Shown: positions 1 to 63,230, counted from the stretch's first letter. The stretch is 63,230 bases of DNA from a virus (IMGVR_UViG_3300016484_000766:1-63230), one strand, 5' to 3'. Made by a program: numbers and translations. The notes: generated from the letters alone by a model not told the origin.

Positions 1-22
1 CCCCCCCCGAAAGTAGACGACC

Positions 23-331
23 ATGAAGCCAGCGCATAAGTACCAGCTTCGCAAGTGGGACGACAAAGATAACATCATCGTCGTGGCTTACGAAGGCGCA
101 CAGCTATGCACTGAAATATGGATACCGAGTTTAGCGCGGCGGGTTCCGTTCAGTCGCCGTCTGGCTACCGTACGCATCAAAGAGCAAGACGGCTGGCACG
201 TGATCCCGGAGTTCGGGGAATATGACGACGTGCACGAGCAAGTGTCGTTCGAGCGCCTGATTCCCGCCGTGCGGTACATGGAGACCGTGATGCGGCTTAG
301 CCAAGGAGCCCCCGATGAAGACGCCGCGTAG
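23..331 (+). CDS. Small protein, C-terminal helix-motif family
   Basis: 102 aa ORF ending ...PAVRYMETVMRL; matches the motif shared by ~20 neighbouring small ORFs. Confidence 0.75.
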   Translation: MKPAHKYQLRKWDDKDNIIVVAYEGAQLCTEIWIPSLARRVPFSRRLATVRIKEQDGWHVIPEFGEYDDVHEQVSFERLIPAVRYMETVMRLSQGAPDEDAA

Positions 332-581
332 CCCGGGCAGCACGTACTGGACCGACGGCTTCGCGCAGCAATCTCACTGCCACGCGTTGTGGAAAGTCGA
401 TGCGTCCGGGCTCATCGCATGTGTGGCCGTTCTTTATCTGCAGGACGGAACGTGGCGGGCCCGGCGCCCAAATCTGCCGGCGTCCTCCCCTCACGACGAC
501 CTCGCCTGGTTCAAGATGACGACCGACCGGCCCGAAGACGCCAAGATGGTCCTAGAAGTTTCCCTCAGACTCGGAACTTGA
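315..581 (+). CDS. Small protein, C-terminal helix-motif family (divergent)
   Basis: RBS AAGGAG upstream; ends ...PEDAKMVLEVSLRLGT. Confidence 0.7.
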   Translation: MKTPRSPGSTYWTDGFAQQSHCHALWKVDASGLIACVAVLYLQDGTWRARRPNLPASSPHDDLAWFKMTTDRPEDAKMVLEVSLRLGT

Positions 582-674
582 TTACGAGTCAGCAGTCATA
601 GCGAGCGGGCGCGTGGCTGCATTTCAACCCACCCCGTGTTTCCTTCCACTCACTTGCTTACTGAAAGGCAAACC

Positions 675-1688
675 ATGAAGTACTCGAACCTCAAGCGCAC
701 CATCGTCGCCCAGTGGACCGCCCCCGCCGGTCACAAGATGGCCTACCTCATCCTGGGCAAGCCCGGTGGCGGCAAGTCGGCGCTCAGCCTCGACATCGTC
801 AAGTCGCTCGGCGGCACCCCCGAGAACACGGTCGTCTTCACGCCCTCGCTGCGCGATCCGGTCGACGTGCTCGGCACCCCGAACAACCAAGGCGAGGTCA
901 CGCGCTGGGTCCCGCCCGCCGAGTTCTACAAGCTGCGCAAGGGTGTCGGCAAGTGCTTCCTCGTCATCGAGGAGCTGACCGACGCCACGATCCCCATGAT
1001 GAACGCCATGTGCCGCATCGTGCTGGATCGCCACGCCGGTGACCTGGAACTCAGCGACGAGCTGTACATCATCGGCACCGGCAACCGCACCGAGGACAAG
1101 TCCGGCGCCAACCGCCTGACGACCAAGCTGGGCAACCGCCTGAACATCCAGCACTTCGACGAGAACCTTGACGACTGGGTGGACTGGGCCATGGCCAACA
1201 ACATCGACCCGGTGCTGATCCAGTTCATCCGCTTCAAGCCGAACCTGCTGAGCGACTTCGACCCCAACCGCGCCTACGGCGTCAACCCCACCCCGCGCCA
1301 GTGGGAGAAGGTGGCGCTGTCGCCGACGACCCTGCCGACCGACTTGTTCATGGAGAACGTCAAGGGCCTCGTCGGCGAGGGCGCGGCGGCCGAGTACGCG
1401 GCGTTCCGCAAGATCTACGCCGGCCTGATCTCCTTCGAGGAGGTGGTCATGAACCCGAAGACGGTTCCGATCCCGAGCGATCTGTCGGCGCAGTACGCCA
1501 TCATCGGCTCGATCAGCCACAACACGACCAAGGCCAACATCGAGCGTGTGGCTGAGTTCGTGGAGCGCCTGCCGAGCGACTTCTCGGTGATGTTCTGGCA
1601 GGACACGACCAAGCGCTCGCCGGACGTGAAGACCAGCAAGGCGTTCATCAAGTGGGCGACCTCCGCCACCAACGTCGTCATCAACTAA
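675..1688 (+). CDS. MoxR-like AAA+ ATPase
   Basis: Walker A GKPGGGKS, Walker B FLVIEEL, sensor TGNR, NRL arginine-finger region, PTPRQW; ATG 675 follows GAAAGG. Confidence 0.9.
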   Translation: MKYSNLKRTIVAQWTAPAGHKMAYLILGKPGGGKSALSLDIVKSLGGTPENTVVFTPSLRDPVDVLGTPNNQGEVTRWVPPAEFYKLRKGVGKCFLVIEELTDATIPMMNAMCRIVLDRHAGDLELSDELYIIGTGNRTEDKSGANRLTTKLGNRLNIQHFDENLDDWVDWAMANNIDPVLIQFIRFKPNLLSDFDPNRAYGVNPTPRQWEKVALSPTTLPTDLFMENVKGLVGEGAAAEYAAFRKIYAGLISFEEVVMNPKTVPIPSDLSAQYAIIGSISHNTTKANIERVAEFVERLPSDFSVMFWQDTTKRSPDVKTSKAFIKWATSATNVVIN

Positions 1689-1695
1689 CCACGGG

Positions 1696-1720
1696 GCCGG
1701 GGCCGAAGCCCCGGCAATTT
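1696..1720 (+). terminator. GC-rich hairpin after the ATPase (weak terminator or stabiliser)
   Basis: GCCGGGGC-CGAA-GCCCCGGC followed by AATTT. Confidence 0.5.
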
Positions 1721-1721
1721 C

Positions 1722-1985
1722 ATGCAATGGTCTGTTTCTAACCTAGGGCGTTGCCCCTCCCACATGCTCATGATCAAAGGAATCACAACAGCCGCAGTTG
1801 TTGACCTGAACCTCGATCCGGGGCGCGAATGCACCGCCCCGCGGTTCTTCGCTGTGGTGAGCGGCGACGTGCTGGAGCTTCCTCCGGACGCTGACGACGT
1901 CGAAGCAGCCAAGCGCTACGTGGAAGTGCTGATTACTCTGGACCGCGGCCATGCGGCCACGCAAGGAGCGAAACATGGACGATGA
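1722..1985 (+). CDS. Small protein, C-terminal helix-motif family
   Basis: Contains DVEAAKRYVEVLITL near the C-terminus. Confidence 0.75.
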   Translation: MQWSVSNLGRCPSHMLMIKGITTAAVVDLNLDPGRECTAPRFFAVVSGDVLELPPDADDVEAAKRYVEVLITLDRGHAATQGAKHGR

Positions 1986-2331
1986 CGACAACGGAGAGCC
2001 GCGCGCCACGTGGCGCACAGTTTTCTTCATCAGCGCCGACTACGACGGCGTTAGCGTCGACTTTGCCGTCTCGTACGACAAGGCCGATGAGCTCCAAGAC
2101 GCGATCAAGGCCGAGCGGGTAGCGGCTAGGCTCAACGGCGGAGGCATCGACGTCAATAGCCTTGAAGCCCGGTTCCCCGAGGCGTTCCGTGCCGCTGAGG
2201 ACGTGTCGCTCATGAGTATCCGAGCCCGTACGAACATGCGCATCAAAGGCCCATTCAACGTCCTGGCCGACCACGCGCTGACCGACGAGGAGATGATTGC
2301 ATGGTTCAAGATGAAGCACCCGAGAGGGTAA
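1975..2331 (+). CDS. Hypothetical protein
   Basis: ATG 1975 with AAGGAG RBS; stop overlaps the next start (TAATG). Confidence 0.75.
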   Translation: MDDDDNGEPRATWRTVFFISADYDGVSVDFAVSYDKADELQDAIKAERVAARLNGGGIDVNSLEARFPEAFRAAEDVSLMSIRARTNMRIKGPFNVLADHALTDEEMIAWFKMKHPRG

Positions 2332-2597
2332 TGCCATATGACCCCGAAGGTCGTATTAACCGCAGGACTACGGGGTGGTACCACGACGGCAAAGAGTACT
2401 ACCGCTACTTCGACAGTGTCTCGTCGCTGTGGCTCGTACTCGTGCAGTTTGAAGGCGGGCGAGCGACGCTAGAGATGTGGGACGACGCCAAAGCGGAATT
2501 CGTCGCGGACGAGATACCCCACTTCGACGACATTCAAGCAACGCTCCGTTACGCGCGTGCCGTGTACGCGCTCTCGGGGTTGAGGCCGACTCAATGA
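2331..2597 (+). CDS. Small protein, C-terminal helix-motif family
   Basis: Coupled start; ends DIQATLRYARAVYALSG. Confidence 0.75.
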   Translation: MPYDPEGRINRRTTGWYHDGKEYYRYFDSVSSLWLVLVQFEGGRATLEMWDDAKAEFVADEIPHFDDIQATLRYARAVYALSGLRPTQ

Positions 2598-2851
2598 CTG
2601 CGCTGACGTGGCAACCGCCGAATGGCAAGGGTTTTTGGGAGCTCAGAGCAAGCGAGGGGCCTTTCCCCAACAAAGCCCTTTTGTACCTACGTACCGACCG
2701 CGGTACCGCAGATATGACGTACCAGCTGTGGAGAGGGCTCAAGCCGGGCGGTATGTCGTGGACCGAGAGGACGCCGGTCCCTGTGGGCATGTCCGTAGAA
2801 GAAGCTCTACGCTACGTCGAAGTACTAGCGCGCATGGAGATGGCCGAATGA
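2594..2851 (+). CDS. Small protein, C-terminal helix-motif family
   Basis: ATGA overlap; ends SVEEALRYVEVLARMEMAE. Confidence 0.8.
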   Translation: MTALTWQPPNGKGFWELRASEGPFPNKALLYLRTDRGTADMTYQLWRGLKPGGMSWTERTPVPVGMSVEEALRYVEVLARMEMAE

Positions 2852-3120
2852 GAGCTGAAGATTTCGAGCGGCAAAGAGCCGACGACGAACGCGCATCAAG
2901 CCTTCACTGGCATAACTACAAACAAAGCAGCGTGGAGAACGCGGTTCCGTATCCGGCAGTGATCCATTGGCAGGATAAGACGTACGCTTTCTGGCCCCTA
3001 CACAACACCGCCTTTATGTTCGGCCCCCTCGTTCCTTTCCCCGAGGAGCTGAAAGACGCCCCTCGTAAGCAGGTCATGGACTACGTCCTGACCGTTTTTC
3101 TGTTGACCACCAAATCCTGA
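2848..3120 (+). CDS. Small protein, C-terminal helix-motif family (divergent)
   Basis: ATGA overlap; ends PRKQVMDYVLTVFLL. Confidence 0.7.
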   Translation: MRAEDFERQRADDERASSLHWHNYKQSSVENAVPYPAVIHWQDKTYAFWPLHNTAFMFGPLVPFPEELKDAPRKQVMDYVLTVFLLTTKS

Positions 3121-3132
3121 GGACTTACTTAC

Positions 3133-4377
3133 ATGTCAACGACTCCGCAGATCGTCAAGATCACCAAGGACGACCAAGGCAACAAGGTCGTCACCCCAGT
3201 GACCCAAGCCGAGGTCGACGAAGCCCGCGCCAAGTGCAAGCGGCTGATCGACAAGGCGCGCGCGTTCATCGTGCTGGATCACCCGTTCTTCGCGTCCATC
3301 ATGCTCAAGCGCCCGTTCACCGAGCGCTTCGACATTCCCACGCTGGCCGTCACCGACTCCGGCAACATCTTCTACAACCCGTTCTTCATCGCGCAGCAGG
3401 AGCCCGACCAGATCGTCTGGGCCATCTGCCACGAAGTGCTGCACTACGCGTCCGGTCACGGCCTGCGCCGCGGCTCGCGCGACCCGAAGAAGTGGAACGT
3501 CGCCGGCGACGCCTGGATCAACGACACGCTGACGTCCATCCCTGTGGGCAAGCCGATCCCCGGCACTGTCAACATGCCCGGCAGCAAGGACCGCACGGTC
3601 GAGGACATCTACGCCACGCTGCCCGAGGACGACGGTGGCAAGGGCAAGAACAAGGGCGGCCAGGGCAACCCCAGCGGCCAGGGCGGCGACCCCATGGCCG
3701 ACGACATGGAGGACGACGGCGCGGGCAAGGACCCCTCTGCCGCAGCGGAGGCCGATGCGCAGCGCAAGCTCGACGTTGCCGAAGCGGCTCAAGTGGCCAA
3801 GGCCAAGGGCAAGCTGCCCGGCCAGCTCGCGGACTTCGTGTCCGACACCATCGAGTCGCGTACGCCGTGGTATGACATCCTGGAGCGCTACATGACCGAG
3901 CGCATCAAGAACGACTTCAGCTGGGCGCGCCCCAACCGTCGCTACATGCCCGACTACTACCTGCCGTCCATCGACGGCGTTGGCGCCATGGGCCCCATCG
4001 TGTGCCAGGTCGACATCAGCGGCTCGATCTCGCAGCAGGAGATCGCGCACTACAACGGCCACATCAAGCGCATCATCGAGCAGTGCCGTCCGACCAAGGT
4101 GCACGTAATCTACACCGACACGCAGGTGCAGAAGCACGAGGAGTTCGACAACCCCGACGACGTCGAGATCCGCTTCTACTCCGGCGGCGGCACCGACATG
4201 CGGGCCGGCTTCGACTACATCGAGCAGCACGGCATCGAGCCCGAGGTCATGGTGACGCTGACGGACGGCTACACGCCGTTCCCCGAGGACACCTCCGTGC
4301 CGTCGGTGTGGTGCATCAGCACCAAGAACATCTCGTCCCCCTGCGGCGAGAACGTGCACTTCTCGCGCAACGACTGA
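3133..4377 (+). CDS. DUF2201-type protein: N-terminal zincin metallopeptidase-like domain plus C-terminal vWA domain
   Basis: HEVLH (HExxH), Gly/Asp-rich linker, MIDAS DISGS, GGGTD and LTDG motifs. Confidence 0.9.
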   Translation: MSTTPQIVKITKDDQGNKVVTPVTQAEVDEARAKCKRLIDKARAFIVLDHPFFASIMLKRPFTERFDIPTLAVTDSGNIFYNPFFIAQQEPDQIVWAICHEVLHYASGHGLRRGSRDPKKWNVAGDAWINDTLTSIPVGKPIPGTVNMPGSKDRTVEDIYATLPEDDGGKGKNKGGQGNPSGQGGDPMADDMEDDGAGKDPSAAAEADAQRKLDVAEAAQVAKAKGKLPGQLADFVSDTIESRTPWYDILERYMTERIKNDFSWARPNRRYMPDYYLPSIDGVGAMGPIVCQVDISGSISQQEIAHYNGHIKRIIEQCRPTKVHVIYTDTQVQKHEEFDNPDDVEIRFYSGGGTDMRAGFDYIEQHGIEPEVMVTLTDGYTPFPEDTSVPSVWCISTKNISSPCGENVHFSRND

Positions 4378-4386
4378 GGAGCAGTC

Positions 4387-4803
4387 ATGCGGTACTACGC
4401 AAGCAAGCCGCTAGCTTCCCAAATACGCGAGCAGAAAGATGCGCGCCCGTGCGAGAGCCTGCGAGCCGCCATCTTCGATGCGCGGCTTGAGATGGAGACG
4501 GAGCAGCGTACCCAGCGCCTACTGGACGAGATGCGCAAGCTCAAGGTGCGCAAGCTGTGGGTCAACACCGATGAGCACGGCTATCCCTCTACATCGCTCA
4601 AGGGGTACACGCACGTCATTGCGCAATCCGACGCCGGCGTAGACGCGAACGCGTTCTGGTCCGCTGTACATCGCGCCGGGCTGCGCTACGGGTGCGGCAA
4701 CGGGATGAGCTACGTGAAAGCTGCTCAGGCCCAGATATACCACCGGGACGCTATTTACCTGCGCCCCGGCCTCTACGACTTTTCTGACGAGATCGACGCA
4801 TGA
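4387..4803 (+). CDS. Hypothetical protein
   Basis: GAGGAG RBS, 138 aa, coupled to the next gene. Confidence 0.7.
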   Translation: MRYYASKPLASQIREQKDARPCESLRAAIFDARLEMETEQRTQRLLDEMRKLKVRKLWVNTDEHGYPSTSLKGYTHVIAQSDAGVDANAFWSAVHRAGLRYGCGNGMSYVKAAQAQIYHRDAIYLRPGLYDFSDEIDA

Positions 4804-5132
4804 ACATCCAAAAACTTACCGACTACTTCGCGCAGCAAGGGGCCACCGCTTTCCTCGCCCACGAACAGGCCCGCGCCGTTGTGCGAGCAGTAAACGAGCG
4901 GACCAACATGGCCGTAGACAACGCCGCCGCGCTCCTGCGCGTCGCTCTGGTAGTAGCTACGGTGAGCTGCGTCGTTCTGCTCGGCGCCGGTGTCTTCTAC
5001 CTTGGCGGCTACTGGCCGCTGGCGTATCTGGTGCTTGTGCTTGGCGTCGCCTTGGGCGTTTCCTACTACCGCTATCGCCGCGCTGTTCTCGCTCGGCAGC
5101 TGTTGCTGGTCGAGCAACGACTGGATGCGTGA
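4800..5132 (+). CDS. Small membrane protein (2 TM)
   Basis: Two hydrophobic segments; ATGA overlap. Confidence 0.7.
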   Translation: MNIQKLTDYFAQQGATAFLAHEQARAVVRAVNERTNMAVDNAAALLRVALVVATVSCVVLLGAGVFYLGGYWPLAYLVLVLGVALGVSYYRYRRAVLARQLLLVEQRLDA

Positions 5133-5133
5133 C

Positions 5134-5460
5134 ATGGCGACCAACATCAGCTACGCAGGGCTTGCGGCGTACATGGAGTCATGCGAACGAGCCATGCTGG
5201 CTTGGCGGCTGCGGGAGCGGTCCAGAGGCCTGCTCATAGCGGCTATCGGGTGCAACTTCGTCAGCTATTCGTTTCTTCTGGCGGGGTACGCCGGAGCAAA
5301 GCTGAGCCCCCATACGGCGTATGCGGTCCTGGTCCCGCTGGGTATGGCCGTGGCGTTCTCCGTAGCCGCGCGCCAAGTCCGCAAGAAGTTCATCCTTCAG
5401 CTCGTCATCGACCGGCTGGAAGGCGTCAACAACCGTCTCAAGGACACGTCAGTTCTTTAA
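5134..5460 (+). CDS. Small membrane protein (2 TM)
   Basis: ATG 5134 directly after the previous stop; two hydrophobic segments. Confidence 0.7.
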   Translation: MATNISYAGLAAYMESCERAMLAWRLRERSRGLLIAAIGCNFVSYSFLLAGYAGAKLSPHTAYAVLVPLGMAVAFSVAARQVRKKFILQLVIDRLEGVNNRLKDTSVL

Positions 5461-5470
5461 GGAGCGCAAC

Positions 5471-5998
5471 ATGGCAACCAGAAAGCAACCCGCCAAACCG
5501 GCAGACACCCCTCCCGAAACCCCCCAGGAGCCGATCAACCTCCACGAGGCGGTCGGCAATTTCAAGCGGACGTTCAGCCAGGCCGTGCTGAAACGAGCCA
5601 ACGAGTTCGACCCCGACGAGATGGCCAAGGAGCTGATCAAGGACCTCGACGCGGCCAAGCGCGAAGTGGTCGCCAAGCTGCTCGGCTTCGACAACCGCTA
5701 TGGCGAGTGGGAAGTCGATCACTGCAACGGCCGCGAATCACCCATCACCAACTACATCCAGCAGGAGTGTGGTGACGTTGTCCGCCAGTGGGTGCACGAG
5801 GCGGTCCTGGAGGAGCTGACTGACGCAAAGAAGAACTCGCTCAAGGCGGCCGTGCGCGAAGCGCTTAAGGCCGGCATCGACAACCACTTCCGCGAGCTGT
5901 CCTGGCACTATTCGCGCGACCACGCCAAGGAGATCGCCAACGGCATCGTCAACGAGGTCCGCAAGGAGGTCAACGACGCGATGCGAGGCAACTCATGA
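5471..5998 (+). CDS. Hypothetical helical protein
   Basis: TAAGGAG RBS, strong codon bias. Confidence 0.8.
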   Translation: MATRKQPAKPADTPPETPQEPINLHEAVGNFKRTFSQAVLKRANEFDPDEMAKELIKDLDAAKREVVAKLLGFDNRYGEWEVDHCNGRESPITNYIQQECGDVVRQWVHEAVLEELTDAKKNSLKAAVREALKAGIDNHFRELSWHYSRDHAKEIANGIVNEVRKEVNDAMRGNS

Positions 5999-6831
5999 GC
6001 CACTCCCAGTTCGCCGACAAGTTCTCCCGACGCCAACTAGGCCGAAAGACGCTGCTTGTCCGCACCAAGCTGCACATGAAGGAAGACCCCGACGGCAGCT
6101 TCGTGTTCGAGTGGCGCATCAAGAAGGACAACATCGTCGACATCGCGCGCCTCACAACGGACAACAAGGTGCACATTCTGTGCCCTGAGCCCTACATCGG
6201 CATGCAGACCGTGCATCGCCACATCGAGTGGATTGTCGGGTACGGATGGAAGCTCCCCTGGGGCGCTTTCTCGGTGTGCAACCGTAAATCCAGTACGCGC
6301 CTTCACCGGACCCGCGCGCGGTTTGATTACCTGAGCCGGCGCGTGTGGGCGTACGACGTGCCGTTCACCCAAGAGCTTGCCATCGACATCAACGGCGCGA
6401 AGCCCCGCCCAGTCGCGCATGCACCCGACATGGTCATGTCGACGGACAGGAAAGCCGCTCGGCCGGTGTATGAGCACACCCGCAAAGTGCTCAAGGCCAT
6501 TGTCGTCATGCACCGCATCGGCGCGTTCGACGGGCTCAAGTTCTACTCCGGCATCAGCAAGGCCGTGGACAGCATGGACGCGCGGCTGGAAGAGGACGCC
6601 GTCGGCGAACAAGCCGAGAAAGCGTACCACTCCGCCTGGGCCACAACTTACACCGGTCCCTCCGGCAAGCATGTGAACGGCCGATGGGTAAGCCTCACGC
6701 CGGAAGAGATCGGCCGACAAAAGCTCTCACGAGTGCTGCGCAAGGCTCGGGCCTTGCTGCACGAGAAATTGGCGATTGCGAACGGGTTCCGCACTGCCAA
6801 GGCAAAGGATGAACCCGAACTCCCTGACTGA
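5995..6831 (+). CDS. Hypothetical protein
   Basis: 278 aa ORF with ATGA overlap. Confidence 0.75.
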   Translation: MSHSQFADKFSRRQLGRKTLLVRTKLHMKEDPDGSFVFEWRIKKDNIVDIARLTTDNKVHILCPEPYIGMQTVHRHIEWIVGYGWKLPWGAFSVCNRKSSTRLHRTRARFDYLSRRVWAYDVPFTQELAIDINGAKPRPVAHAPDMVMSTDRKAARPVYEHTRKVLKAIVVMHRIGAFDGLKFYSGISKAVDSMDARLEEDAVGEQAEKAYHSAWATTYTGPSGKHVNGRWVSLTPEEIGRQKLSRVLRKARALLHEKLAIANGFRTAKAKDEPELPD

Positions 6832-6844
6832 CGAAAGGAAACCT

Positions 6845-7516
6845 ATGGCTTATGTAGCCACTTCCCGCGCTCTGCGCAACGCCATCGACTCCCGCCTGCA
6901 GGACATGCAGAAAAAGGAGCTGTCCGGCGTCCACGACTACTCCAAGTGGGTACAGGCGATCGCGCTCGACCCGCTCACGACGCAGTACGCGTACGACGCC
7001 ATGTGGGGCCCGCTCTGGGATCTCCGCGACAGGTTGTCGCCGTACTCGCGGAAGTCTGACGTCCGCGTGATGATCACCTTCTTCGACGAGAAGACGAACG
7101 AGGGCAGCATGCCCCCCGCGTACAAGATGGAGGTGCGGGTACCGCTTTCCGTACCCATTCATTACCAGCCGGGGTCCTACTACCCGGTAGTCGAGATCAA
7201 GGCCGGCGCGCTTGGCGAGACCGAGTCAGCGCGAGAGTTCGTCGCCAACATGCGAACCCGCAACGAGATCCTGGATCGCTGGGCCGTCGTGCGGCAGCAG
7301 GTGTTGAACTTTGTCGACAAGGCGAAGTCTCTCAACGAGGCTGTGCGCCTGTGGCCTGACCTGCGGCGCTACATCGACGACGAGTACCTGGAGCGTCTCG
7401 ACCGCAAGGAAGAGCGCGTCAAGCCGGCCGACAGCGAGGCTGCGAAGGCGCTGGCGCAGCTGGACCCCGATCTGATCACCACCAGCACGGTGCTCGCTCG
7501 CATGGCGCAGCAATAA
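6845..7516 (+). CDS. Nmad5-like (nucleotide-modification-associated domain 5) protein
   Basis: AAAGGA RBS; SLNEAVRLWPDL segment resembles the Nmad5 C-terminal motif. Confidence 0.55.
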   Translation: MAYVATSRALRNAIDSRLQDMQKKELSGVHDYSKWVQAIALDPLTTQYAYDAMWGPLWDLRDRLSPYSRKSDVRVMITFFDEKTNEGSMPPAYKMEVRVPLSVPIHYQPGSYYPVVEIKAGALGETESAREFVANMRTRNEILDRWAVVRQQVLNFVDKAKSLNEAVRLWPDLRRYIDDEYLERLDRKEERVKPADSEAAKALAQLDPDLITTSTVLARMAQQ

Positions 7517-7527
7517 CCCCTGGGTTG

Positions 7528-7573
7528 TGTAAGCGAGTATTGCCTTTATACTTGCTTACACGTACTCTACTAT
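7528..7573 (+). promoter_or_regulatory. Sigma70-like promoter overlapping an inverted repeat and palindromic operator
   Basis: TTGCCT(7540)-17 bp-TACTCT(7563), or alternative -10 TACTAT(7568); imperfect inverted repeat TGTAAGCGAGTAT/ATACTTGCTTACA; GCTTACACGTACTC at 7554. Confidence 0.6.
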
Positions 7574-7578
7574 CCACC

Positions 7579-7779
7579 ATGAGCAACCACACCAACCCCG
7601 TGTTGGACATCTTGGCTCGGCTCAACAACATCGAGCGCCGTCAGATCCGCATGGAGACGCGGTTCTGCAAGTTCCTAGCCCTTGTGGGCGTTTCTAGCGA
7701 TGGCGCGCGTGTCGAGGGCCCGTCCAAGGTCCCGTCCCTGTCTCCCATTCAACCACCTTCCTCGGAGAACCAATCATGA
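7579..7779 (+). CDS. Hypothetical protein
   Basis: ATG just after the promoter; coiled-coil-like; ATGA overlap with the next gene. Confidence 0.6.
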   Translation: MSNHTNPVLDILARLNNIERRQIRMETRFCKFLALVGVSSDGARVEGPSKVPSLSPIQPPSSENQS

Positions 7780-8213
7780 ATACCGGACTTCACTCCATCT
7801 CGTCGCTCGTCAAGCAGTGCGGCAGCAAGTCGAACACCACCGAGATCGCCAAGCGCCTCAAGGCCGGCGGCATCCGCCCCGTGACCCAGTACTTCACTGG
7901 CCGCAAGACCATCTGCCTGTACGGCGATGACGCGCTCACCTACCTCCAGGAGTACCAGCAGCGCCTGGACCGGGTCCGCGCCAGCAAGAAGGAGATCGCG
8001 GTGCAGGCGAACCAGCAAGCCGCGGCGTCCAACATCAAGGTCGACATGATCGAGTCGGACGTGATCGACAAGCTGACCGGCGACGTCGCCGCCATCAAGG
8101 CCAACGTCGAGAAGATCATGGCGGTGACGACCAAGCTGCTCGAAGACCTGGGCGGCCTGGCTGCGGTGGCTTCTGCCGACGCGGACGAAGCTCCGCGCGC
8201 TCTCCATGGCTAA
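7776..8213 (+). CDS. Hypothetical protein with C-terminal coiled coil
   Basis: GGAG RBS, strong codon bias. Confidence 0.75.
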   Translation: MNTGLHSISSLVKQCGSKSNTTEIAKRLKAGGIRPVTQYFTGRKTICLYGDDALTYLQEYQQRLDRVRASKKEIAVQANQQAAASNIKVDMIESDVIDKLTGDVAAIKANVEKIMAVTTKLLEDLGGLAAVASADADEAPRALHG

Positions 8214-8424
8214 GCCGCGCATCGGCGCGCAGTATGCGCCGAAGTGGTTCACGCGCCGCGCCAGTGACGGCGCGTATCAGGCCCTCAACGGCCCGATGTC
8301 GGCAGACGAGGTGCTGCTCCAAGAAGCTCTCGTCTCCAAAGCCACTTCGCGCGGTAGGAGCGTGCTCCTGGTATCGGGAGTCGCGCTCGCAGCAGTCATT
8401 AGCGCACTGTACGTCGTTACGTGA
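8206..8424 (+). CDS. Small protein with C-terminal TM segment
   Basis: 72 aa, hydrophobic tail. Confidence 0.6.
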   Translation: MAKPRIGAQYAPKWFTRRASDGAYQALNGPMSADEVLLQEALVSKATSRGRSVLLVSGVALAAVISALYVVT

Positions 8425-8699
8425 TGAACTGCCCACACTGTGAGAAGGACACGAAAGGCTCTGTCATAGAGACCCGCGGCCATGCTAGCGGTACGTACCG
8501 TAGGCGTAGTTGCGGTCACTGTGGCAAGTCTTTCGTGACCCACGAAGTGACGTCCAAGGACCTGAAAATGCCGGCCGAGCTGGGCAACCTAGCCCGCAAG
8601 AAGCGCCGCGCAGCGCAGACGCTTAAGGGCGATTTTTCCAACCGCACCCGCAAGAAGTCTGATTCTTCGGCGGGCGCTGACCTTCAAAGGATCTGGTGA
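8421..8699 (+). CDS. NrdR-like zinc-ribbon protein
   Basis: CPHC...VIETR...RRRSCGHCGKSFVTHE matches the NrdR N-terminal Zn ribbon. Confidence 0.8.
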   Translation: MMNCPHCEKDTKGSVIETRGHASGTYRRRSCGHCGKSFVTHEVTSKDLKMPAELGNLARKKRRAAQTLKGDFSNRTRKKSDSSAGADLQRIW

Positions 8700-9049
8700 T
8701 GAGTACCGATTTCAACTTGCACGTGCGCAAGGCCACGAACGGCTGGGTCGTCACGACGTTCAAGAACGGCGGGCTTGAACCGCAGGAAACCATGGTCGTC
8801 GGCGACGGCGAGAAGCTGCACGAGATCATCGCGGCGGCCATCGTTTCCGGACGCCTGACCGCAACCGCGGCTCCTCCTGTTGGTCAGGGTTTGCTTTACG
8901 GACCGGCGTACCAGAAGACGTTCACTACCACCGGCATTGGTAGTGTGAGCACGCAGGCGCACATCTACCCGTCTATCATCAGCGCCGCGCAGGCGTACCA
9001 TGACGCTCAGCAAGCTAACTATCTGGCCAACAAGCTTGCGGCCCGTTGA
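8696..9049 (+). CDS. Hypothetical protein
   Basis: Coupled 117 aa ORF. Confidence 0.65.
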   Translation: MMSTDFNLHVRKATNGWVVTTFKNGGLEPQETMVVGDGEKLHEIIAAAIVSGRLTATAAPPVGQGLLYGPAYQKTFTTTGIGSVSTQAHIYPSIISAAQAYHDAQQANYLANKLAAR

Positions 9050-10959
9050 CCCACATGATCCCGGTAACGCTTGACTTCGAGACGTTCTTCAGCAAGGAGT
9101 ACTCTCTCACCAAGCTCGACTTCGTCCAGTACATCAAGGACGCTCGCTTCGAGGCGATCTCGGTCGCCATCAAGATCGGAGACGGGCGCACCATGGTGTA
9201 CTGGGGCGAAGACGTCATCCGCGAGAAGCTGCAGGAGATCGACTGGGCCACGCACGCGGCCGTGGCGCACAACGGCAACGAGTTCGACTTCCCGGTGCTC
9301 GTGTGGAAGTTCGACTGCCATCCGGCTCTGTTCATCGACACGGTATGCCTAGCGCGCCCGGCTCATCAAGCCGCGTACGGCGGGGTGTCATTGGCGGAGC
9401 TGTCGGAGACGTACGACCTGCCGACGAAGCAGACTCACGTCCTGCACTCCGTGATGGGCAAGCGGTATCTCGACTGGTCGCTGGAGGAGATGCGCGACTT
9501 CGGGCAGTACAACCGGACCGACACCGATAACTGCCACAGCCTGTTCAAGATCCTGGCTCGTTCCGCCGGCAAGAACGAGCTACTACTGTCGGACATGACG
9601 GCGCGCATGATCTGCTACCCGGCGTTCGAGGCGGATCGCCCAATGCTGCAGGCGGCTATGCGGCAGGTTGAGCTGGACAAAGACGCGCTGCTTCACTCCG
9701 TCATGGACGCACTAGGCGTCCTGACGGTGGACGACGCGTTGAAGGCGCTGCGCTCGAACCTCAAGTTCGCCGACGTGCTCCGGGAGTACGGGGTAGAGCC
9801 CCCGATGAAGACCAGCCCGACAACCGGGCAGCAAACGCATGCGTTTGCGAAGACCGACCCCGGCATGGTCGAGCTGACCGAGCACGAGGACCCGCGCATC
9901 CAGCTGCTGGCGCAGGCGCGGCTCGGCTCCAAGTCAACGTTGCTGGAGACACGGCTGGCTCGGATGAACGCCGTCGCTGACGCCATGGACGGAAGGATTC
10001 CGGTCCCGCTGGCGTTTCACGCAGCCACCACCGGGCGGTGGGGAGGGCGGGTCTGGAACCCGCAGAACCTCCCTCGCATCTCGCGCGACAAGTCAGGGAA
10101 CATCATCCCCAAGCCGACGAACGCCCTGCGCATGTCGCTTCGCGCGCCGAAAGGCTGCAAGGTCATCGTGGCCGACTTGTCCGGCATCGAGCTGCGGGTC
10201 AACCATTACCTGTGGGGCGTACACAGCACGGCAGCGCTGTACGCCGCTGACCCCAAGGCCGACCTGTACGTCAGCTTCGGCGCTCGGATGAAGAACAAGT
10301 CAGAGTCCGACGTCACCAAGGACGAGCGGCAGCTGGCAAAAGTCGCACAGCTTGGTCTGGGCTTCGGCGCCGGAGCGCCTACGTTCGTCCGTGTGGCCAA
10401 GAACATGGGCGGCATTGTGCTTACGGAACAGCAAGCCCAGGAGACCGTCGCGGCGTGGCGGGCGGAGTACAGCGCCATCGTCAACGGCTGGAAGAAGTGC
10501 ACTACGGCGGTCTCAGCCATGCGCACAGGCGCTACGTTCTGCCCGGACCCACGGGGGCTTGTAACGACTTCCCGTGGTGCGCTGCTTCTCCCATCGGGCC
10601 GTACGCTGCACTACCCGATGATGCGAAACGTCTATTCAGAGGAGTACAGCCGCAACGATACCTGGTACGGCTGGGGGAAGTACTCTTCCCGGCTCACCGG
10701 CCCGCTGTTGGACGAGAACATTGTCCAGGCGATCGCGCGCGACGTGATCGGGGAGCAAGCACTGCAGTTCAAACAAAGGACCGGGTACATTCCGGCGTTG
10801 ATGGTACACGACGAGCTTGTCTACGTCGTGCCTGAGTCCGAAGCAGAGTCGTTGTTGGGGCTTCTGCAAACGATCATGCGTACGCCGCCTTCGTGGCTTC
10901 CGGGCATTGTGCTCTGGTCCGAAGGGGACATCGCCGACAGCTACGGCGAGGCTAAGTAA
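9046..10959 (+). CDS. polA: Family A DNA polymerase with 3'-5' exonuclease domain
   Basis: ExoI LDFET; TTGRWGG; motif A ADLSGIELRV; motif B RQLAKVAQLGLGFG; motif C VHDELV (start may be ATG 9055). Confidence 0.95.
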   Translation: MTHMIPVTLDFETFFSKEYSLTKLDFVQYIKDARFEAISVAIKIGDGRTMVYWGEDVIREKLQEIDWATHAAVAHNGNEFDFPVLVWKFDCHPALFIDTVCLARPAHQAAYGGVSLAELSETYDLPTKQTHVLHSVMGKRYLDWSLEEMRDFGQYNRTDTDNCHSLFKILARSAGKNELLLSDMTARMICYPAFEADRPMLQAAMRQVELDKDALLHSVMDALGVLTVDDALKALRSNLKFADVLREYGVEPPMKTSPTTGQQTHAFAKTDPGMVELTEHEDPRIQLLAQARLGSKSTLLETRLARMNAVADAMDGRIPVPLAFHAATTGRWGGRVWNPQNLPRISRDKSGNIIPKPTNALRMSLRAPKGCKVIVADLSGIELRVNHYLWGVHSTAALYAADPKADLYVSFGARMKNKSESDVTKDERQLAKVAQLGLGFGAGAPTFVRVAKNMGGIVLTEQQAQETVAAWRAEYSAIVNGWKKCTTAVSAMRTGATFCPDPRGLVTTSRGALLLPSGRTLHYPMMRNVYSEEYSRNDTWYGWGKYSSRLTGPLLDENIVQAIARDVIGEQALQFKQRTGYIPALMVHDELVYVVPESEAESLLGLLQTIMRTPPSWLPGIVLWSEGDIADSYGEAK

Positions 10960-10991
10960 GGCGCAGCGCGTAACCAGTAACCGAGCAAACC

Positions 10992-11663
10992 ATGACAGCA
11001 AAGTTCAAAGGGTGGTCGTTCTCGGCGCTCACAGCGTTCGAGACGTGCCCGAAGCGTGTGTACCACACAAAGATCGCCAAGGACGTTTTCGATGCCCCAG
11101 GCGAAGCCGCCGCGTGGGGCGACTCGGTGCACAAGAGCTTCGAGCACAGCATCAAGACCGGCGAGAAGTTGCCTACAAGTATTCAACGCTACGAGCCGTT
11201 GATCAACGCGCTGGCGGATTACCCAGGCGAGCGTATCGTAGAGAAGAAGATGGCGGTGTCATCCTCCTTCAAGCCGACCGGCTGGACAACCCCCGAGACT
11301 TGGTGCCGTGGCATCGTGGACTTCGGCATCATCGCGCCGCAGACCGCGGTACTTGTTGACTGGAAAACAGGTAAGCGAAAACCCGAATCCGACCAGCTCA
11401 AGCTATTTGCCGGACTGGCGTTCGCGCATTTTCCGAACCTGGAGGTCGTTAAGACAGCGTTTGTATGGCTCAAGGAAGAAGCCGTCGACCGAGAGACCTT
11501 CACGCGCGATCAGGTACCAGTTATCTGGCAAACCTTTGCGCCGCGCGTTGCCAGAATGGAACGTGCATACGCAGAGGGCAACTTTCCCCCGAAGCCGTCC
11601 GGTCTTTGCCGCAAGCATTGCCCGGTTCCTCGGCATCTATGTACTCACTCAGGGAAAACATGA
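10992..11663 (+). CDS. PD-(D/E)XK exonuclease (Cas4/AddB-like, with Cys cluster)
   Basis: SFSAL..CP, GIVD, VDWKTGK, QL, C-terminal LCRKHCPV..LC. Confidence 0.85.
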   Translation: MTAKFKGWSFSALTAFETCPKRVYHTKIAKDVFDAPGEAAAWGDSVHKSFEHSIKTGEKLPTSIQRYEPLINALADYPGERIVEKKMAVSSSFKPTGWTTPETWCRGIVDFGIIAPQTAVLVDWKTGKRKPESDQLKLFAGLAFAHFPNLEVVKTAFVWLKEEAVDRETFTRDQVPVIWQTFAPRVARMERAYAEGNFPPKPSGLCRKHCPVPRHLCTHSGKT

Positions 11664-11839
11664 CGAACGAAAATCTCACCCCCTACAGCACGTTGACCGA
11701 CGAAGAGCTACTGATGCGCGCGTACACGCGCCGCGAGGCTCTTTCCCCGTTGGAGCTTGAACTCAGCTTGCGGCTGGAACACGCTCTGGACGCGCTGCGC
11801 GAGAAGCCACTCGAATCGCCGGAGGACGCTCTCTCGTAA
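11660..11839 (+). CDS. Hypothetical protein
   Basis: ATGA and TAATG coupling on both sides; LTDEELL. Confidence 0.7.
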   Translation: MTNENLTPYSTLTDEELLMRAYTRREALSPLELELSLRLEHALDALREKPLESPEDALS

Positions 11840-12267
11840 TGGCACTAACACCTGAAGGCAAAGTAAAGGAGGCGGTCAAGATAGTATTGAAGTCGCGCAA
11901 TATCTATTACTACATGCCTGTCCAAAATGGTATGGGAGTCGTAGGTATCCCGGATTTCGTCTGCTGCTATCTTGGCCACTTTCTAGCCATCGAGACAAAA
12001 GCCCCCGGCAAACTTGCTAACTTGTCAGCAAACCAGCAGCGCCAAATCGACCGCATTAATGCCGCCGGCGGAACTGCATTGGCGATCGACGACGTTGCGC
12101 AACTAACGGAAGTGTTAGATGGCATATACGCCCGATATTGCATCGACGCTGCACGACAGGCAGCAGACCTACGGGGAGTACCCGCGACTAGCGGAGCTGT
12201 CCCAGAACCTCAAGTCGCTAGTGCGAACGCACCCGGGCTGGACCCGGATGAACGGAGCGCAGCGTGA
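11839..12267 (+). CDS. VRR-NUC nuclease (resolvase-like)
   Basis: TPEGKVK, GIPDFV, AIETKA, Q...I..AGG. Confidence 0.9.
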   Translation: MALTPEGKVKEAVKIVLKSRNIYYYMPVQNGMGVVGIPDFVCCYLGHFLAIETKAPGKLANLSANQQRQIDRINAAGGTALAIDDVAQLTEVLDGIYARYCIDAARQAADLRGVPATSGAVPEPQVASANAPGLDPDERSAA

Positions 12268-12385
12268 AGCACTCGAAATGATCCTGCACAAGATCGCACG
12301 GATCGTGAACGGCGACCCGGATTACCGCGACTCCTGGGACGACATCGCCGGCTACGCCGCTCGCGGGACAGAAAGGACTCAATGA
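12119..12385 (+). CDS. DUF6378-like protein
   Basis: RQQTYG...KIARIVNGDPDYRDSWDDIAGYA. Confidence 0.8.
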   Translation: MAYTPDIASTLHDRQQTYGEYPRLAELSQNLKSLVRTHPGWTRMNGAQREALEMILHKIARIVNGDPDYRDSWDDIAGYAARGTERTQ

Positions 12386-12612
12386 TGGCTAACCACATGC
12401 CGCTTTCGCTGCCGCGCACCCTAGACGGGCTCCAGGCCGCCCTTCCGTTTGCGAATCCGTACTCGATAGGCGCGCCGCCCACCTTGCATGATATCGAGCG
12501 AGCACTGTTCAACTGCATGGCTATCAACAAGCTCTTGATCGAGTACCTCACCAACAACGACCTGCTTCGCACGGCGGAGCGTCTTGGAGCGCCAGATGCC
12601 CAAGTCAAGTAA
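12382..12612 (+). CDS. Hypothetical protein
   Basis: AAAGGA RBS, 76 aa. Confidence 0.6.
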   Translation: MMANHMPLSLPRTLDGLQAALPFANPYSIGAPPTLHDIERALFNCMAINKLLIEYLTNNDLLRTAERLGAPDAQVK

Positions 12613-12868
12613 AGCCAAGCTCGCCTACATGGCCGAGTACCAGAAGAAGCCGGAGAACGTCGAGAAGCGCGTGGAGCGCAACAAGGCGCGCCGGGAGGCC
12701 CTTCGTGAGGGCGTCGTCCACAAGGGCGACGGCAAGGAGATCGACCACAAGAAGATGCTCGATGAAGGCGGCAGCAACGCCAAGTCGAACCGTCGCGTGG
12801 TCGACGCATCCGAGAATCGCGCCTGGCGCGAGCGCAAGCCGGGCGTCTACGGGAAGAACAAGAAATGA
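12596..12868 (+). CDS. Small HNH-like protein
   Basis: KGDGKEIDHKK...GGSN..SN......NR. Confidence 0.75.
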   Translation: MPKSSKAKLAYMAEYQKKPENVEKRVERNKARREALREGVVHKGDGKEIDHKKMLDEGGSNAKSNRRVVDASENRAWRERKPGVYGKNKK

Positions 12869-13299
12869 AGCAACGCGGCGAATGCGTAGACGCCATTCTG
12901 GCGTTCCTTCGAGCCAACCCTGAGTCCACCACCGGCGAGATCGCTCAGGCCCTTGGCATGACCAAAGGCGCTGTATCGGCTACCCTGCGACGACTGCGAC
13001 GAACCTACGTCGGCATCCCGAAACGGGTCTACATTGCGGACTACACGTACGGCGACTCGCTGCACGGTCGCAGATACCCCCGCCCGATGTACTGCGTAGG
13101 CGACAAGGAGTGCGCCAAGAAGCCCAAAGTCACGATCCGCGAAGTCAGGGAGCGCCACCGCGTGGCTCGCTTCCGCGCTGCTAGCGTGTTCGACCTTGGC
13201 AAGAACCTGCGCGACCGAGAGATCGAGCGCGGCAAGAAACGGAGAGCCCTAAGTGCTGGTACTACCGCAGAAGAAAGCACTGGTCGTCAAGTCGCGTGA
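12865..13299 (+). CDS. Winged-HTH DNA-binding protein
   Basis: TTGEIAQALGMTKGAVSATLRRL. Confidence 0.75.
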   Translation: MKQRGECVDAILAFLRANPESTTGEIAQALGMTKGAVSATLRRLRRTYVGIPKRVYIADYTYGDSLHGRRYPRPMYCVGDKECAKKPKVTIREVRERHRVARFRAASVFDLGKNLRDREIERGKKRRALSAGTTAEESTGRQVA

Positions 13300-14830
13300 C
13301 CCGGACCAGCTTCTCGCGCTGATCCCGACGGCAAGGCCCCTGGTGGTCAAGGGGCAGAAGCTAGTGGCCGTGCCCCACCGCCTCGACGAGACGCGCGTGC
13401 TCCAGAACATGGGCATGTCTCCGCCGTCGCCGATCCGCTACCACTACGAGTGGTCGGGGCAGTACAAGCCGTTCACGGCCCAGATGGACACTGCGGAGTT
13501 CCTGACGCTCCATCCGCGAGCCTACGTACTCAACGAGATGGGCACCGGCAAGACGATGGCCGCGCTGTGGGCGTACGACTACCTGCGCAGCATCGGCAAG
13601 GTGAACAAGGTGCTGGTCTACTGCCCGCTGTCAACAATGGAGCGCACGTGGGCGGACGAGATCTTTCGCCACTTCCCGCACCTGGACTACGTGGTCGTGC
13701 ATGGCGATCGCAAGCGCCGCCAGAAGCTGATCCAGCAGAACGCCCATGTCTACATCATCAACCACGACGGCCTGGACATCATCAGCGAGCAGCTGAAAGA
13801 CCGCAGCGACATCGACCTTGTCATCGTCGACGAGATCGCTCAGGCGGGGCGCAACGCCAGCACAGACCGGTGGCGAACGCTCAACACCGTCGTCAACCTG
13901 CAGCTAGGCGGAGCCCGCTGGTGCTGGGGGGTAACCGGTACACCTACGCCGAACGCACCGACCGACGCCTGGGCTCAGTGCCGCCTGGTTACGCCGTCCA
14001 CGGTCCCGAAGTACTTCGGCCGGTTCAAAGACGCCGTGATGAAGCAGGTGAACCAGTTCCTGTGGGTCCCGCGCCCTAACGCCATGGAGCACGTGCACAG
14101 CGTCATGCAGCCGTCAATTCGGTTCAGCCGCGCCGAGTGCGTGGACTTGCCGCCGTGCGTGTTCCAGACTCGTCAGGTCGAGCTGTCCGCCAAGCAGGCG
14201 AAGGCCTACAAGGAGATGCTCAACCGCCTGAAAGCCGAGGTCGACGGCGGGGAAGTGCTGGCCGTCAACGAAGCGGTGAAGACGGCCAAGCTGGTGCAGA
14301 TCGCCTGCGGCGTGGCGTATGACAACGATGGCGAAGAGATCGTGCTGGACGCTAGCAAGCGCCTTGAGGTAACGCGAGAGATCATCAGCGAGGCAGAAGG
14401 CAAAGTCATCGTGTTCGCACCGTTCGTGTCCGCCGTCAAGTACGTGGCCGACCACCTAAAGCTGTGCGGTATCAGCGCTGAGACGATCTACGGTGAGGTT
14501 CCCAAGCACGAGCGCGACCGCATCTTTGGCGCGTTCCAGAACTTGGACGAGCCTCGCGTCATCGTTGCTCAGCCGGCGGCCATGTCGCACGGGCTCACAC
14601 TCACGGCAGCCGATACGATCATCTGGTACGCACCGATCTTCAGCAACGACATCTACGACCAAGCATGTGCGCGCATCACGCGGCCCGGCCAAAAGCGGGC
14701 TCAGCTGATCGTGAACATCGAGGGAAGCCCTGTCGAGCGGCTCATGTACAACCGGCTCCAGCACAAGCAAAAGATGCAAGGCATCCTTCTGACGATGGTC
14801 GAAGATGCTAGAGTATCAACTGTTGACTGA
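13253..14830 (+). CDS. SNF2-family (SF2) helicase
   Basis: EMGTGKT, VIVDE, TGTP, HGLTL, QACARITRPGQ. Confidence 0.92.
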   Translation: MLVLPQKKALVVKSRDPDQLLALIPTARPLVVKGQKLVAVPHRLDETRVLQNMGMSPPSPIRYHYEWSGQYKPFTAQMDTAEFLTLHPRAYVLNEMGTGKTMAALWAYDYLRSIGKVNKVLVYCPLSTMERTWADEIFRHFPHLDYVVVHGDRKRRQKLIQQNAHVYIINHDGLDIISEQLKDRSDIDLVIVDEIAQAGRNASTDRWRTLNTVVNLQLGGARWCWGVTGTPTPNAPTDAWAQCRLVTPSTVPKYFGRFKDAVMKQVNQFLWVPRPNAMEHVHSVMQPSIRFSRAECVDLPPCVFQTRQVELSAKQAKAYKEMLNRLKAEVDGGEVLAVNEAVKTAKLVQIACGVAYDNDGEEIVLDASKRLEVTREIISEAEGKVIVFAPFVSAVKYVADHLKLCGISAETIYGEVPKHERDRIFGAFQNLDEPRVIVAQPAAMSHGLTLTAADTIIWYAPIFSNDIYDQACARITRPGQKRAQLIVNIEGSPVERLMYNRLQHKQKMQGILLTMVEDARVSTVD

Positions 14831-14850
14831 CAGCCGAGCAAGGCCGCACC

Positions 14851-15120
14851 ATGAACGTGCTTACCGTTAAGCAAGTTGCAGAGAAGCTCCAGGTTGGCCC
14901 GAGCTTCATCTGGACGCTACTGAAGAAGGACCCGTCGTTTCCTCGTCCGCTCCAGCTGGGGCTGGGCGAGAAGCGCGGGCGCGCAACCCGGTGGCTGGAG
15001 CCGGCCATCGACAACTGGCTGCTGGTGCGCCAGCAGCTCGGAGATCAAGACAATGAAAGTGGACGACCTGGTACAGAAGTACATTCAGCTCCGGGAAGCC
15101 AAAGCGCAACTGAAGGCTGA
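14851..15120 (+). CDS. AlpA-family regulator / excisionase-like protein
   Basis: LTVKQVAEKLQVG..FIW....DPSFPRPLQLG...TRW....IDNW. Confidence 0.85.
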   Translation: MNVLTVKQVAEKLQVGPSFIWTLLKKDPSFPRPLQLGLGEKRGRATRWLEPAIDNWLLVRQQLGDQDNESGRPGTEVHSAPGSQSATEG

Positions 15121-15436
15121 GTACGACGCCAAGGTTGCGCCTGTAGATGCTGTGCTTGACAAGATCGAAGGCGCACTGCTGGCCAAGTTCAATGAACTTG
15201 GCGTAAGCTCCGTCAAGACCGAGTTTGGCACTGCGTACACGTCGGTACGCTCGTCAGCCACGTTGGCCGACTGGGACGTCTTCCGGGAGTTCTGCTCCCA
15301 GCAAGAGGACCCTTACGCCTTCGTTGAGCGCCGTGTCTCCAAGACTGCCGTCGAGGAGTTCCGTAACGCCAACGCTGACCTGCCCCCCGGCGTGAACTGG
15401 TCGGAGACCCGAGTGGTCAACTTCCGGCGTTCCTAA
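15053..15436 (+). CDS. Conserved phage replication-module protein (coiled coil)
   Basis: GGAG RBS; LVQKYIQLRE...SVKTEFGT...LPPGV. Confidence 0.75.
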   Translation: MKVDDLVQKYIQLREAKAQLKAEYDAKVAPVDAVLDKIEGALLAKFNELGVSSVKTEFGTAYTSVRSSATLADWDVFREFCSQQEDPYAFVERRVSKTAVEEFRNANADLPPGVNWSETRVVNFRRS

Positions 15437-15457
15437 ACCAAGAGGTGCTTACACATC

Positions 15458-16450
15458 ATGAACATCATCCCGTTTGAATCCGCCAAGGTCCCTGCAGCTC
15501 TAGGCAAGCTGTTTGGCACCGGCGCCGAAGATCTCGTCGGCAACAACGCCTCCGGCGGCTTTCCCGTCATCTCCATCAAGGGCAAGGTCTTCCACATCCA
15601 GCGTGGCGACGAGCGCATCCTGGTGACCAAGCCCGGCGAGGACGACCCCGCGTCCAGCCTGGAAGTGGTGATCATCAAGGCCAACCCGCACCGCAGCAAG
15701 GTCTTTTACAAGACCGGCTACGCCGAAGGCACCACGGAGAAGCCCGACTGCTACTCCAACACCGGCGAGGCGCCCGAGAAGGACGCCAAGGAGCCACAAG
15801 CCAAGAAGTGCGCCGTGTGCCCGCACAACCAGTGGGGGTCGAAGGTCACCGAGCAGGGCGCCAAGGGCAAGGCGTGCGCTGACTCCCGCCGCATCGCGGT
15901 GGCTACCCTGGACGCTCCGGCTGACCCGATGCTGGTGCGCGTTCCGGCCGCGTCGATGAAGGCCATGGAGGACTACGGCAAGCAGCTGGCCGCGCGCGGC
16001 ATCCCGCCGCAGGCTGTGGTGACCAAGATCGGCTTCGACTACTCGGTGGCCCATCCGGCGCTGACCTTCAAGCCTGTCGGCCTGATCGGCGACGCTTCGC
16101 TGCTGGCTGAGATCAAGAAGTCGGCGGAGACCGAGCTGGCCGCTCAGATCGTCGGCCTGATGCCGTCGCCGATGAGCCAAGCCGAATCGGAAGCTGACAG
16201 CGACCCGAGCATGGACAACCTGCCGGTTATCGGAGCGCCCTCGGCGGAGCCTCCGGTCGAGCCCCCTGCCCCCGCACCCGCACCTCGCGCCGCCAAGCCA
16301 AAGACGGTGCCTGCCGAGGCCGCGGTTGACGCTGCCGTGTCGGTTGCTGCCGATACCAAGAAGGCCAACGTGAAGGTCGAAGCTGCCAGCGCCGACAAGC
16401 TGGTGCAGGAAGTCCAGGGCCTGCTGGACAACCTCGACTTCGATAACTAA
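15458..16450 (+). CDS. Putative ssDNA-binding/annealing protein
   Basis: Cys cluster (PDC...CAVCPHNQWGS..GKAC), Pro/Ala linker, acidic C-terminal tail; located just before the primase. Confidence 0.55.
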   Translation: MNIIPFESAKVPAALGKLFGTGAEDLVGNNASGGFPVISIKGKVFHIQRGDERILVTKPGEDDPASSLEVVIIKANPHRSKVFYKTGYAEGTTEKPDCYSNTGEAPEKDAKEPQAKKCAVCPHNQWGSKVTEQGAKGKACADSRRIAVATLDAPADPMLVRVPAASMKAMEDYGKQLAARGIPPQAVVTKIGFDYSVAHPALTFKPVGLIGDASLLAEIKKSAETELAAQIVGLMPSPMSQAESEADSDPSMDNLPVIGAPSAEPPVEPPAPAPAPRAAKPKTVPAEAAVDAAVSVAADTKKANVKVEAASADKLVQEVQGLLDNLDFDN

Positions 16451-16510
16451 GGTCCTTGGGGGTCCGCTCGGCTAAGTACCTAGACAAGCGCTAGGTAACC
16501 CCCGCCACCC

Positions 16511-16540
16511 GAGCCCGCCTCCGTGCGGGCTTGTTTACTT
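16511..16540 (+). terminator. Probable intrinsic terminator
   Basis: AGCCCGC-ctccgt-GCGGGCT followed by TGTTTACTT. Confidence 0.6.
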
Positions 16541-16550
16541 GCGAGCACCA

Positions 16551-19500
16551 ATGCGCGCCATCGACTTCTACAACAGCGTATTGCCGCCATTCGGTCTGCG
16601 CGCCCTGGCGGTGTTCCGGAAAGGGTTGGGCAGCTACCCTGACCACTTCTTCTTCGAGGCCAACGATGACCTGATCGCCTCCGCGGAAAGCTACGACTCG
16701 CTCGGCAAGAACGTCTACCACGGCTGCGCTACGTTCAAGACAGCGGAGAACCGCAAAGCCACCAATGTGCTGGCGGTGAAGTCCCTGTGGGTGGACCTAG
16801 ATACCGGTCCTGGCAAGCCGTACGCATCAGCCAAGGACGCTGCTGTAGCCGTCGAACAGTTCCGCCTGGCGCTAGGGCTCAAGGCCCCGCACTTTGTGCG
16901 CTCCGGCGGCGGGCTGCACGCCTACTTCCCGTTCAACAAGCCGGTGTCCCCCGAGAACTGGAAGCGCCTTGCGGCTGCATTCGGTTCCTGCATGGATCAC
17001 TTCGGCATCAAGCACGACACAAGTCGCACAGAAGATTTGGCGTCCGTGCTCCGCATCCCCGGGACGCACAACTACAAGACGGACCCGGCGCGCGATGTCG
17101 TGCTGGTAAGGCTCGGCGAGGAAGACTCTGCCGCCGGTGTGTACGCCAAGTTCAAACAGTACGCGCAAGACAACGGCATTCTGTTGTCTGAGCCCGTGTC
17201 CCCAACGGTCAAGGTAACAAACGACCTGGTAGGCGCGCCGCCTGAGTACCCGCCGTCCGAATACCAGCGCATCGAAGCTGGGTGCGCCGCGATTGCTGAA
17301 GTGGCTACCACCGGCGGTGACACGACGTTCGACGTGTGGCGCCGAGCCATCGGCATCGCCAAGCACACCGCCGAGCCGAGGGAAGCGGCTATCCGCTGGA
17401 CCCGGAACCGCGCCGACACCGGGCACTCCCAGTACGACTGGGAAGGCGAGCTTGACCGGTGGCGCACAGGCCCCACGACCTGCGCCGAGCTAGACCGCCA
17501 CTGCGACCACTGCGGGTCGTGCCCGCACAACGGCAAGATCAAGTCGCCGATTCAGCTGGGCGTCACAGAAATCCCTGTCGTTAAGCCCGTAACGCCAGAG
17601 CCCGAGCAGGCGCGTAGCGCGCCTATCCCTCCGAAGCGTCCGTGGGAGTTCGGCGCCAAGTGGATTGTGGACGCCGTGAACAGCGAGTGCAAGGTGGGCT
17701 ACAACGGGCGCAACATGACGATGCTCGCCCAAGGCGAAGACGGCCTGAACAAGCACGTCGAGTTCTGCAACCGGTACTGGCAGGTGATGCGCCGGGTGAA
17801 GTCACCCGAAGGCATCTGGCAGATCGAGATTGCCTACAGCATGTACAACGGCCGTCCGCACGAGACTTTCCTCATGGACAGCGCAGCAGTCACTTCCCCA
17901 GACCTACTCAAGAAGGCGTTCTCGGCACGGGAACTCCACATCCGCGGAGGTACGCGAGCAATGAGCAAAGCACAAGAGATTCTGATGTACGAACAGGCCA
18001 TGCTCTACGAGCACGAGCTTGAGACCCCCACGTACCCGGCCATGGGCTGGGCCCGCGTGGGCAACTCCCGCAACGGCGACCTGACCGGCGAATTCGTTCT
18101 TGGTGATACCGTGTTCCGCCCGAAGGAAAAGCCGCAGACTGTGCTAATTGAGAAGGGCGGTGACGCGCACCTGTCCAGCGCGTTCGGCCAGAAGGGGACC
18201 GTCGACGAGTGGACGGCGCTGATCGACTGGATCTACAACCGCCCTGGCGCTGAGCCCTATCAATTTGTCCTGGCGGCTATGTTCGCAGCTCCGCTGGTCC
18301 GTCTGGTCCCCGGGGACGGCGCGTGGCACGGCATCCCTATCGCTCTCATGGGCGAGGGCGGCGCCGCAAAGACCTCTACGGCCCTGGTCGGTATGTCAAT
18401 CTACGCCAAACCCAGCGCCCTGCAGTTCAACGCTCAGGGTTCCAAGGACGGCCAAGGCGACACCATCAACGCGTTTGCTGCCAAGGTCGGCGCGCTCAAC
18501 AACCTTCCGTTCATCGCCGACGAAATGACCGGCGTGGAGCCGGAGCGCATGTCGTCCATCATGTACATGCTGGCCAACGGTAAGCCGAAGGACCGGGCCG
18601 GCATCGACGGCAAGCTGCTTGACAACCGCCACCGGTGGGACACGCTCTCCATCGCTACTGGCAACGAGTCGTTCCACGACAAGCTCCGCGGCCTGCAGAA
18701 CCAGAACGCGCAGAACGCCACGCAGCTGCGCTGCTTCCAGATCGAACTCAAGGTCTCGGACCTGCAGCAAGTGTTCTTCGACGTCCACAAGACCGACATC
18801 GAGCAGAAGCTGCTTGACGAGCAGTACGGCGCCGTCGGCCGGGCGTGGATTCAGTTCCTCGTCAACAACCGCGAGAAGGTCCAGACGCTCCTCGGCGAGC
18901 GCCGCCGCGTGTTCCAGATCGACGACAACGACACCTCGTCCATCCGGTTCTACAAGGACTTGCTCATGACGGTCGAGACCGCTGCGATCCTGGCCAAGCG
19001 CCTGGGGTTCATCCAGTGGGACCTCGCGCCGATGATGTCTTGGGCCAAGGACCAGGTCCGCGGACTCCGCGCCACCGTGCTCCAGCAGGACTGGGAGTCG
19101 GTCTTCTCCGACTTCGTTGCCAGCCTGCACGGCCGGACCATCGTTACCCGCGAGATGAAGGTCGGACCCGGTCGCCGCGCCAACAAGAACGCCGAGATGC
19201 CGCTTGAGCCTCTGTCGTCGGCTGCGCCGCCTGTCGCGCGCCGTGCTATTGCCTCGCGTCTGTTCTTCGTCACGTCGAACGCGATGACGGACTGGTGCTA
19301 CAAGAACCGCGTCAACGCCCCGGCCCTGGTCAACGAAATGATCGACCGCGGGTTCATCGTGATCCCCAGCGGCTCGAAGCGGGTCCCGCGCCTGATCAAC
19401 CTAGGCAGCGGCACGACGGTTACACGCCCGCAGGCGCTGTGCTGGGAGCTGTCCTACGACAAGGTCGCGGACTTCGTGCAGGGCGACGAGGCGGACACGT

Positions 19501-19568
19501 CCAACGTGGTCACGCTACCGGTCACACCGCCGCACGATCCGGTGCTGGATTCGGCTGCAAGTCGTTGA
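16551..19568 (+). CDS. Primase-helicase (RepB/AEP-like primase plus DUF927-type helicase)
   Basis: LWVDLD, SGGGLHAY, LRIPGTHN; Cys cluster; degenerate Walker A GEGGAAKT, Walker B FIADE. Confidence 0.85.
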   Translation: MRAIDFYNSVLPPFGLRALAVFRKGLGSYPDHFFFEANDDLIASAESYDSLGKNVYHGCATFKTAENRKATNVLAVKSLWVDLDTGPGKPYASAKDAAVAVEQFRLALGLKAPHFVRSGGGLHAYFPFNKPVSPENWKRLAAAFGSCMDHFGIKHDTSRTEDLASVLRIPGTHNYKTDPARDVVLVRLGEEDSAAGVYAKFKQYAQDNGILLSEPVSPTVKVTNDLVGAPPEYPPSEYQRIEAGCAAIAEVATTGGDTTFDVWRRAIGIAKHTAEPREAAIRWTRNRADTGHSQYDWEGELDRWRTGPTTCAELDRHCDHCGSCPHNGKIKSPIQLGVTEIPVVKPVTPEPEQARSAPIPPKRPWEFGAKWIVDAVNSECKVGYNGRNMTMLAQGEDGLNKHVEFCNRYWQVMRRVKSPEGIWQIEIAYSMYNGRPHETFLMDSAAVTSPDLLKKAFSARELHIRGGTRAMSKAQEILMYEQAMLYEHELETPTYPAMGWARVGNSRNGDLTGEFVLGDTVFRPKEKPQTVLIEKGGDAHLSSAFGQKGTVDEWTALIDWIYNRPGAEPYQFVLAAMFAAPLVRLVPGDGAWHGIPIALMGEGGAAKTSTALVGMSIYAKPSALQFNAQGSKDGQGDTINAFAAKVGALNNLPFIADEMTGVEPERMSSIMYMLANGKPKDRAGIDGKLLDNRHRWDTLSIATGNESFHDKLRGLQNQNAQNATQLRCFQIELKVSDLQQVFFDVHKTDIEQKLLDEQYGAVGRAWIQFLVNNREKVQTLLGERRRVFQIDDNDTSSIRFYKDLLMTVETAAILAKRLGFIQWDLAPMMSWAKDQVRGLRATVLQQDWESVFSDFVASLHGRTIVTREMKVGPGRRANKNAEMPLEPLSSAAPPVARRAIASRLFFVTSNAMTDWCYKNRVNAPALVNEMIDRGFIVIPSGSKRVPRLINLGSGTTVTRPQALCWELSYDKVADFVQGDEADTSNVVTLPVTPPHDPVLDSAASR

Positions 19569-19730
19569 TATACAAGGAGTTCAGCGTTCGGCGATGTAGT
19601 GCGACATCGGCAGCGTTGGCCCCTAAGAAAGGCCCATCTCAGTGACCATTCCTCCTGTACAGGACCATAGTCTAGAGATCGCATTCGTCCTCATGAATCT
19701 ATACTCGGATGGCCACATAGACGGTCACAC
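19507..19730. other. attP-like region: paired arm-type repeats and an IHF site
   Basis: TGGTCAC(19507)/CGGTCAC(19519) and TGGCCAC(19710)/CGGTCAC(19722), both with 12 bp period; TATCAACGACTTG on the - strand at 19558-19570 matches IHF WATCAANNNNTTR. Confidence 0.65.
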
Positions 19731-19733
19731 ACC

Positions 19734-20309
19734 ATGCTCTCCGAGACCGGGATCAGGGCTCTACTACCAAGGGCCGTTCACTACTTTGTGGCGGTGGGCG
19801 GAGGTCTTTACATCCGTGTACGTCCGAGTGGGCGAAAATCCTTTGTTCTGCGCTCAAGGACAGGGGGCCGCGCTCGTTGGGTTACGCTGGGGGTTCATCC
19901 CGGGCTCTCCCTCGCCGCAGCCAAACGAGCCGCGCTTGATTCCACAACCGCCGGGCTCCCCGCCAAACTCACCGTAGGAGCCGTCAAGGGACAGGGTCCT
20001 TAGCGAAGATGAGCTAGTCAAGCTGCTGTACCACATCAGGCACGGAGAGTACGCAGCCAAAACAAAGCTGGTCCTTCTGCTGTTGTTACGCACCGATCAG
20101 CGGTCAGGAGAAGTGCGCGGCTTGTGCACTTCGGAAGTGGCGAGTTCCGTTTGGAAGATTCCTGCACAACGCACAAAGACTCGCGTAGCTTATTCTGTAG
20201 CCGTTACGCCGCTGAAAAGCGCGCGGCCTGGATCAAGTGGCAGCGCTATCTGCTGAGCCTCGGAAAAAAGAAGCCCCCGGCTTTTGGCGGCGGGGGCTCA
20301 AGTCGTTGA
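19734..20309 (+). pseudogene. int: Internally deleted, frameshifted P4-type tyrosine integrase
   Basis: Arm-binding domain (GGGLYIRVRPSGRKSF...TLG.HP.LSLAAA), then RDRVLSEDEL...LLRTDQRSGEV...WKIPAQRTK from 19987, then YAAEKRAAWIKW from 20205; core-binding domain and box II absent. Confidence 0.85.
20264..20298 (-). terminator. Intrinsic terminator of the late (- strand) arm
   Basis: AGCCCCCG...CGGGGGCT stem with an A-run on the left (U-tail on the - strand). Confidence 0.75.
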
Positions 20310-20374
20310 ACCGGCGGGAGATAGCGCCGGCTGGAGGACAACGACATGCACACAGGAGCTTACAGGTATGCATC

Positions 20375-23300
20375 TTACATGGATGCCAGACCTTTCACAA
20401 ACTTCTCGCTGTCGTTATTGAACTTCACGCCGCCGGCCATGTTGCGTTCATTCTTCGACACCGTCTCCGGAGCCTTCATCAACTCGCTCAGCGGCTGCCG
20501 CTGAAAGCCCAGGTTGACTCGGCGATCCTGGTACTCCATCCACTTACGACGGATGTCGCCAGTGGGCTCGCCGGCCCTCACAGCCTTGGCAAAGTCGCGG
20601 CGCAGATCAGCCCCTTGGTCCTTGACAGCCGCTTCAATGTCGTGAGCTGCGTTCTGGCGATAGATGCGCTCGACCTGGCGATCTGGCGTGAAGCCCAGAG
20701 CTTGCTGCGCAGCTTCCCAGAACGTGAACTCGTCGGGCGACAGCACCGTCTCTCCGCGGCCGTTGACCACGCCGTCAGCGTAGGTGCGCACAGACTTCTC
20801 GATGTTGGTGATGCCCTTCGGCAGCAGCATAGCGCCGCCGCGAACGAGGTCGCCGTTCTGCATGTACCCGAGCGCGTTGGCCGAGCGGAGCGCCAAGCCG
20901 CCGAACGGCCCGGACAGCAGCGCGAAGCCGGCTTCCGCCACGCTCTTGCGGTCGGTCAAGTCGACATCGACGAACGGCAGAATCGAGAACGTCTTGTCCC
21001 AGCCGACAAGGGCGCGGCCGTCCATGCCCAGAGCGCCGAGCCCGCCCTTGAGAATCAAGTCGGCGATGTCCTTGTCGCCGATCATGCGGCGGAGGACGTA
21101 CTCAGGCGGCTCATCGGCGTCGTCGCCGAACGCCTTCGCAAACATCCAGGTCAGAGCGGCAGGGATAGGCAACGCAAGCGTGCCGCCCAGCAGCATGGCT
21201 TGGCCCATCGTGTACGCCAAAGCCTTCCGAGCCACAGCGCGCTCCTCCTTCGACGCCCCAGAGAAGGAGTTCTTGAGCAGCTTGGCCATCAGCGATAGCT
21301 GGATCAGCTGGAACTTGCGGAACTGCAGCGCCACCTTGCCGAGGCTAGTGTTGAACGCTCGCGGCGCGTTCCACGCGCTGTAGTCGCCGTGGGTCTGCGA
21401 CAGCACGTCGCTGGCGTATGCCGTAGCCGCCGCCGTGTCCTTGGACTCCGCCATGCTGAGGCGGAACGCAGCGACCGCAGTGGTGAGGCGGTTAAGCGCT
21501 TCCATCTTCAGCTGGAGCCCGCGCAGGCCCTGGTCGACCTTGTTCCAAGCGTTGGCGAGCTTGGAGTCGCCGCCGGCGCGCGCATCGCCCAGCTCGGTAG
21601 CCATGCCGATGTCAATGCGGTTGTTGTTCAGCAGCTCGCGGAGCATCTTGCGCTCATCCTTGGACAGCGCCTTGTAGTCGTCGCCGAGCAGCTTGTCGAA
21701 GTCCAGCTGACTGAACACCTTGGCGTCCTTGAACGCCGCAGCGATGTCGCCGTACGCCTTCATCAGCGCGGAGGCCGCTTTGCCCATCTCGTAGCGAGCG
21801 CCCATGACCGGCAGGGACATGACCCACGGCTGCGTGGCGTTCTGGATGTAGTACGACGGGCTGGTAGCCAGGAACCACAGCGACGAGGCGCGCACCAGCT
21901 TGTTGGCCCACGGCGTCGGCTCGTAGTCGAACGTCTGCACGTGGCGCTTGATGATCTCGTTGAGCGCCCCGGATTGCTCCGTCTGCTTGGCCGGCGGACT
22001 GGCCCGCATCTCACGCCGCATGGCGTTGATGGCTTCCATCTGGGACTGCGCGAACGCGATGCCGCCGAGGAACGCCGCGTCAGCCTTGCCCTGGGTCTCT
22101 AGCGCCCGGATCATGTCGATGTCGCCGGAGATGTTGCGGCGGGCCATCTCGGACTTGCGTGCGCTGTCCTCCGCGAGCTGCATGAGGTACAGGTCGGTGA
22201 TCTTCTCGCGCAGCTTGGAAGTTACCTCGCGGTCTTCTTCCGGTGTCATGTCGAGGCGCGCGCGGAGCTTCATCAGGGCTTGCAGCGTCTTGCTGCCGCC
22301 GTACAGCTCGTCTCGCGCCGTCTCGCGCTCGCGGTACAGGGAGTGCGCGTACTTGCCGGTGGCCTCCAGCTTGGTGCGCTGCGCATCGGCTTCGCCGTCG
22401 GTCTCGGCGAAATCCACCCAGTAGTGATCGCCGTCGGACTCCAGCTCGCGCATAAGCGCGGTGTCGCCGTTCTGCTCCGCTTCGACGTACTCGGCGGACT
22501 TGGCGATCACGACGTAGTTGCCGAACCGCTTGAGCGGAGAGTACGGCTCACGGCCGCTGATGCGCAGGAGGCTGCCGAACTTCTTGAGCGCGGCCCCCTT
22601 CTCCTCCTTCAGTGCTTCGACCTTGGCGTCATCGCCGGCAACTTCGGCCGCACGGATCAGGACGTCGTACTCCGACGCCGTCGTGTCCAGCACGATGCGT
22701 TTCTTCTCCGCCAGGGTGTCGGCCCCGAGCTTGAAGACCTGGTCAACGAACTTCTGGCCGTCCGCGCCGAGAGCCTCGTACGCCTTCGCAGTCTCGGGGT
22801 CTACTTCGACGTCTTCGTCCAGCCACTCCGGCTGGTAACCCCACTTGCGCGAGGTCGTGCTGTCGTAGAGGTACTGGTTGACCGTGCCAGGGCCCTTGCC
22901 TTGCAGCTTGGCCGGGAGGTCACGGTACTTCTCCGTGACGCTGATGACGCAGCGCTCATGCTCGCCGACGTACGTAGCGCGCTGGGTAGCGAGATCCTTG
23001 TACGCCTTGGCCGAGCGAAGGCCGGCATCAGCGGCTCGCTTGAGCAGGTCCTCGGTGAAGATGACTTTGTTCAGCTGGCGGTTCAGGTTAGCCGCACCGC
23101 GGGCGACAGCGCGCGCCACCGGGCGGACGATAGCCGGCAGCTTCTGGACGGTCTGTTCGATCTTGCCGGCAGGCTGGGTCAAGTGTTCGCGCTCTAGGGC
23201 TTCGAGGGCTGCCGCGCGCGTCGAGTTGCCTTGGCTGCGAGCTACGCTGAAGTTAGGTCCCTGGCTATTGCGAGTTACAAAGGCGTCCCCGCCCTTCTCC

Positions 23301-26300
23301 ATGGACTTGGCGGCCTTGAGTGCTACTTTGTCGGCGTTTGCTGATCCGAGTCCTGCGTAGGATCGGGCAATGCGTCCACTGTCTCCGCTACGCGGCGAAC
23401 GTACCACGACGGCGGGCTGGGCAGAGATTGCCGAGTACCGCTTCGCAAAGGCGTCGCGGCGGGCTTTTGCTTCGCCAGGGGTGCGGATGGCGAGCGGTCG
23501 GGCTTGTTTGATGTCATTGGCAGCAGCCTCGATAAACTTGTAGGTAAGCGGAGCGTCAGCTTGCAGCTTCAGCCTACCGCGAGGGTGAGTGTAAAGAGCC
23601 ATCAGCTCGGCGAACAGTTCCGCAGATTGCTGCTCACCTTCGGTAAGCCCGAACTTCTCCGGAGCGAACGGGTACTCTAGGACTGTGCCCCAGAAATCGT
23701 CGTTGGCCACCAGCTCTGAGACTTCCTGCGCGACTTCCCCGGTCGGCTCCAGGTTCTCGTTGAACGCCATCGCGGGGTGCGCAGAGTAGACACCACCAGC
23801 AGAAACCAGGTCAGCCGCATGCGCGGTTTCGTGTCGAAGCGTCCACTGAGCTTCGGCGGCGCTTTTGATGTTCTTGCTCGGCTTGAGAGTGAGCGTATAG
23901 CGGTTGGTGCCCTCCACCCAGCCGTTGGCGTAATCGTCGCCGACGCCAGCAGTGCGCCACTCAGAGACCCAGTCGGCCATGTGGCCGAGGCCAGCCGCGC
24001 GAAGCTGCTTGAAGGCTTCGCCATAAACCTTGTCGGACTCGACGTCCGCGCGGCTGGTAGCCTGCGTCTGGCTACGCTCAAGGGTCTCGCCGCCGGTCTC
24101 GACGGCGCTGCGCTGGATCGTGCGCTTCTTCTTGGTCGTTACGGCTGGCGCGGCGGCTTGACGTCCAGCTTGGGCGCCAGACTCTTCTTCACCGGTGTAC
24201 GCGCTGCCGTAGTCGGCTTCGCTTCCGTCAGGATCTTGTCCATCAGGTCCAGAAAGCGCCGCATCGCCGGGCTGTTCTTCCCGCTCCGTAGAGGCTTGCT
24301 TGGCAGCTCCATCTTTGGTCCTTTCCTTAGCTTGCAGGGCGCGCTCAAGCGCTGCCTCGATGTCAGCCTTCGCCGCAGGGCCCAAGCGGGAGCGCCGCGC
24401 CACTTCCGCCATCAGCGACTTTATGACCCCCATATTTTCGGGGGTGACGTAGTCAGCAGCGTGGGCGGCAGCTTTGGCAAGCTCCTCGGTGGAGGCGTTC
24501 TCCAGGCCCTTCTTGCGGATGGCAGAGTACCACGGCTGGTCGTAAGCGAGGCCGCGCTTGGGCGCATCTACGTTCGACTGCGAGCCGTTGGCCGAGGAGA
24601 TCCGGCCGAAGCCCTGCTTCTCCGAGAAGTCCACGTCCTCGGATTCGTCGCTAGCGGCTTCATCAGACAGACGCGGGGAGCTGTCTTCGCGCGCGTCGTA
24701 GGTGTCGGGGTCGTCTGTTTGCTCAGTGGCCTGCGCGTCGCTGGCCAAGAACCGATTGCGCACTTCTTTAGTGATACCAAGGCGCTTCAGCTCTTTGCTG
24801 ACCGCGGCGTGCGAGTTAGCGCCGATGCCGGCTTCGTCGGCCGCGGCTTGCAGCGATCGCGGGTCTTGGCGGTTCCCTTGCGCGTCGACACCCAGCACAA
24901 GTCGAATGGCCTTGCGCAGGCGCGGGTCGGGGACCGCTGCATCCATAAGCTCGAAGTCAATCGAGCCCCCGACGACTGCGGTGGTTACTGCAGACGCTGC
25001 CCCGGGCTTGGCTCCAGAAGTGACAGGCTTAGCCGGTCCAGGATTGGCCGCCACTCCGCCGGCAGGCTGATTTGCTCCGACTGCTGGAGCAGAAACTCGT
25101 CCTGCAGCATCCACGCTTCCTTGAGCGTTAGCGCCCCCTGGGACACTGCTGTCTCCAGTTCGCTGTCCAGGTACATCAGAAACGCTGACATTTTGGGCGG
25201 CCGGCGCTGCGGCGATATCGTTACCGGTAAGCGCTTTGTACCACGTTGCGAGGTTGTCAGCGAGTTCCGCCTGCTCCGGGTTCTGCGTGGCCTTGGCCCA
25301 CTCGTCTCGAAGACGCGTGACGATGCCAGAGGCGTTACCGTCGCCCACCACACGGCCGACAATCTTGCGGCGCCCACCTTGCTGCAGGTACGCCGGAGCC
25401 TGCGCGCGAACGTTTTTGGCGTGCTCGACCGTGAGGTCGTTTGCCGGCATGTCGCCCGCTTGGCCAGCCGCCACGGCTGCGTACTGCCCGGCGTCCAGGC
25501 GCTGCTCGGTGCCAGTGCCACCGTCAATGGCGAAGTGCTCAGTAGGCGCGCCGAGCGCGGCCTCGACATCAGCCTGACGCGACGAAGTGTCGCCGGGGAA
25601 GCGGATGCCCAGGCTACGGTCAACGAAGTCGGGCGACAGCTGCGGGCCAACGGAAACGCGCTCGATGTCGCTGAGGCCGAGGCCGCCGCCAAACAGCTGC
25701 TCGTTCGAGCGGAACAGGTCCAGGGTCTGCTGACCGCCCGTGGCTTGCTCCGCCATGTGGCGCTGCACCAGAGGCTCGATGCTCTCCAGCTCGACCGACG
25801 CGTTGAGGCCGGCTTCCCAAAGCTGGGCGCGCTGCTTCATCAGCTGCGAGCGAACGGCGTCGGCTTCCGGCGTGTTCACGTTCTGCACGGCGTCCCACTG
25901 GATCTGCCACTGCTGCATGAAGTTCTCGACGCCGTTGAGCTGATCGGTCAGCTCGCCGTACCGCTGCACCAGCTGCTCTGGCGGAGTGATGTTGGGTTGC
26001 GGCATGACGCTGAACGGCCCGCCGATGTACCCGTTGTTGTCCACGCCGGCCAGCAGATCCTTAGGGAGGTGTTGGCTGCGGTCCGCCGCAATGCGGCGGA
26101 GTTCTTCCTGGTACTGCGCGAGGCGCGCGTCATCTTCCTGCTTCTGCTGCCATGCAGCGCTGCGGCGCCAGCCGCCCACGCCGGACATAGCGCCGCCCAG
26201 AACGGCGCCGCCGATGAAGCTCTCCTTGTAGCGGTCCAGCGCGTCGGGGCTGGTCATCGACGCAGACGGGTCAACCTGGGTACGGCCCCATTGGTTGATG

Positions 26301-27142
26301 ACTTCCTGACCGGTTTCGGCCGCGCCTTCCTTGGCCCCGGTAACTGCAGCCGTGTACCCGAGGCGAGCCGCTGCACCACGCCAGCCGGACACGCCGTCCA
26401 GGAACGCGCTGGGCGCGCGGAACGCTTGCATCTTGGCCGCAGCCATAGTGCCGGGCTCGAACGCATTGAGCGCCGCGTAAGGAACGCCGCCGATGAACGC
26501 CGAGGCGTCGTCGGTGACGCCGGCTTGCTCGCGTTGGTTGTTCAGGATGTCGCCGACCGCCGAAGGGTAGGACGCAGCGACAGCGCCGACGGTGGACGCA
26601 CGGCCAAGGCGAGCCGCTTGGACGGTCGCGGGCATACCAAGCTCACGCGCAGCAGACGCCGCAGCGCGGGTACCGGTCATCAGCCCACGTGCGGCCAGAC
26701 CGCCAACAGCGGCTTCGCCGAGGTACGGCAGAGACTGCGCGGCAAGCCCGCCAGCGTAGTTCGCAAAGTCACCTACGCTGTGGACGTCCTTCCACTGGTC
26801 CACTCCGCCCAGCTCGCGTGCGCGGGAGCCCGCGACATCTGCTTGGAACTGGTTCTGGCGACGGCCCTCGTCCATCCAGTCCGCAACGCCGCGCAGACCC
26901 AGACCGGACGCGACAGCGCGCCCCGTGTCATACAGGTTGGCTTGGTACTGGTCGACCGACGAAGACAGACGCTCTCGCGTCAGCGAGCCTTTGCCGGGGT
27001 CATACCCAAGAGTATTCGCAACCTGCACAGGGTCGATCTTGTGCACCCGCGAGTACATCGCCATGATGTCTTCGTCGGACGCATCAGCCCATTCGGCCCC
27101 CGCCCAGGTGCGGAGGTCCTTTAGGTTGCGAATTCCTGCCAT
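20375..27142 (-). CDS. Giant internal virion/ejection (polyvalent) protein with zincin and PLxRFG domains
   Basis: ~2255 aa; HETAH...ELFAE zincin motif; SPLKRFGNY; last gene of the virion arm; start MAGIRNLK coupled to the upstream stop. Confidence 0.8.
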   Translation of the reverse strand: MAGIRNLKDLRTWAGAEWADASDEDIMAMYSRVHKIDPVQVANTLGYDPGKGSLTRERLSSSVDQYQANLYDTGRAVASGLGLRGVADWMDEGRRQNQFQADVAGSRARELGGVDQWKDVHSVGDFANYAGGLAAQSLPYLGEAAVGGLAARGLMTGTRAAASAARELGMPATVQAARLGRASTVGAVAASYPSAVGDILNNQREQAGVTDDASAFIGGVPYAALNAFEPGTMAAAKMQAFRAPSAFLDGVSGWRGAAARLGYTAAVTGAKEGAAETGQEVINQWGRTQVDPSASMTSPDALDRYKESFIGGAVLGGAMSGVGGWRRSAAWQQKQEDDARLAQYQEELRRIAADRSQHLPKDLLAGVDNNGYIGGPFSVMPQPNITPPEQLVQRYGELTDQLNGVENFMQQWQIQWDAVQNVNTPEADAVRSQLMKQRAQLWEAGLNASVELESIEPLVQRHMAEQATGGQQTLDLFRSNEQLFGGGLGLSDIERVSVGPQLSPDFVDRSLGIRFPGDTSSRQADVEAALGAPTEHFAIDGGTGTEQRLDAGQYAAVAAGQAGDMPANDLTVEHAKNVRAQAPAYLQQGGRRKIVGRVVGDGNASGIVTRLRDEWAKATQNPEQAELADNLATWYKALTGNDIAAAPAAQNVSVSDVPGQRTGDSSVPGGANAQGSVDAAGRVSAPAVGANQPAGGVAANPGPAKPVTSGAKPGAASAVTTAVVGGSIDFELMDAAVPDPRLRKAIRLVLGVDAQGNRQDPRSLQAAADEAGIGANSHAAVSKELKRLGITKEVRNRFLASDAQATEQTDDPDTYDAREDSSPRLSDEAASDESEDVDFSEKQGFGRISSANGSQSNVDAPKRGLAYDQPWYSAIRKKGLENASTEELAKAAAHAADYVTPENMGVIKSLMAEVARRSRLGPAAKADIEAALERALQAKERTKDGAAKQASTEREEQPGDAALSGPDGQDPDGSEADYGSAYTGEEESGAQAGRQAAAPAVTTKKKRTIQRSAVETGGETLERSQTQATSRADVESDKVYGEAFKQLRAAGLGHMADWVSEWRTAGVGDDYANGWVEGTNRYTLTLKPSKNIKSAAEAQWTLRHETAHAADLVSAGGVYSAHPAMAFNENLEPTGEVAQEVSELVANDDFWGTVLEYPFAPEKFGLTEGEQQSAELFAELMALYTHPRGRLKLQADAPLTYKFIEAAANDIKQARPLAIRTPGEAKARRDAFAKRYSAISAQPAVVVRSPRSGDSGRIARSYAGLGSANADKVALKAAKSMEKGGDAFVTRNSQGPNFSVARSQGNSTRAAALEALEREHLTQPAGKIEQTVQKLPAIVRPVARAVARGAANLNRQLNKVIFTEDLLKRAADAGLRSAKAYKDLATQRATYVGEHERCVISVTEKYRDLPAKLQGKGPGTVNQYLYDSTTSRKWGYQPEWLDEDVEVDPETAKAYEALGADGQKFVDQVFKLGADTLAEKKRIVLDTTASEYDVLIRAAEVAGDDAKVEALKEEKGAALKKFGSLLRISGREPYSPLKRFGNYVVIAKSAEYVEAEQNGDTALMRELESDGDHYWVDFAETDGEADAQRTKLEATGKYAHSLYRERETARDELYGGSKTLQALMKLRARLDMTPEEDREVTSKLREKITDLYLMQLAEDSARKSEMARRNISGDIDMIRALETQGKADAAFLGGIAFAQSQMEAINAMRREMRASPPAKQTEQSGALNEIIKRHVQTFDYEPTPWANKLVRASSLWFLATSPSYYIQNATQPWVMSLPVMGARYEMGKAASALMKAYGDIAAAFKDAKVFSQLDFDKLLGDDYKALSKDERKMLRELLNNNRIDIGMATELGDARAGGDSKLANAWNKVDQGLRGLQLKMEALNRLTTAVAAFRLSMAESKDTAAATAYASDVLSQTHGDYSAWNAPRAFNTSLGKVALQFRKFQLIQLSLMAKLLKNSFSGASKEERAVARKALAYTMGQAMLLGGTLALPIPAALTWMFAKAFGDDADEPPEYVLRRMIGDKDIADLILKGGLGALGMDGRALVGWDKTFSILPFVDVDLTDRKSVAEAGFALLSGPFGGLALRSANALGYMQNGDLVRGGAMLLPKGITNIEKSVRTYADGVVNGRGETVLSPDEFTFWEAAQQALGFTPDRQVERIYRQNAAHDIEAAVKDQGADLRRDFAKAVRAGEPTGDIRRKWMEYQDRRVNLGFQRQPLSELMKAPETVSKNERNMAGGVKFNNDSEKFVKGLASM

Positions 27143-27143
27143 G

Positions 27144-28661
27144 TCAGCGTTGCGCGTTGTAGTTGGCACCAGGGAAGAACGGCGTAGTAGCCGCGCCGGG
27201 GGTAGGAGCCCCGATCAGGCCCCGTAGCCGAAGCATCTGCTCGTCAGGAGAGCCGTAGGCCGGACCGGACGGGCGCGACACCGGCGGCGCACCGCGCGGG
27301 GTACGCGGCTCAGGAGCGCCGTTCGCGGGGAGCCCGCCTTGGCCGCCGCCGAGCGCCGAGTTAAGCACCAGCTCGCGCGCAGCTGGGTACGCAGTCTCGG
27401 TGGTGTACAGCTCGGGCTTACCCTTCGAGTCGAGGCGCCCGGTCGGCTGCCCGACCATGTCCTTGGTCAGCTTCTCGATCTTCGTCGGGTCCATGTCGCG
27501 CACGCGCAGGCCGTCGCCCATTGGGACGACAACGGACTGAGGCTCGCCCGTCTTGCCGTAGCGGATGCCACGGTACTCGATGCCCGTGCTGCCGTCCGGA
27601 CGACGCACGAAGTAGGGCTCGACGCCTTCGACCTTCTGGCGCTCCTGCTCCATGCGCTGGCGCTGCAGGCCAACGGAAGCCATGTGCGCTTCGGAGTTGC
27701 GCAGCGCAGCGGTGGCCGTCATGCGGCCGTTGGTCACTTCCTCGATCTTGGCGCCGTTGTTGAACGCGTCTTGGTAGAGCTTGCGCAGCTTTTCGCTGCC
27801 CTGCACCATGATCTGGGTGGCACGTGCCGGGTCGTGCTGCATCATCTGCTGCGCGGCGAACAGCTGCCCCATCTCGGCGTCGGTGAGCTTGTGGACAGAG
27901 CCGTTGTCCGTGAGGATGATGCCAAAGCCTTCTTGTGGCGTTGGCTTACCGCCCTTGGTGCCCTTGCTGGCGCCCTTGCCTTGCACGGCGTCGGGGGTGC
28001 CGGCGGTGTACGAGCCGTACATCGGCAGCTTCTGGTCGTACGAGTTCTGCTTCGCCCAGGCGGCTTTCTGCTCCGGGGTCATCTGCTGCCACTGGGCCAT
28101 CGCGCCAGACATCAGCTCATCGCCCTTGGCGGCCTTTTCGCCGGCTAGTGCCTGGGTGAACCCCTGCATGTCGCCCTTGGCTAGTGCAAGCCCGCCGACC
28201 CCGCGCATGAGTTGCGCCTGAGTAGCCGGCTGGAACTTGACGTCGCCGCCGGCGGCCCCGTTGTACTGCGGTCCGCCTTCCAGGCCCATGCGCGCAGCTT
28301 CGCGCTGGTAGTCGCCGGCCAGCGCACCTACCGCCGCTTGCCCGGAGCCATAGCCTTGCACGTTGCCGGCGTGCGCAGCGCCCACGGTCGCGTCCGGTAG
28401 GCCGGTCTGGTTCGACCCAGGAGCCATCGCGCCGTTGGTGTACAGCTGCTGAAGGTCTCGCGTGGCTGCGTCGACGTTGCGGTTGTTGGTCAGAGTCCGA
28501 CGAAGCTCGTCGATCTGAAGGCCGCGCAGTTGCGCGAGCTGATCCGCCTCGGCCTTGCGCAGCGCAAAGTCGCGGTCGCGGTTGGCTTGGTCCTCCGTCG
28601 AACGCCAGGTTTGCTGGAACGCCGGGTTGAACGCCTTGCTGAACGAGCTACCGAAACCCAT
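27144..28661 (-). CDS. Probable ejection/DNA-transfer protein
   Basis: Gln/Ala/Gly-rich; lies between other ejection genes. Confidence 0.6.
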   Translation of the reverse strand: MGFGSSFSKAFNPAFQQTWRSTEDQANRDRDFALRKAEADQLAQLRGLQIDELRRTLTNNRNVDAATRDLQQLYTNGAMAPGSNQTGLPDATVGAAHAGNVQGYGSGQAAVGALAGDYQREAARMGLEGGPQYNGAAGGDVKFQPATQAQLMRGVGGLALAKGDMQGFTQALAGEKAAKGDELMSGAMAQWQQMTPEQKAAWAKQNSYDQKLPMYGSYTAGTPDAVQGKGASKGTKGGKPTPQEGFGIILTDNGSVHKLTDAEMGQLFAAQQMMQHDPARATQIMVQGSEKLRKLYQDAFNNGAKIEEVTNGRMTATAALRNSEAHMASVGLQRQRMEQERQKVEGVEPYFVRRPDGSTGIEYRGIRYGKTGEPQSVVVPMGDGLRVRDMDPTKIEKLTKDMVGQPTGRLDSKGKPELYTTETAYPAARELVLNSALGGGQGGLPANGAPEPRTPRGAPPVSRPSGPAYGSPDEQMLRLRGLIGAPTPGAATTPFFPGANYNAQR

Positions 28662-28663
28662 GA

Positions 28664-29506
28664 TCAGGGGCCTCCCCACTTCTTACCGAGCGCAGAACCG
28701 AAACTGGCGCCGAGGCCACCGGTGAACATGCCGGCTACGCCGCCGAGGAGCGCTCCGAAGCCGTCGTCCGCTTGGGACGCTTGGTACGCCTGGTTCCAGA
28801 TGTTGTTGTACGTGCTGGACGCGCTAGCGCCCCAGTTGGCCGCCACGCCCTGGCCCTGATTAAACGCACTGGTGGCGGCGCCCATCGCCGTGAGCCCGGT
28901 TCCGCTAGCCGACAGGCCAGACATACCCATAGCGCCGGCTTGCCCGAGAGCACCGCTAGCGGCACCCGAAAGACCACTGCCTAGCCCGGCAGACTGCGCG
29001 CGCAGGTTCAGCCCTTCTCGCTTAGCCGCCTGCTGGGCCATAGTCATGGCGCTGGCTTTGGCTAGGCCGCCCGACAGCTGCATGTCACCAAGCGTGGCGA
29101 TGTACGCGCCAGAGTTAGGATTGATGCCGCGAGACGACATGTACCGATTCATCTGCTTGCGCGCGTCGTCCATCCCGGACTCCACGTCGGCAACGGCCGC
29201 ACCGCCAAGCTGGTCTCGGTACGCGGACGTGTCAAAGCGGTCGACCTCGTCGGAAAACGCCTGGATCTGCTTACCGGTAGTGGCGTCAAACAGCGCGTCG
29301 TACTTGTCGCTGCGAGCCTTCGAGGCTTCGGCCAACTGCTTCTGAAACGCGTACTGTTCGTCGCCGCGTGCCATCTGCTGCTTGGCAAGCTCCATCATGC
29401 CGGCGTAGGAGGTCTTGTTGAACTCCAATTGCTCGCGCATGGTGTCGGCTTGGGTCTTCGCCAGGTACTTCTCTTCGTCACTGGGCGGCGGCGGATCGGA
29501 ACCCAT
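28664..29506 (-). CDS. Probable ejection (internal virion) protein
   Basis: MGSDPPPP start, RGINPNSG, Gly/Ala-rich C-terminus. Confidence 0.65.
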   Translation of the reverse strand: MGSDPPPPSDEEKYLAKTQADTMREQLEFNKTSYAGMMELAKQQMARGDEQYAFQKQLAEASKARSDKYDALFDATTGKQIQAFSDEVDRFDTSAYRDQLGGAAVADVESGMDDARKQMNRYMSSRGINPNSGAYIATLGDMQLSGGLAKASAMTMAQQAAKREGLNLRAQSAGLGSGLSGAASGALGQAGAMGMSGLSASGTGLTAMGAATSAFNQGQGVAANWGASASSTYNNIWNQAYQASQADDGFGALLGGVAGMFTGGLGASFGSALGKKWGGP

Positions 29507-29931
29507 CAGGCACCTCCTCGGGTAAGCAATCGTTGGGGGAAGCTGTCGTGCTTCCAGAGCACAAACAGAACAAGGTCGGTGCCGTGGTCGGCCCCTTCTT
29601 TGAGCACGCCCTCTACGACGGCGCCCATTCCGGATACAAAGTCCCGCGTGCGGAAGTTTGCCGAGCTGACCGGGAACGTCATGCGGCTCAAGCCAAGCTG
29701 CACGTAGACATACTTGGCCACGGCCATGAGAAGCGCCGGCGGGATGACGTTCGCCGATGATGCGATATGGGCAAAGATGTTGCCCTTGGTGTAGCCGTCG
29801 AAGTAAACGCCGGCGCGGAACTGACCATCCACTTCGTAGCCAATAGCGGCCTTTGCCCTCGGAGCGGGCGCAGTGCCGGACTGAGTTGCAACCCAGTCAG
29901 CTACTTCCTGCGGACGGTCATACACCAGCAT
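29506..29931 (-). CDS. GNAT-fold acetyltransferase-like protein
   Basis: AIGY...AGVYFDGY...N..T..FV..MG.V.EG pattern typical of podophage GNAT genes before ejection genes. Confidence 0.7.
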   Translation of the reverse strand: MLVYDRPQEVADWVATQSGTAPAPRAKAAIGYEVDGQFRAGVYFDGYTKGNIFAHIASSANVIPPALLMAVAKYVYVQLGLSRMTFPVSSANFRTRDFVSGMGAVVEGVLKEGADHGTDLVLFVLWKHDSFPQRLLTRGGA

Positions 29932-30179
29932 TACTCGCCCGAGGTCTCTTTCGTGACGACGGCGTCTTCTGCGGCTGCTGCTGCACGGCGGCGAGCAGCT
30001 CGCGCGCCGGAGGGGGTTTGCTCAGCGATACCGGCCTTCATCCTGGCCAGCCGCGCCGCACCCTCCGGAGTAACCACGAAGTCGCCGTCAGCGCTGACGA
30101 AACCGATGTTCACGTTGTCCATGTCGACCTGGCCGCCACAAATGACGGCGCCTTGGGCCAAAAGCTTTTCGAGGTTCAT
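29931..30179 (-). CDS. Hypothetical protein
   Basis: AAGGAG RBS, 82 aa. Confidence 0.75.
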   Translation of the reverse strand: MNLEKLLAQGAVICGGQVDMDNVNIGFVSADGDFVVTPEGAARLARMKAGIAEQTPSGARAARRRAAAAAEDAVVTKETSGE

Positions 30180-30198
30180 GAAAACTCCTTTGTACCGA

Positions 30199-30219
30199 AT
30201 GATACGCTAACACGTAAGC
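30199..30219 (-). promoter_or_regulatory. Palindromic operator followed by a -10 element
   Basis: - strand GCTTACGTGTTAGC-g-TATCAT upstream of the ejection-gene block. Confidence 0.55.
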
Positions 30220-30228
30220 AACGTACAC

Positions 30229-30684
30229 CTAGGCCCAGGTAACTGCAGCTACGGCTTCTGCCGTCTCGGCCGCGAGAATTTGGGCTTCCTTGACGGCAAA
30301 TACAGCGAACGCGTCCTGAACATGCGCATCCAACGCTAACCAGACAGCGCCGATCTCCGCGGCGCTCAGGTTGCGCCAGGTGTTGTCCGCCAAGCGCCAG
30401 GTGCGCGGCTGTCCGCTGATGTGCGCGCCGAGCATGCGCGCCTGCGAAACCTCGTCGGTGTCGAAGCGCGAGCCGTCCCAGGTCATGCCTCCGAAGATGA
30501 TGGCATCGCGCCGAGCTTTCATCTCGGCGAGCTTGTCTGCCCGCGCCATGTCGAGCGTCGGCGTGGGGGTCACCCAGCCCTCAATGACAGTTGTGACACC
30601 CGGCACACTGGTCGGCGCGTGCTCCTGGTCGGCTCGGTACAGCACCCGACCGGTGGTGTCGTCGATGATGGTGTACTGGGTCAT
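30229..30684 (-). CDS. DUF4376-like tail fibre assembly protein
   Basis: RDAIIFGG..WDGSRFDTD..SQ...WRLADN; follows the fibre gene. Confidence 0.8.
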   Translation of the reverse strand: MTQYTIIDDTTGRVLYRADQEHAPTSVPGVTTVIEGWVTPTPTLDMARADKLAEMKARRDAIIFGGMTWDGSRFDTDEVSQARMLGAHISGQPRTWRLADNTWRNLSAAEIGAVWLALDAHVQDAFAVFAVKEAQILAAETAEAVAAVTWA

Positions 30685-33600
30685 GCCGTGAAGTCCAGAA
30701 TCCAGTTGACGGACGTGGCGCTGAAGGTGATTGCCCCGTTGTACGAGGAAAGCGCCGCTGAGGGGTTGGTACCGGTGAATGTGGCCTTGATGAACACACG
30801 CGTGTTGCCCGCTCCGTATGGGTTTCCGGTAGCTGCCGCGCCTGAGCGAAACTGCGGGACGCCGACCTGCGGGGTAAGCTCAACGCTGATACCGGCGATG
30901 AACTGACCTGCCGCGACAAGCGAACCGTTCGAGATGCTCCCGGTGATCATCCCGCCGCCAAGTCGGACACTGAGGTTGCGCTCAAGCGTCTGCCCGTAAG
31001 GGAGGTTGTACCCGGTGTCGATCAGCACGGACGTTGACACGCTGGTAAGCGGGCCCGGGTTGCTGAACTCGTCAAGAACCTTCTCGTAGGCCTTCCACGA
31101 CCCGCTTGCGGTGCCGCTCGTCAGCGTCTTGGCGAAATATGCATTTCCGTCAGCCGTAATGCGCACTTGCCCGCCGGCAGAGCGGACGAAGTCCTGCGAA
31201 CCTGTGGCGTTCAGATTGACGTAGTTGGTGCCGGCGGCGTTCTGCAGGAAACCGGCTGTTACCGTGCCGATGTCTGCGGTGATGCTGGAGAGCGACGTCG
31301 CATTGATCTTGTCGGCGGTAATACTGCCGGCCCCAATGCGGGCCGCCGCCAGGGTTCCTACTGTAATAGTCCCGGCGTCCACAGACCCGATCTGCGCGTA
31401 TCCAATCGCGGCGCCAGCAATGTACGTGCTGATGTTCGCAGCAGTGATCTGGTTGCCAGGCATGACAACGCCGCTCACGCTGCCGCCGCCGGCCCCGTTG
31501 ATCGTGATGGTTCCCGACGAGCCGGACAGAGTAATGTTGGCGTTGGCGATCGCGGTTCCGTCACCTACGCCGATGCCGCTGATGGACCCGCCGGTGATCG
31601 TGATGCTGGTGTTGGCTACGGGCGTACCGGAGCCGGTACCGATGCCGCTGATGGACCCGCCGGTGATCGTGATCTGCGAGTTGTCGACGGTCGTACCGCT
31701 GCCAGTACCGATGCCGGAAATAACCCCGCCGGTAATAGTGATCAGCGAGTTTTGGACCGCGGTTCCGCTACCGGTACCGATGCCGGAAATAACCCCGCCC
31801 GAGATTGTGATCTGGGAGTTTGCTACCTGCGTACCGGCATTCGCGCCAATACCCATCAGCTGGCCTGAGCCATTGATGTAGATATTGCTGTTCAGCCAGT
31901 TATTATTGGGCGTGATGTAGCTATAGTCCAGCTGGTTTCCGGCAGCCAGGATAATGTTTCCGCTAGTGTCACGAATACTAAGCCCGCGCGAATCGATCTT
32001 GTCGGCCGTGATAGTGTTGGCCAGGATCTTGTCGCCGGTGATTGTCAGGCCTTGGATGCGGTCGCCGGTAATTGTGTTGGCCGCGATCCGGTCGCCGGTA
32101 ATGGAGCCAGCCGAGATTTTCCCGCCTGCCAGCGAAGCAATCTTGGCGTCATCCACCGCCAAGTTGGCGATCATCGCGTTGGTGATGGCGCCGTTCTGGA
32201 TTGCAGCGGTACCTACGGCAATAGCCCCAGCCGCGATCTTGGATGCGCCGATAGACCCGTCGACAATCAAGTCGGCACCGATGTATTCCTCGACGCGAAG
32301 GTCAGCTATGTCGGTTACGCCGACACCAAACTCCCAGTTGACGTGCGTAATCAGCCAGGCATCTACTACACCAACAGGCGCGTCGATATAGCCGGTGTAT
32401 TTTGCCCAAGTTGACGTGAGCCCGATTGACTCAAACGTACCGATAGGCGGAGAGATTGCCGTGGCCTCTACGGCAATCGGTGTACCGCTGCTGTCCCGAA
32501 AGTAGACCCGAAACCATGCGTCACCGGTGCCGGAGGTTTTTCGGGCCCAACAAGAAAGCTTGTAACGGGTTCCTGCAGTAGCTGGGAATAGGCGGGCGCG
32601 GAACTGGACTCCGCCCGTAGCGCGAAGCACCTTGACTCCGGACGGCGAAGACGTCTCGGTAACGATCGCGTACGTACCAGTTCCGGCGCTCTGCGACCAA
32701 GCGGCAGGGTCGGTGAAGAACGGGTCGTCGTTTAGCGCTTTGCCGCGCCCGGTGACAAGCAGCTTGTCGGTAGTGATAGCGCCTGCGGCAATCTCGCGGG
32801 CGTTGATAGCGCCGGCGGCGATGGTTCCCGACGTCACAGCGTCGGCCGCAATCTTCCCAGCGACAACAGAACCCGCGGCAAGTTCGGTGGAAGTGACGTC
32901 GCCGGGGGGGATGATCTTCGCGTACGCGGTGCCGTTCCACCGGTACATCTTGCTGTCGGCCGTGTTGAAGATCGTAGACGTCGACTTCGTGCTCGGTACC
33001 GATGAAACAATCGTCACCGGCTCAAGGCCGTTAGCGAACTTGGTGAGGTCAACGGCCTGCAGCGCGAGCTTTGACGCCGAGACGGCGCCACTAGCAAGCT
33101 GGTCCTGCCCAACAGAGCCCAGCGCAAGGTTTGCCGCTTCGACCACCAGCGGGCCGAGGTCGATGTTCCCGACCTTCAGCGCAGCCGCCGTGACGGACGA
33201 CGTGAACGGCCCCTGGGTGCCAGCCGTGGTGACCGCACGTACCCAGTAGTAGTACGTCACGCTCGGCGTGGTCGTGTCGTCGACAAACACGTTGCCGGCG
33301 GGCTGGCCCATCATGTTGCTGGGCACCGCCGTAGCCGCTGCTAGGTTGTCGCTCGTGTAGCGCCAAACTTCAAAGTACGCGTTGTTGGCGTACGCGGGAG
33401 GGTCCCACGTGAGGATGATCGAGCGGAACGCGCCGGCAGCCGAAAGGTTGCCGGGGGCCGGGGGTACGTCGACTTCTGGGCGAGGATCGGTGTAGCCCGG
33501 CCCGGAGCCTCCGGACCCGCCGCCAACAACGGTTGTCGTAGTTCCGCCGCCCTGAACAAATAGCCCGCCGCTGGGGCTGTACTGCATCATCCCGCTGCGC

Positions 33601-33812
33601 AGCATTTCGCGCGGGGTCAGTGCCTTGTCCATGGCAAGGCCAGAGCCATACAGCGCGTCTACCGCGCGCTTGAGTTGCTTAACTGTACGCAATAGCGAGT
33701 CGACATCGCCCGACGGCGGCTGAATAGAGTGCGCCGGGTCACCTGTGTACGGATCGGCTCCGGCTTCGATTTCCTCGCTTACCTTATCGCTTAGAGTCTT
33801 GTCAGTTGCCAC
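30681..33812 (-). CDS. Tail fibre / host-specificity protein
   Basis: FN3-like domain (YYYWVRAV), ITxDKI repeats, CBM-like insert, 23-aa Gly-rich repeats. Confidence 0.8.
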   Translation of the reverse strand: MATDKTLSDKVSEEIEAGADPYTGDPAHSIQPPSGDVDSLLRTVKQLKRAVDALYGSGLAMDKALTPREMLRSGMMQYSPSGGLFVQGGGTTTTVVGGGSGGSGPGYTDPRPEVDVPPAPGNLSAAGAFRSIILTWDPPAYANNAYFEVWRYTSDNLAAATAVPSNMMGQPAGNVFVDDTTTPSVTYYYWVRAVTTAGTQGPFTSSVTAAALKVGNIDLGPLVVEAANLALGSVGQDQLASGAVSASKLALQAVDLTKFANGLEPVTIVSSVPSTKSTSTIFNTADSKMYRWNGTAYAKIIPPGDVTSTELAAGSVVAGKIAADAVTSGTIAAGAINAREIAAGAITTDKLLVTGRGKALNDDPFFTDPAAWSQSAGTGTYAIVTETSSPSGVKVLRATGGVQFRARLFPATAGTRYKLSCWARKTSGTGDAWFRVYFRDSSGTPIAVEATAISPPIGTFESIGLTSTWAKYTGYIDAPVGVVDAWLITHVNWEFGVGVTDIADLRVEEYIGADLIVDGSIGASKIAAGAIAVGTAAIQNGAITNAMIANLAVDDAKIASLAGGKISAGSITGDRIAANTITGDRIQGLTITGDKILANTITADKIDSRGLSIRDTSGNIILAAGNQLDYSYITPNNNWLNSNIYINGSGQLMGIGANAGTQVANSQITISGGVISGIGTGSGTAVQNSLITITGGVISGIGTGSGTTVDNSQITITGGSISGIGTGSGTPVANTSITITGGSISGIGVGDGTAIANANITLSGSSGTITINGAGGGSVSGVVMPGNQITAANISTYIAGAAIGYAQIGSVDAGTITVGTLAAARIGAGSITADKINATSLSSITADIGTVTAGFLQNAAGTNYVNLNATGSQDFVRSAGGQVRITADGNAYFAKTLTSGTASGSWKAYEKVLDEFSNPGPLTSVSTSVLIDTGYNLPYGQTLERNLSVRLGGGMITGSISNGSLVAAGQFIAGISVELTPQVGVPQFRSGAAATGNPYGAGNTRVFIKATFTGTNPSAALSSYNGAITFSATSVNWILDFTA
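31530..31890 (-). repeat. 69-bp (23-aa) tandem repeats in the tail fibre
   Basis: N[ST]xITI[ST]GG[VS]ISGIGxGxGTx[VI] x4, plus degenerate flanking copies. Confidence 0.9.
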
Positions 33813-35469
33813 TTGAAAGGCTCTCCATACTGTCCGCCAGCTCTACAGCACGCAGGTTGCCAGTACCCGTAACGCGCACTTGGTAGCGCAATCCGCGTGG
33901 GTGCGACGGAAGCCAGAACTCGATCATGTTGGTCGGCGTAGTAGGCCCGAACACAACCACCCCGTCGGCGATCAGCTCGAAGTAAACAGAGCCGGTGAAG
34001 TCAAGCCGCGCTACTGCGATGTTAGTAGGCCCGTTCATTCGGAACACGCCAGACGTCCAAGTCATGCTTAGCGGCGTGCTGCCGTTGTCCCATTTCTTGA
34101 TGAGGCGCGTGCTTCCGCTATCGTCGAAACACAGGTACAAGGCGTCTCGACCTCGTTCCCGGAAGCCAGCGGTGGCGTACAAATCGGTCTCGCAGAACGA
34201 AGGGTGCTCGCCGAAAGTGAAGACGATGCCGCCGCGAGTGGTTCCTGTGTCGTAGAACCCGATCAACTTGTTGTCGCACTCGTAGAACGCCATGCTCGTC
34301 GGCGCGTACCGTTGCCAGTCTCGCCGTTGCATGAGACCGTCTGTCAGAAGCCGGAAGCCGCCTGGGCCGATGTACCCGAGCCCGTCAGGCGTAGCAAACA
34401 CTACGCCGTTGTCGAACTCGATCATGGATCGCTTTGACACGCACGCCTGGCTGACAGCGAGCCGCTCAGACGTCATGTCAGAAGGATGCGACCCAGTAAA
34501 CACATACAAGCTACGTGTAGTGCTAACTAGCAGCGACTGACCGAACGCCGCGATTGCTACGACCGGAGCATCCACTGCTTGCTGGTACGCGACAGGCCAC
34601 GCGTGCGGCACGAACGGCTCGCTGAAGCACACGGTAGACCCGCTGAATCCAGCCAGGATGCCGTTGGCCATCTGCGTCAGGCCGACCATGCTGTCAGGCG
34701 GCTCAAGCCACCCGCGCGAAGGCAGGGCCGTGCTGAGCGACGAAGTCAGGGCCGTGTCCGTGTAGCTGGTAGTGGCCAGCGATACCTCGCCAAGGTACAG
34801 GTACCGAGCCGAGCCCGCGGAGCCTGTGGCCGACCGATAGATCCGCTTGGTCGTGTAGCTCTGCGACTTGTTGGAGTTCCCGGGGTACGACGCCGTGCCG
34901 CCCGTGGGGAGCGTGAGGGTGATAGTCTGGCCAGCGCGCCATGTGTACAACGCAGAAGCGTCAGACGGCGGGCCTTCTTCGCCCCACGCGGTGACAAGCG
35001 TGCACACATACACGACGCCCTCGGCGGCAGAGTCCGGGTCGGTGGCGGTACCGCTGACTACGGCAGTGATCGGCGCGGCCGGCTTCTGCAGCCCCATCGG
35101 CAGTGACGTGGTAGGGTACGGCGCGGAAGTAGTCGCTACCGTGTTCTTGGTTTTGCTCGGATACGCCAGGTGGCCGGTGTAGTAAGTCTTCTCCTCCGTG
35201 TCGTTTTCTACCGGGCCCTTCACGAAGTTGACGTCGTTGGTCGACTGGAACCAAAACTGCGTCTCGCTGGCGCTGGACTGCCCGTACCGGTAGATAGTCT
35301 TCACGGGCGAAGCGGAAGACACGCTGGTAACTAGCGACGGCTGTTTGTAGGGCTCGACGTCACTCGCGGTGAGGTACGTGTTGATTGCCGCCGTAGCTTC
35401 GCCGGGCGACAGCAGGTCCTCCGCCATCGCGGGTCGCATACCAGAAAATACGCGAATTGCGATCTTCAT
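33802..35469 (-). CDS. Tail tubular/nozzle (DNA stabilisation) protein
   Basis: 555 aa, beta-rich, FSEPFVPHAWP; podovirus synteny. Confidence 0.7.
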   Translation of the reverse strand: MKIAIRVFSGMRPAMAEDLLSPGEATAAINTYLTASDVEPYKQPSLVTSVSSASPVKTIYRYGQSSASETQFWFQSTNDVNFVKGPVENDTEEKTYYTGHLAYPSKTKNTVATTSAPYPTTSLPMGLQKPAAPITAVVSGTATDPDSAAEGVVYVCTLVTAWGEEGPPSDASALYTWRAGQTITLTLPTGGTASYPGNSNKSQSYTTKRIYRSATGSAGSARYLYLGEVSLATTSYTDTALTSSLSTALPSRGWLEPPDSMVGLTQMANGILAGFSGSTVCFSEPFVPHAWPVAYQQAVDAPVVAIAAFGQSLLVSTTRSLYVFTGSHPSDMTSERLAVSQACVSKRSMIEFDNGVVFATPDGLGYIGPGGFRLLTDGLMQRRDWQRYAPTSMAFYECDNKLIGFYDTGTTRGGIVFTFGEHPSFCETDLYATAGFRERGRDALYLCFDDSGSTRLIKKWDNGSTPLSMTWTSGVFRMNGPTNIAVARLDFTGSVYFELIADGVVVFGPTTPTNMIEFWLPSHPRGLRYQVRVTGTGNLRAVELADSMESLSSGN

Positions 35470-35470
35470 G

Positions 35471-36124
35471 TCAGAAGAACCGTGGGTTAACGCGCTGCGC
35501 GGTGCGGACTTTGCCTACGCGCGCTTCTCGGCGCTCGCGCACCTTGGCCGCTTGGAACGCCGCCGCGTACCCGCTGGCACCGGCAAGGTCAGTGAACGGC
35601 TGTTCTGGAATCGTCTTCAGCCGTGCAATGGTGCCGTTGGCGATGTCGGACAGGTGGTACGTCAGTAGCTCGTCAGGCAGCTCTGTAGCTGTATTGGTCG
35701 GCATGTACGAAGCTTTGACAAACAACCCGGCGACTAAAGAGTTCTCGGGGTGCGGCCAGAGGTGCAGCGTCAAGTCGTACGGAGACGTTTGATAGAAATA
35801 CGACGGAGTACCAACTTGCGGCTCCGCAGTGTCAACCGCCCCGCGTAGCGCCACCGGGGAGGCGACGGAGTCGACCGCAACCGCTCGAAGTTTCGTAGCT
35901 CCGTACGAGACATACAGGACTTCACAAAGCTGCAATCCGGCAAGCGGCGTAAGCGCGTAGTCCGGGACAAGGCTGGCTACGTCCAACAACATAGTGCGCT
36001 GCACTACTCCGGTAGAAGCGCAAAACTCTTGCGCAGCCGCCACCAGCTCGCGCTTGATGACGACCTCCGGGCAGTTCTGCACGCGGCGGGTAATCTCTGA
36101 CATGAAAGCAGTTAGCTCGGCCAC
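35471..36124 (-). CDS. Head-tail adaptor / tail tubular protein
   Basis: CPE.VI...L..AA.EFC pattern; synteny. Confidence 0.65.
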   Translation of the reverse strand: MAELTAFMSEITRRVQNCPEVVIKRELVAAAQEFCASTGVVQRTMLLDVASLVPDYALTPLAGLQLCEVLYVSYGATKLRAVAVDSVASPVALRGAVDTAEPQVGTPSYFYQTSPYDLTLHLWPHPENSLVAGLFVKASYMPTNTATELPDELLTYHLSDIANGTIARLKTIPEQPFTDLAGASGYAAAFQAAKVRERREARVGKVRTAQRVNPRFF

Positions 36125-36125
36125 G

Positions 36126-36785
36126 TTACGCCTTCAGGTTATTGCTTACCGGGTTGGTCGCGGAATCAGCGCCTACCTTGTCGTTCAGCGCGCTCATGAA
36201 CAGCTGGTAGTGGGCCTGCGCACGGCTAACGTCACCAGGGATGGCTTGATTCTTGGACAGCGCGCGGAACAGGATGTAGTCGACCAGCGGCTCGCTGAAC
36301 ACGTCGTCCAGCGAAATGGCGCGATTCGTGTCCGTAAGGTTTGACGGTGGCACCGCCCACACTGCTTCTACGTACACGTCGCCGACGGAGGGCGGGTACA
36401 CCCAGAAGTTGTGCGGCATGCGGGTATCGGTGCAGTAGTTTTCTACTTCAGCAGTCGGGGTGTCCGTGTGCCAGCTGGGGAGCGCAGCGTCCAGAAGCTC
36501 CAGCGAGGCTTGGCGCGTAGCGCGCCCGGGGGCTTCGCCGGTCGGGCCTAGATTCCTGAACATGCGCAGCAGCCGAACAGCCTGGTCCGGTAGCGCTTGA
36601 AGCGTTCCCTGTCGCAGCTGCAACCTCCCGTACGTACTGCACGCATCAGGGCGCTTGTTGAAGATGGCGCGCTGGCCCTCGTTCAGCCAGCCGAGAAGCT
36701 CCGACTCGGTCCAGCGAACGGCGTTGATGTCCAGCAGTGTCTGGCGCACCTGCGTCAGCAGGGATGCAGCGATGATGGTGCCCAT
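36126..36785 (-). CDS. DUF6682-like head-tail adaptor
   Basis: RWTESELLGWLNEGQ...RPDA, FWVYPP, LVDYILFRALSK. Confidence 0.7.
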   Translation of the reverse strand: MGTIIAASLLTQVRQTLLDINAVRWTESELLGWLNEGQRAIFNKRPDACSTYGRLQLRQGTLQALPDQAVRLLRMFRNLGPTGEAPGRATRQASLELLDAALPSWHTDTPTAEVENYCTDTRMPHNFWVYPPSVGDVYVEAVWAVPPSNLTDTNRAISLDDVFSEPLVDYILFRALSKNQAIPGDVSRAQAHYQLFMSALNDKVGADSATNPVSNNLKA

Positions 36786-36796
36786 AGCGTCCTGGA

Positions 36797-36825
36797 AGCA
36801 AAAGCGCCCGGCGCAAGGGCCGGGC
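36797..36825 (-). terminator. Terminator after the capsid genes
   Basis: GCCCGGC-6 nt-GCCGGGC stem followed by GCTTTTGCT on the - strand. Confidence 0.65.
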
Positions 36826-36862
36826 ACAAACTATCAGAAAGGGGAGCTAGTCCCCTCCATGA

Positions 36863-37213
36863 TTAGGCGCTGAGCACAGCCGTGTAGTCGATGCCGTTGG
36901 GGTGGGCAAGGAACACGGTCGGCTTGTTCTGCGCAACGCTGAACGCGGTGTTGGCCGCTGCGCCGTTGATCGAACCGCCGGTGGGCGGGAAGATCGTGGC
37001 AGCGGTCGCCGTGTTCACGCGAACCACGATGGGCGAGCCCACGGCGTAGTTCGTCGGAAGCGCAGCGGCGACTTGGCCGGCGGCGGTCGTCAGCACGTTG
37101 ATGGCTCCGGTCAGCAGCGGCGAACCGGAGAGGGTGGTACCGACCGTGGTGATGGCGTCCACGCCGTTGGGCGTGGCGCTGTCGTAGCGGCCGAAAGCGA
37201 AAGCAGCGGTCAT
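36863..37213 (-). CDS. Probable capsid decoration protein
   Basis: 116 aa Ala/Thr-rich ORF directly after the capsid gene; AAAGGA RBS. Confidence 0.6.
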   Translation of the reverse strand: MTAAFAFGRYDSATPNGVDAITTVGTTLSGSPLLTGAINVLTTAAGQVAAALPTNYAVGSPIVVRVNTATAATIFPPTGGSINGAAANTAFSVAQNKPTVFLAHPNGIDYTAVLSA

Positions 37214-37239
37214 GTTGCTGTCCTTTCAGTAGTTGCGGA

Positions 37240-38274
37240 TTAGTAGCCGATGGCCAGAGCCAGCGACTCGGGCTTCACGACCTTGTGGCCGAAGACTTGC
37301 AGGCCGCGGACCAGATCGCCGAAGTCGGTCGGGTTGCGCAGCTGTTCGGTCTTGGTGATCTGCGAGGCGAAGCAGATCGCGCTCGAATGACCGGCCATGA
37401 TCACGCGGCGACGGCTGGCGTAGGTGCCGGCCGCAACCGTCGACTCGTCGCCGTAGCCGGAGGTCCACAGGGTGGCGCCGCCAGCAGCGGTCGGGAGCTG
37501 GTTGCTCACGTAGATCTTGAAGCGGTCGATCGTGCCGATCAGGCCGTTGCGGACCATCGACTTGTCATCGCCCATGAACTGCGCTTGCGCGAGGTTCGAG
37601 GACATGAGCTGCGTACGGGTGTACGGGTCGAGGATCAGCCAGCGGCCGGACTCGGGGACGTTCTGCTCGTCGAGAACCGAGGCCAGGTTCAGGATCGTGG
37701 TCAGCACGTTGGCCGGGGTGAACTGCACCGGAGCGGTGTCGGTACCCAGGTTGAAGCCGCCCGACTTGGCACCGGCAGTGGCGCCACGGTTGGCCGCCGC
37801 GCCGCCATTGAACGTGCGGTACAGGCAGGTCGAGTCGATCACCACGCGCATTTGCTGGGCCGCGTCGTTGGTGAACATGTCCATCAGGTCAGGCTTCGAC
37901 TGGTAGTCCAGCACGTCGCTGACGTTGAAGGCGTAGTACTTCGCGCGGTCCACGACCATCTCGATCGCGTTCGGCTTCGGGGTCTGGTAGCTCAGGTTGC
38001 CGCCGACCACGTAGTCGCTGATGGCGATGTCCGGGATGTTGTTGATGATGACCTTGTCGCCCAGGTTCGACACGTCGCCTTCCCAGTCGCGGTTGCAGAT
38101 GTCCGCAAAGGTCGAGGCCGCATAGAACTTGGCGTTCAGCTTCGCCGACCACAGGGTCGGGATGAAGATGCCAGAGTAGGCAGCGCCGGTGATGGCGTTG
38201 CCGTTGTAGGTAGCACCAACGTTGGCGAAGGAGCCGCCGACAGGGGTGACTACACCGGGGGTGATCGTTGCCAT
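37240..38274 (-). CDS. Major capsid protein
   Basis: FIPTLWSAKL, GDKVIIN, LDEQNVPESGRW, GLQVFGHKVVKPE; strong RBS and codon bias. Confidence 0.9.
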   Translation of the reverse strand: MATITPGVVTPVGGSFANVGATYNGNAITGAAYSGIFIPTLWSAKLNAKFYAASTFADICNRDWEGDVSNLGDKVIINNIPDIAISDYVVGGNLSYQTPKPNAIEMVVDRAKYYAFNVSDVLDYQSKPDLMDMFTNDAAQQMRVVIDSTCLYRTFNGGAAANRGATAGAKSGGFNLGTDTAPVQFTPANVLTTILNLASVLDEQNVPESGRWLILDPYTRTQLMSSNLAQAQFMGDDKSMVRNGLIGTIDRFKIYVSNQLPTAAGGATLWTSGYGDESTVAAGTYASRRRVIMAGHSSAICFASQITKTEQLRNPTDFGDLVRGLQVFGHKVVKPESLALAIGY

Positions 38275-38302
38275 GGTTTTCCTTTCGTGCCGTTGCGTTG
38301 GT

Positions 38303-38316
38303 GCTTACATGTAAGC
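38303..38316. promoter_or_regulatory. Perfect palindrome GCTTACATGTAAGC
   Basis: Intergenic, between the scaffold and capsid genes. Confidence 0.65.
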
Positions 38317-38319
38317 GTG

Positions 38320-39261
38320 TTACACGATGCGACCTTCGCGCGCGGCGAGGTTGATTTCGGATTCGATTCGGCGGGCTTCTTCTTCCCGGCCACGGTAGCG
38401 ACCCTTGGCTTCGTCCGTGTAGAACTTGGAGACGAATGCCTGGCTGATCATCGGTTTCGCCGGAGCTTGGGCCGGAGCTTGCGCGCCGCCGGAGTTGCTC
38501 GGAGAAACTTGGTTAGCCAGCTGGGATCGCGGCTGCGGCTTGGCCTTGAGGCTCGCCTTGTACGTGTTGAAGATCGCGGCCACTGCTTTGGCGTCGCCGC
38601 GATTGAACGCTGCGTCGAGCGCTGCTTGGCGAGGAACTTGGTAGACAGGGTCCACTTCGCCCAGCCAGGCCAGCCACGCGTCGTCGGCGTTGACTTCCTT
38701 GTAGTCCGGGACCAGGCTTTCCAGCAGAGTCCAGAACTGCGATTCGAGCGTGCTCTCGGTCTTCTTGCTCACCCCGCTCAGCGCTGATTCGACGGAAGCC
38801 ACTCGGGCCTCCATGCGGCCTGCCACGTCCTGGATATGCACCTGAAACTGCTCCAGGGCCCGCTGGACGTAGCGGTTGACCATGTCGATCATGTCCGCGC
38901 CGTAGCTCTCGATGTCCTTGGGGTCGTGTGGTACCGGCTTCTGCGGCTCTGGCTTGGCTTGGACCGCTGTGGTCAGCGCCTTCACCTGCTCGCGGAGCGC
39001 GATGATTTCACTTTCCTGGGTCTTGGCCTGCGCTCGCAGTGCCGGGACCTCGGCAGAGTACATGCCCTGAACGGTGCGGTACTTCTGCTCCCAGTTTTCA
39101 GCAGGAGGGGCCGGAGGGGCGACGGGCTGCGCGGGAGGCTCTGTCGGCGCCAGGATCTGCGACGCATCCGTCACGATCTCTAGGTTCGGCGACTGCATAC
39201 TCGCAGCGAGTTGCGCTTCGGCAGCGTCGAGCTGCTGTTGGACAATCTTCGGGGTAGCCAT
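38320..39261 (-). CDS. Capsid scaffolding protein
   Basis: WEQKYRTVQGMY, coiled coil, C-terminal AAREGRIV; upstream of the capsid gene. Confidence 0.75.
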   Translation of the reverse strand: MATPKIVQQQLDAAEAQLAASMQSPNLEIVTDASQILAPTEPPAQPVAPPAPPAENWEQKYRTVQGMYSAEVPALRAQAKTQESEIIALREQVKALTTAVQAKPEPQKPVPHDPKDIESYGADMIDMVNRYVQRALEQFQVHIQDVAGRMEARVASVESALSGVSKKTESTLESQFWTLLESLVPDYKEVNADDAWLAWLGEVDPVYQVPRQAALDAAFNRGDAKAVAAIFNTYKASLKAKPQPRSQLANQVSPSNSGGAQAPAQAPAKPMISQAFVSKFYTDEAKGRYRGREEEARRIESEINLAAREGRIV

Positions 39262-39341
39262 TCGTCTATCCTTGCTACCGGCATAGCCGGCTATGCTTGG
39301 TGAACGCTAACCTTGTTTACAGGTTAGCACATATTTGCGGA

Positions 39342-39536
39342 TTACCGCAAGTCTTTGGCCTTCTCAAGTCGTTCGAGAATATCTTCGAGTAGCTGATACC
39401 TGCCTTGGGCTCGCCCCACGGTATATGGGTCGGCGGCCGAAGCCATGGTTTTCAGCGCTAGTCGCTTCTGATTCTCAAGCCACTCTTTGAAGGGCCGGTC
39501 GCCCGCGATGCGGGCAAAGCTCGTAAGCTCAGACAT
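39342..39536 (-). CDS. Small conserved head-module protein
   Basis: 64 aa, RAQGR motif, upstream of the scaffold gene. Confidence 0.65.
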   Translation of the reverse strand: MSELTSFARIAGDRPFKEWLENQKRLALKTMASAADPYTVGRAQGRYQLLEDILERLEKAKDLR

Positions 39537-39555
39537 GCGCCGAGTTTACAAGTAT

Positions 39556-40731
39556 TCACATGAACATTTCGGGCACCACAGTAGTCCTCGACGCCTGCCC
39601 GTACTTGCTGTGGTACGTGATCGCTGTGATTTGCCGCTGCGACAGATACCCTCCGCGTGCAGCCCAAGCGTCCCGCGCGGCGATAGTCGGGTGCTGAATC
39701 ACCGTCATTCCGTTGTGCTCTTTCTCCGCGACGTGGTGCATATGCCCTGTGTGGCAGTACCTGCGAGAGGTATTGCCCCACTCGCGCGGAAACTGCGCAG
39801 CGAACACTAGCGGCAGCTGCTCGGGTTTCTTCAGGTGGCCGTGATGCCAGGCCAGAAGGGTTTCGCCATGCGTGTGGATGTAGTACGGCAGCTCGCTGTC
39901 AATCACTTTCACGCGCGGCTCGCGCTCGTATAGCAACGCAAACATGTGGCGGAGCCAAACGCTGGACGCCATATCGTGGTTGCCCTCGGCCATCAAGACG
40001 ATGACTTGCTCGTGGTGAAGCAGCGCGCAGTCGATGACGGTCCGAAGAATCCTCACCGACGCCTGGACTACCTTGCTGTACCGACTATCGGCGTCCAGCA
40101 GGTGTCCTGAGGTTGGCGTGACGGCGGACAAGCTGTCGAAATGCAGCCAATCGCCAAGCTGCGCGACTACCCCGGTGCTCGCCTTTGGGGATCGCAGGAC
40201 CATGCTCCGGAACGCGGCAAGTAGCATGCGCTCGGCGATGTCGAGGTCCCAGTCGTCGCCGGTCTCTTTCGCCCAGGCCCGCATGCCGACGTGACAGTCC
40301 GTAAGCGTGTACACGTTGCACAAGTCCTCCTCGCACGCCTGCGGGGCCGGCGTCGGATCGGCCTTCGGAACTTGCTCGCTAAGCGCAGATGCAGCAGCTC
40401 GGATAGCTTCGACGATCTGCTCGTTGGAGAGCTTGGCCTTCAGCCAGATCTTCTCTTGCTTCCCGTCTTTGCCGATTTGTTGGGTATAGGCCCCCAGTAC
40501 GAACGGCTCGGGTACAGGATGCACAAGCTGGTGCTTCGGGTCGTACCCGTGGATCGCTGCTTTCTTCTTCAGCGCCTTGAACGAATCCATCAGCGTAGCC
40601 TTGTTGCGGCCTAGCGCTGCGGCGGCGGCCGTAAAGCTACCGTGCTTGTTGACGGCGTCTAGGTACTCGGCTTGTGTTGGCGTGGCCCACTTCTTGAGCC
40701 GTTCGTCCAGGACATATACGGGAGCCGGCAC
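39556..40731 (-). CDS. Calcineurin-like metallophosphoesterase with N-terminal HTH
   Basis: TDCHVG, GDWLH, EGNHD, HHGH, GHMHH; GSFTAAAAALG HTH. Confidence 0.85.
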   Translation of the reverse strand: MPAPVYVLDERLKKWATPTQAEYLDAVNKHGSFTAAAAALGRNKATLMDSFKALKKKAAIHGYDPKHQLVHPVPEPFVLGAYTQQIGKDGKQEKIWLKAKLSNEQIVEAIRAAASALSEQVPKADPTPAPQACEEDLCNVYTLTDCHVGMRAWAKETGDDWDLDIAERMLLAAFRSMVLRSPKASTGVVAQLGDWLHFDSLSAVTPTSGHLLDADSRYSKVVQASVRILRTVIDCALLHHEQVIVLMAEGNHDMASSVWLRHMFALLYEREPRVKVIDSELPYYIHTHGETLLAWHHGHLKKPEQLPLVFAAQFPREWGNTSRRYCHTGHMHHVAEKEHNGMTVIQHPTIAARDAWAARGGYLSQRQITAITYHSKYGQASRTTVVPEMFM

Positions 40732-40732
40732 G

Positions 40733-41008
40733 TTACCTCCGTCGCTTTGGCTTTTCCGTCGCCGCCAGCGGTGTGATGCTGCGGATCATCCCGATGGGGA
40801 TTTGGTCCCGCGCGCCGACCAGCTCCGGGTGCCATGCTTGGGTAAGGATGACGCCTTCGTCTGTGTGCGAGAGCAAGAAGCCGACCTGAGAAACTAGGTG
40901 GGGCTTGTACGTGTGCTGGGTTACGTCTGTCCAGGCAGACGAATCTAGCGTCTTGGCGTCTTCCCAGATAACCAAGACGATAGGCGGGACCGGCTTTTCC
41001 TCAGCCAT
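40733..41008 (-). CDS. Hypothetical protein
   Basis: GAGG RBS; WEDA...VGFL...IPIGMI. Confidence 0.7.
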   Translation of the reverse strand: MAEEKPVPPIVLVIWEDAKTLDSSAWTDVTQHTYKPHLVSQVGFLLSHTDEGVILTQAWHPELVGARDQIPIGMIRSITPLAATEKPKRRR

Positions 41009-41022
41009 TCCTCGCCCCGCCG

Positions 41023-41238
41023 TTACTGCGACGTTTCTTCGCCGGTCAGCGCTTTGCGGACATCGGCAACGATACTGTCGTCCAGGCTGTTGGCGGTACT
41101 GGCCGCTAGTTTCTCCAGGCCGGCAAGAACCAGCTTGGACATCAAGCTGTCCATGAATGCCTGCGTAACCAGCTTACCTACTAGCGCCCAAAGGGCGTTG
41201 GCGGCCAAGTGCGCGGCGGCAATAGCGAGAGCGCTCAT
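41023..41238 (-). CDS. Small lysis-module protein
   Basis: Follows the endolysin; hydrophobic N-terminus, STANSLDD. Confidence 0.6.
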   Translation of the reverse strand: MSALAIAAAHLAANALWALVGKLVTQAFMDSLMSKLVLAGLEKLAASTANSLDDSIVADVRKALTGEETSQ

Positions 41239-41241
41239 ACC

Positions 41242-41673
41242 TTACTCCTTCATCTGCCAGGTGCCAGTGCGCATTTGCTCCGCCATTCGGTGGGCTCGCG
41301 CTGGGGTTTGCTGCGCCCACAAGCTTTTCAGCATGCCGCGCGCAGCGCCTTCGTAGTCCTTTCGGGCGATCATGGCTAGGGTGTTTTTGAACCCGAGTAG
41401 CCCGGCGGTGCCCATCTGGAACGCCATACCGACAAGTACCGCCTGACGGGCGGGGTCTAGGTCCCGTGCCCAAGGCAGCGCGGCGAACACTTCGTTGGTC
41501 TTGGCGTCGATGTCGTTGGCGACCAGAATGTCGATTTCCTGGTCGCTGAGCCCGCCGCCCTTGCGCTTGTCGATCAGTCGGCCAATGCCGATCGTCCAAT
41601 AGCCGAGGTGGTCCTGGTACGCGTGCCGGACGCGACCTTCCTCTTGTTCGAGCTGGCGGGCTAGGCTGGTCAT
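41242..41673 (-). CDS. Endolysin, T4-lysozyme-like (GH24)
   Basis: EEG...YQDHLGYWTIGIG catalytic E-D-T; MAFQMG; SLWAQQTPARA. Confidence 0.92.
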   Translation of the reverse strand: MTSLARQLEQEEGRVRHAYQDHLGYWTIGIGRLIDKRKGGGLSDQEIDILVANDIDAKTNEVFAALPWARDLDPARQAVLVGMAFQMGTAGLLGFKNTLAMIARKDYEGAARGMLKSLWAQQTPARAHRMAEQMRTGTWQMKE

Positions 41674-41864
41674 TTGCGCAACTTCTTGTAGATCCATTCG
41701 GCGATCAACAGGCACGAATAGACGGACGCCACAAACGCGGCAAAGTCGCCCCAGCCGTCAAAGCCCATCCAGTTAAGGACATACCCCAGACCCGTGGCAC
41801 TCCACGCAGCCCCGGCTTTGGCGACGGAGGCATCTACGGTTACGGTTTGGCTGTGATCTTGCAT
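41670..41864 (-). CDS. Putative holin
   Basis: 64 aa, hydrophobic segments, basic tail; overlaps the endolysin start. Confidence 0.65.
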   Translation of the reverse strand: MQDHSQTVTVDASVAKAGAAWSATGLGYVLNWMGFDGWGDFAAFVASVYSCLLIAEWIYKKLRK

Positions 41865-41866
41865 GA

Positions 41867-43948
41867 TTACCTGTCAGCAACCATGAGCTTGATCGTCCGG
41901 GTATCGGTACGGCCGCCAATGGTGGTGATCTTGCATTTTACGCTGTACGTAGTATTCACCACGGCGTTCGGCGGGTCAGTCAGACGGACCCAGGCAGTGA
42001 CCGCCGTCGAGGTGACGGAGTCGCTGTTCTTGGTTACCCCGGTCGGTACCGTCAAGGTGTACGACGAAATCACGTCCGCGCCTAGCCATTGGGACCAGTC
42101 CCACTGGAAATCGAGGACAGCGTCCGGCGTAAACGCGTAGGAGTTTGTCGTGCTGGCCGTGGAACTTTCTCGTACGACGTACCGTCGGTCGATCGGCGTA
42201 ACAGCGTACGCAGGGAGCAGCGCAGTTAGTACCGCAGACGCGGAAGACTCCGCCAGCGCCCTTGCGGTCGACAACACGGTAGTGGCGACAGCGGTCGACA
42301 GTGTTGCGAACGACGTCGCAAACGCGGACGAGGGTAGCAAGTAGAGCGCAGAAGCAGCCACAACTGGCTGAACCACTGCCTGCGCGGCTACGTACGTGCG
42401 CGCGATAGTGGTAGCTGTGACCGTAGCCACAGAGGCCGCCGTAGCCGCTACTGGTACAGCCAGCGCAGCGTTGGCAACCACAGTGGCGGTTGCAACTGCA
42501 GGGACCGCCGCAAACGCAACGCCGACGATCTGAGTAGCGGTGGACCCCCAGCCGTCAGGCGTCGTCCATACCTCGAATTGGAAGTTGGCTACCGCCGGCG
42601 CGGCGGAAAACGTGGCGTCGTCGTAGACACTAACGAGCGTGCTGTAAGTCTGCCAAGCGATTTGGTCGCCGGCGACAATATCTGGGGTGGCAGTTAGCCG
42701 AAGGCTGCTAGTTTCGTTAGGTGAAGTAATGTCTACGTAGCCCCACCCGGACTGCGGCAAGATGCCGCCCGTCAGGCTGTAGGGCGCGGAGACAAGGCCC
42801 CCGTCCTTGGTGACGACGATGTTGAGCGCCTGGCCGTATTTGTTCGTGCCTCGGGCCACCGTAACTTGGATGGCGGTGTCGCTCCAACTAACAACCGAGC
42901 ACGCCACGCCGCCGATCGTCACTCCGCCGGTCCCCTGCGAAGCTCCGGCATTGGTGACGTTTACTGTAAACGTGCCTTGATAGTTGGCGCTACCGGTTGT
43001 GCCTGTGATGGTCGCGGCGGTAGCTGCAGTGGTGAAGCTGGCCGTGCTCACCACGTTGGAGTCGTTGCCGTTGTTGGCGACGGCGTAAGCGTAGTACGTG
43101 GTGCTGGGCGAGAGGCCGGTGACGCTCACCGCGTTCGCGCCCGACGCCAGGGCTGCGCTGCCTGCGGCCACGATGCTGCCGCCGGAGCCGGCCTTGATCT
43201 GCGCCGCAGAGGGAGCCGTGGCGCTGGTGCTGACCGCAGCGTAGAACGTGCCGCTGCCGATGTTGCTGGTGGCCGTGACGCGCACGCCGGTGCTGGTGAT
43301 CGTGTCCCTGTCAGCGGCCGACAGCGTGGGCGCGGCCGGCGGTGGCTCGATGGCCAGCATGACGCCCATGCCGTTGCCGGCCGAGTTAGTCGAGCCGGTC
43401 TGCGTGCCGGTCGCGCCGGTGCTGTGCACCTTTGAGGCCGCGGTGATGCTGCTGTACTGCGTCGTCGTCCCGCCGATCGTGGTCATGCCGCTCGGCGGCG
43501 TGTACGTCAGGCTGGAGGGATAGGTCGCGGCCAGCCAGATCAGCTCGCTGCTGTCAGGCGGCGTGACGCCAGGCACGGCAATGCTGGTGGTGGTGCCAGA
43601 GCCCGCGCCGGTCGTGTTTCCGACGTTGAAATCGCCCTGCCCTTGCACCGCGATGGCGATGGCCGAGGCGTGGTCGCTGGGCGAGAAGTTGACCGTGTAG
43701 GTCGTTGGCTCACTCGTCGCGTCGGTGATCTTCTTGGTGGCGTAGCGCAGCCGCTGCGCCGAAGTGGAGTTCGTGGCAAAGCCGCGCTCGGCGCTGAACC
43801 CCGACGGCCAGGTCGTGGTGGCGCTGATGCTGCCGCCGCTGGCCAGTGCGATGACCAGCACGTCGCCATTGGCAAGCCCCGTTGGCTTGTTCAGCGTGAC
43901 GAAGCCCGCGCCGGTGCTGGTGCCGACGGTGAAACTGCGGATGCTCAT
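41867..43948 (-). CDS. Multi-domain virion surface/fibre protein
   Basis: Thr/Ser/Ala-rich beta domains, FN3 and IPT-like segments, C-terminal DFQWDWSQWL...YSVKCKITT.GGRTD adaptor-like domain. Confidence 0.6.
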   Translation of the reverse strand: MSIRSFTVGTSTGAGFVTLNKPTGLANGDVLVIALASGGSISATTTWPSGFSAERGFATNSTSAQRLRYATKKITDATSEPTTYTVNFSPSDHASAIAIAVQGQGDFNVGNTTGAGSGTTTSIAVPGVTPPDSSELIWLAATYPSSLTYTPPSGMTTIGGTTTQYSSITAASKVHSTGATGTQTGSTNSAGNGMGVMLAIEPPPAAPTLSAADRDTITSTGVRVTATSNIGSGTFYAAVSTSATAPSAAQIKAGSGGSIVAAGSAALASGANAVSVTGLSPSTTYYAYAVANNGNDSNVVSTASFTTAATAATITGTTGSANYQGTFTVNVTNAGASQGTGGVTIGGVACSVVSWSDTAIQVTVARGTNKYGQALNIVVTKDGGLVSAPYSLTGGILPQSGWGYVDITSPNETSSLRLTATPDIVAGDQIAWQTYSTLVSVYDDATFSAAPAVANFQFEVWTTPDGWGSTATQIVGVAFAAVPAVATATVVANAALAVPVAATAASVATVTATTIARTYVAAQAVVQPVVAASALYLLPSSAFATSFATLSTAVATTVLSTARALAESSASAVLTALLPAYAVTPIDRRYVVRESSTASTTNSYAFTPDAVLDFQWDWSQWLGADVISSYTLTVPTGVTKNSDSVTSTAVTAWVRLTDPPNAVVNTTYSVKCKITTIGGRTDTRTIKLMVADR

Positions 43949-44235
43949 TTCGCGCCCTTCTTGGCCGCCACCAGCGCCTCGGCCTCAGCCATCATCGACT
44001 GGAGGATGTGGCGCGGCAGCGTGTCGGCCTTGGGCGAGAACTGCCCCCAGGCGGCCTTCGGGATGTCACGCTTCACCGCCACGTAGTAGCCGTCCTCCCC
44101 AGCCACCAGCGTGAAGCGCACGGTCGAGGCGTCAAGCTCCTGCAGCCGCTTGCCCTGGATGTGGAAGCCGGGCACGCCGCTGGCCTGCGCCGCGAAGCAC
44201 AGCAGGGCCGCCGTCAGGGTGATGAGGTACTTCAT
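43945..44235 (-). CDS. Small protein with Sec signal peptide
   Basis: MKYLITLTAALLCFAAQA; ATGA coupled on both sides. Confidence 0.7.
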   Translation of the reverse strand: MKYLITLTAALLCFAAQASGVPGFHIQGKRLQELDASTVRFTLVAGEDGYYVAVKRDIPKAAWGQFSPKADTLPRHILQSMMAEAEALVAAKKGAK

Positions 44236-47045
44236 CGCGTCTTGGTGGTGAAGGTGTCGAAGGTGCTGCCGTCGTCCTTAATGGCGGAGCACGAGACGCC
44301 GGTCGAGGTCACGCTGCACTTCATGTAGTGGTAGTTCGTGTTCCCGATTTCTGTCAGCGGCCCGAGGCTGTTGAAGCCGTGCACCGGAGAGCCACCGCCG
44401 CCGGTGGTGACGTAGTAGACGCCGTTGGTGTCGCTGCGGAAGCCCAGGGGCGTGCCGTTGTTGGCCAGCGTCGGGTAGCTGCGCTCATAGACGTGGTTGT
44501 GGCCCTGCAAGACCAGTTTCACCTTGCTGCGCTGGCTGAACTCAGTCAGCAGGATGTAGGCCGAGCCGTTGGCCGAGTGCCCCCACGAAGACGTGAGCAC
44601 AGGCGCGTGCAGCAGCACAACGATGTTGTCCACCGCCGCGTCGCCCTGCGCCAGGTCGAGTTCGTACCGCAGCCAGTCAAGCTGGTGCTTGTAGTAGTAG
44701 TGGTCGTAGTTGTTGAGCGTGCCGCTGCAGGTGCCGCACTCCATGAGGTCGTAGTTGTCGTTGTTCACGCGCATGATCAGGAAGCGCGTGGTCTTGTAGC
44801 TGACCTTGTAGTAGCCCAGGTCCGGGTACGCTGCGCGGGCCGAAAGGCTGCACATCGAGGTGAAGAACTCGGGGTCGGTGTAGAGCGGCACGCGGCCGGT
44901 CTTGTCCTGCCAGTAGCTCTTGGTCGTGTGGTTGGTCATGCCGATGGTGGTCGGCGTGAACACGTCGCAGAAGCCGTGCCCGTAGTTGAAGCCGGTGGGG
45001 CCGGGATACCAGCCGCCGCCCCAGTCGTCGTCGTGGTTGCCGATGACCGGGAAGAAGAACGTGGGCAGGCCCGCGGCCGGCGTCTTGTTCTGCAGCGGGG
45101 CGATCATCTGCTTGAACGAACCGCGCTCGCTCGGGTTGGTGCACGCGCCGTCGTTGACCCAGTTGGTGTAGTTGTTGTAGCCCGTCACCATGTCGCCGAG
45201 GTGGAACACCATCGACGTGTTGGCTTCAGCCACCATGCGGTTCACCAGCCCGATGTGCACGGCGTTGGCGCTGCACAGGTTGCCCGCACGGCTGTCGCCG
45301 TAGGCCAGGAAAGTGAAGTCCGCGCCGGCGCCCTGCGAGGCCACGGTGGTAAACGAGAAGGTGCGGTTGCCGGTAATGTTGTTGCCGGCCAGGTCCTTGA
45401 CGGTCGAGGCCACCGTCACCGTGAGCGTCGTGCTTGTCGGGTACTGCGCCGTGGGCGAGAAGCCGATGCTGCGTGCCGCGCAGCTCACCGTGCCGCTAGC
45501 ACCGCTGACGGCGATCGAGCTGCTGTTCACGGTGCCGCAGTCGATGTCCTCGGTGAAGTTCACCGTGATGCCCGTGGTGGTGGCCACGTTTGTCGCCCCG
45601 TTGGTGGGCAGCGTGGTCGTCAGCGCAGGTCCGGTCACGTCGGTGATGCGCGTGCCCACGAACTCCCGCGCGCCGATGTCGGGGGAAGCGCCTCGGGGTG
45701 CGAACCGGAAGTCGTTTGTGACGCCAGACACAGCCGTGCCGGTGTCGATAGCCGGGCTATCGCCCTTCAGCGCCAAGGAGTTCCAGCCTGCGGCCGTGCG
45801 CGCGAACAGGGGATCGGTCTGGCGGCTGCTGTCGGTCTTGCCGGTCAGCGTGGTGTAGTTGGTCTTCCAGGACGTGAAGTTGACCGCGCTGGCCGAGTCG
45901 TTGGGGATGTACGTGGCCGCCGCGCCCGTGGTCGTCCAGTAGATGTTGTTCGTGATCGTCAGTGAAGCGAAGTTAGTGAACGAGCCGTCCACGATCTTGA
46001 TGAGCGGCTGCGACGGGTTGCCGACGATGATGTTGTTGCTGATCGTGACGTCGCTGGAAAGCTGCCCGATGATCGACTCCGCGGAGAGGAAGATCGAGCC
46101 GTGCATGACGCTGCCGGTGTTGTAGCAGCTGTTGTAGGCGGCCGTGACATTCGAGGCCGAGCTGATGGCGATGCACGCCCAGGTCGAGCCGATGACCACG
46201 TTGTTACGGATCACGCCGTCGTAGACCTCATAGTTGCCGTCAAGCAGCAGGTCCGCGTCCGTCTCCTGGCCCAGCATCATCGCGTGGCCGTTCGCGGTCC
46301 CGCCGATGTTCACCAGCAGGTTGTTCTCCATCAGCGTGTTGCGCGCGTTGCCCTTGGCGTACATGCCGATGTCGGGCACGTCATGCACGTAGTTGCCCCG
46401 GATGATGGTCCGGTCGGCCCCCACGATGTCGATGCCCTGGGCGTTGTCGCTGGGCGTGGTGATGGCGCTGCTCTGCCAGATTTCGTTGTCGATGATTTCG
46501 ACGTCGTTGGCCGTGCGGACCACCTTCACCACGTCGGCCACGGCGCAGCAGAGCTTGTTGCCGATCAGCTTGACCTTGGGGGTGTCGATCTTGACCGCAT
46601 TGCCGTCACCGCCGCCGGTGGCGCTGCCGCGCACCTCCAGGCCCTGCACAACCCAGTACATCGGCTGGCAGTCGGTGTTGCCGCTCAGGCCAGCAGTCAC
46701 CGCGTCCTCGCAAGCCTGGGTGTAGAAGTAGATCGTGCTGCCCGCGCCGGTGCGTCGGATCACGGGCATGGCGTCGCCCTGGTAGCCGCGCAGCGTGATC
46801 CAAGCGGTCGAGGAGCCTGGACGCGAAATGACCAGGTTCTCTGTGTAGGTGCCCGCGCGCACCTCAATGATGTCGCCAGGGTTAGCGATCGAGGTGGCCG
46901 CGCCGATGGTCTGCTTGGGCGCGCCGATGCTGGTCCCGGCGTTGGCGTTGCTGCCGCTTGGGCTGACATAGTACGTCACCGCGTTAGCGGCTAGGCTAAG
47001 CGTGCCGACAAACAGGAAAACAACCTGACGGAGGATGTGCATCAT
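44232..47045 (-). CDS. Signal-peptide protein: right-handed beta-helix + Ig-like domain + metallophosphoesterase
   Basis: Signal peptide ending ANA; YYVSPSGSNANAGT; parallel beta-helix repeats; SPAIDTG...PDIGARE; PTNGATNV Ig-like; YGDSR, LGDMV, GNHD, GHNHVYER. Confidence 0.8.
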   Translation of the reverse strand: MMHILRQVVFLFVGTLSLAANAVTYYVSPSGSNANAGTSIGAPKQTIGAATSIANPGDIIEVRAGTYTENLVISRPGSSTAWITLRGYQGDAMPVIRRTGAGSTIYFYTQACEDAVTAGLSGNTDCQPMYWVVQGLEVRGSATGGGDGNAVKIDTPKVKLIGNKLCCAVADVVKVVRTANDVEIIDNEIWQSSAITTPSDNAQGIDIVGADRTIIRGNYVHDVPDIGMYAKGNARNTLMENNLLVNIGGTANGHAMMLGQETDADLLLDGNYEVYDGVIRNNVVIGSTWACIAISSASNVTAAYNSCYNTGSVMHGSIFLSAESIIGQLSSDVTISNNIIVGNPSQPLIKIVDGSFTNFASLTITNNIYWTTTGAAATYIPNDSASAVNFTSWKTNYTTLTGKTDSSRQTDPLFARTAAGWNSLALKGDSPAIDTGTAVSGVTNDFRFAPRGASPDIGAREFVGTRITDVTGPALTTTLPTNGATNVATTTGITVNFTEDIDCGTVNSSSIAVSGASGTVSCAARSIGFSPTAQYPTSTTLTVTVASTVKDLAGNNITGNRTFSFTTVASQGAGADFTFLAYGDSRAGNLCSANAVHIGLVNRMVAEANTSMVFHLGDMVTGYNNYTNWVNDGACTNPSERGSFKQMIAPLQNKTPAAGLPTFFFPVIGNHDDDWGGGWYPGPTGFNYGHGFCDVFTPTTIGMTNHTTKSYWQDKTGRVPLYTDPEFFTSMCSLSARAAYPDLGYYKVSYKTTRFLIMRVNNDNYDLMECGTCSGTLNNYDHYYYKHQLDWLRYELDLAQGDAAVDNIVVLLHAPVLTSSWGHSANGSAYILLTEFSQRSKVKLVLQGHNHVYERSYPTLANNGTPLGFRSDTNGVYYVTTGGGGSPVHGFNSLGPLTEIGNTNYHYMKCSVTSTGVSCSAIKDDGSTFDTFTTKTR

Positions 47046-47047
47046 GC

Positions 47048-47422
47048 TTAAGTGACCAACTTGACTTGAGTTGTCGCTGTATCCGCTACGCCGTTTGGCG
47101 CGGTAGCGGTCTCCAAGACGCCAAGGCGCTTTCCGAGGTCACTTGCCACGGGCGTGTAAGACGGATTTAGCTTGGCGTCCAAGAACGCGATGCCGTCCAG
47201 CGTCCAGGAGGCCGTAACAGCTGCGGCGTTGCTCCATTCGCCCTGCGTGTACACCTGAGCCAAACCGACACGCGGTTGGAACGCGGAAATCTGTGGGTCC
47301 GTGAGCAGCGTAGGCGGATTGCCGCTCACGGGTTTGTTGCCGGCTGGGTACGTGCTCCAACGAAGGCCGTCAGCCCCTGGGGCTAGGTACCATGTCTTGG
47401 CTACCGCGTTCTTGACGGCCAC
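47048..47422 (-). CDS. Hypothetical virion-associated protein
   Basis: GTG start; Ig-like YTPVASDLGKRL segment. Confidence 0.6.
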   Translation of the reverse strand: MAVKNAVAKTWYLAPGADGLRWSTYPAGNKPVSGNPPTLLTDPQISAFQPRVGLAQVYTQGEWSNAAAVTASWTLDGIAFLDAKLNPSYTPVASDLGKRLGVLETATAPNGVADTATTQVKLVT

Positions 47423-47431
47423 GATGTCGCC

Positions 47432-47869
47432 TTAGTTGTCGAGCTGGAGCGAAAGCTGGCCAGCGGCAAACGACATCGTCGCTCCGGAGCCCACGGTTTG
47501 GCTGGCGGTAAGCGCCGAGTAGAAGAGCAGGTTGCCGCCGGTAAGCGCGTCATACACGCCGACCGCCACGACGGTGCCCCACGAGGAGGTCGCCGTCGGG
47601 AACGTGATCGCCGCGTTGTTGCTGGTCGTACCGCTCGTACCGCTAGACGCCGCCGTGGTGCCGACGCCTTGCGTGCCGGCCCAGTTTGCGAGCGAACTCG
47701 TCACCGCGACGCGCGCGTACGAACCGCCAGACACTTCGGTGCCGCCGCCAGAATCGGACGGGGCCGCAGTGAACAGCGCGATGTACGTCGTGGCGGGGCC
47801 AGTGAACGCCTGCCCGCGCAGCAGGTGATCGACGAACTTGTTTTCGAGATAGTCGGAAAGAGCAGCCAT
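47432..47869 (-). CDS. Conserved phage structural (fibre/decoration) protein
   Basis: SDYLEN...YIALFTAAPSDSGGGTEVSGGSYARVAV...WGTV...DALTGGNLL. Confidence 0.75.
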   Translation of the reverse strand: MAALSDYLENKFVDHLLRGQAFTGPATTYIALFTAAPSDSGGGTEVSGGSYARVAVTSSLANWAGTQGVGTTAASSGTSGTTSNNAAITFPTATSSWGTVVAVGVYDALTGGNLLFYSALTASQTVGSGATMSFAAGQLSLQLDN

Positions 47870-47874
47870 GATGG

Positions 47875-49995
47875 TTACTTGTTAGCAGGTTGGAAGTGGT
47901 CGGTGGTAGGGGCGCCGTTCTGGAGCTTCTCGCCCCCACCCGGCTTCTTCGGCGAACCTTGCTGCTCGCCGTCGGCACCTGGTTCACCGCCGGCTTGCAT
48001 CATCATCAGCTGCTGCTGAAGTGCTTCGGCCTGGCGCTGTCGCAGGATAGGTGCGCTGGGCACAACCTTGTCGGGGTTGACGTCCAGGCGCTTGATGGTC
48101 GGGCGCAGCAGCTCAGCCACGCCCTCGATTCCGAGGATCTGCATGACGACCGGGCTCTGCAGAGCGACCTGCAGGAACTCGTTCATGCGGACTTGCGCAG
48201 CTTCCTTCGTAGCAAGCGAAGACGCGCCGCGCGCGATGACGTTGATGTCGCCCTTAAGCTCAGGGTCGTCGCCGTAGCGCATGTTGTAGTAGTACAGGCG
48301 CTCAAGCATGGGCGTGATGACGTCGAAGTCGATCGCGCCGACGACCTGCTTGATGATCTTGCTGGCGTTGCTGATCATCATGGAGATGCCGCTGGCTGTG
48401 CGTCCTGCGCCGCCTTCGCCACCGTTGAAGCCCGACATGTACTTCGGGATACCTGTGTACTCGTCAGCAAGCGCGCTGAACTTCTCGTACACGGACATCA
48501 GCTCTTGCGCGTGGCTCTCCGGGTTGAAGAACGTGATCGGGGCTGCGGTACCGCCCATGGGATCGGACTCAAACTGCCAGATCTTCCAGGGGTACATCTC
48601 GGTGATGTCCTCGCCCGGCGGCAGGCGGTTCGACAGCACGGCCACCTGCGGGCCCGAAGCGATGCCCAGGTTCGCGGCCAGCGCCCGCGCGGCGGCATTG
48701 CACATGTCCTGGCAGTCGTGCATCAGGTCGTAGGGGGAGTTACCCCACACCGTGCCGGGGACCTTCTGGAACGAGCTGCAGTAGAACGGGCGACGTGCCA
48801 GGGGGTCGGCGTTGAGCACGGCCTTGATGACGTAGTTGCCGATGCACCACGCCTCGATCTTGTACTCCTTCGACGGGTCCGGAATCTCCTCCGGCGTCAT
48901 GCCCCACTCAAGGAGCATCTTCCCGCTCGCCGACCCCCAGTACTGGAGAGCGTCGATCATGCCGCTCTCGTTCATGACCGGAGTGTTGGTCTTGCCCTCG
49001 GCCTTGGCCTTCTGGGCGTCGATGGCCAGCCACTCACGCAGGCCGGAGTCGCCGAACAGCTCCAGCACCTTCTTGATGGCGTCTTCGTCGAAGCCGTCCA
49101 CACCGATCATCTCGTTGAGCGCCTCGCGGCTCAGCCGCTGACGCCGGATCAGCGGGCCGTCATTGATGTCTTTGGCGTAGCGCGCCGGGAACATGTCGAA
49201 CGGGTCGACGCGCTCCCACTCCAGGGTCAGCGTGTTCTCGACGGTCATCTGACCGCCCTGCCCCCAGGTCAGCTTGGGCTTGTTGCGCACGACCGGACCG
49301 GCGAGGAACGCCGTCTTGAACGTCGCCAGGTCGGAGATGAACTGGTCCAGCGCCACGAGGTACCCGCCCTCCACGAGCTGGTCCTCCATCTTCTTCTCCA
49401 TGCGCTCGGCGTACTCGCGCGCCAGCTCCTCGACGCGGTTCTCCAGCTCGGTGCGCATCTCGCGCATCCGCATCTGGGCGGCCTGCATCGTCGGGGGGAA
49501 CCCGCTCATCATGGCCTGCTCGATCTCCATGGTCAGCTGCATGACCAGCTGCTCGGCGATCTCAGGCGGCATATCAGGCACCGGGGTGGGGCCGAGCGTC
49601 CAGGGTTTTTCGGCGCCGGTGCCGATCATCACGTCGCGCAACAGGCTCTCGACCTGGCGCATCTTCCCCGAGGCGACCATCATGTAGATAGCCGGCTGGC
49701 GGTTCTCGGAGATCTTCTGGAGTTTCTCGGACGTGTACTCCCCGCGTCGCGCAAGGAGGGCCTCGATCATCTGCTGCTCGATGGGCAGGCGGGCCGTTTT
49801 CGCGTCGGTGAACGCGTGCTTGATGTGCTGCGCCAGGTTCTGGATAACCGGCATCCCCTGCTTTTCCTCCACGCTCTGGGACGGGGGAGCGTCCATGGCG
49901 AGCGCGGCCGCGACATTACCGACGGGCAAAATGCCGCCGATACTCACAACCCGGGGTTGCCCCGGGGCGGTGCCGGTAGGAGGAAGGCCTAGCAC
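47875..49995 (-). CDS. Portal protein
   Basis: 706 aa after terL; RVDPFDMFP, GRTASGISM, Gln-rich C-terminus. Confidence 0.85.
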   Translation of the reverse strand: MLGLPPTGTAPGQPRVVSIGGILPVGNVAAALAMDAPPSQSVEEKQGMPVIQNLAQHIKHAFTDAKTARLPIEQQMIEALLARRGEYTSEKLQKISENRQPAIYMMVASGKMRQVESLLRDVMIGTGAEKPWTLGPTPVPDMPPEIAEQLVMQLTMEIEQAMMSGFPPTMQAAQMRMREMRTELENRVEELAREYAERMEKKMEDQLVEGGYLVALDQFISDLATFKTAFLAGPVVRNKPKLTWGQGGQMTVENTLTLEWERVDPFDMFPARYAKDINDGPLIRRQRLSREALNEMIGVDGFDEDAIKKVLELFGDSGLREWLAIDAQKAKAEGKTNTPVMNESGMIDALQYWGSASGKMLLEWGMTPEEIPDPSKEYKIEAWCIGNYVIKAVLNADPLARRPFYCSSFQKVPGTVWGNSPYDLMHDCQDMCNAAARALAANLGIASGPQVAVLSNRLPPGEDITEMYPWKIWQFESDPMGGTAAPITFFNPESHAQELMSVYEKFSALADEYTGIPKYMSGFNGGEGGAGRTASGISMMISNASKIIKQVVGAIDFDVITPMLERLYYYNMRYGDDPELKGDINVIARGASSLATKEAAQVRMNEFLQVALQSPVVMQILGIEGVAELLRPTIKRLDVNPDKVVPSAPILRQRQAEALQQQLMMMQAGGEPGADGEQQGSPKKPGGGEKLQNGAPTTDHFQPANK

Positions 49996-50003
49996 GGGTT
50001 ACC

Positions 50004-50162
50004 TTACTTGCCGCGCTTCTTGGCAAACATCTGCTTGCGGTCAAACGCTTCTTCGCGCTTGGACCCTTCCTTCATGCCTTTGGACTCCTTGTCCTTGGCC
50101 GACTTCTCGAAGGGAGCGGCTTTCTTGGCCGACTTCTTCGCAGGAGGAAACGAGAACGCCAT
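50004..50162 (-). CDS. 52-aa Lys-rich protein (not in the ORF track)
   Basis: GAGG RBS; MAFSFPPAKKSAKK...AKKRGK; fills the terL-portal gap. Confidence 0.7.
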   Translation of the reverse strand: MAFSFPPAKKSAKKAAPFEKSAKDKESKGMKEGSKREEAFDRKQMFAKKRGK

Positions 50163-50196
50163 GAATACCTCTCACAGATTTTCAGCTATCTACCTC

Positions 50197-50216
50197 AGTA
50201 TAGCTTACACGTAAGC
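50197..50216 (-). promoter_or_regulatory. Palindromic operator plus -10 element (putative late promoter)
   Basis: - strand GCTTACGTGTAAGC immediately followed by TATACT. Confidence 0.65.
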
Positions 50217-51647
50217 ATATGACGAGCGCTTTACCTCTTTACGAGTCGTCGAGTACCTGGCGCCAAACGCCGCGCCGTTGTCCGCGTGCAAGCAGAGATA
50301 CTGCAGCGCGTCGGCAATATCTGACCAAGGGTGGTTTTTCTCCGGACTCTCGTCCTTCTCGCCCTTGGTATTGATCTTGTACCGATACTTGCTGCGCAGC
50401 GCAGTGATCAGCGGCCCGCAGCCGGCGGCGTCAAACACGATCGACTCCTTGCCGTCAACCGTGCGGGTGAGGTAGTTCTCCACCGCAGCCAGGCGAGCAG
50501 CGATCACGTTCGTCCGGGCGCCGATGACCTTGAACCCCTCCGCCTTGAAGATGTCCGCGACGGTGCGCTCGTCCGTCTGCGCCCGCTGGAACGCCGCCGG
50601 GTCGATGACCACCAGGATCGGACGTCCTGCGTACTTGTTAGCAATGAGCGGCTTGAGCTTCTCGCGGATGAACCGCAGCGCGCCCATGCTCTCGCTGATG
50701 ACGGCGTCGTGGACGATCAGCCGGTTCTGGTAGTCGAGCTGGCCGAACACCGCCGCCGGGCTCAGGCCCGCGTCCACGCCGATGATGACGGTGGACGGCA
50801 CCACGTTGAACGGCGACTTGCTGACGTGTCGCGCCTGGTCGAAGCTGCGGAACACCGGGTCGCCCGCCAAGCTCTTGCCGAACTTAGCATGGATGTAGAC
50901 GTCCACCCAGTCCTGGCTCTTGCCGTTGGCCAAGTTCTCGTAGTAGTCGCTGGGCAGATGCTGCACCCAGTCAGCCTCCGGCGCCAGGCCCGACGGCTGG
51001 AAGAACACGTCCAGGTTGCTCGGCGGGTCCATGAGCAACTTCTCCCAGAACGTGTCCATGTCCGGCGGGTTGGTCATGCCCCAGATGTGCTTGTTGGGCG
51101 TGCCGTCGTCCTTGACGCAGCCCTGGATCGGGTTCCCCTTGCTGTCCACGCCCCACTCCGGGCGATGCGGCACCATGAGGCCGTCCGGGTAACGCCCCAA
51201 GCGGCCCTGCACGTTCTCGTAGATGTCCGGGTGGATCTCTCGGAACTCGTCCATGACCGCGAAGCTCAGCTGCAGCGACAGCAGGCGCCGAACGTCGTTG
51301 GCGTCCTCCAGGCCACGGAACAGTACCTCGCACTCGACGTCGTCGAAGCGCAGGGTGAACTTCATGTCCGTCTTGGCCATCGTGCCGGCCTGGCCGTCCG
51401 GGAACCACTTCAGGAAGTCCGGGATGCTCGTGTCCATCAGCATCTGGCGCGTGTTACGAATCCACACGCAGCGCGAGCGCCGGATGCCGTCGCGGCACGC
51501 CGCCATCTGCTTGGCGTGGTACGCGATCTTCATGATCCCAGCGGTGGTCTTGGTCGAGCCGACCGGGCCGACGATCAGCGCACCGAACGCCTCGCTGATC
51601 AGGAACTTCTCCGCCGACTTGGGCGGGGTATACGTAAGTGACGTCAC
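50205..51647 (-). CDS. terL: Terminase large subunit
   Basis: GPVGSTKTT, VMDE, MTNPP, IGVDAG, SDIADALQY. Confidence 0.93.
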   Translation of the reverse strand: MTSLTYTPPKSAEKFLISEAFGALIVGPVGSTKTTAGIMKIAYHAKQMAACRDGIRRSRCVWIRNTRQMLMDTSIPDFLKWFPDGQAGTMAKTDMKFTLRFDDVECEVLFRGLEDANDVRRLLSLQLSFAVMDEFREIHPDIYENVQGRLGRYPDGLMVPHRPEWGVDSKGNPIQGCVKDDGTPNKHIWGMTNPPDMDTFWEKLLMDPPSNLDVFFQPSGLAPEADWVQHLPSDYYENLANGKSQDWVDVYIHAKFGKSLAGDPVFRSFDQARHVSKSPFNVVPSTVIIGVDAGLSPAAVFGQLDYQNRLIVHDAVISESMGALRFIREKLKPLIANKYAGRPILVVIDPAAFQRAQTDERTVADIFKAEGFKVIGARTNVIAARLAAVENYLTRTVDGKESIVFDAAGCGPLITALRSKYRYKINTKGEKDESPEKNHPWSDIADALQYLCLHADNGAAFGARYSTTRKEVKRSSYAYV

Positions 51648-51985
51648 TTCTCGCCCTCCGCTACCTGCTCCACGACCTCGACCTTCGGCAGAGCCGCCGG
51701 CTGAGAGCCGATGACGATATTCACGGAGAACCCTGGGCCAGACCCAGAGCCGCCGGCCGCCGTGGCTTCTTTCTCCGCAGAGATGGTGTTGAGCAGCGAG
51801 ATGGCTTCCATGCGCAGCTTGAGCGGGACGGTTGAATCCCGCAGCTGCTCCAGGAGTTTGTGGACCTGCATCAACGTGGCCTTGCGCGCAAATTGGCGAA
51901 GTACCTTTGGGTCCTTGGCGACCTCCTCCAGCATGGCCGGGGGAGGGGTCATATACCGCTTGACGGCTAGGTTTTCTTCGTCCAT
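51644..51985 (-). CDS. Probable terminase small subunit
   Basis: Coupled upstream of terL; GFSVNIVIG C-terminal strand; start uncertain (51985 or 52039). Confidence 0.55.
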   Translation of the reverse strand: MDEENLAVKRYMTPPPAMLEEVAKDPKVLRQFARKATLMQVHKLLEQLRDSTVPLKLRMEAISLLNTISAEKEATAAGGSGSGPGFSVNIVIGSQPAALPKVEVVEQVAEGEK

Positions 51986-51992
51986 GGCGAGA

Positions 51993-52760
51993 TTATGCGT
52001 CCTTGTGTGTACTTGTAAGCTCATTGGCGAGAAACTCATCGGTAGCGGCTAGGCTTTTAGCCATCTCTGAGCAGGCTTTGTACTCCTCCGGAGTATGGGG
52101 ACGACCGTCGCTCCATAGCCGCTTGCGCAGGACGGCAGCGATAAGCGCTACGAGTACATGCTCACCGCCGCGCACGGCGGCTTTGACGCGTTCTGGGTCT
52201 ACGCCTAGAACCGCGGCGGCTTTGTTCACCGTGGTAACCGTCCCAGCAACCGTCACTGTATACACAGGGCGCGTATTGCGGACGTGTGAATACTGCTCTA
52301 CGTGGGTAGCCCACCTGCAGTTCTCTGGGGTGTAGTCGCCGTCCGGGTCCTTACGGTCTAGAGTAGTACCGCTTGGTTTGAGGCCCATGTCATCCACAAA
52401 CGCCCAGAAGTCGCTGCGCCAGCGGTCGCACACCTGTACTCCTCTACCTCCATAGAACCGGTAGTTGTCCTGGCTAGGCATGGTGCACCGCTTGATCATG
52501 CTTCGCCACGTGGTGTACAGCGGGTGCTTTCCTGCGGGTGGGCGCTTTGGCGCCACTGGCGCGGTAGCTTTCTTGCGCTCTTTGGCCAAGCACCCACAGG
52601 ATTTGGTACGGCCAGTGCGCAGACTTTCCCAGCGTACTGATGTTGTGTTGCCGCACGTACACGCGCAGGCGTACTTGTGGTTGCCGTTTTTGCGTGTGGT
52701 GGGCTCGGCTACTGCCAAGACTGTTAGGCGTCCAAATACTCGACCTACTCGTGCTTCCAT
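51993..52760 (-). CDS. HNH homing-endonuclease-like protein
   Basis: FGRLTV..CACTCG...[36 protein letters not shown]. Confidence 0.88.
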
Positions 52761-52933
52761 ATATACCTCAGTGTAGTTGCTTACGTGTAATGTACCACCT
52801 TTGGTAGGTGATGAGGAGGGTTTGCGGCGAGAGATACCCCCTCCGTCCACCAGGGGGTCCGACCTCATTGCCCCACCCCACCCCCGTCATCCTCGTGGTC
52901 ACGAAACACAGAAAACACAGTCGCGCCGGATAT

Positions 52934-52962
52934 GAGAGGCGACTCTCCCCGCTCTTTAACAA
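52934..52962 (+). promoter_or_regulatory. boxB-like GNRA hairpin plus rrn-type boxA
   Basis: GAGAG-GCGA-CTCTC followed by CGCTCTTTAACAA. Confidence 0.7.
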
Positions 52963-53037
52963 TCAACCCGCCTTTGACGCCTGCCGCGCCTAGTGCGCCT
53001 GCGGGTATCCGGTGGACCTTGATTGTCTGAGCCTGTA

Positions 53038-53049
53038 GCTCTTTAACAA
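53038..53049 (+). promoter_or_regulatory. Second rrn-type boxA
   Basis: GCTCTTTAACAA. Confidence 0.65.
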
Positions 53050-53545
53050 CGCATAACTCCAGTGTCGCTGCGCGCGTTTCGCGTGCGGTATGGGCTGGAC
53101 GTTTTCAGGATCGTATACCTGATGACATAGCATCCCGCGCCAATCGGGCTGTAGAGAATCGTCATAGAAAGCCGACGCACCTAACGTACGCACGTTGCAT
53201 CGTGCGGTAATTCGTTTGCGGGGCTGGAAAAGGTGAGAGGCACGTGGTAACGCGTGCCTAGACACTCTACGGACGTCGTGCGAGGGCAAAGCCGGTTAGC
53301 GCCGGTACTGCGCCAGCTTGGGGGTAAGAATCCCGCCGGCTGGAAAGGCCCTCCGTGGAAAGACACGTGAGGCAGTCTCCCGAGGTGCGACCGATTACAA
53401 GGCCTGCGCGGGAGGCTTTGGCATGGGCGTCCCGGGCGTCCTGACAGGGGATCGTGTGCAAACACATAAGCACGCGGCGAGACCTGAACCCGGGCATATC
53501 CGCATGCGTCATGGATTGGCGCATGTCGTTGTGTCACTTTCACAT
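53050..53545 (+). ncRNA. Candidate structured leader or ncRNA
   Basis: No credible CDS; several hairpins with G-U pairs and GNRA loops. Confidence 0.4.
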
Positions 53546-53556
53546 AGGAGCCAATC

Positions 53557-54066
53557 ATGCACAACCTGACCCTGATCGCCCGTGGCGAAGTCGCCGTTTC
53601 CCCGTCCATGGACCGCACCGTCACGTTCGTGGCGAAGAAGGACGGCACCACGGCCACGCTCACGGCGGAAGGCGCCGTGTACAAGGGCGGCAAGGCCCTC
53701 AAGGCGCTGCGCACCGTCGCGGCCGAGGTCGCGCTCGGCAAGGCCATCAACGGGCGCTATCGCTCGGCCTCCGAGATCGTCGCCAACGGCGCGCCGGCCT
53801 CGCTCACCACGTCGTTCAACAAGCTGCTTGGCAGCCCGTGGAACACCAAGGCGTCGTTCACCGCGTACTGCGAGGCGGTGCTGCGCGAGACGCCCAAGGC
53901 CGACAAGGGCTGGAACGAGAAGCAACTCGAAGCCCGCGACCTGGCGCAGGTGTTCATCGACTTCATCCGCGAGCAGGAAGAGAAGGCCGCCGAGCGCGAA
54001 GCCGACACCGTGGAGAACGGCTACGCCGGCACCCCGCTGATGCACCTGGAGCAGCAGGTCGGCTGA
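53557..54066 (+). CDS. First early gene, hypothetical
   Basis: TAGGAG RBS, very strong codon bias, own terminator. Confidence 0.85.
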   Translation: MHNLTLIARGEVAVSPSMDRTVTFVAKKDGTTATLTAEGAVYKGGKALKALRTVAAEVALGKAINGRYRSASEIVANGAPASLTTSFNKLLGSPWNTKASFTAYCEAVLRETPKADKGWNEKQLEARDLAQVFIDFIREQEEKAAEREADTVENGYAGTPLMHLEQQVG

Positions 54067-54087
54067 TCCCGCGGCACACCACGCACT

Positions 54088-54115
54088 AGGCCCGCTTCGG
54101 CGGGCCTTTGCCTTT
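54088..54115 (+). terminator. Intrinsic terminator
   Basis: AGGCCCGC-TTCG-GCGGGCCT-TTGCCTTT. Confidence 0.8.
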
Positions 54116-54151
54116 GTGCTCACCGTGAGTGCAAGGTCAAAGGAGATAGAT

Positions 54152-54313
54152 ATGTGGCACGTATGGATTCGCGTCAACGGCCAGTGGGTGGAATCCGCGA
54201 AAGCGTGGGTCGAGGAGCCCGAAGCCCGCGCCGCCGCCGTGGATGTGAAGCACATGTTCCCTGACGCGAGCGTCTTTCTGCAGTTCGGTGATGACACTCC
54301 CGAGGAGATTTGA
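54152..54313 (+). CDS. Hypothetical protein
   Basis: AAGGAG RBS. Confidence 0.7.
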   Translation: MWHVWIRVNGQWVESAKAWVEEPEARAAAVDVKHMFPDASVFLQFGDDTPEEI

Positions 54314-54314
54314 T

Positions 54315-54533
54315 ATGGCACTCTCTTCCGCCCCCGCGCCCTTCGTGGACTTCCGCTACAAGCATGCGCTGTTCATCTTCCTGCCGCGCACCGTCCACGG
54401 CGCGTATCCCAACGTGAAGGATGACCACGAATATCGGGAGGACTTCATCGAAGCCGCCTTCGACTCCGTGCCGATGAATAGCGACGTGAGCTGGTGCGCC
54501 GACGCAATCAACGCGTTTGTGCATGGCTCGTAA
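54315..54533 (+). CDS. Hypothetical protein
   Basis: GAGGAG RBS. Confidence 0.7.
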   Translation: MALSSAPAPFVDFRYKHALFIFLPRTVHGAYPNVKDDHEYREDFIEAAFDSVPMNSDVSWCADAINAFVHGS

Positions 54534-54550
54534 TATACGCACCGTGCATA

Positions 54551-55154
54551 GCACCTTCGTATATCAATATGAAGGTGTGCAAAGCGCTATGCAATGCGCC
54601 GCGCAGCAGTCATCACGCGGCGTGCCTCGTATATCAATATGAGGGCTTGCAAAGCGCTTTGCAAAGGGTCATTCGTATATCCATCGGGGGTGGTGGCTAT
54701 ATCAATGGCTACTTTTTGGCTGCAAAGCGCTATGCAAGCCTGCTTTGCACGTCTGCATAGCGTCTTCATAGCTCCACAGGGGTGGTGGTGCATACTAATA
54801 GAATATTAATCATATTAATTTTATTATGAAGGGTAGAACAACCCGGTTGGGAAAATGACCCCGCTACGCAGCTTTGCGCTTTGCAAACTCTCCCTCCGCG
54901 GCATCCACTTGCAAAGCGCAAAGCGCAGAGCGGGGTGCTTTGGCCAAAACGCTTTCAAAATCGCCTTTAATAAGATGGATATACTACGGCGACGCTAAAC
55001 GACTGTCAGTGCTCGAAAAAGAGCTATGAAGAGTGCTTATATTAAATGTCGCCCCAAACTGCGATATCTAATATACGCACCCGTGGTTACGACCCCGCTC
55101 TGCGCTTTGCAGCAAGACCCTTCACACTGGTCGGACGTTGCAAAGCGCTTTGCA
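54551..55154. repeat. Palindrome/iteron array with AT-rich core (candidate origin or operator array)
   Basis: TGCAAAGCGCT[AT]TGCA at 54578, 54648, 54721, 55139; TCGTATATCAATATGA at 54557 and 54627; AT-rich 54792-54830; inverted repeat 54858-54936. Confidence 0.8.
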
Positions 55155-55240
55155 GTCTTGTAAGCTACGTGCACTCCTACTCACTCACCAACGCGGAGTC
55201 CTCGCACACCACACGCAATATCGGACCAAGGACACCACAC

Positions 55241-55687
55241 ATGCCTGCAAAGCAGATCAGCCTTCGCTTAACCGCGGCCGAAGACGAAGCACTCAAGACG
55301 CTAGCCGCCAGCATGGGCACCAACCCCACGGCCCTGTTCCGGGCGGCTATCTTGTCGCTGGCACAGAAGGGCGGCGCGCCCGCTCGCTCCGCTACGAGGA
55401 AGGGCAAGTCGCTGGCTACGTCCCACGCCGCCGAACTCTGGCCGTTCGTTCACGCCTCCCTGCTTGCTTACCTGAAAGCCAAGGAGGATGCCCGCATGGC
55501 GCGCGGCGCATGGGGCGAGCCGCTCACCGCCAAAGAGTTCATCAACGCGGCGGTTCTGCAGAAGCTCGTGGATCTCGGCGCCCACACGCTGGACCCCGAC
55601 CAGACCACCGGAGCGGAGTACATCACCCCGCTCGGCGCGCAGCACCAACAGAATCCGACGGGCGCGGGGCAGCAAACCCCCGCGTAA
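55241..55687 (+). CDS. Ribbon-helix-helix DNA-binding protein
   Basis: KQISLRLTAAEDEALKTLAASMGTNPTALFRAAI; AAGGA RBS. Confidence 0.75.
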   Translation: MPAKQISLRLTAAEDEALKTLAASMGTNPTALFRAAILSLAQKGGAPARSATRKGKSLATSHAAELWPFVHASLLAYLKAKEDARMARGAWGEPLTAKEFINAAVLQKLVDLGAHTLDPDQTTGAEYITPLGAQHQQNPTGAGQQTPA

Positions 55688-55776
55688 CCCCGAGGTGGCG
55701 GGTGCGAAGTAACCGCCGGTGCAAGGCCAGGCGCCGCCTGGCCACCTCCCTCAACTCCCGCACAAGGAGAACACAA

Positions 55777-56073
55777 GTGAACCAGAAAGACGTCAATGGC
55801 TTCGCCGCCGTAGGCATGGCCACGTGCTTCATGGGCTGCGTCGGCGGCTGGCGCATGGTGTACGACTCGGTCCCCGAGCACATGGGCTGGCTGCGCGCCC
55901 TCTACGTGATCGTCACGTTCCTCGCGCTGTGCATGATCGCCAGCTACTTCCTGCCCAAAGTGGCGGACGAGGACCCGGACGACAAGGCGCTGAACAACCT
56001 GCCCACCATCGACAAGGACATCCTGCTGGACGCGCTGCAAGGCCAGCAAGTTCATCGCGGGGTGCGCAAGTGA
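55777..56073 (+). CDS. Small membrane protein
   Basis: GTG start after AAGGAG; two hydrophobic segments. Confidence 0.7.
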   Translation: MNQKDVNGFAAVGMATCFMGCVGGWRMVYDSVPEHMGWLRALYVIVTFLALCMIASYFLPKVADEDPDDKALNNLPTIDKDILLDALQGQQVHRGVRK

Positions 56074-56213
56074 CCGCCGTGGGCATGTTCGCCGGGCGTG
56101 GCGACGTGGTGCTCGCCATGCTCATGGCCGCCGTGTTCGGCGTGTGGCTGGGCTGGCAGGCGAAGCGGTTCCAGCTGTGGGTCCTCGCCAAGCGCGACGC
56201 CGCGAAGAAGTAA
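56070..56213 (+). CDS. Small membrane protein
   Basis: GTGA overlap; one TM segment, basic tail. Confidence 0.6.
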   Translation: MTAVGMFAGRGDVVLAMLMAAVFGVWLGWQAKRFQLWVLAKRDAAKK

Positions 56214-56258
56214 CCACCACCTTCACCCAACTCACCCAACTCACCCAAGGAGAGCCAC

Positions 56259-56495
56259 ATGGCCAAGAAAGACGGTACCAACGGCGCCAAGATCGGCCGC
56301 CACTCGCGCAACCCCAGCAGCAAGATGCAGGCCACGCGCTCGGCACGCAACAAGACCAAGGCCATCGCCAAGGCGCAGGCCCGTGGCGACAAGCGCGCCG
56401 GTGTGCCGCTCAGCGCCGACGACTACAAGCCGCGCACCTACCTCGCCAGCAAGCGCCTCCAGGACAACCAGGCCCCCAAGGTGGTTTACCCGTAA
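56259..56495 (+). CDS. Small basic protein
   Basis: AAGGAG RBS; K/R-rich. Confidence 0.75.
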   Translation: MAKKDGTNGAKIGRHSRNPSSKMQATRSARNKTKAIAKAQARGDKRAGVPLSADDYKPRTYLASKRLQDNQAPKVVYP

Positions 56496-56530
56496 GCGGG
56501 CATCAGCAGTCATCAACCAGGAGAGCACAC

Positions 56531-57184
56531 ATGGACACGAACAACTACCGAGCCTTCAACAAGTTCATCACGACGCCCGAAGCGCGGCGGCAGTACTTGA
56601 ACGAGCACTGCGCCCTCATCACCGCGCGGGACGCACGACGCCTGCTCGGCGCCGTCAACGGCAACAAGCTCAAGGCGACGAACATCGAGCACGGGAAGTT
56701 CTACTGCGTCAACAAGCCAATGCGCGTATTCAAGAAGGTCCGCGCCTTCCGGCGGGTGATCAGCCCCTCGTATCCCAAAGGCGTCGTGGACGCGTGCCGC
56801 GTTCCTGCCATCGCCAACCTCGTGGTGCCGACTTCCGCTGTGGTCTACGTGCCGAACTGCGTCATCGGCCTGCCGTACGACGTGAAGCTCCCCCAGCGGG
56901 TGCTGCACGACGCCGCGCTCAAGCACGTCGATTCGGCCGTGCTCCGCAAGTGCCGTGCGTCGCGCGCGTCCGTGCACAGCATCGTGACCGTCAAGGATGA
57001 AGAGTTCGAAGCGGTGGCCTATGGCTACAGCGACTTCCGATACCTCACCGGCACGACGGTGCACCCCGAGTCGAGGGACGGCAAGGGCGTTTTCGAGGAC
57101 AAGAGCCGGTTCTGGGAGCGCCAGCACTGCACGCAAGGCATCCACTTCTTCTTCGACCTGGCCGACGCGATCGCCTACAACTGA
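56531..57184 (+). CDS. DUF5758-like domain protein
   Basis: RKCRASRASV...Y..G.TV.P...CTQGIHFF. Confidence 0.65.
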   Translation: MDTNNYRAFNKFITTPEARRQYLNEHCALITARDARRLLGAVNGNKLKATNIEHGKFYCVNKPMRVFKKVRAFRRVISPSYPKGVVDACRVPAIANLVVPTSAVVYVPNCVIGLPYDVKLPQRVLHDAALKHVDSAVLRKCRASRASVHSIVTVKDEEFEAVAYGYSDFRYLTGTTVHPESRDGKGVFEDKSRFWERQHCTQGIHFFFDLADAIAYN

Positions 57185-57193
57185 GGAGCACGC

Positions 57194-57604
57194 ATGAACA
57201 AGTTCCTGTACCACAAGGACGGCACCGGCTTGCCCTACGAGCCTGGCGTCGAGTGGGTCTTCGTCTTCGGCTCGAACACGGCAGGCCGTCACGGCGGCGG
57301 CGCGGCGCGCGCAGCAGTCATCAGCTACGGCGCGCAGTACGGCAACGGCTTCGGTCGTCAGGGCCTGAGCTACGCGCTGCCCACCAAGGACGACAACATC
57401 GACACGCTGCCGCTGCGCGAGGTGAAGTACCACGTCGACAAGTTCATCGAGTACGCGAAGGCGAACCCCGAGTGCATGTTCTTCGTCACCCGCGTGGGCT
57501 GCGTGCTGGCCGGGTACAACGACGCCGACATCGCGCCGATGTTCAAAGACGCGCCGTCGAACTGCTCGTTCGCTGAAGGGTGGAAGAAGTACCTGGAGAG
57601 CTGA
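57194..57604 (+). CDS. A1S_2505-family phage non-structural protein (macro-like fold)
   Basis: VFVFGSN.AGRHGGGAA...SYALPTK...TRVGCVLAG. Confidence 0.75.
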   Translation: MNKFLYHKDGTGLPYEPGVEWVFVFGSNTAGRHGGGAARAAVISYGAQYGNGFGRQGLSYALPTKDDNIDTLPLREVKYHVDKFIEYAKANPECMFFVTRVGCVLAGYNDADIAPMFKDAPSNCSFAEGWKKYLES

Positions 57605-57605
57605 C

Positions 57606-58007
57606 ATGGACATCAGCAAGTGCCGGTGGATCACCGCGAGCCCTGTCAGCCGGGACGACGATCCCGGCAGAGAGAAGTTCCTGTACCACTGGTTCAGCAT
57701 GCACTCGCTGATCCCGCAGTCAAAGCTGCATTGGGGCGAGCCCGGCCAGTGGACAGGCTTCTACGCCGACGAGGGCCCAGACAGCATCGACGGCGCGGAA
57801 ATGAAGGATGCACCGCCCATCGGGTTCTTGATGATGATGATCGTCTTCCACAAGCCCGGCGCGATCTACATGTGGTGCTTCAGACGCGGCAAGTTCGTGC
57901 TGGTTTGCGACCGTAGCGCCCACGGTATCACGAACCCCGACGAGCTGAAGCGCTACGCCGAGACTCTCCTGCGCATGCAGAGCATCAAGGAGCTACGCGA
58001 TGGCTAA
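57606..58007 (+). CDS. Small protein, C-terminal helix-motif family
   Basis: GITNPDELKRYAETLLRMQ. Confidence 0.8.
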   Translation: MDISKCRWITASPVSRDDDPGREKFLYHWFSMHSLIPQSKLHWGEPGQWTGFYADEGPDSIDGAEMKDAPPIGFLMMMIVFHKPGAIYMWCFRRGKFVLVCDRSAHGITNPDELKRYAETLLRMQSIKELRDG

Positions 58008-58341
58008 CCTGTACTGGGTGCACAGATCCCAACTCAAAGGCGACTACTCGCACGAATATTTGCTGTTCTGCGGTGACCCGCGCAAGGGCATCGGCACTTG
58101 CGAGAAGATCGTCGACGCTGGCAACAAGGAGTGCGTGTGCGTCGGTACGTACGCTACCGAGGGCTACGACGCCGGCAACGCGCAGCTAGTCAAAGCGGAC
58201 CCAGCCGGGACGAAGTACGCACGCTACTACAACAATAAACCGCCCGGCGGCGTGCGCCCAAATGCGCACGAGTGGCCTGCCGAGGTACACACAACCGAGC
58301 AGCGCCTGCGGTATCTACAAGTCATGTGGAGGTTGCTGTGA
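58000..58341 (+). CDS. Small protein, C-terminal helix-motif family
   Basis: WPAEVHTTEQRLRYLQVMWRLL. Confidence 0.8.
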   Translation: MANLYWVHRSQLKGDYSHEYLLFCGDPRKGIGTCEKIVDAGNKECVCVGTYATEGYDAGNAQLVKADPAGTKYARYYNNKPPGGVRPNAHEWPAEVHTTEQRLRYLQVMWRLL

Positions 58342-58625
58342 TCGTCTGGCAATACCGCGCGGATTACCGCGGCTGGCTCGCGTTCGACACCAACGTGCGC
58401 GACTACGGCAGCTACGAGGTGGAGATCAACGGCGTCATGTGCAGCTGCGTCGCGCACATACGGCCCTGCATGGGCGGCGTGGAGGGCTACTACAACTCCG
58501 GAAAAACCGGGCGCCCAACGGAATCCCACAAAGACAAGCACATCCCCCACGACAAGTGGCCCGAGGGCGTGGACACCATCGAGCAGAAGAAGGCGTACCT
58601 CGCCATGCTTTACGAGCTGCAATGA
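58338..58625 (+). CDS. Small protein, C-terminal helix-motif family
   Basis: GTG start, GGAGG RBS; WPEGVDTIEQKKAYLAMLYEL. Confidence 0.8.
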   Translation: MIVWQYRADYRGWLAFDTNVRDYGSYEVEINGVMCSCVAHIRPCMGGVEGYYNSGKTGRPTESHKDKHIPHDKWPEGVDTIEQKKAYLAMLYELQ

Positions 58626-58987
58626 CAACGCCCACCGCATACCTCAGCGAGCTGCGCAACGCGCTCGCTGAGATGGACCCGCCTCCCTTCACGTCCAGCG
58701 ACCAGCAGACCATCTGGATCGACGACGACCCCATGCACCCAGACTGGTACTACGGCCTGACCAAGGTCCGCCCGAGGGACAGCGAAAGGACGTGGGAAGA
58801 GTACGACAGTCACTGCATCCTGGCTGGGCGCACGTGCTACGTATGCATGCGCAAAAACCCGAAACCCGGTGAAGCCGTAGCCAGCTACTCCTGGCCGGAA
58901 AAACTCCTGCTCGCGTGGCCCAAGGGTGTCGACACCCTCGACCAGCGCAAGGCGTACATCGAAACTCTTGACCGACTGGACCCCTGA
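58622..58987 (+). CDS. Small protein, C-terminal helix-motif family
   Basis: WPKGVDTLDQRKAYIETLDRL. Confidence 0.8.
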   Translation: MTTPTAYLSELRNALAEMDPPPFTSSDQQTIWIDDDPMHPDWYYGLTKVRPRDSERTWEEYDSHCILAGRTCYVCMRKNPKPGEAVASYSWPEKLLLAWPKGVDTLDQRKAYIETLDRLDP

Positions 58988-59307
58988 TGGGCACGACAAA
59001 CTGCCGGTGGGAGCCGCACTGCAGATGGCACGAAACTCTCCACGCAGCGTTTGACAAGTACCAGTTCCTCCCGCCGCTGGAGGCCGCAGACATACAAGAA
59101 GGCGACTACCAGGCGTACAACGTCACGGAGGGGTATCTTGTGGGCTGGACGCTGTGCTTCGTCTTCTGGAAAGACATGTCCGTGTGGGTGTGGGACGACG
59201 CTGGCGGCAACTTCGTACGCCAGCCCACCTGCGGAATCACCGATCGTGAGGAACTACTGCGCTACGCAGAGGTACTTACGCGCCTTCAACCCAACATCAC
59301 CTCGTAA
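58987..59307 (+). CDS. Small protein, C-terminal helix-motif family
   Basis: GITDREELLRYAEVLTRLQ. Confidence 0.8.
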   Translation: MGTTNCRWEPHCRWHETLHAAFDKYQFLPPLEAADIQEGDYQAYNVTEGYLVGWTLCFVFWKDMSVWVWDDAGGNFVRQPTCGITDREELLRYAEVLTRLQPNITS

Positions 59308-59316
59308 GGAGCACCA

Positions 59317-59565
59317 ATGAAACTCACCATCAACCTCGCAGGCATCCTGCGTCTCGGCTTCCTTGCGGCCTGCGTGTACGCCACGTACGTGTTCCTGAGT
59401 ACAGGCCAGTACTTCGCAGCGACGTGGCCGCTCATATGCCTTCTTCTCGACATGGCCAACAACTCGCTAGCCCGCAAGCTTCACGAAGCCAAGGAACTGC
59501 TCGACACGGCGCACGTGTTGTTGACAGGCAAGCACATCGACGGCACGCCGGAGGGCAAGTCGTGA
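59317..59565 (+). CDS. Small membrane protein
   Basis: TAAGGAG RBS; hydrophobic N-terminal half. Confidence 0.7.
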   Translation: MKLTINLAGILRLGFLAACVYATYVFLSTGQYFAATWPLICLLLDMANNSLARKLHEAKELLDTAHVLLTGKHIDGTPEGKS

Positions 59566-59759
59566 ACATCTACGAGATCATCAGCATCCTCGCAGCAGAT
59601 GCCCTCGGCGTCATGCTGTCGTACTACAGTGTTGCTGTCAAGGGGCTCATCGTCTGCCTCGTACTCTACGTGGTGTCGTCAGTCACCGGCACGCTGAGCT
59701 ACACGCACGACAAGAAGTGCGCGCCGGAGCGCCCAGCAGTCACCAAGCCGATGGTGTGA
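59562..59759 (+). CDS. Small membrane protein
   Basis: GTGA overlap; two hydrophobic segments. Confidence 0.65.
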   Translation: MNIYEIISILAADALGVMLSYYSVAVKGLIVCLVLYVVSSVTGTLSYTHDKKCAPERPAVTKPMV

Positions 59760-59760
59760 C

Positions 59761-60003
59761 GTGAGCAGCTTCGTCTGGCGCAAGGAGCGTAACGACTTCC
59801 GCTGCCTCACGCAGTACATCGCTTTCGCCGAGAGTGGGGTCGACCAAGCGTGCATAGACGTACACGACGACGGGCTCGTGGCTGCCAGATATCGGGATCG
59901 TCACCCCGAAGGACGCGGCGCCATCAACGCTACCAATAACCTACCAGACTTGCCGCTGGACGAACTAACTCTGTACATCGAGACACTTGCGGGGCTGACA
60001 TGA
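59761..60003 (+). CDS. Small protein, C-terminal helix-motif family
   Basis: PLDELTLYIETLAGLT. Confidence 0.75.
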   Translation: MSSFVWRKERNDFRCLTQYIAFAESGVDQACIDVHDDGLVAARYRDRHPEGRGAINATNNLPDLPLDELTLYIETLAGLT

Positions 60004-60389
60004 CAACAACCTGGATTTGCCGGCACACCGACCACGTCGACGATGAAAACAACATGCGCTACGACGAAAACGTCCCGCGACCTGCTACGGTGCACGAAGC
60101 GTACCGTGACTTCCAGGACGCCGAGAAGCTCACCTGCCCAATGTCTTCGTATGTCCGCGGGGACGAAGACCCTGAGAGCCTACGCTCGGCTGCCGAGCGC
60201 GCGTGGTGGATCAAGTGGATCAAGTACGACGACTCCGACGAGCCCGAAGTGCCGCAGGCATGGATGAAGGACGGAGACTGGAACGCATGGGGGCCTGTCA
60301 CTACCGAGCCGATCCCATTCCCGTACGGTGACGCGGACGGGCTCAAGTACGTCGAGACGCTTGCCGTGCTGGCAGGAGCCAAGCCATGA
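60000..60389 (+). CDS. Small protein, C-terminal helix-motif family
   Basis: DADGLKYVETLAVLAGAKP. Confidence 0.8.
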   Translation: MTTTWICRHTDHVDDENNMRYDENVPRPATVHEAYRDFQDAEKLTCPMSSYVRGDEDPESLRSAAERAWWIKWIKYDDSDEPEVPQAWMKDGDWNAWGPVTTEPIPFPYGDADGLKYVETLAVLAGAKP

Positions 60390-60664
60390 GCTACGAGTGG
60401 AAGAGCGAAGGTGCGTCCGTTTGGCAAGGAGCCGTCCCTGAAAAAGAGTACGCCGAAGACCGGCAAGGGCGGGACGACGAAACCTACTTTAAGCACCGCT
60501 GGGTGGTCATGTGGCTTCTTCACAGCAACGGCTCGTCCCGTATGTCGTACTGGACCGGCGACGCCTGGATCGAGGAGCGCATCAGCGACGACATTAAGTT
60601 CGGCTCCGAAGAAGGGTTTCGATACGTCGAGACGCTTGCGCGGTTGCACGGAGCAAAAGCATGA
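60386..60664 (+). CDS. Small protein, C-terminal helix-motif family
   Basis: SEEGFRYVETLARLHGAKA. Confidence 0.8.
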   Translation: MSYEWKSEGASVWQGAVPEKEYAEDRQGRDDETYFKHRWVVMWLLHSNGSSRMSYWTGDAWIEERISDDIKFGSEEGFRYVETLARLHGAKA

Positions 60665-60744
60665 CCGTCGGTACGAAGTGGACGAACGAGCACGGAGATA
60701 CGTACGTGTTTCCTGATGCACACGGCAAAAAGCGGCAACTATGA
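60661..60744 (+). CDS. 27-aa mini-ORF (possible truncated array member)
   Basis: ATGA overlaps at both ends; MTVGTKWTNEHGDTYVFPDAHGKKRQL. Confidence 0.45.
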   Translation: MTVGTKWTNEHGDTYVFPDAHGKKRQL

Positions 60745-61043
60745 GCTGGCGCCCTCCCGACAATTTCTGGTGGGAAGAAGAATGGCGCTACGCGTGCGAA
60801 GACAACTACGCGTGCGAAGACAACTACTCGCGCCGCAAGAAAGACGGCTTCTACGACTTCCGTTGGTGGGCCACGGTGTACGCGCCGATCGAGGAAGACT
60901 CGCACTATAGGGTAGAGGTGTGGTCCGGTCCGACAGGCGAAGCCGAGCTCGAATTGCAAGACGTCGCGTTCGACAACGAGGACGAAGCAAAGCGGTTCGC
61001 CGAGACGCTGGCCGCGCTGAACGGGAGCAGCGCGTCATGTTGA
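60741..61043 (+). CDS. Small protein, C-terminal helix-motif family
   Basis: NEDEAKRFAETLAAL; internal 18-bp duplication. Confidence 0.8.
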   Translation: MSWRPPDNFWWEEEWRYACEDNYACEDNYSRRKKDGFYDFRWWATVYAPIEEDSHYRVEVWSGPTGEAELELQDVAFDNEDEAKRFAETLAALNGSSASC

Positions 61044-61288
61044 AAGACGAGATCGTGAAAGGTGAGGTGCGCGATGGCGATACGCCCATCTACCGTCTTA
61101 CAGACAAGAACCCGTACATAAGCCCAACGTCGCTGGTAGCGTGGTACAGGCAAACCAAAGGCTTGTACCTATGGCGCGGTGGCGTCGGGTGGGAGCGAGT
61201 CAACGAAGTGCCCGACCTGCTGCCGCTGAGCGACGAGTGGATGATGTGGGTGAAAGCCATCCTCGTCCTCGAAAACATCCACGGGTGA
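61037..61288 (+). CDS. Small protein, C-terminal helix-motif family
   Basis: SDEWMMWVKAILVLEN; paralog of the next gene. Confidence 0.75.
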   Translation: MLKDEIVKGEVRDGDTPIYRLTDKNPYISPTSLVAWYRQTKGLYLWRGGVGWERVNEVPDLLPLSDEWMMWVKAILVLENIHG

Positions 61289-61292
61289 CGCC

Positions 61293-61538
61293 GTGGCTAT
61301 CGAAGTGAGCGTCTACCCGAACCAGGATATTTCGTTCTACCGAACGTCGAGTGCGGCCCAGTTCAGGAACTCAGTGTCGTTAGTGGCGGCGTACACGCCG
61401 AGGTCCGGGCTTCATGTTTGGGACAAAGCAAAAGTAAATTGGGTCGAGCACCCACTTCCCGAGGACGTTGACGCGACGTCGCCCGAGTTCATCCGCTACG
61501 TTACCGCGATCTTAGAGCTGGAAAACGTGCAACCCTAA
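61293..61538 (+). CDS. Small protein, C-terminal helix-motif family
   Basis: SPEFIRYVTAILELEN. Confidence 0.75.
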   Translation: MAIEVSVYPNQDISFYRTSSAAQFRNSVSLVAAYTPRSGLHVWDKAKVNWVEHPLPEDVDATSPEFIRYVTAILELENVQP

Positions 61539-61550
61539 GGAGTCACTTAC

Positions 61551-62450
61551 ATGAACGCACCTGAGCAACTCAAGCTGAACCTCGACACCGGCAGCATCAA
61601 CAAGCTGAACACGAAAGCAATGCTTGTGCGCCTGTCGATCAGCAAGCCGGCCACGTCCAAGCGTGACGCCAACGCCGAGCAGTTCACGCAGCAGTCACTC
61701 GGCGACGCTGGGCTGCGCGTCAACGCCACGCTCTTCAAGGACAAGCACTCGCCCGTGCGGCGCCTCCTCAACGAAGCCACGGCGGTGTACCACTACCACA
61801 AGCAGAACACGCTGCCGTACATCGACCGCGGCCCGCGGCTCCTCCCGGTGGCGAACTACGAGAAATACCGCGACGACATGCGCCGGCTCGTGGCCGACGT
61901 CGACAACTCGCTGCGCGCTCTGATGCCCAACTACTCGCAGCACGTGGCGGCTGACATCGTGGCGCGCGGCGCCCGCGCAGCAGCAACGGACTACCCGGAT
62001 GCAGCTACGTTCGAGGCGGCGTTCAAGCTCAGCTTCACTTTCAGCCCGCTGCCGGACTCCGACCACTTCCTGTTCGATATCACGCAGGAAGACAAGGACG
62101 CGTTGCAGGCGCAGCTCGACGAAGTGGCCCAGGCCGCACGCGAAGACATGCGAGCACGTGTGTCCGAGCCGCTTCGCCATCTGCTGGACAAGCTCAAGGT
62201 GCCGGCCGGCACGCCGGGCTCGATCTTCCGTGACAGCGCCGTCGAGAACATCCTGGAGTCGGTGACGCTGGTGCGCTCTCTGGCCATGGGTGACCCCGAG
62301 ATCCTCGACATGTGCAACCAGGTCGCCGCCGCCATGAGCGGCTATGCCAGCAACCCGCAGGTCCTCCGCGAGTCTCCGATCGTGCGAGAGCAGACGGTGA
62401 CCAAGCTCAACGATGTCGCCCAGAAGATGGGCTTTTTGTTCGGAGCGTGA
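61551..62450 (+). CDS. DUF3150-like helical protein
   Basis: AMLVRLSIS, TLPY...G.RLLP, DYP......F...F.F.PLP, IFRDSAVEN; TAAGGAG RBS; this family is usually found with phage AAA+/vWA genes. Confidence 0.65.
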   Translation: MNAPEQLKLNLDTGSINKLNTKAMLVRLSISKPATSKRDANAEQFTQQSLGDAGLRVNATLFKDKHSPVRRLLNEATAVYHYHKQNTLPYIDRGPRLLPVANYEKYRDDMRRLVADVDNSLRALMPNYSQHVAADIVARGARAAATDYPDAATFEAAFKLSFTFSPLPDSDHFLFDITQEDKDALQAQLDEVAQAAREDMRARVSEPLRHLLDKLKVPAGTPGSIFRDSAVENILESVTLVRSLAMGDPEILDMCNQVAAAMSGYASNPQVLRESPIVREQTVTKLNDVAQKMGFLFGA

Positions 62451-62451
62451 C

Positions 62452-62733
62452 ATGAGCTGGAACGAAGAGCACGTGTGCTACCAGTCGCACGTTATCGTCG
62501 ATAACGGTGTGCGCCTCAAAACCTACTACACAAACGAAGGCGCAGAAGACGACGACGTTCTGGTCTTCGTGCGCCCTGACGGCTCCGTGTACACAGCGTA
62601 TCTGCACGGCTTCGACAGCGCCCCGCCTCGTGGGTACGTTGAGCACTCCACGCTCGACGAAGCCGTGGCTTACATGAAGACGTGCAACCGCATAGGGGGC
62701 ACCGGTGCCGATGATTACCCGGAAGACATTTGA
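62452..62733 (+). CDS. Small protein, C-terminal helix-motif family
   Basis: STLDEAVAYMKTCNRI. Confidence 0.75.
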   Translation: MSWNEEHVCYQSHVIVDNGVRLKTYYTNEGAEDDDVLVFVRPDGSVYTAYLHGFDSAPPRGYVEHSTLDEAVAYMKTCNRIGGTGADDYPEDI

Positions 62734-62974
62734 CGGCAACACGTGGGTACGCGAGACCCCGTACACGTGGCGGCACCAAGGCCACAACGTCTTAGTAGTA
62801 GTGGCTCGCTGCAGAAACAAAGGCGTCGCCAGCAAAGACCAGCCGTGGCAGTTGCACCTAATCGAGTACGCGCTGTATACAGGTAACCGCAGATCGCGCA
62901 CGGTGCCGCACACGTTCCCAACCGCCGAGGCGGCTATGCAGTACTACGAAGTGCTGCGCAGACTGGAGGAGTGA
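62705..62974 (+). CDS. Small protein, C-terminal helix-motif family
   Basis: PTAEAAMQYYEVLRRLEE (start may be ATG 62711). Confidence 0.75.
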   Translation: MPMITRKTFDGNTWVRETPYTWRHQGHNVLVVVARCRNKGVASKDQPWQLHLIEYALYTGNRRSRTVPHTFPTAEAAMQYYEVLRRLEE

Positions 62975-63230
62975 TGGCAAGGCTTAAGTACAGGCCGGAG
63001 AAGTCCTACGGGGCAGAAGAAAAGCACAACGGCGCGCTGCGCTACAAAGGCATGCGCGTCCTCTCCTGCGTAGGCATCCGCGGCGCGTGGAGCGAATTCA
63101 CCGTCAGCTTTCTCGCCGCGCGCGCCGCCGAGAACACCCGCTGGTGGATCATGAGTACCGACCCTAGGCTCGACGACGCCTACGAGACTGTGAGCTTTGA
63201 CACGCTCAAGGAAGCCATACGGTATCTGAC
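62974..63230 (+). CDS. Small protein, C-terminal helix-motif family, runs off the window end
   Basis: GGAGGAG RBS, TGATG coupling; MARLKYRPEK...DTLKEAIRYL. Confidence 0.75.
   Translation, partial: MARLKYRPEKSYGAEEKHNGALRYKGMRVLSCVGIRGAWSEFTVSFLAARAAENTRWWIMSTDPRLDDAYETVSFDTLKEAIRYL

Follow-up and report, generated by a model that had tools for sequence, protein, structure and literature searches.

The locus raises the question of why a phage should carry about twenty small genes around three large ones, which code for an AAA+ ATPase, a 299-aa protein and a metallopeptidase-like protein with a vWA domain. The original prediction held that a C-terminal helix common to the small proteins docks them on the products of the large genes. 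The source phage is uncultivated and comes from freshwater. The window, i.e., the whole stretch of DNA that was analysed, is its entire IMG/VR virus record (63,230 bases; class 'linear'; CheckV completeness estimate 100%). Adjacency across the record ends is an assumed join, under which the small genes at 57606–63230 and at 23–3120 were counted as one array. An independent assembly of run X1 stops at 63223.

The array and its members

ORF listing followed by inspection of start codons revealed 21 small + strand ORFs (m01–m21) around the three large genes. Along this strand, the order is m01–m11 (57606–61538), the 299-aa gene (61551–62450), m12–m16, the AAA+ gene (675–1688), m17–m21 (1722–3120), and the vWA gene (3133–4377). 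The ORFs tile the strand without large gaps, and start and stop codons overlap along the operon. Replication genes lie downstream of the array, and the structural genes are on the − strand.

Membership was assessed by leave-one-out HMMs against the 544 ORFs of the window, 543 of which were decoys. Fifteen of the 21 small proteins ranked first, which bears out the predicted array of motif genes around three large genes. At the upstream end, m01 (57606–58007, 133 aa; rank 1, E 2e-4) resembled m05 (58987–59307, 106 aa; rank 1) over 49 aa. The three genes between them, m02 (58000–58341, 113 aa), m03 (58338–58625, 95 aa), and m04 (58622–58987, 121 aa), form a Cys-rich subgroup, in which m02 pairs by similarity with both others; all ranked first, m02 weakly (E 0.73) and m04 with E 5e-5, and the start of m03 overlaps the stop of m02 in a GTGA. 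The run is then broken by two small hydrophobic, membrane-type ORFs (59317–59759, 82 and about 65 aa), absent from the original prediction; their translations lack the motif and did not match the family HMM. They are followed by two weak members, m06 (59761–60003, 80 aa) and m07 (60000–60389, 129 aa), both of rank 2, the helix of m07 resembling that of m08 (60386–60664, 92 aa). The latter resembled m09 (60741–61043, 100 aa) over 95 aa, and m09 ranked first with and without its helix. The block is closed by m10 (61037–61288, 83 aa; rank 1), in which the motif Y is replaced by W, and m11 (61293–61538, 81 aa; rank 1, E 1e-5).

Beyond the 299-aa gene lie m12 (62452–62733, 93 aa), a weak member of rank 3, m13 (62711–62974, 87 aa; rank 1), and m14 (62971–63230), which is cut by the record end inside its motif, leaving its 3′ end open. 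The incomplete m14 was similar over 44 aa to m15 (23–331, 102 aa; rank 1), which is followed by the marginal m16 (315–581, 88 aa; rank 6). Between the AAA+ and vWA genes, m17 (1722–1985, 87 aa), m19 (2331–2597, 88 aa; E 5e-5), and m20 (2594–2851, 85 aa; E 9e-6) ranked first, and m21 (2848–3120, 90 aa) was marginal (rank 4). With a rank of 75 and a weak internal helix-like match, m18 (1975–2331, 118 aa) is unsupported as a family member; leaving it out agrees with the four motif genes predicted before the vWA gene. The further claim that no motif gene occurs elsewhere in the genome was also confirmed, as an HMM of all 21 found no additional ORF of at least 35 aa in the six frames of the window at E ≤ 1.

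The shared C-terminal motif reads approximately [DE]-E-A-x-R-Y-[VAL]-E-[TV]-L-x-R-L. Y is present in 17/21 sequences, the last L in 17/20, and E in 12/21; among the polar residues of the helix, R, E, and R are fairly conserved (11–12 of 20–21 sequences). The copies are old, being 14–34% identical to each other. In the columns conserved as L, R, and E, four to five different codons occur, and nucleotide identity within the motif averages 43%. Since synonymous codons vary at conserved residues, the motif is conserved at the protein level; that such old copies keep these residues indicates purifying selection on the protein. Six of the 13 BLASTP pairs at E < 0.01 are immediate neighbours (m02–m03, m03–m04, m07–m08, m08–m09, m10–m11, and m14–m15), compared to 20 neighbouring pairs among the 210 possible. 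Most of the small proteins are acidic and soluble, and Trp is frequent in them (3.7% W vs. 1.7% in six large phage proteins). Searches for a described family with seven window members gave no PHROG match at E ≤ 0.01 and noise only in Pfam; ten small proteins of related phages gave no significant match in Pfam or PHROGs either.

The three large genes and their relatives

The vWA protein (414 aa) matched Pfam DUF2201_N (E 9e-45; 153.8 bits, cut-off 23.2) and DUF2201 (E 3e-19; 69.7 bits, cut-off 26.4). Its residues H100, E101, H104, H109, D294, S296, S298, T354, and D378 were invariant in 13 relatives, and we take them to be an HExxH zinc-binding motif and a MIDAS (DxSxS, T, D). The ATPase (337 aa) matched phrog_1297 ('ATPase', E 3e-65), and G28, P30, G31, G33, K34, S35, E100, and D103 were invariant in 12 relatives; in our reading, G28–S35 would be the Walker A and E100/D103 the Walker B motif. 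The predicted MoxR membership is weakly supported, the Pfam AAA_5 score being 18.9 bits, below the 22-bit cut-off. An NCBIfam scan gave no match to this gene, and a profile search against PDB gave weak AAA+ rows only (E 0.025–0.1).

No Pfam, PHROG, or NCBIfam match was found for the 299-aa protein. Its previous designation as DUF3150-like is not supported by the Pfam model: PF11348 matched nothing anywhere in the window (E ≤ 10) and none of 16 relatives (E ≤ 0.1). The sole link to DUF3150 is a 25% identical protein of cyanophage MinM2 which carries this label in GenBank and itself had no Pfam or NCBIfam match. Relatives of the 299-aa gene that are 40–51% identical adjoin AAA+ and vWA genes in related phages. 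The trio was contiguous in the order AAA+, 299-aa gene, vWA in 17 of 21 IMG/VR loci; among the remaining four, two contigs end within the trio, and two hold just a distant relative of the 299-aa gene.

The array itself was found only in this phage. Among 1.84 billion representative proteins, the family profile matched 12 at E ≤ 1e-3, whose lengths are all those of proteins from the window itself, with no match outside the source phage. A word-index search recovered only four of the window's own small proteins. Five related genomes that are 91–100% complete and contain the trio had no array, with a single match in one of them. Related phages carry 0–2 small genes with a similar helix, often immediately 3′ of the vWA gene, and in many of them a small gene starts at, or no more than 3 bases from, the vWA stop. 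In relatives L020 and L053, small genes lie within or beside the trio, interleaving it. A motif HMM built from the window only gave 13 C-terminal matches in related trio-bearing loci, on the gene strand (+), several of them in a gene beginning at the vWA stop codon. It gave none on the opposite (−) strand of those loci, nor any in a further 347 kb of loci where a distant relative of the 299-aa gene stands without AAA+ and vWA genes. Motif genes were found in trio-bearing loci only, but all of these belong to one clade. The trio is present without the array in the five near-complete relatives, and the ATPase/vWA pair of N4-like phages has no such genes inside.

N4-like phages (Schitoviridae; e.g., Escherichia phage IME11) have vWA proteins that share about 29–31% identity with that of the window over 90–96% of the query. 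The ATPase gene of IME11 is located directly upstream of a gene for a 'VWA-like domain-containing protein', with no small genes between them and no 299-aa gene. Synechococcus phage MinM2 (OQ594354.1) has the same three genes at 25–28% identity in the order ATPase, middle gene, vWA; its ATPase, labelled MoxR in GenBank, passes AAA_5 at 23.6 bits. One small gene lies between the ATPase and middle genes of MinM2, and three paralogs of 111–115 aa lie between the middle gene and vWA. The window motif HMM did not match these paralogs, which belong to another family.

CbbQ-CbbO and NorQ-NorD are cellular MoxR-vWA pairs, and in such pairs the vWA partner is thought to bring the ATPase to its target complex. 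RavA-ViaA is described as a further chaperone pair of this kind in two papers (PMC3893208, PMC10585395). The vWA partners of these pairs have no metallopeptidase domain, unlike the vWA protein of the window, and are not known to employ families of small adaptors. For group 2.2 jumbo phages, a passage of Iyer et al. (2021; PMC7824862) describes a MoxR-type AAA+ ATPase and a vWA cochaperone that carries a metallopeptidase domain at its N-terminus, with a proposed role in virion assembly. As in that description, the window has an AAA+ protein and a protein with HExxH followed by vWA, encoded by adjacent or nearby genes on one strand. The same passage mentions neither a third conserved gene nor small partner genes, whereas the window pair lies in what appears to be an early/replication operon together with the 299-aa gene and about 20 small paralogs.

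The C-terminal helix and the predicted fold

The acidic C-terminal cap with the helix is the sole element conserved throughout the family. After removal of both, only 2/21 proteins (m08 and m09) still ranked first in leave-one-out searches, and family-wide similarity was gone; the N-terminal parts alone showed significant likeness only between m10 and m11. At the sequence level, this is a short shared motif on otherwise unrelated proteins. Since the N-terminal parts have no detectable family-wide homology, the notion of one fold rests on two AlphaFold models (AF2), of m08 and m04, built with modest confidence on a 19–20-row alignment of the paralogs themselves. In the m08 model (mean pLDDT 65, about 80 over residues 40 to 90), strands are predicted at 12–15, 40–47, 50–56, and 61–66 and a helix at 75–87. 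From the last strand through an 8-residue linker to the helix, pLDDT stays at about 80–85, and these parts belong to one compact unit of beta-sheet and helix. The m04 model (mean pLDDT 60) opens with a helix, continues with strands, and ends in a C-terminal helix at 106–119. Together the models suggest a common sheet-plus-helix architecture.

The best-conserved helix positions, Y, L, and L, would fall on one hydrophobic face, judging from inferred wheel geometry, as expected if the helix packs on the protein's own sheet; confidence values and compact fold-search alignments likewise point to such packing. The helix as a free docking tag is not supported by these models, and the original interpretation is supported only in part, namely by the family-wide conservation of the helix and by the motif matches in related trio-bearing loci. 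In the logic of F-box substrate adaptors, many proteins that otherwise vary carry the same short conserved element. The likeness to the small proteins is an analogy only, with no relation found in sequence or fold, and here the conserved element, unlike that of the F-box logic, appears to be built into the fold.

Foldseek gave nothing at E ≤ 1e-3 in PDB or BFVD. The best Z in a wide structural search was 5.0, where the tool's note gives 7–8 as typical for models without a true match. Class I type III secretion chaperones (SycH, SycT, SpcU, and others), which are small, acidic proteins with a beta-sheet and helices, made up 13 of the best 50 rows (Z 3.6–5.0, ~70 residues, rmsd about 3 Å). With 3–12% identity and Z below this background, they resemble the model in fold only and are no evidence of relationship or function.

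Possible roles of the array

The best explanation, which we hold tentatively and with slightly less than even confidence, is a lineage-specific tandem expansion of one small early-protein family to about 20 copies, with the following fold, origin, and role. Each copy would be a small beta-sheet closed by the conserved C-terminal amphipathic helix; the role of the helix would above all be structural, with its Y/L/L face lying against the sheet. Both the sheet and the N-terminal stretch would have diverged past recognition, so that one scaffold most likely offers some 20 surfaces for binding, each of them different. The copies would be expressed early from one tightly packed + strand operon leading from a non-coding region rich in palindromes into the replication genes, the timing being suggested by gene order. 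The family was probably seeded by the one or two small genes with a similar helix that adjoin the vWA gene in relatives, and the trio would be an older, separately conserved module into whose gene junctions the expanding family spread here. Most likely, we infer, the copies act stoichiometrically by binding or modulating host or defence proteins. Of all this, the family itself and its restriction to this genome are shown, as are the tandem arrangement, the selection on the protein, and the conserved gene neighbourhood in relatives. Against it, the conserved polar R, E, and R would suit a common partner, and the recurrence of small genes by the trio (L020, L053, MinM2) is easier to explain by small variable partners.

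A functional link between the small proteins and the trio is possible, though less likely than not. In such a system, to which we give clearly less credence than to the expansion, the trio would be a remodelling or cleaving engine and the small proteins its alternative partners, bound through a surface built by the helix; their variable parts would recruit different host or defence targets or be processed themselves. The family-wide conservation of helix and cap fits this, as does the place of motif genes next to the trio in relatives, where all 13 window-HMM matches lie in trio loci, none in the 347 kb lacking AAA+ and vWA genes, and where, in many genomes, a small gene begins at the vWA stop or no further than 3 bases away. 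Interleaving in L020 and L053, the three unrelated paralogs at the same place in MinM2, and the intact MIDAS are also in favour; in known vWA proteins, the MIDAS binds an acidic residue of the partner. But the trio-bearing loci are all one phage clade, so that common descent may account for their co-occurrence with the motif, which would then not count as independent evidence; nearly all genes of these operons, as a rule, overlap in their start and stop codons. Moreover, 0–2 such genes suffice in relatives, the N4-like pair has nothing between its genes, the vWA protein was found in 582 phage records, and for 11 copies the nearest trio gene is as much as 4 kb downstream. Within the helix, it is the hydrophobic face that is conserved most strongly.

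It is unlikely that the helix serves as a signal or interface for a partner outside the trio, such as other paralogs in mixed oligomers, a host hub protein, or the capsid in targeting for co-injection. Conservation of an amphipathic helix with a moderately conserved R/E/R face, the acidic, soluble, Trp-rich character of the proteins, and the many small dimeric type III secretion chaperones among the best fold rows (Z ≤ 5.0, in the noise range) would be compatible with it. However, it has no direct support of any kind, the fold matches are under the level that the tool regards as meaningful, and the genes lie in a non-structural + strand operon away from virion genes. It is very improbable that the array is largely non-functional and consists of degenerating duplicates or wrongly called ORFs of a GC-rich genome, in which the motif would be left over from recent duplication. 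The small ORFs do have lower GC3 (0.67–0.87) than the three large genes (0.87–0.94), m16, m18, and m21 are marginal, and m14 is cut by the record end; but the copies are old and retain the same residues while their synonymous codons vary, the ORFs follow one another along the strand with starts and stops overlapping, and decoy ORFs in other frames never scored as well. A smaller feature of the locus, a start sequence shared by the vWA and 299-aa genes, was predicted correctly: ACTTACATG occurs exactly twice in the window (0.19 expected; at least two in 2 of 100 shuffles), at the starts of these two genes.

A family of small proteins with a common C-terminal helix

The ORF listing followed by start-codon inspection revealed 21 small ORFs of 80–133 aa (designated m01–m21) around three larger genes, all on the + strand. 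When read across the record ends, the order is m01–m11 (57606–61538), a gene for a 299-aa protein (61551–62450), m12–m16 (from 62452 to the end of the record and then 23–581), an AAA+ ATPase gene (675–1688), m17–m21 (1722–3120), and a gene for a 414-aa vWA protein (3133–4377). The small ORFs are tightly packed, and their start/stop overlaps are often ATGA or GTGA. What they have in common is a helix preceded by an acidic cap, approximately [DE]-E-A-x-R-Y-[VAL]-E-[TV]-L-x-R-L, which ends 0–9 residues ahead of the stop codon in all but m18, where a weak version is internal. In m02–m04 (58000–58987), clustered cysteines were observed (3–4 per protein, some as C-x-C or C-x2-C), which hints at a metal site absent from the other copies. 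Two small hydrophobic ORFs of 82 and ~65 aa, apparently with two membrane-spanning stretches each, are listed on the + strand between m05 and m06 (59317–59759).

Membership in the family was assessed by a leave-one-out procedure, in which an HMM was built from 20 ORFs and the 21st was scored against 543 six-frame decoy ORFs of the window with a length of at least 60 aa. The omitted ORF ranked first in 15 of the 21 cases; the ranks of the remaining six were 2 (m06 and m07), 3 (m12), 4 (m21), 6 (m16), and 75 (m18). The original prediction had counted about 20 motif genes, and most of this count stands: some 15–17 ORFs are real members, three or four are marginal, and m18 is unsupported. Its further claim that no members occur elsewhere in the genome agrees with the search by the 21-member HMM, in which no other ORF of the window matched at E ≤ 1. 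Codons at the conserved columns vary, both for leucine (CTC, CTT, CTG, CTA, and TTG) and for arginine (CGC, CGG, CGA, AGG, and AGA), and the mean nucleotide identity of the motif is 43%, which indicates conservation in the protein and not a DNA repeat. The small copies are thus maintained by selection at the protein level.

Several pairs (m08–m09, m10–m11, m01–m05, m14–m15, and m08–m20) are alike over 44–95 residues, with the helix included. After deletion of the cap and helix, only m08 and m09 still ranked first in leave-one-out tests, and m10–m11 was the only significantly similar pair when N-terminal parts alone were compared. These comparisons bear out, at the sequence level, the initial description of variable N-terminal parts joined to a common helix. 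AlphaFold predicts m08 as four strands and a helix (residues 75–87), and pLDDT stays near 80–85 from residue 40 to the end of the helix, linker included. The poorer model of m04 (mean pLDDT of 60) also has strands followed by a helix (residues 106–119), plus an additional N-terminal helix. From these models of modest confidence, we interpret the helix as belonging to a small sheet-and-helix domain rather than as the free docking tag originally proposed. According to inferred wheel geometry, the best conserved helix positions (Y, L, and L) lie on one face and the polar positions (R, E, and R; 11–12 of 20–21 sequences) on the opposite one. Foldseek comparison of the m08 model with PDB and BFVD gave nothing at E ≤ 1e-3, and the best score in a wide VIA structural search (Z 5.0) was inside the noise range stated for the tool. 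For m05, the ESM Atlas gave no usable feature match and only structural rows with TM of ~0.4–0.5 to unrelated families. None of the fold matches obtained for the predicted structures is regarded as meaningful.

The three larger genes and their relatives

The vWA protein exceeded the Pfam cut-offs for DUF2201_N (E 9e-45) and DUF2201 (E 3e-19), and its HExxH residues, a further histidine, and the MIDAS residues were invariant in 13 relatives; comparison of its profile with PDB sequences gave one row, which was spurious. The ATPase matched phrog_1297 (E 3e-65), as well as Pfam AAA_5 under the cut-off, and its P-loop was invariant across 12 relatives. No close relative of the ATPase was found among solved structures by PDB sequence and profile searches. 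The 299-aa protein had no matches in Pfam, PHROG, or NCBIfam, and its profile yielded four weak rows against PDB sequences. It had been called DUF3150-like; this assignment is not supported, as no match to PF11348 turned up in the window at a threshold as loose as E ≤ 10. The sole basis of the label is 25% identity to a cyanophage protein named "DUF3150 domain-containing" in GenBank, which itself has no Pfam match. The vWA and 299-aa genes do start alike, as was noticed at the outset: ACTTACATG occurs in the window only at these two starts. It was present in none of 104 other loci, and we consider it a minor, local resemblance between two strong ribosome-binding contexts.

Relatives of the small family outside the window were not detectable among 1.84 billion representative proteins. 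The family profile matched 12 of them at E ≤ 1e-3, all 12 with the lengths of the window's own products, and the four matches of a word-index protein search were likewise the window's own. Related loci were recruited with the 299-aa gene, namely 21 from IMG/VR and 80 from metagenomes (the best 80 of 389 relatives); the vWA protein as a query in viral contigs gave 27 pattern matches, none of them confirmed. The three larger genes (hereafter, the trio) form a contiguous block (ATPase, then 299-aa gene, then vWA gene) in 17 of the 21 IMG/VR loci, with 40–57% identity. Of the remaining four loci, two are truncated within the trio and the others contain just a distant 299-aa relative. In two short contigs, L026 and L027, which carry the closest 299-aa relatives (51% identity), this gene is upstream of the ATPase gene, as in the window. 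Five related genomes, 91–100% complete, contained one family-profile match in total, which indicates that the array is specific to this phage.

When 418 kb of trio-bearing loci were searched with an HMM of the motif built from the window alone, the gene strand gave 13 C-terminal matches and the opposite strand gave none; 347 kb of loci holding only a distant 299-aa relative also gave none. After collapsing duplicates, the matches correspond to approximately eight genes from about six lineages. All matches were in trio-bearing loci, but these loci belong to one clade. In several loci (L002, L004, L007, L032, and L053), the motif-matching gene begins at the stop codon of the vWA gene; in other relatives, this position is occupied by a small gene whose terminal helix is of another, Trp/Arg-rich type. 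Profile–profile comparison of the window's small family with nine small proteins of relatives aligned the helix alone (24 columns; probability of 48%, P 1.9e-4), a result that is suggestive of homology but does not prove it. A second HMM round including the relatives added no new members.

Other small genes were observed in these loci. In L020 (9033–10725), small genes in or beside the trio have strand-plus-helix ends, two of them being paralogs with a GPFP...SAKAA-type helix, and L053 (6701–15745) has four to six candidate small genes in or beside the trio with similar ends. Synechococcus phage MinM2 has three tandem paralogs of 111–115 aa between its "DUF3150" and VWA-like genes (6878–7904) and a 90-aa gene between the MoxR and "DUF3150" genes; these interleaved genes are of a different family from the window's. 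Many relatives share a conserved gene of 67–77 aa between the 299-aa and vWA genes (10888–11091 in L004, 10873–11106 in L014, and equivalents), and no counterpart was recognised in the window. Downstream of the polymerase region, L004 has another small paralog cluster of four tandem genes (16161–17198; 75–99 aa), which form two look-alike pairs by their C-terminal ends. More distant 299-aa relatives (L054–L105; 23–30% identity) are common in metagenomes, where the scan gave 389 relatives, of which the best 80 were kept; an AAA+ or vWA gene nearby was absent from these distant loci (tblastn, E ≤ 1e-4, including loci with 10-kb flanks).

Among the best pairs of small ORFs, 6 of 13 are immediate neighbours, while neighbour pairs make up 20 of the 210 possible; this excess indicates tandem duplication. 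Other pairs (m05–m19/m20, m08–m20, and m11–m19) connect copies from both sides of the large genes, and in relatives the trio is contiguous. The family thus appears to have grown in this phage from one or two copies, which would have entered gene junctions of the older trio while expanding; the gene order of the trio also appears to have been altered in this lineage.

Possible roles of the small proteins

PMC7824862 notes a MoxR–vWA pair with a metallopeptidase-fused vWA protein in jumbo phages and proposes a role in virion assembly. Among phages, 582 records, most of them N4-like, contain the vWA protein. One N4-like phage, IME11, has its ATPase and vWA genes side by side with no gene in between, whereas in the window small genes are interleaved. 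This ATPase/vWA-peptidase pair, present in hundreds of sequenced phages, is here surrounded by the small family. In the literature searched, we found no account of arrays of small genes that share a C-terminal helix and surround a phage AAA+/vWA pair.

We tentatively prefer, at slightly less than an even chance, to read the small proteins as diversified early binders independent of the trio. They would then form a compact repertoire of candidate binders of host or defence proteins, all built on one small scaffold. The array takes up ~8.7 kb of the 63-kb genome, and the commitment of ~14% of the genome within the putative early operon points to an important and diversified host interaction. The small proteins may instead be partners of the trio, which we consider possible but less likely. 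Synteny in relatives speaks for such partners, as do the small genes interleaving the trio in L020 and L053 and, in MinM2, the three unrelated paralogs that separate the middle gene from the vWA gene. However, every trio-bearing locus comes from one clade, overlapping genes are common throughout these operons, relatives and N4-like phages get by with few such small genes or without any, and eleven copies are located well upstream of the trio. Complex prediction for the vWA protein with m08, from the alignments of both families and run without controls, gave a score of 0.01 against a mark of 0.32; it argues neither for nor against binding. As partners of the pair, the small proteins would serve as some 20 natural baits in a search for its targets. 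Other readings of the small proteins take up the remaining probability.

An improbable, more elaborate proposal is that the trio is an engine with about 20 interchangeable putative small partners, in which the conserved helix face would touch the engine and the hypervariable remainder would pick the target. The sheet and helix would then serve as the scaffold, the contact could be, for example, the acidic cap or a glutamate at the vWA MIDAS, and the target of each copy would be a different host or defence protein to be remodelled or cleaved. Such a system would be a viral, chaperone-driven counterpart to substrate-adaptor families.

Genome layout and the ends of the record

The record has 63230 bases with 62.5% G+C, is labelled "linear", and has a CheckV completeness estimate of 100%. 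Megablast of positions 1–8000 against 50,697 GenBank phage records detected no near relative at the DNA level. The sequence is present in one freshwater metagenome run, which may be its source. The + strand, from ~55.2 kb across the record ends to ~19.6 kb, carries the small genes followed by replication genes with PHROG matches: DNA polymerase (9046–10959), an exonuclease, helicase (13253–14830), and primase-helicase (16539–19568). Virion genes identified in the same way (terminase, portal-type, major head, internal virion, and tail-fibre) are on the - strand at 20.4–52 kb.

The record ends (63191–63230 and 1–22) fall within m14 and cut its motif. Read across the join, m14 continues with a few unrelated codons to a stop just before the start of m15. 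Adjacency of the two ends in the genome is favoured because m14 resembles m15. A 33-base exact search of metagenome contigs for the join sequence gave zero matches. In an independent assembly (run X1), the contig terminates at window position 63223, and 82244 letters are listed as the "longest record" in the same table; a protein database assigns the window's proteins to a contig of 63250 bases. The left end opens with eight consecutive C. The genome may be incomplete at the record ends or not simply circular, and sequence, possibly with further small-gene copies, may be missing there.

An ORF of 2264 aa is located among the virion genes (20375–27169, - strand); its residues 1540–2217 match phrog_10089 "DarB-like antirestriction" (E 1.6e-41) and several unnamed giant-protein families. 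Between the virion genes and the early operon, a strong terminator-like hairpin (54088–54107) is followed by a stretch with no convincing genes (54570–55160), in which the perfect 18-base palindrome TTGCAAAGCGCTTTGCAA and close variants occur 5–7 times. Located just upstream of the + strand early operon, these palindromes could be operator or promoter elements.

Follow-up and report, generated by a model that had tools for sequence, protein, structure and literature searches.

An expanded array of diverged small proteins sharing a C-terminal motif in an uncultured freshwater phage

About one-tenth of the genome of an uncultured freshwater phage is taken up by some 20 diverged copies of one small protein, a family expansion unusually large for a small virus. 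The window analyzed here is the whole 63,230-bp virus record, and the copies lie on its plus strand at 57606-63230 and 1-3120, as 20 small genes of 80 to 133 aa that total about 5.9 kb. Most likely, we infer, they form a diversified repertoire of binding proteins made early, serving host takeover or anti-defence. We give this explanation as a whole (an expanded family, a small-domain scaffold, and early binders with targets of their own) a probability of about one half.

About twenty old tandem duplicates of a single small gene, by now strongly diverged, are packed head to tail. As modeled, each product is one small soluble domain, in which a C-terminal amphipathic helix lies on the sheet of an antiparallel beta-meander. 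Within the tail, the Tyr, both Leu, and the hydrophobic positions would form the core of this scaffold together with an N-terminal and a central Trp, and because the tail belongs to that core, it would stay constant while strands and loops drift. The paralogs would be made early in infection as small binding proteins, each with its own target, be it a host factor or a defence component, and the family would thus serve host takeover or counter-defence. The initial annotation had described a constant tail on a hypervariable body under arms-race selection. Its observation is confirmed; its interpretation is partly supported.

Organization of the array

The record is classed as linear without end repeats, and the array spans both of its ends; direct terminal repeats are present in two relatives, and the Logan contig ends at 63223. 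We named the members A01 to A20, with 14 in the right-hand stretch and 6 in the left. Together they make a single plus-strand run of about 8.7 kb, broken by six other genes. All 20 C-terminal strings listed by the initial annotation end plus-strand open reading frames where it had placed them. Scores in bits below are leave-one-out motif scores.

The run begins with A01 (133 aa, 57606..58007; 26.1 bits), in which nine residues follow the motif. It overlaps A02 (113 aa, 58000..58341; 10.9 bits) by 8 nt. For A03 (95 aa, 58338..58625; 10.9 bits), the GTG start overlapping the A02 stop was our choice; the exact A03 protein is present in the representative library as P0004. A04 (121 aa, 58622..58987; 23.3 bits) has an ATGA overlap with A03, and A05 (106 aa, 58987..59307; 23.8 bits) is a paralog of A01, with an alignment spanning 49 aa. 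Two small hydrophobic frames without the motif come next, M1 (59317-59565) and M2 (59562-59759), which by eye look like putative membrane proteins. They are followed by A06 (80 aa, GTG start, 59761..60003; 15.6 bits), A07 (129 aa, 60000..60389; 12.3 bits), and A08 (92 aa, 60386..60664; 26.2 bits), the tails of the last two being 60% identical over 20 aa. A09 (100 aa, 60741..61043; 19.1 bits) contains a perfect 18-nt tandem duplication at 60788-60823 (repeat D16), and A10 (83 aa, 61037..61288; 10.0 bits) and A11 (81 aa, GTG start, 61293..61538; 7.5 bits) complete this block.

Protein B (299 aa, 61551..62450), a nonmember with relatives in 21 viral loci and no Pfam or PHROG match, separates A11 from A12 (93 aa, 62452..62733; 10.1 bits). 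A13 (87 aa, 62711..62974; 13.6 bits) gives the best family-profile match within this genome, at 55.4 bits. A14 (62971..63230; −1.2 bits) is still open at the record end, which removes its 3′ end and cuts its motif after the seventh residue; continuing the frame across the record ends adds a short stretch that departs from the motif. A15 (102 aa, 23..331; 14.5 bits) and A16 (88 aa, 315..581; 13.9 bits) precede a MoxR-like AAA+ ATPase gene (636..1688; phrog_1297 ATPase, 1.8e-65, and a weak Pfam AAA_5 match), which lies inside the array. Then come A17 (87 aa, 1722..1985; 20.6 bits), the nonmember protein C (126 aa, 1951..2331; no Pfam or PHROG match and only a weak internal motif match of 7.4 bits), A18 (98 aa, 2301..2597; 6.7 bits), A19 (85 aa, 2594..2851; 27.1 bits), and A20 (90 aa, 2848..3120), the weakest member at 2.5 bits, with an own-genome profile match of E 2e-5. 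The right border is the gene for a VWA-like protein with a putative metallopeptidase domain (3133..4377; Pfam DUF2201_N and DUF2201, 9.2e-45 and 3.2e-19).

Consistent with the translational coupling proposed for most of these genes, 23 of the 26 junctions in the array region overlap or are spaced by 12 nt or less, a count that depends on the start codons we picked. No promoter-like sites were found on the plus strand, and terminator-like sites were not in excess. The array shares its operon with replication genes, a position that suggests early expression. The proteins are rich in aromatic residues, as had been noticed: Trp, Tyr, and Phe make up 11.9% of member residues versus 7.6% in long frames elsewhere in the genome; for Trp alone the figures are 3.8% and 1.6%. 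Fifteen of the 20 members carry a net negative charge, as do many small phage inhibitors of host proteins.

The C-terminal motif

The shared tail reads as two acidic residues, two variable ones, a basic residue, Tyr, a hydrophobic residue, Glu, Thr or Val, Leu, a variable residue, Arg, and Leu. We scored it with a 14-residue position-specific matrix, leaving each protein out in turn, against a background of 4000 shuffled proteins. Sixteen of the 20 members exceeded the 99th percentile of the shuffles (9.0 bits), the four below it being A11, A18, A20, and A14. The best-scoring position was the C-terminal one in 19 of the 20, with 1 to 14 residues following. When the full matrix was run over the 707 stop-to-stop frames of at least 50 aa in all six frames of the genome, the best 20 matches were the 19 anchored array genes and one internal site, at 14189, within an SNF2 helicase. 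The scoring is somewhat circular, since the regular expression that chose the anchors was written after the sequences had been inspected. At the other end of the proteins, Trp occurs within the first 12 residues in 14 of the 20 members, compared to 7.1 expected from shuffles (P = 0.0012), which bears out a further feature of the initial annotation.

One reading takes the tail to be mainly a nucleotide-level signal, for example a recombination site or a ribosome-binding site for the following gene. At 11 of the 20 member starts, the final codons of the preceding gene do contain GGAG, GAGG, or AGGA. However, these Shine-Dalgarno-like sites fall after the motif and not within it, and members in related phages end in the motif even where the next gene is a nonmember. 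Variability across the 14 motif codons peaks at the third position (1.55 bits, versus 1.33 and 1.14), so selection acts on the protein. The conserved Leu and Glu are encoded by several synonymous codons, and tail DNA is only 69-76% identical. We disfavor the nucleotide signal as very improbable.

At the protein level, the motif has the periodicity of a helix, with hydrophobic residues at −3, 0, +1, +4, and +7, acidic residues at −5 and −4, basic residues at −1 and +6, and Glu at +2. This pattern fits an amphipathic packing face with an N-cap and intrahelical i/i+4 salt bridges.

Tandem origin and divergence

On the sequence evidence, the members are old tandem paralogs. They make up one diversified family, as the initial annotation had supposed, and one that was expanded in this lineage. 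The best blastp pairs are mostly neighbors and reach into the body: A10-A11 over 68 aa, A08-A09 over 95 aa, and A14-A15 over 44 aa, with A03-A04 and A07-A08 also among them. With tails removed, 11 of 190 pairs still exceed z = 3 and 4 exceed z = 5; these body-only homologies include A10-A11 (z 6.7), A14-A15 (z 6.1), and A11-A18 (z 5.7). Adjacent genes are more alike than others in the body-only comparison (P = 0.022). The description of the bodies as mostly unalignable therefore stands for the remaining 179 tail-less pairs, at z of 3 or less, but not for neighbors, several of which align over 44-95 residues when tails are kept. Between distant subgroups, hhalign aligned only the last 24-33 residues; the tails do align, but at probabilities of just 4-17%. 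Neither these subgroup comparisons nor the 179 tail-less pairs support homology along the whole length of the members.

Protein identity between members is 13-38%, and the longest direct repeat between them is 58 nt at 76% identity, as seen for A03 and A04; in the repeat comparison the tails stand at 69-72%. That 19 complete genes keep open frames, coupling, and motif at such identities would require long purifying selection.

The family appears to be undescribed, with no known relatives in Pfam, PHROGs, NCBIfam, PADLOC, or PDB. In Pfam, the best E value for the 20 members was 0.018, with seven families hit by one member each, far below cutoffs, and ten members from relatives did no better than 0.067. 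None of the 20 members matched PHROGs v4. NCBIfam yielded no family and 2 stray matches among 34 and PADLOC-DB, a library of defence systems and not of anti-defence proteins, no family and 1 stray match among 34, with no likeness to a known defence-related or anti-defence model; no family was found among PDB sequences.

Among related phages, copy number lies anywhere between 0 and about 20. Seventeen genes in the window match the family profile, versus 4, 1, 1, and seven times 0 in ten related records. The best window member matches the 14 members from relatives at no more than 27 bits, while identity to the counterparts in relatives is 46-57% for the MoxR and VWA genes alongside, which supports the view that the family diverges far faster than its neighbors. 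"Hypervariable" does not describe a related clade in which two members are conserved orthologs, 57-93% identical across many contigs; these would fit a fixed housekeeping role in the phage better than an arms race.

The variable copy number, the recent duplication within A09, and a GC3 of about 0.6-0.8 in array frames, below the 0.83-0.93 of core genes, could also suggest that the copies are largely dispensable passengers. In that case, a duplication-prone segment would be kept by drift or a selfish process, with the motif serving only for folding. We consider this unlikely, as all 19 complete genes retain open frames, tight coupling, and the motif, and some 5.9 kb of ballast would be improbable in a capsid-limited 63-kb genome.

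Predicted fold, partners, and parallels

Returning to the preferred reading, a family of early binding proteins on one scaffold, we modeled A08 and A19 with AlphaFold2. The A19 model (pLDDT 73, pTM 0.65) has strands at 4-7, 14-19, 28-35, 38-44, and 59-61 and a helix at 68-84, its most confident parts being the N-terminal hairpin and the helix; A08 (pLDDT 66) has the same order of elements. These models, of middling confidence, suggest a beta-meander with the conserved C-terminal helix. The packing of helix on sheet is read from the order of secondary structure, the pTM, and the sequence pattern. The tail would then belong to a single small domain as its C-terminal helix, contrary to the earlier picture of a separate constant appendage.

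Fold searches with the two models returned no match above background. The top rows of the two lists go no higher than Z 5.4-5.9; for models without a match, the tool gives 7-8 as its typical best Z. Among the top 26 VIA rows for A08, 10 are Type III secretion class I chaperones (Z 4.4-5.2), but only 3 of 50 rows are for A19. Other weak leads point to small DNA-binding domains, a three-stranded sheet plus helix of the integrase arm-type or AP2-like kind, in which case the members would be regulators or a nucleoid-binding set. The HPI integrase arm-type domain (Z 4.7, 59 residues aligned, rmsd 3.3; Foldseek rank 2, E 0.82) and a Plasmodium AP2 repeat (Z 4.0-4.3) share with the modeled members a small antiparallel sheet and, after it, a helix at the C-terminus. 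The A19 ESM Atlas model reaches a query-normalized TM of 0.45-0.54 to integrase rows, one of which carries an arm-type DNA-binding family where it aligns, and the strand-helix junction of the members presumably resembles that of AP2 domains. However, all of these structural scores lie within the background range of the tool, and the members are mostly acidic. Run over the whole genome in six frames with E values up to 10, the Pfam AP2 profile (PF00847) matched nothing, nor did it match any of the 20 members or of 10 taken from relatives. Such DNA-binding domains seem quite unlikely to us. The A08 and A19 models also carry extra N-terminal strands compared to the arm-type/AP2 fold.

The genomic setting raises another possibility. 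The MoxR-like ATPase and the VWA/metallopeptidase protein are kept together in about 20 related viral contigs, and synteny marks protein B as their conserved partner. This trio, elsewhere contiguous, is split by ten members in the window genome. In relatives, too, members adjoin it, either directly after VWA (L006-L011) or between MoxR and B (L015), and in G001 members flank MoxR on both sides. The conserved C-terminal strand and helix might thus be an independent docking handle that brings different N-terminal bodies to one partner, which could be the module of MoxR ATPase, protein B, and VWA/metallopeptidase that surrounds the array, or the paralogs themselves as hetero-oligomers. Alignment of distant subgroups over the last residues only would agree with this, as would the conserved acidic residues of the motif, given that the VWA domain in a MoxR system binds its clients at acidic residues. 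Still, helix packing and stability alone would explain the conserved positions, and the N-terminal Trp is conserved too, so that the tail is not the only conserved part. The adjacency may just reflect a common early region, and in 7 of the 10 related records the trio or the polymerase is present, yet no profile match. We regard docking as possible but doubtful. The array resembles MoxR AAA+/VWA partner systems in being interleaved with such genes. A literature search on phages with MoxR and DUF2201 gave no papers, and in no described MoxR-VWA system were the small proteins found.

The set of early binders that we favor has parallels elsewhere. Archaeal rudiviruses carry multicopy families of small early genes at their genome ends, among them the AcrID1 homologues of SIRV2. 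These are clustered, diverged paralogs of low mutual similarity that are expressed early, with at least one anti-CRISPR among them (PMC11065993). The array is like these AcrID1 families in that several diverged paralogs cluster in a single viral genome. Unlike the array genes, which overlap in one coupled operon, the rudivirus genes are monocistronic behind a shared strong promoter. SIRV2 is also an archaeal virus and not a tailed phage, and the likeness is one of arrangement.

T-even phages are reported to amplify anti-defence genes segmentally, tifA in T4, with a SegB-driven amplification in T6, so that tandem duplication of small early genes becomes a route to counter-defence (10.1101/2022.04.14.488369; PMC13096335). 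As there, small genes have been duplicated in tandem within a capsid-limited genome; in contrast to the recent and identical T-even copies, the array proteins are 13-38% identical and the best-kept DNA is 69-76% identical. Recent segmental amplification (a genomic accordion) was considered and rejected: the tandem arrangement is there, but near-identical copies are not. If an accordion did give rise to the array, its fixation and divergence lie far in the past.

Poxviruses and African swine fever virus have multigene families near their genome ends, in genomes several times larger. The array is like these families in being made of diverged paralogs whose copy number varies among relatives, a likeness that implies no relation in sequence or fold.

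The array and its C-terminal motif

All 20 of the C-termini picked out by the initial annotation are real ends of plus-strand ORFs. A01 to A14 lie at 57606-63230 and A15 to A20 at 1-3120; they make up a single run of some 8.7 kb when the record is closed into a circle. The motif statistics were obtained by PSSM and HMMER. In a leave-one-out PSSM of 14 residues, 16 of the 20 members scored above 9.0 bits, the 99th percentile of 4,000 shuffles, with A11, A14, A18, and A20 falling below it; the test is somewhat generous, because the expression used to anchor the motif was composed after the sequences had been viewed. The best PSSM position was the C-terminal one in 19 of 20 members, with 1 to 14 residues beyond the motif. 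When all six frames were scanned (707 ORFs of at least 50 amino acids), the top 20 matches were the 19 anchored members and an internal site at 14189, which sits within the SNF2 helicase and which we reject as a chance match. An HMM built from the final 50 residues recovered the members at E values of 6e-15 to 6e-5, against a best value of 0.55 in a reversed database. Other traits that had been attributed to these proteins held up as well. Fourteen of the 20 have a Trp among their first 12 residues (7.1 expected; P = 0.0012), aromatic residues make up 11.9% of the array compared with 7.6% elsewhere (3.8% and 1.6% for Trp), and 23 of 26 junctions overlap or are at most 12 nt apart, given start codons that were our own choice.

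The motif is a feature of the protein. It is hydrophobic at positions -3, 0, +1, +4, and +7 (Tyr at 0 and Leu at +7, each in 16 of 19 members), acidic at -5 and -4, and basic at -1 and +6, with Glu at +2, a sequence pattern that predicts an N-capped amphipathic helix stabilized by internal salt bridges. Across its 14 codons the third positions are the most variable (1.55 bits versus 1.33 and 1.14), the conserved Leu being encoded by CTG, TTG, CTC, or CTT and the conserved Glu by GAG or GAA; DNA identity among the tails is 69 to 76%. Shine-Dalgarno-like words belonging to the next gene fall in the last codons, downstream of the motif. That the conservation reflects a signal at the nucleotide level is, given such codon choice, scarcely credible.

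Diverged bodies and their predicted fold

The initial annotation described a constant tail on hypervariable, mostly unalignable bodies. This stands for 179 of 190 pairs compared without their tails, which have no similarity, but not for the remaining 11, which reach z > 3, four of them z > 5. Neighboring genes are more similar than other pairs even with the tail removed (P = 0.022 by gene-order permutation), and the best blastp pairs with tails kept are mostly neighbors, several extending well into the body (A10-A11, 68 amino acids; A08-A09, 95; A01-A05, 49; A14-A15, 44; A11-A18, 47; A08-A19, 58). Comparison of three subgroups by hhalign gave probabilities of 6%, 4%, and 17%, with the alignment confined to the last 24 to 33 columns. 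At the level of sequence, the 179 dissimilar pairs count against whole-length homology of the family. MAFFT alignments of 30 and of 34 members retain a Trp column near the N-terminus in at least 90% of rows, which is weak evidence, because the program tends to align Trp.

The members constitute one undescribed family, expanded about twentyfold in this lineage via ancient tandem duplication. The frames of the array have been kept open and tightly coupled, and the C-terminal helix and Trp residues have been conserved; for genes kept in this way, we consider it decidedly unlikely that the duplicates are dispensable, however little most of the bodies resemble one another.

Two members carry duplications of their own. 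A09 contains a perfect 18-nt tandem duplication (60788-60823, six residues repeated; repeat families D8 and D16), which is a recent small duplication within an old paralog. A01 (57606-58007) is the longest member and has two matches to the family profile, one of 57606-57827 to positions 1 to 56 and one of 57732-57980 to positions 26 to 73; part of its body may have been duplicated internally.

AlphaFold2 models of two members are of middling confidence. The A08 model (30 aligned members; pLDDT 66, pTM 0.48) opens with two strands and a short helix, followed by three strands and a helix at residues 74 to 87; that of A19 (34 members; pLDDT 73, pTM 0.65) has strands at 4-7, 14-19, 28-35, 38-44, and 59-61 and a helix at 68-84, and its confidence is highest in the N-terminal 20 residues and in the helix. 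Foldseek searches of the PDB gave best E values of 0.27 (A08) and 0.51 (A19), with no match above background, and in BFVD the best E was 0.037, all matches being uncharacterized proteins. VIA-align against 48,161 chains yielded best Z scores of 5.4 and 5.9, inside the tool's stated background; actin capping protein, FrpD, the OspB C-terminal domain, and type III chaperones occupied the top rows. Recurring within this noise were the HPI integrase arm-type domain (Z 4.7), the AP2 repeat (Z 4.0 to 4.3), and type III chaperones (Z 4.4 to 5.2). In the ESM Atlas the best feature score was 0.84 and no family was named; the neighbors of A19 were small uncharacterized viral proteins (TM 0.63) and integrase rows (TM 0.45 to 0.54 by query), one of which carries an arm-type DNA-binding family across the aligned part. 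These rows would fit DNA binders of the arm-type or AP2-like kind, a reading that we hold to be very unlikely; an AP2 profile run against the window genome found nothing at E values up to 10.

Family searches were similarly sparse. Pfam, PHROGs, NCBIfam, and PADLOC gave no matches or stray subthreshold ones only, profile A2 of the family matched no PDB sequence at E values up to 10, and a word-based protein search with A08 returned only A08. Against 1.84 billion representatives, profile A2 matched 17 proteins at E of 0.001 or less: 12 are the window's own, 4 come from relatives, and 1 is P0014. The last is a library protein of 684 amino acids with a signal-like N-terminus and at least six repeats matching the tail part of the profile (E = 1.7e-4); it is unrelated looking, and its repeats look like convergence on a strand-helix motif. 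Profile A3, searched against a set of 5.8 billion, gave 95 proteins among 575 candidates, of which 23 were retrieved. Seventeen of these form a group of about 100 amino acids (with P0023, 65 to 84% identity within 18 aligned) and five a group of about 89 (57 to 93% identity within 6 aligned). Both groups are orthologs of genes in the related phage record G001 and lie on contigs of up to 56 to 63 kb. The initial annotation had proposed an arms race; judged from sequence conservation, these G001-clade orthologs count against a simple story of that kind. Literature searches found no paper on the family, whose members, being unnamed, offer no search term, nothing relevant among the papers listed on tandem-duplicated paralogous small early bacteriophage genes, and no paper joining phage, MoxR, and DUF2201.

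Relatives, the MoxR-B-VWA genes, and possible function

Related viral contigs were reached by two routes, two through the MoxR gene and 21 through protein B. The order MoxR-B-VWA occurs without a long gap in 15 of these loci, at 38 to 57% identity to the window proteins. The trio, a MoxR-like ATPase, the unannotated 299-amino-acid protein B, and a DUF2201 VWA/metallopeptidase protein, is conserved in about 20 related viral contigs and is usually contiguous. PHROGs tags the VWA family "HNH endonuclease," a mismatch with its Pfam domains. In the window, B comes first (61551-62450), followed by MoxR (636-1688) and VWA (3133-4377), and array genes, ten in number, split the trio; the order is B, A12-A16, MoxR, A17, the nonmember protein C, A18-A20, and VWA.

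Members in relatives end alike, with an aromatic residue, x-Ser/Thr-x, acidic residues, Ala-Lys-Ala-Tyr/Trp, a hydrophobic pattern, and Arg plus Leu, Ile, or Met. In loci L006 to L011 a member immediately follows VWA, and in L019 one lies about 1.4 kb past it; L015 has two, the first ahead of MoxR and the second between it and B, and in G001 members flank MoxR on both sides. When 338,781 bases from related loci were scanned with the PSSM, 12 matches fell on the protein B strand, two of them duplicates due to the overlap of L004 with L003, against one on the opposite strand. The family profile gave 18 matches in 17 genes of the window, a figure to be read as a count and not as a test, because 19 of the 30 profile rows are the window's own. 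Among relatives it matched G001 four times and G002 and G005 once each, with no match in G003, G004, G006 to G009, or phage Rollin; three further small ORFs of G001 have a related ending by eye. Window members compared with 14 members from relatives gave no match above 27 bits. A weak hmmsearch match to the VWA protein of L014 (E = 0.071) was rejected as a member. In G001, a homing-endonuclease-like ORF of 212 amino acids, judged by eye, separates MoxR from three family members (L003, 2473-3111). One might read the tail, found so often beside these genes, as a common handle by which members dock onto the MoxR-B-VWA module or paralogs co-assemble; we regard this as unlikely, and in seven of ten related records the profile matches nothing.

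We favor, at roughly even odds, a group of diversified binding proteins made early in infection, which would serve host takeover or counter-defense. The conserved residues would form the core of a single small scaffold, with specificity carried by the variable strands and loops. High-GC3 ORFs form a plus-strand block from about 53.5 kb across the record ends to about 19.6 kb and a minus-strand block from 20.4 to 52 kb. The former includes genes for a family-A DNA polymerase, the SNF2 helicase, the MoxR-like ATPase, and the VWA/metallopeptidase protein, and since the array lies in this block, which runs into replication genes, its expression is probably early. Early phage proteins that are small and mostly acidic and lack enzymatic motifs most often act by binding host proteins. 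It is on the scaffold, the early position, and this general pattern that our estimate rests.

Phage genomes are limited by their capsids, and many paralogs are rarely kept. That about 9% of a 63-kb genome is given to twenty diverged copies of one small protein suggests that variety in a single scaffold has been strongly selected over a long time. One can envision, as a tentative and rather doubtful extension, a tailed phage with a true multigene family, in which twenty long-diverged copies of a new sheet-plus-helix scaffold are each tuned to a different host defense or factor, possibly as clients or adaptors of the MoxR-B-VWA machine in whose midst the array lies; this would be a phage counterpart of the multigene families of large eukaryotic and archaeal viruses. 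Since it is absent from Pfam, PHROGs, and NCBIfam, the family adds an entry to viral "dark matter," and it ties that entry to a widespread but unexplained phage MoxR-VWA module.

In archaeal rudiviruses, several diverged AcrID1 homologues are found among the terminal early genes (PMC11065993); the array here is instead a coupled operon of putative function. Two further reports describe tandem amplification of anti-defense genes under selection in T4 and T6 (10.1101/2022.04.14.488369; PMC13096335), whereas the copies described here differ in age and were duplicated long ago. Were the members inhibitors, the array would provide, ready to use, a set of related binders aimed at different targets, as well as a view of a fixed "accordion" long after amplification.

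Record ends and neighboring genes

The 63,230-bp IMG/VR record (GC content of about 62%) is classed as linear without end repeats, with a CheckV completeness of 100%. Pseudomonas phage Rollin is the closest cultured phage, with a polymerase identity of just 32.6%, and a megablast search with 57000-63230 matched none of 50,697 phage records. The DNA of the window is present in one DNA run, X1, a freshwater metagenome and possible source; no RNA run is among the sequencing runs listed as containing it. A14 is interrupted in the middle of its motif by the record end and is left incomplete, because no assembled X1 contig spans that end (the contig carrying the array stops at 63223). The 5' end (1-22) opens with a run of eight C, and the 3' end (63224-63230) falls within the A14 motif. 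Protein searches listed the same proteins on a contig of 63,250 bp, from another assembly that is 20 bp longer; the record ends are therefore probably assembly breaks rather than physical ends.

The Logan assembly of X1 forks at 56219-56252 of the window, where three 34-nt unitigs join. Word depth is 18.4 for the left contig versus 9.66 for the 7,001-nt array contig (56223-63223). Two variants of the early region may coexist in the sample, a weak suggestion that has one depth figure per contig as its basis.

The array is immediately preceded by genes for a phrog_2072 protein of unknown function (57194-57604; 2.1e-45) and a DUF5758/phrog_9562 protein (56552-57184). In the middle of the array, at 59317-59759, are two overlapping small hydrophobic ORFs of 82 and 65 amino acids that lack the motif and may encode membrane proteins.
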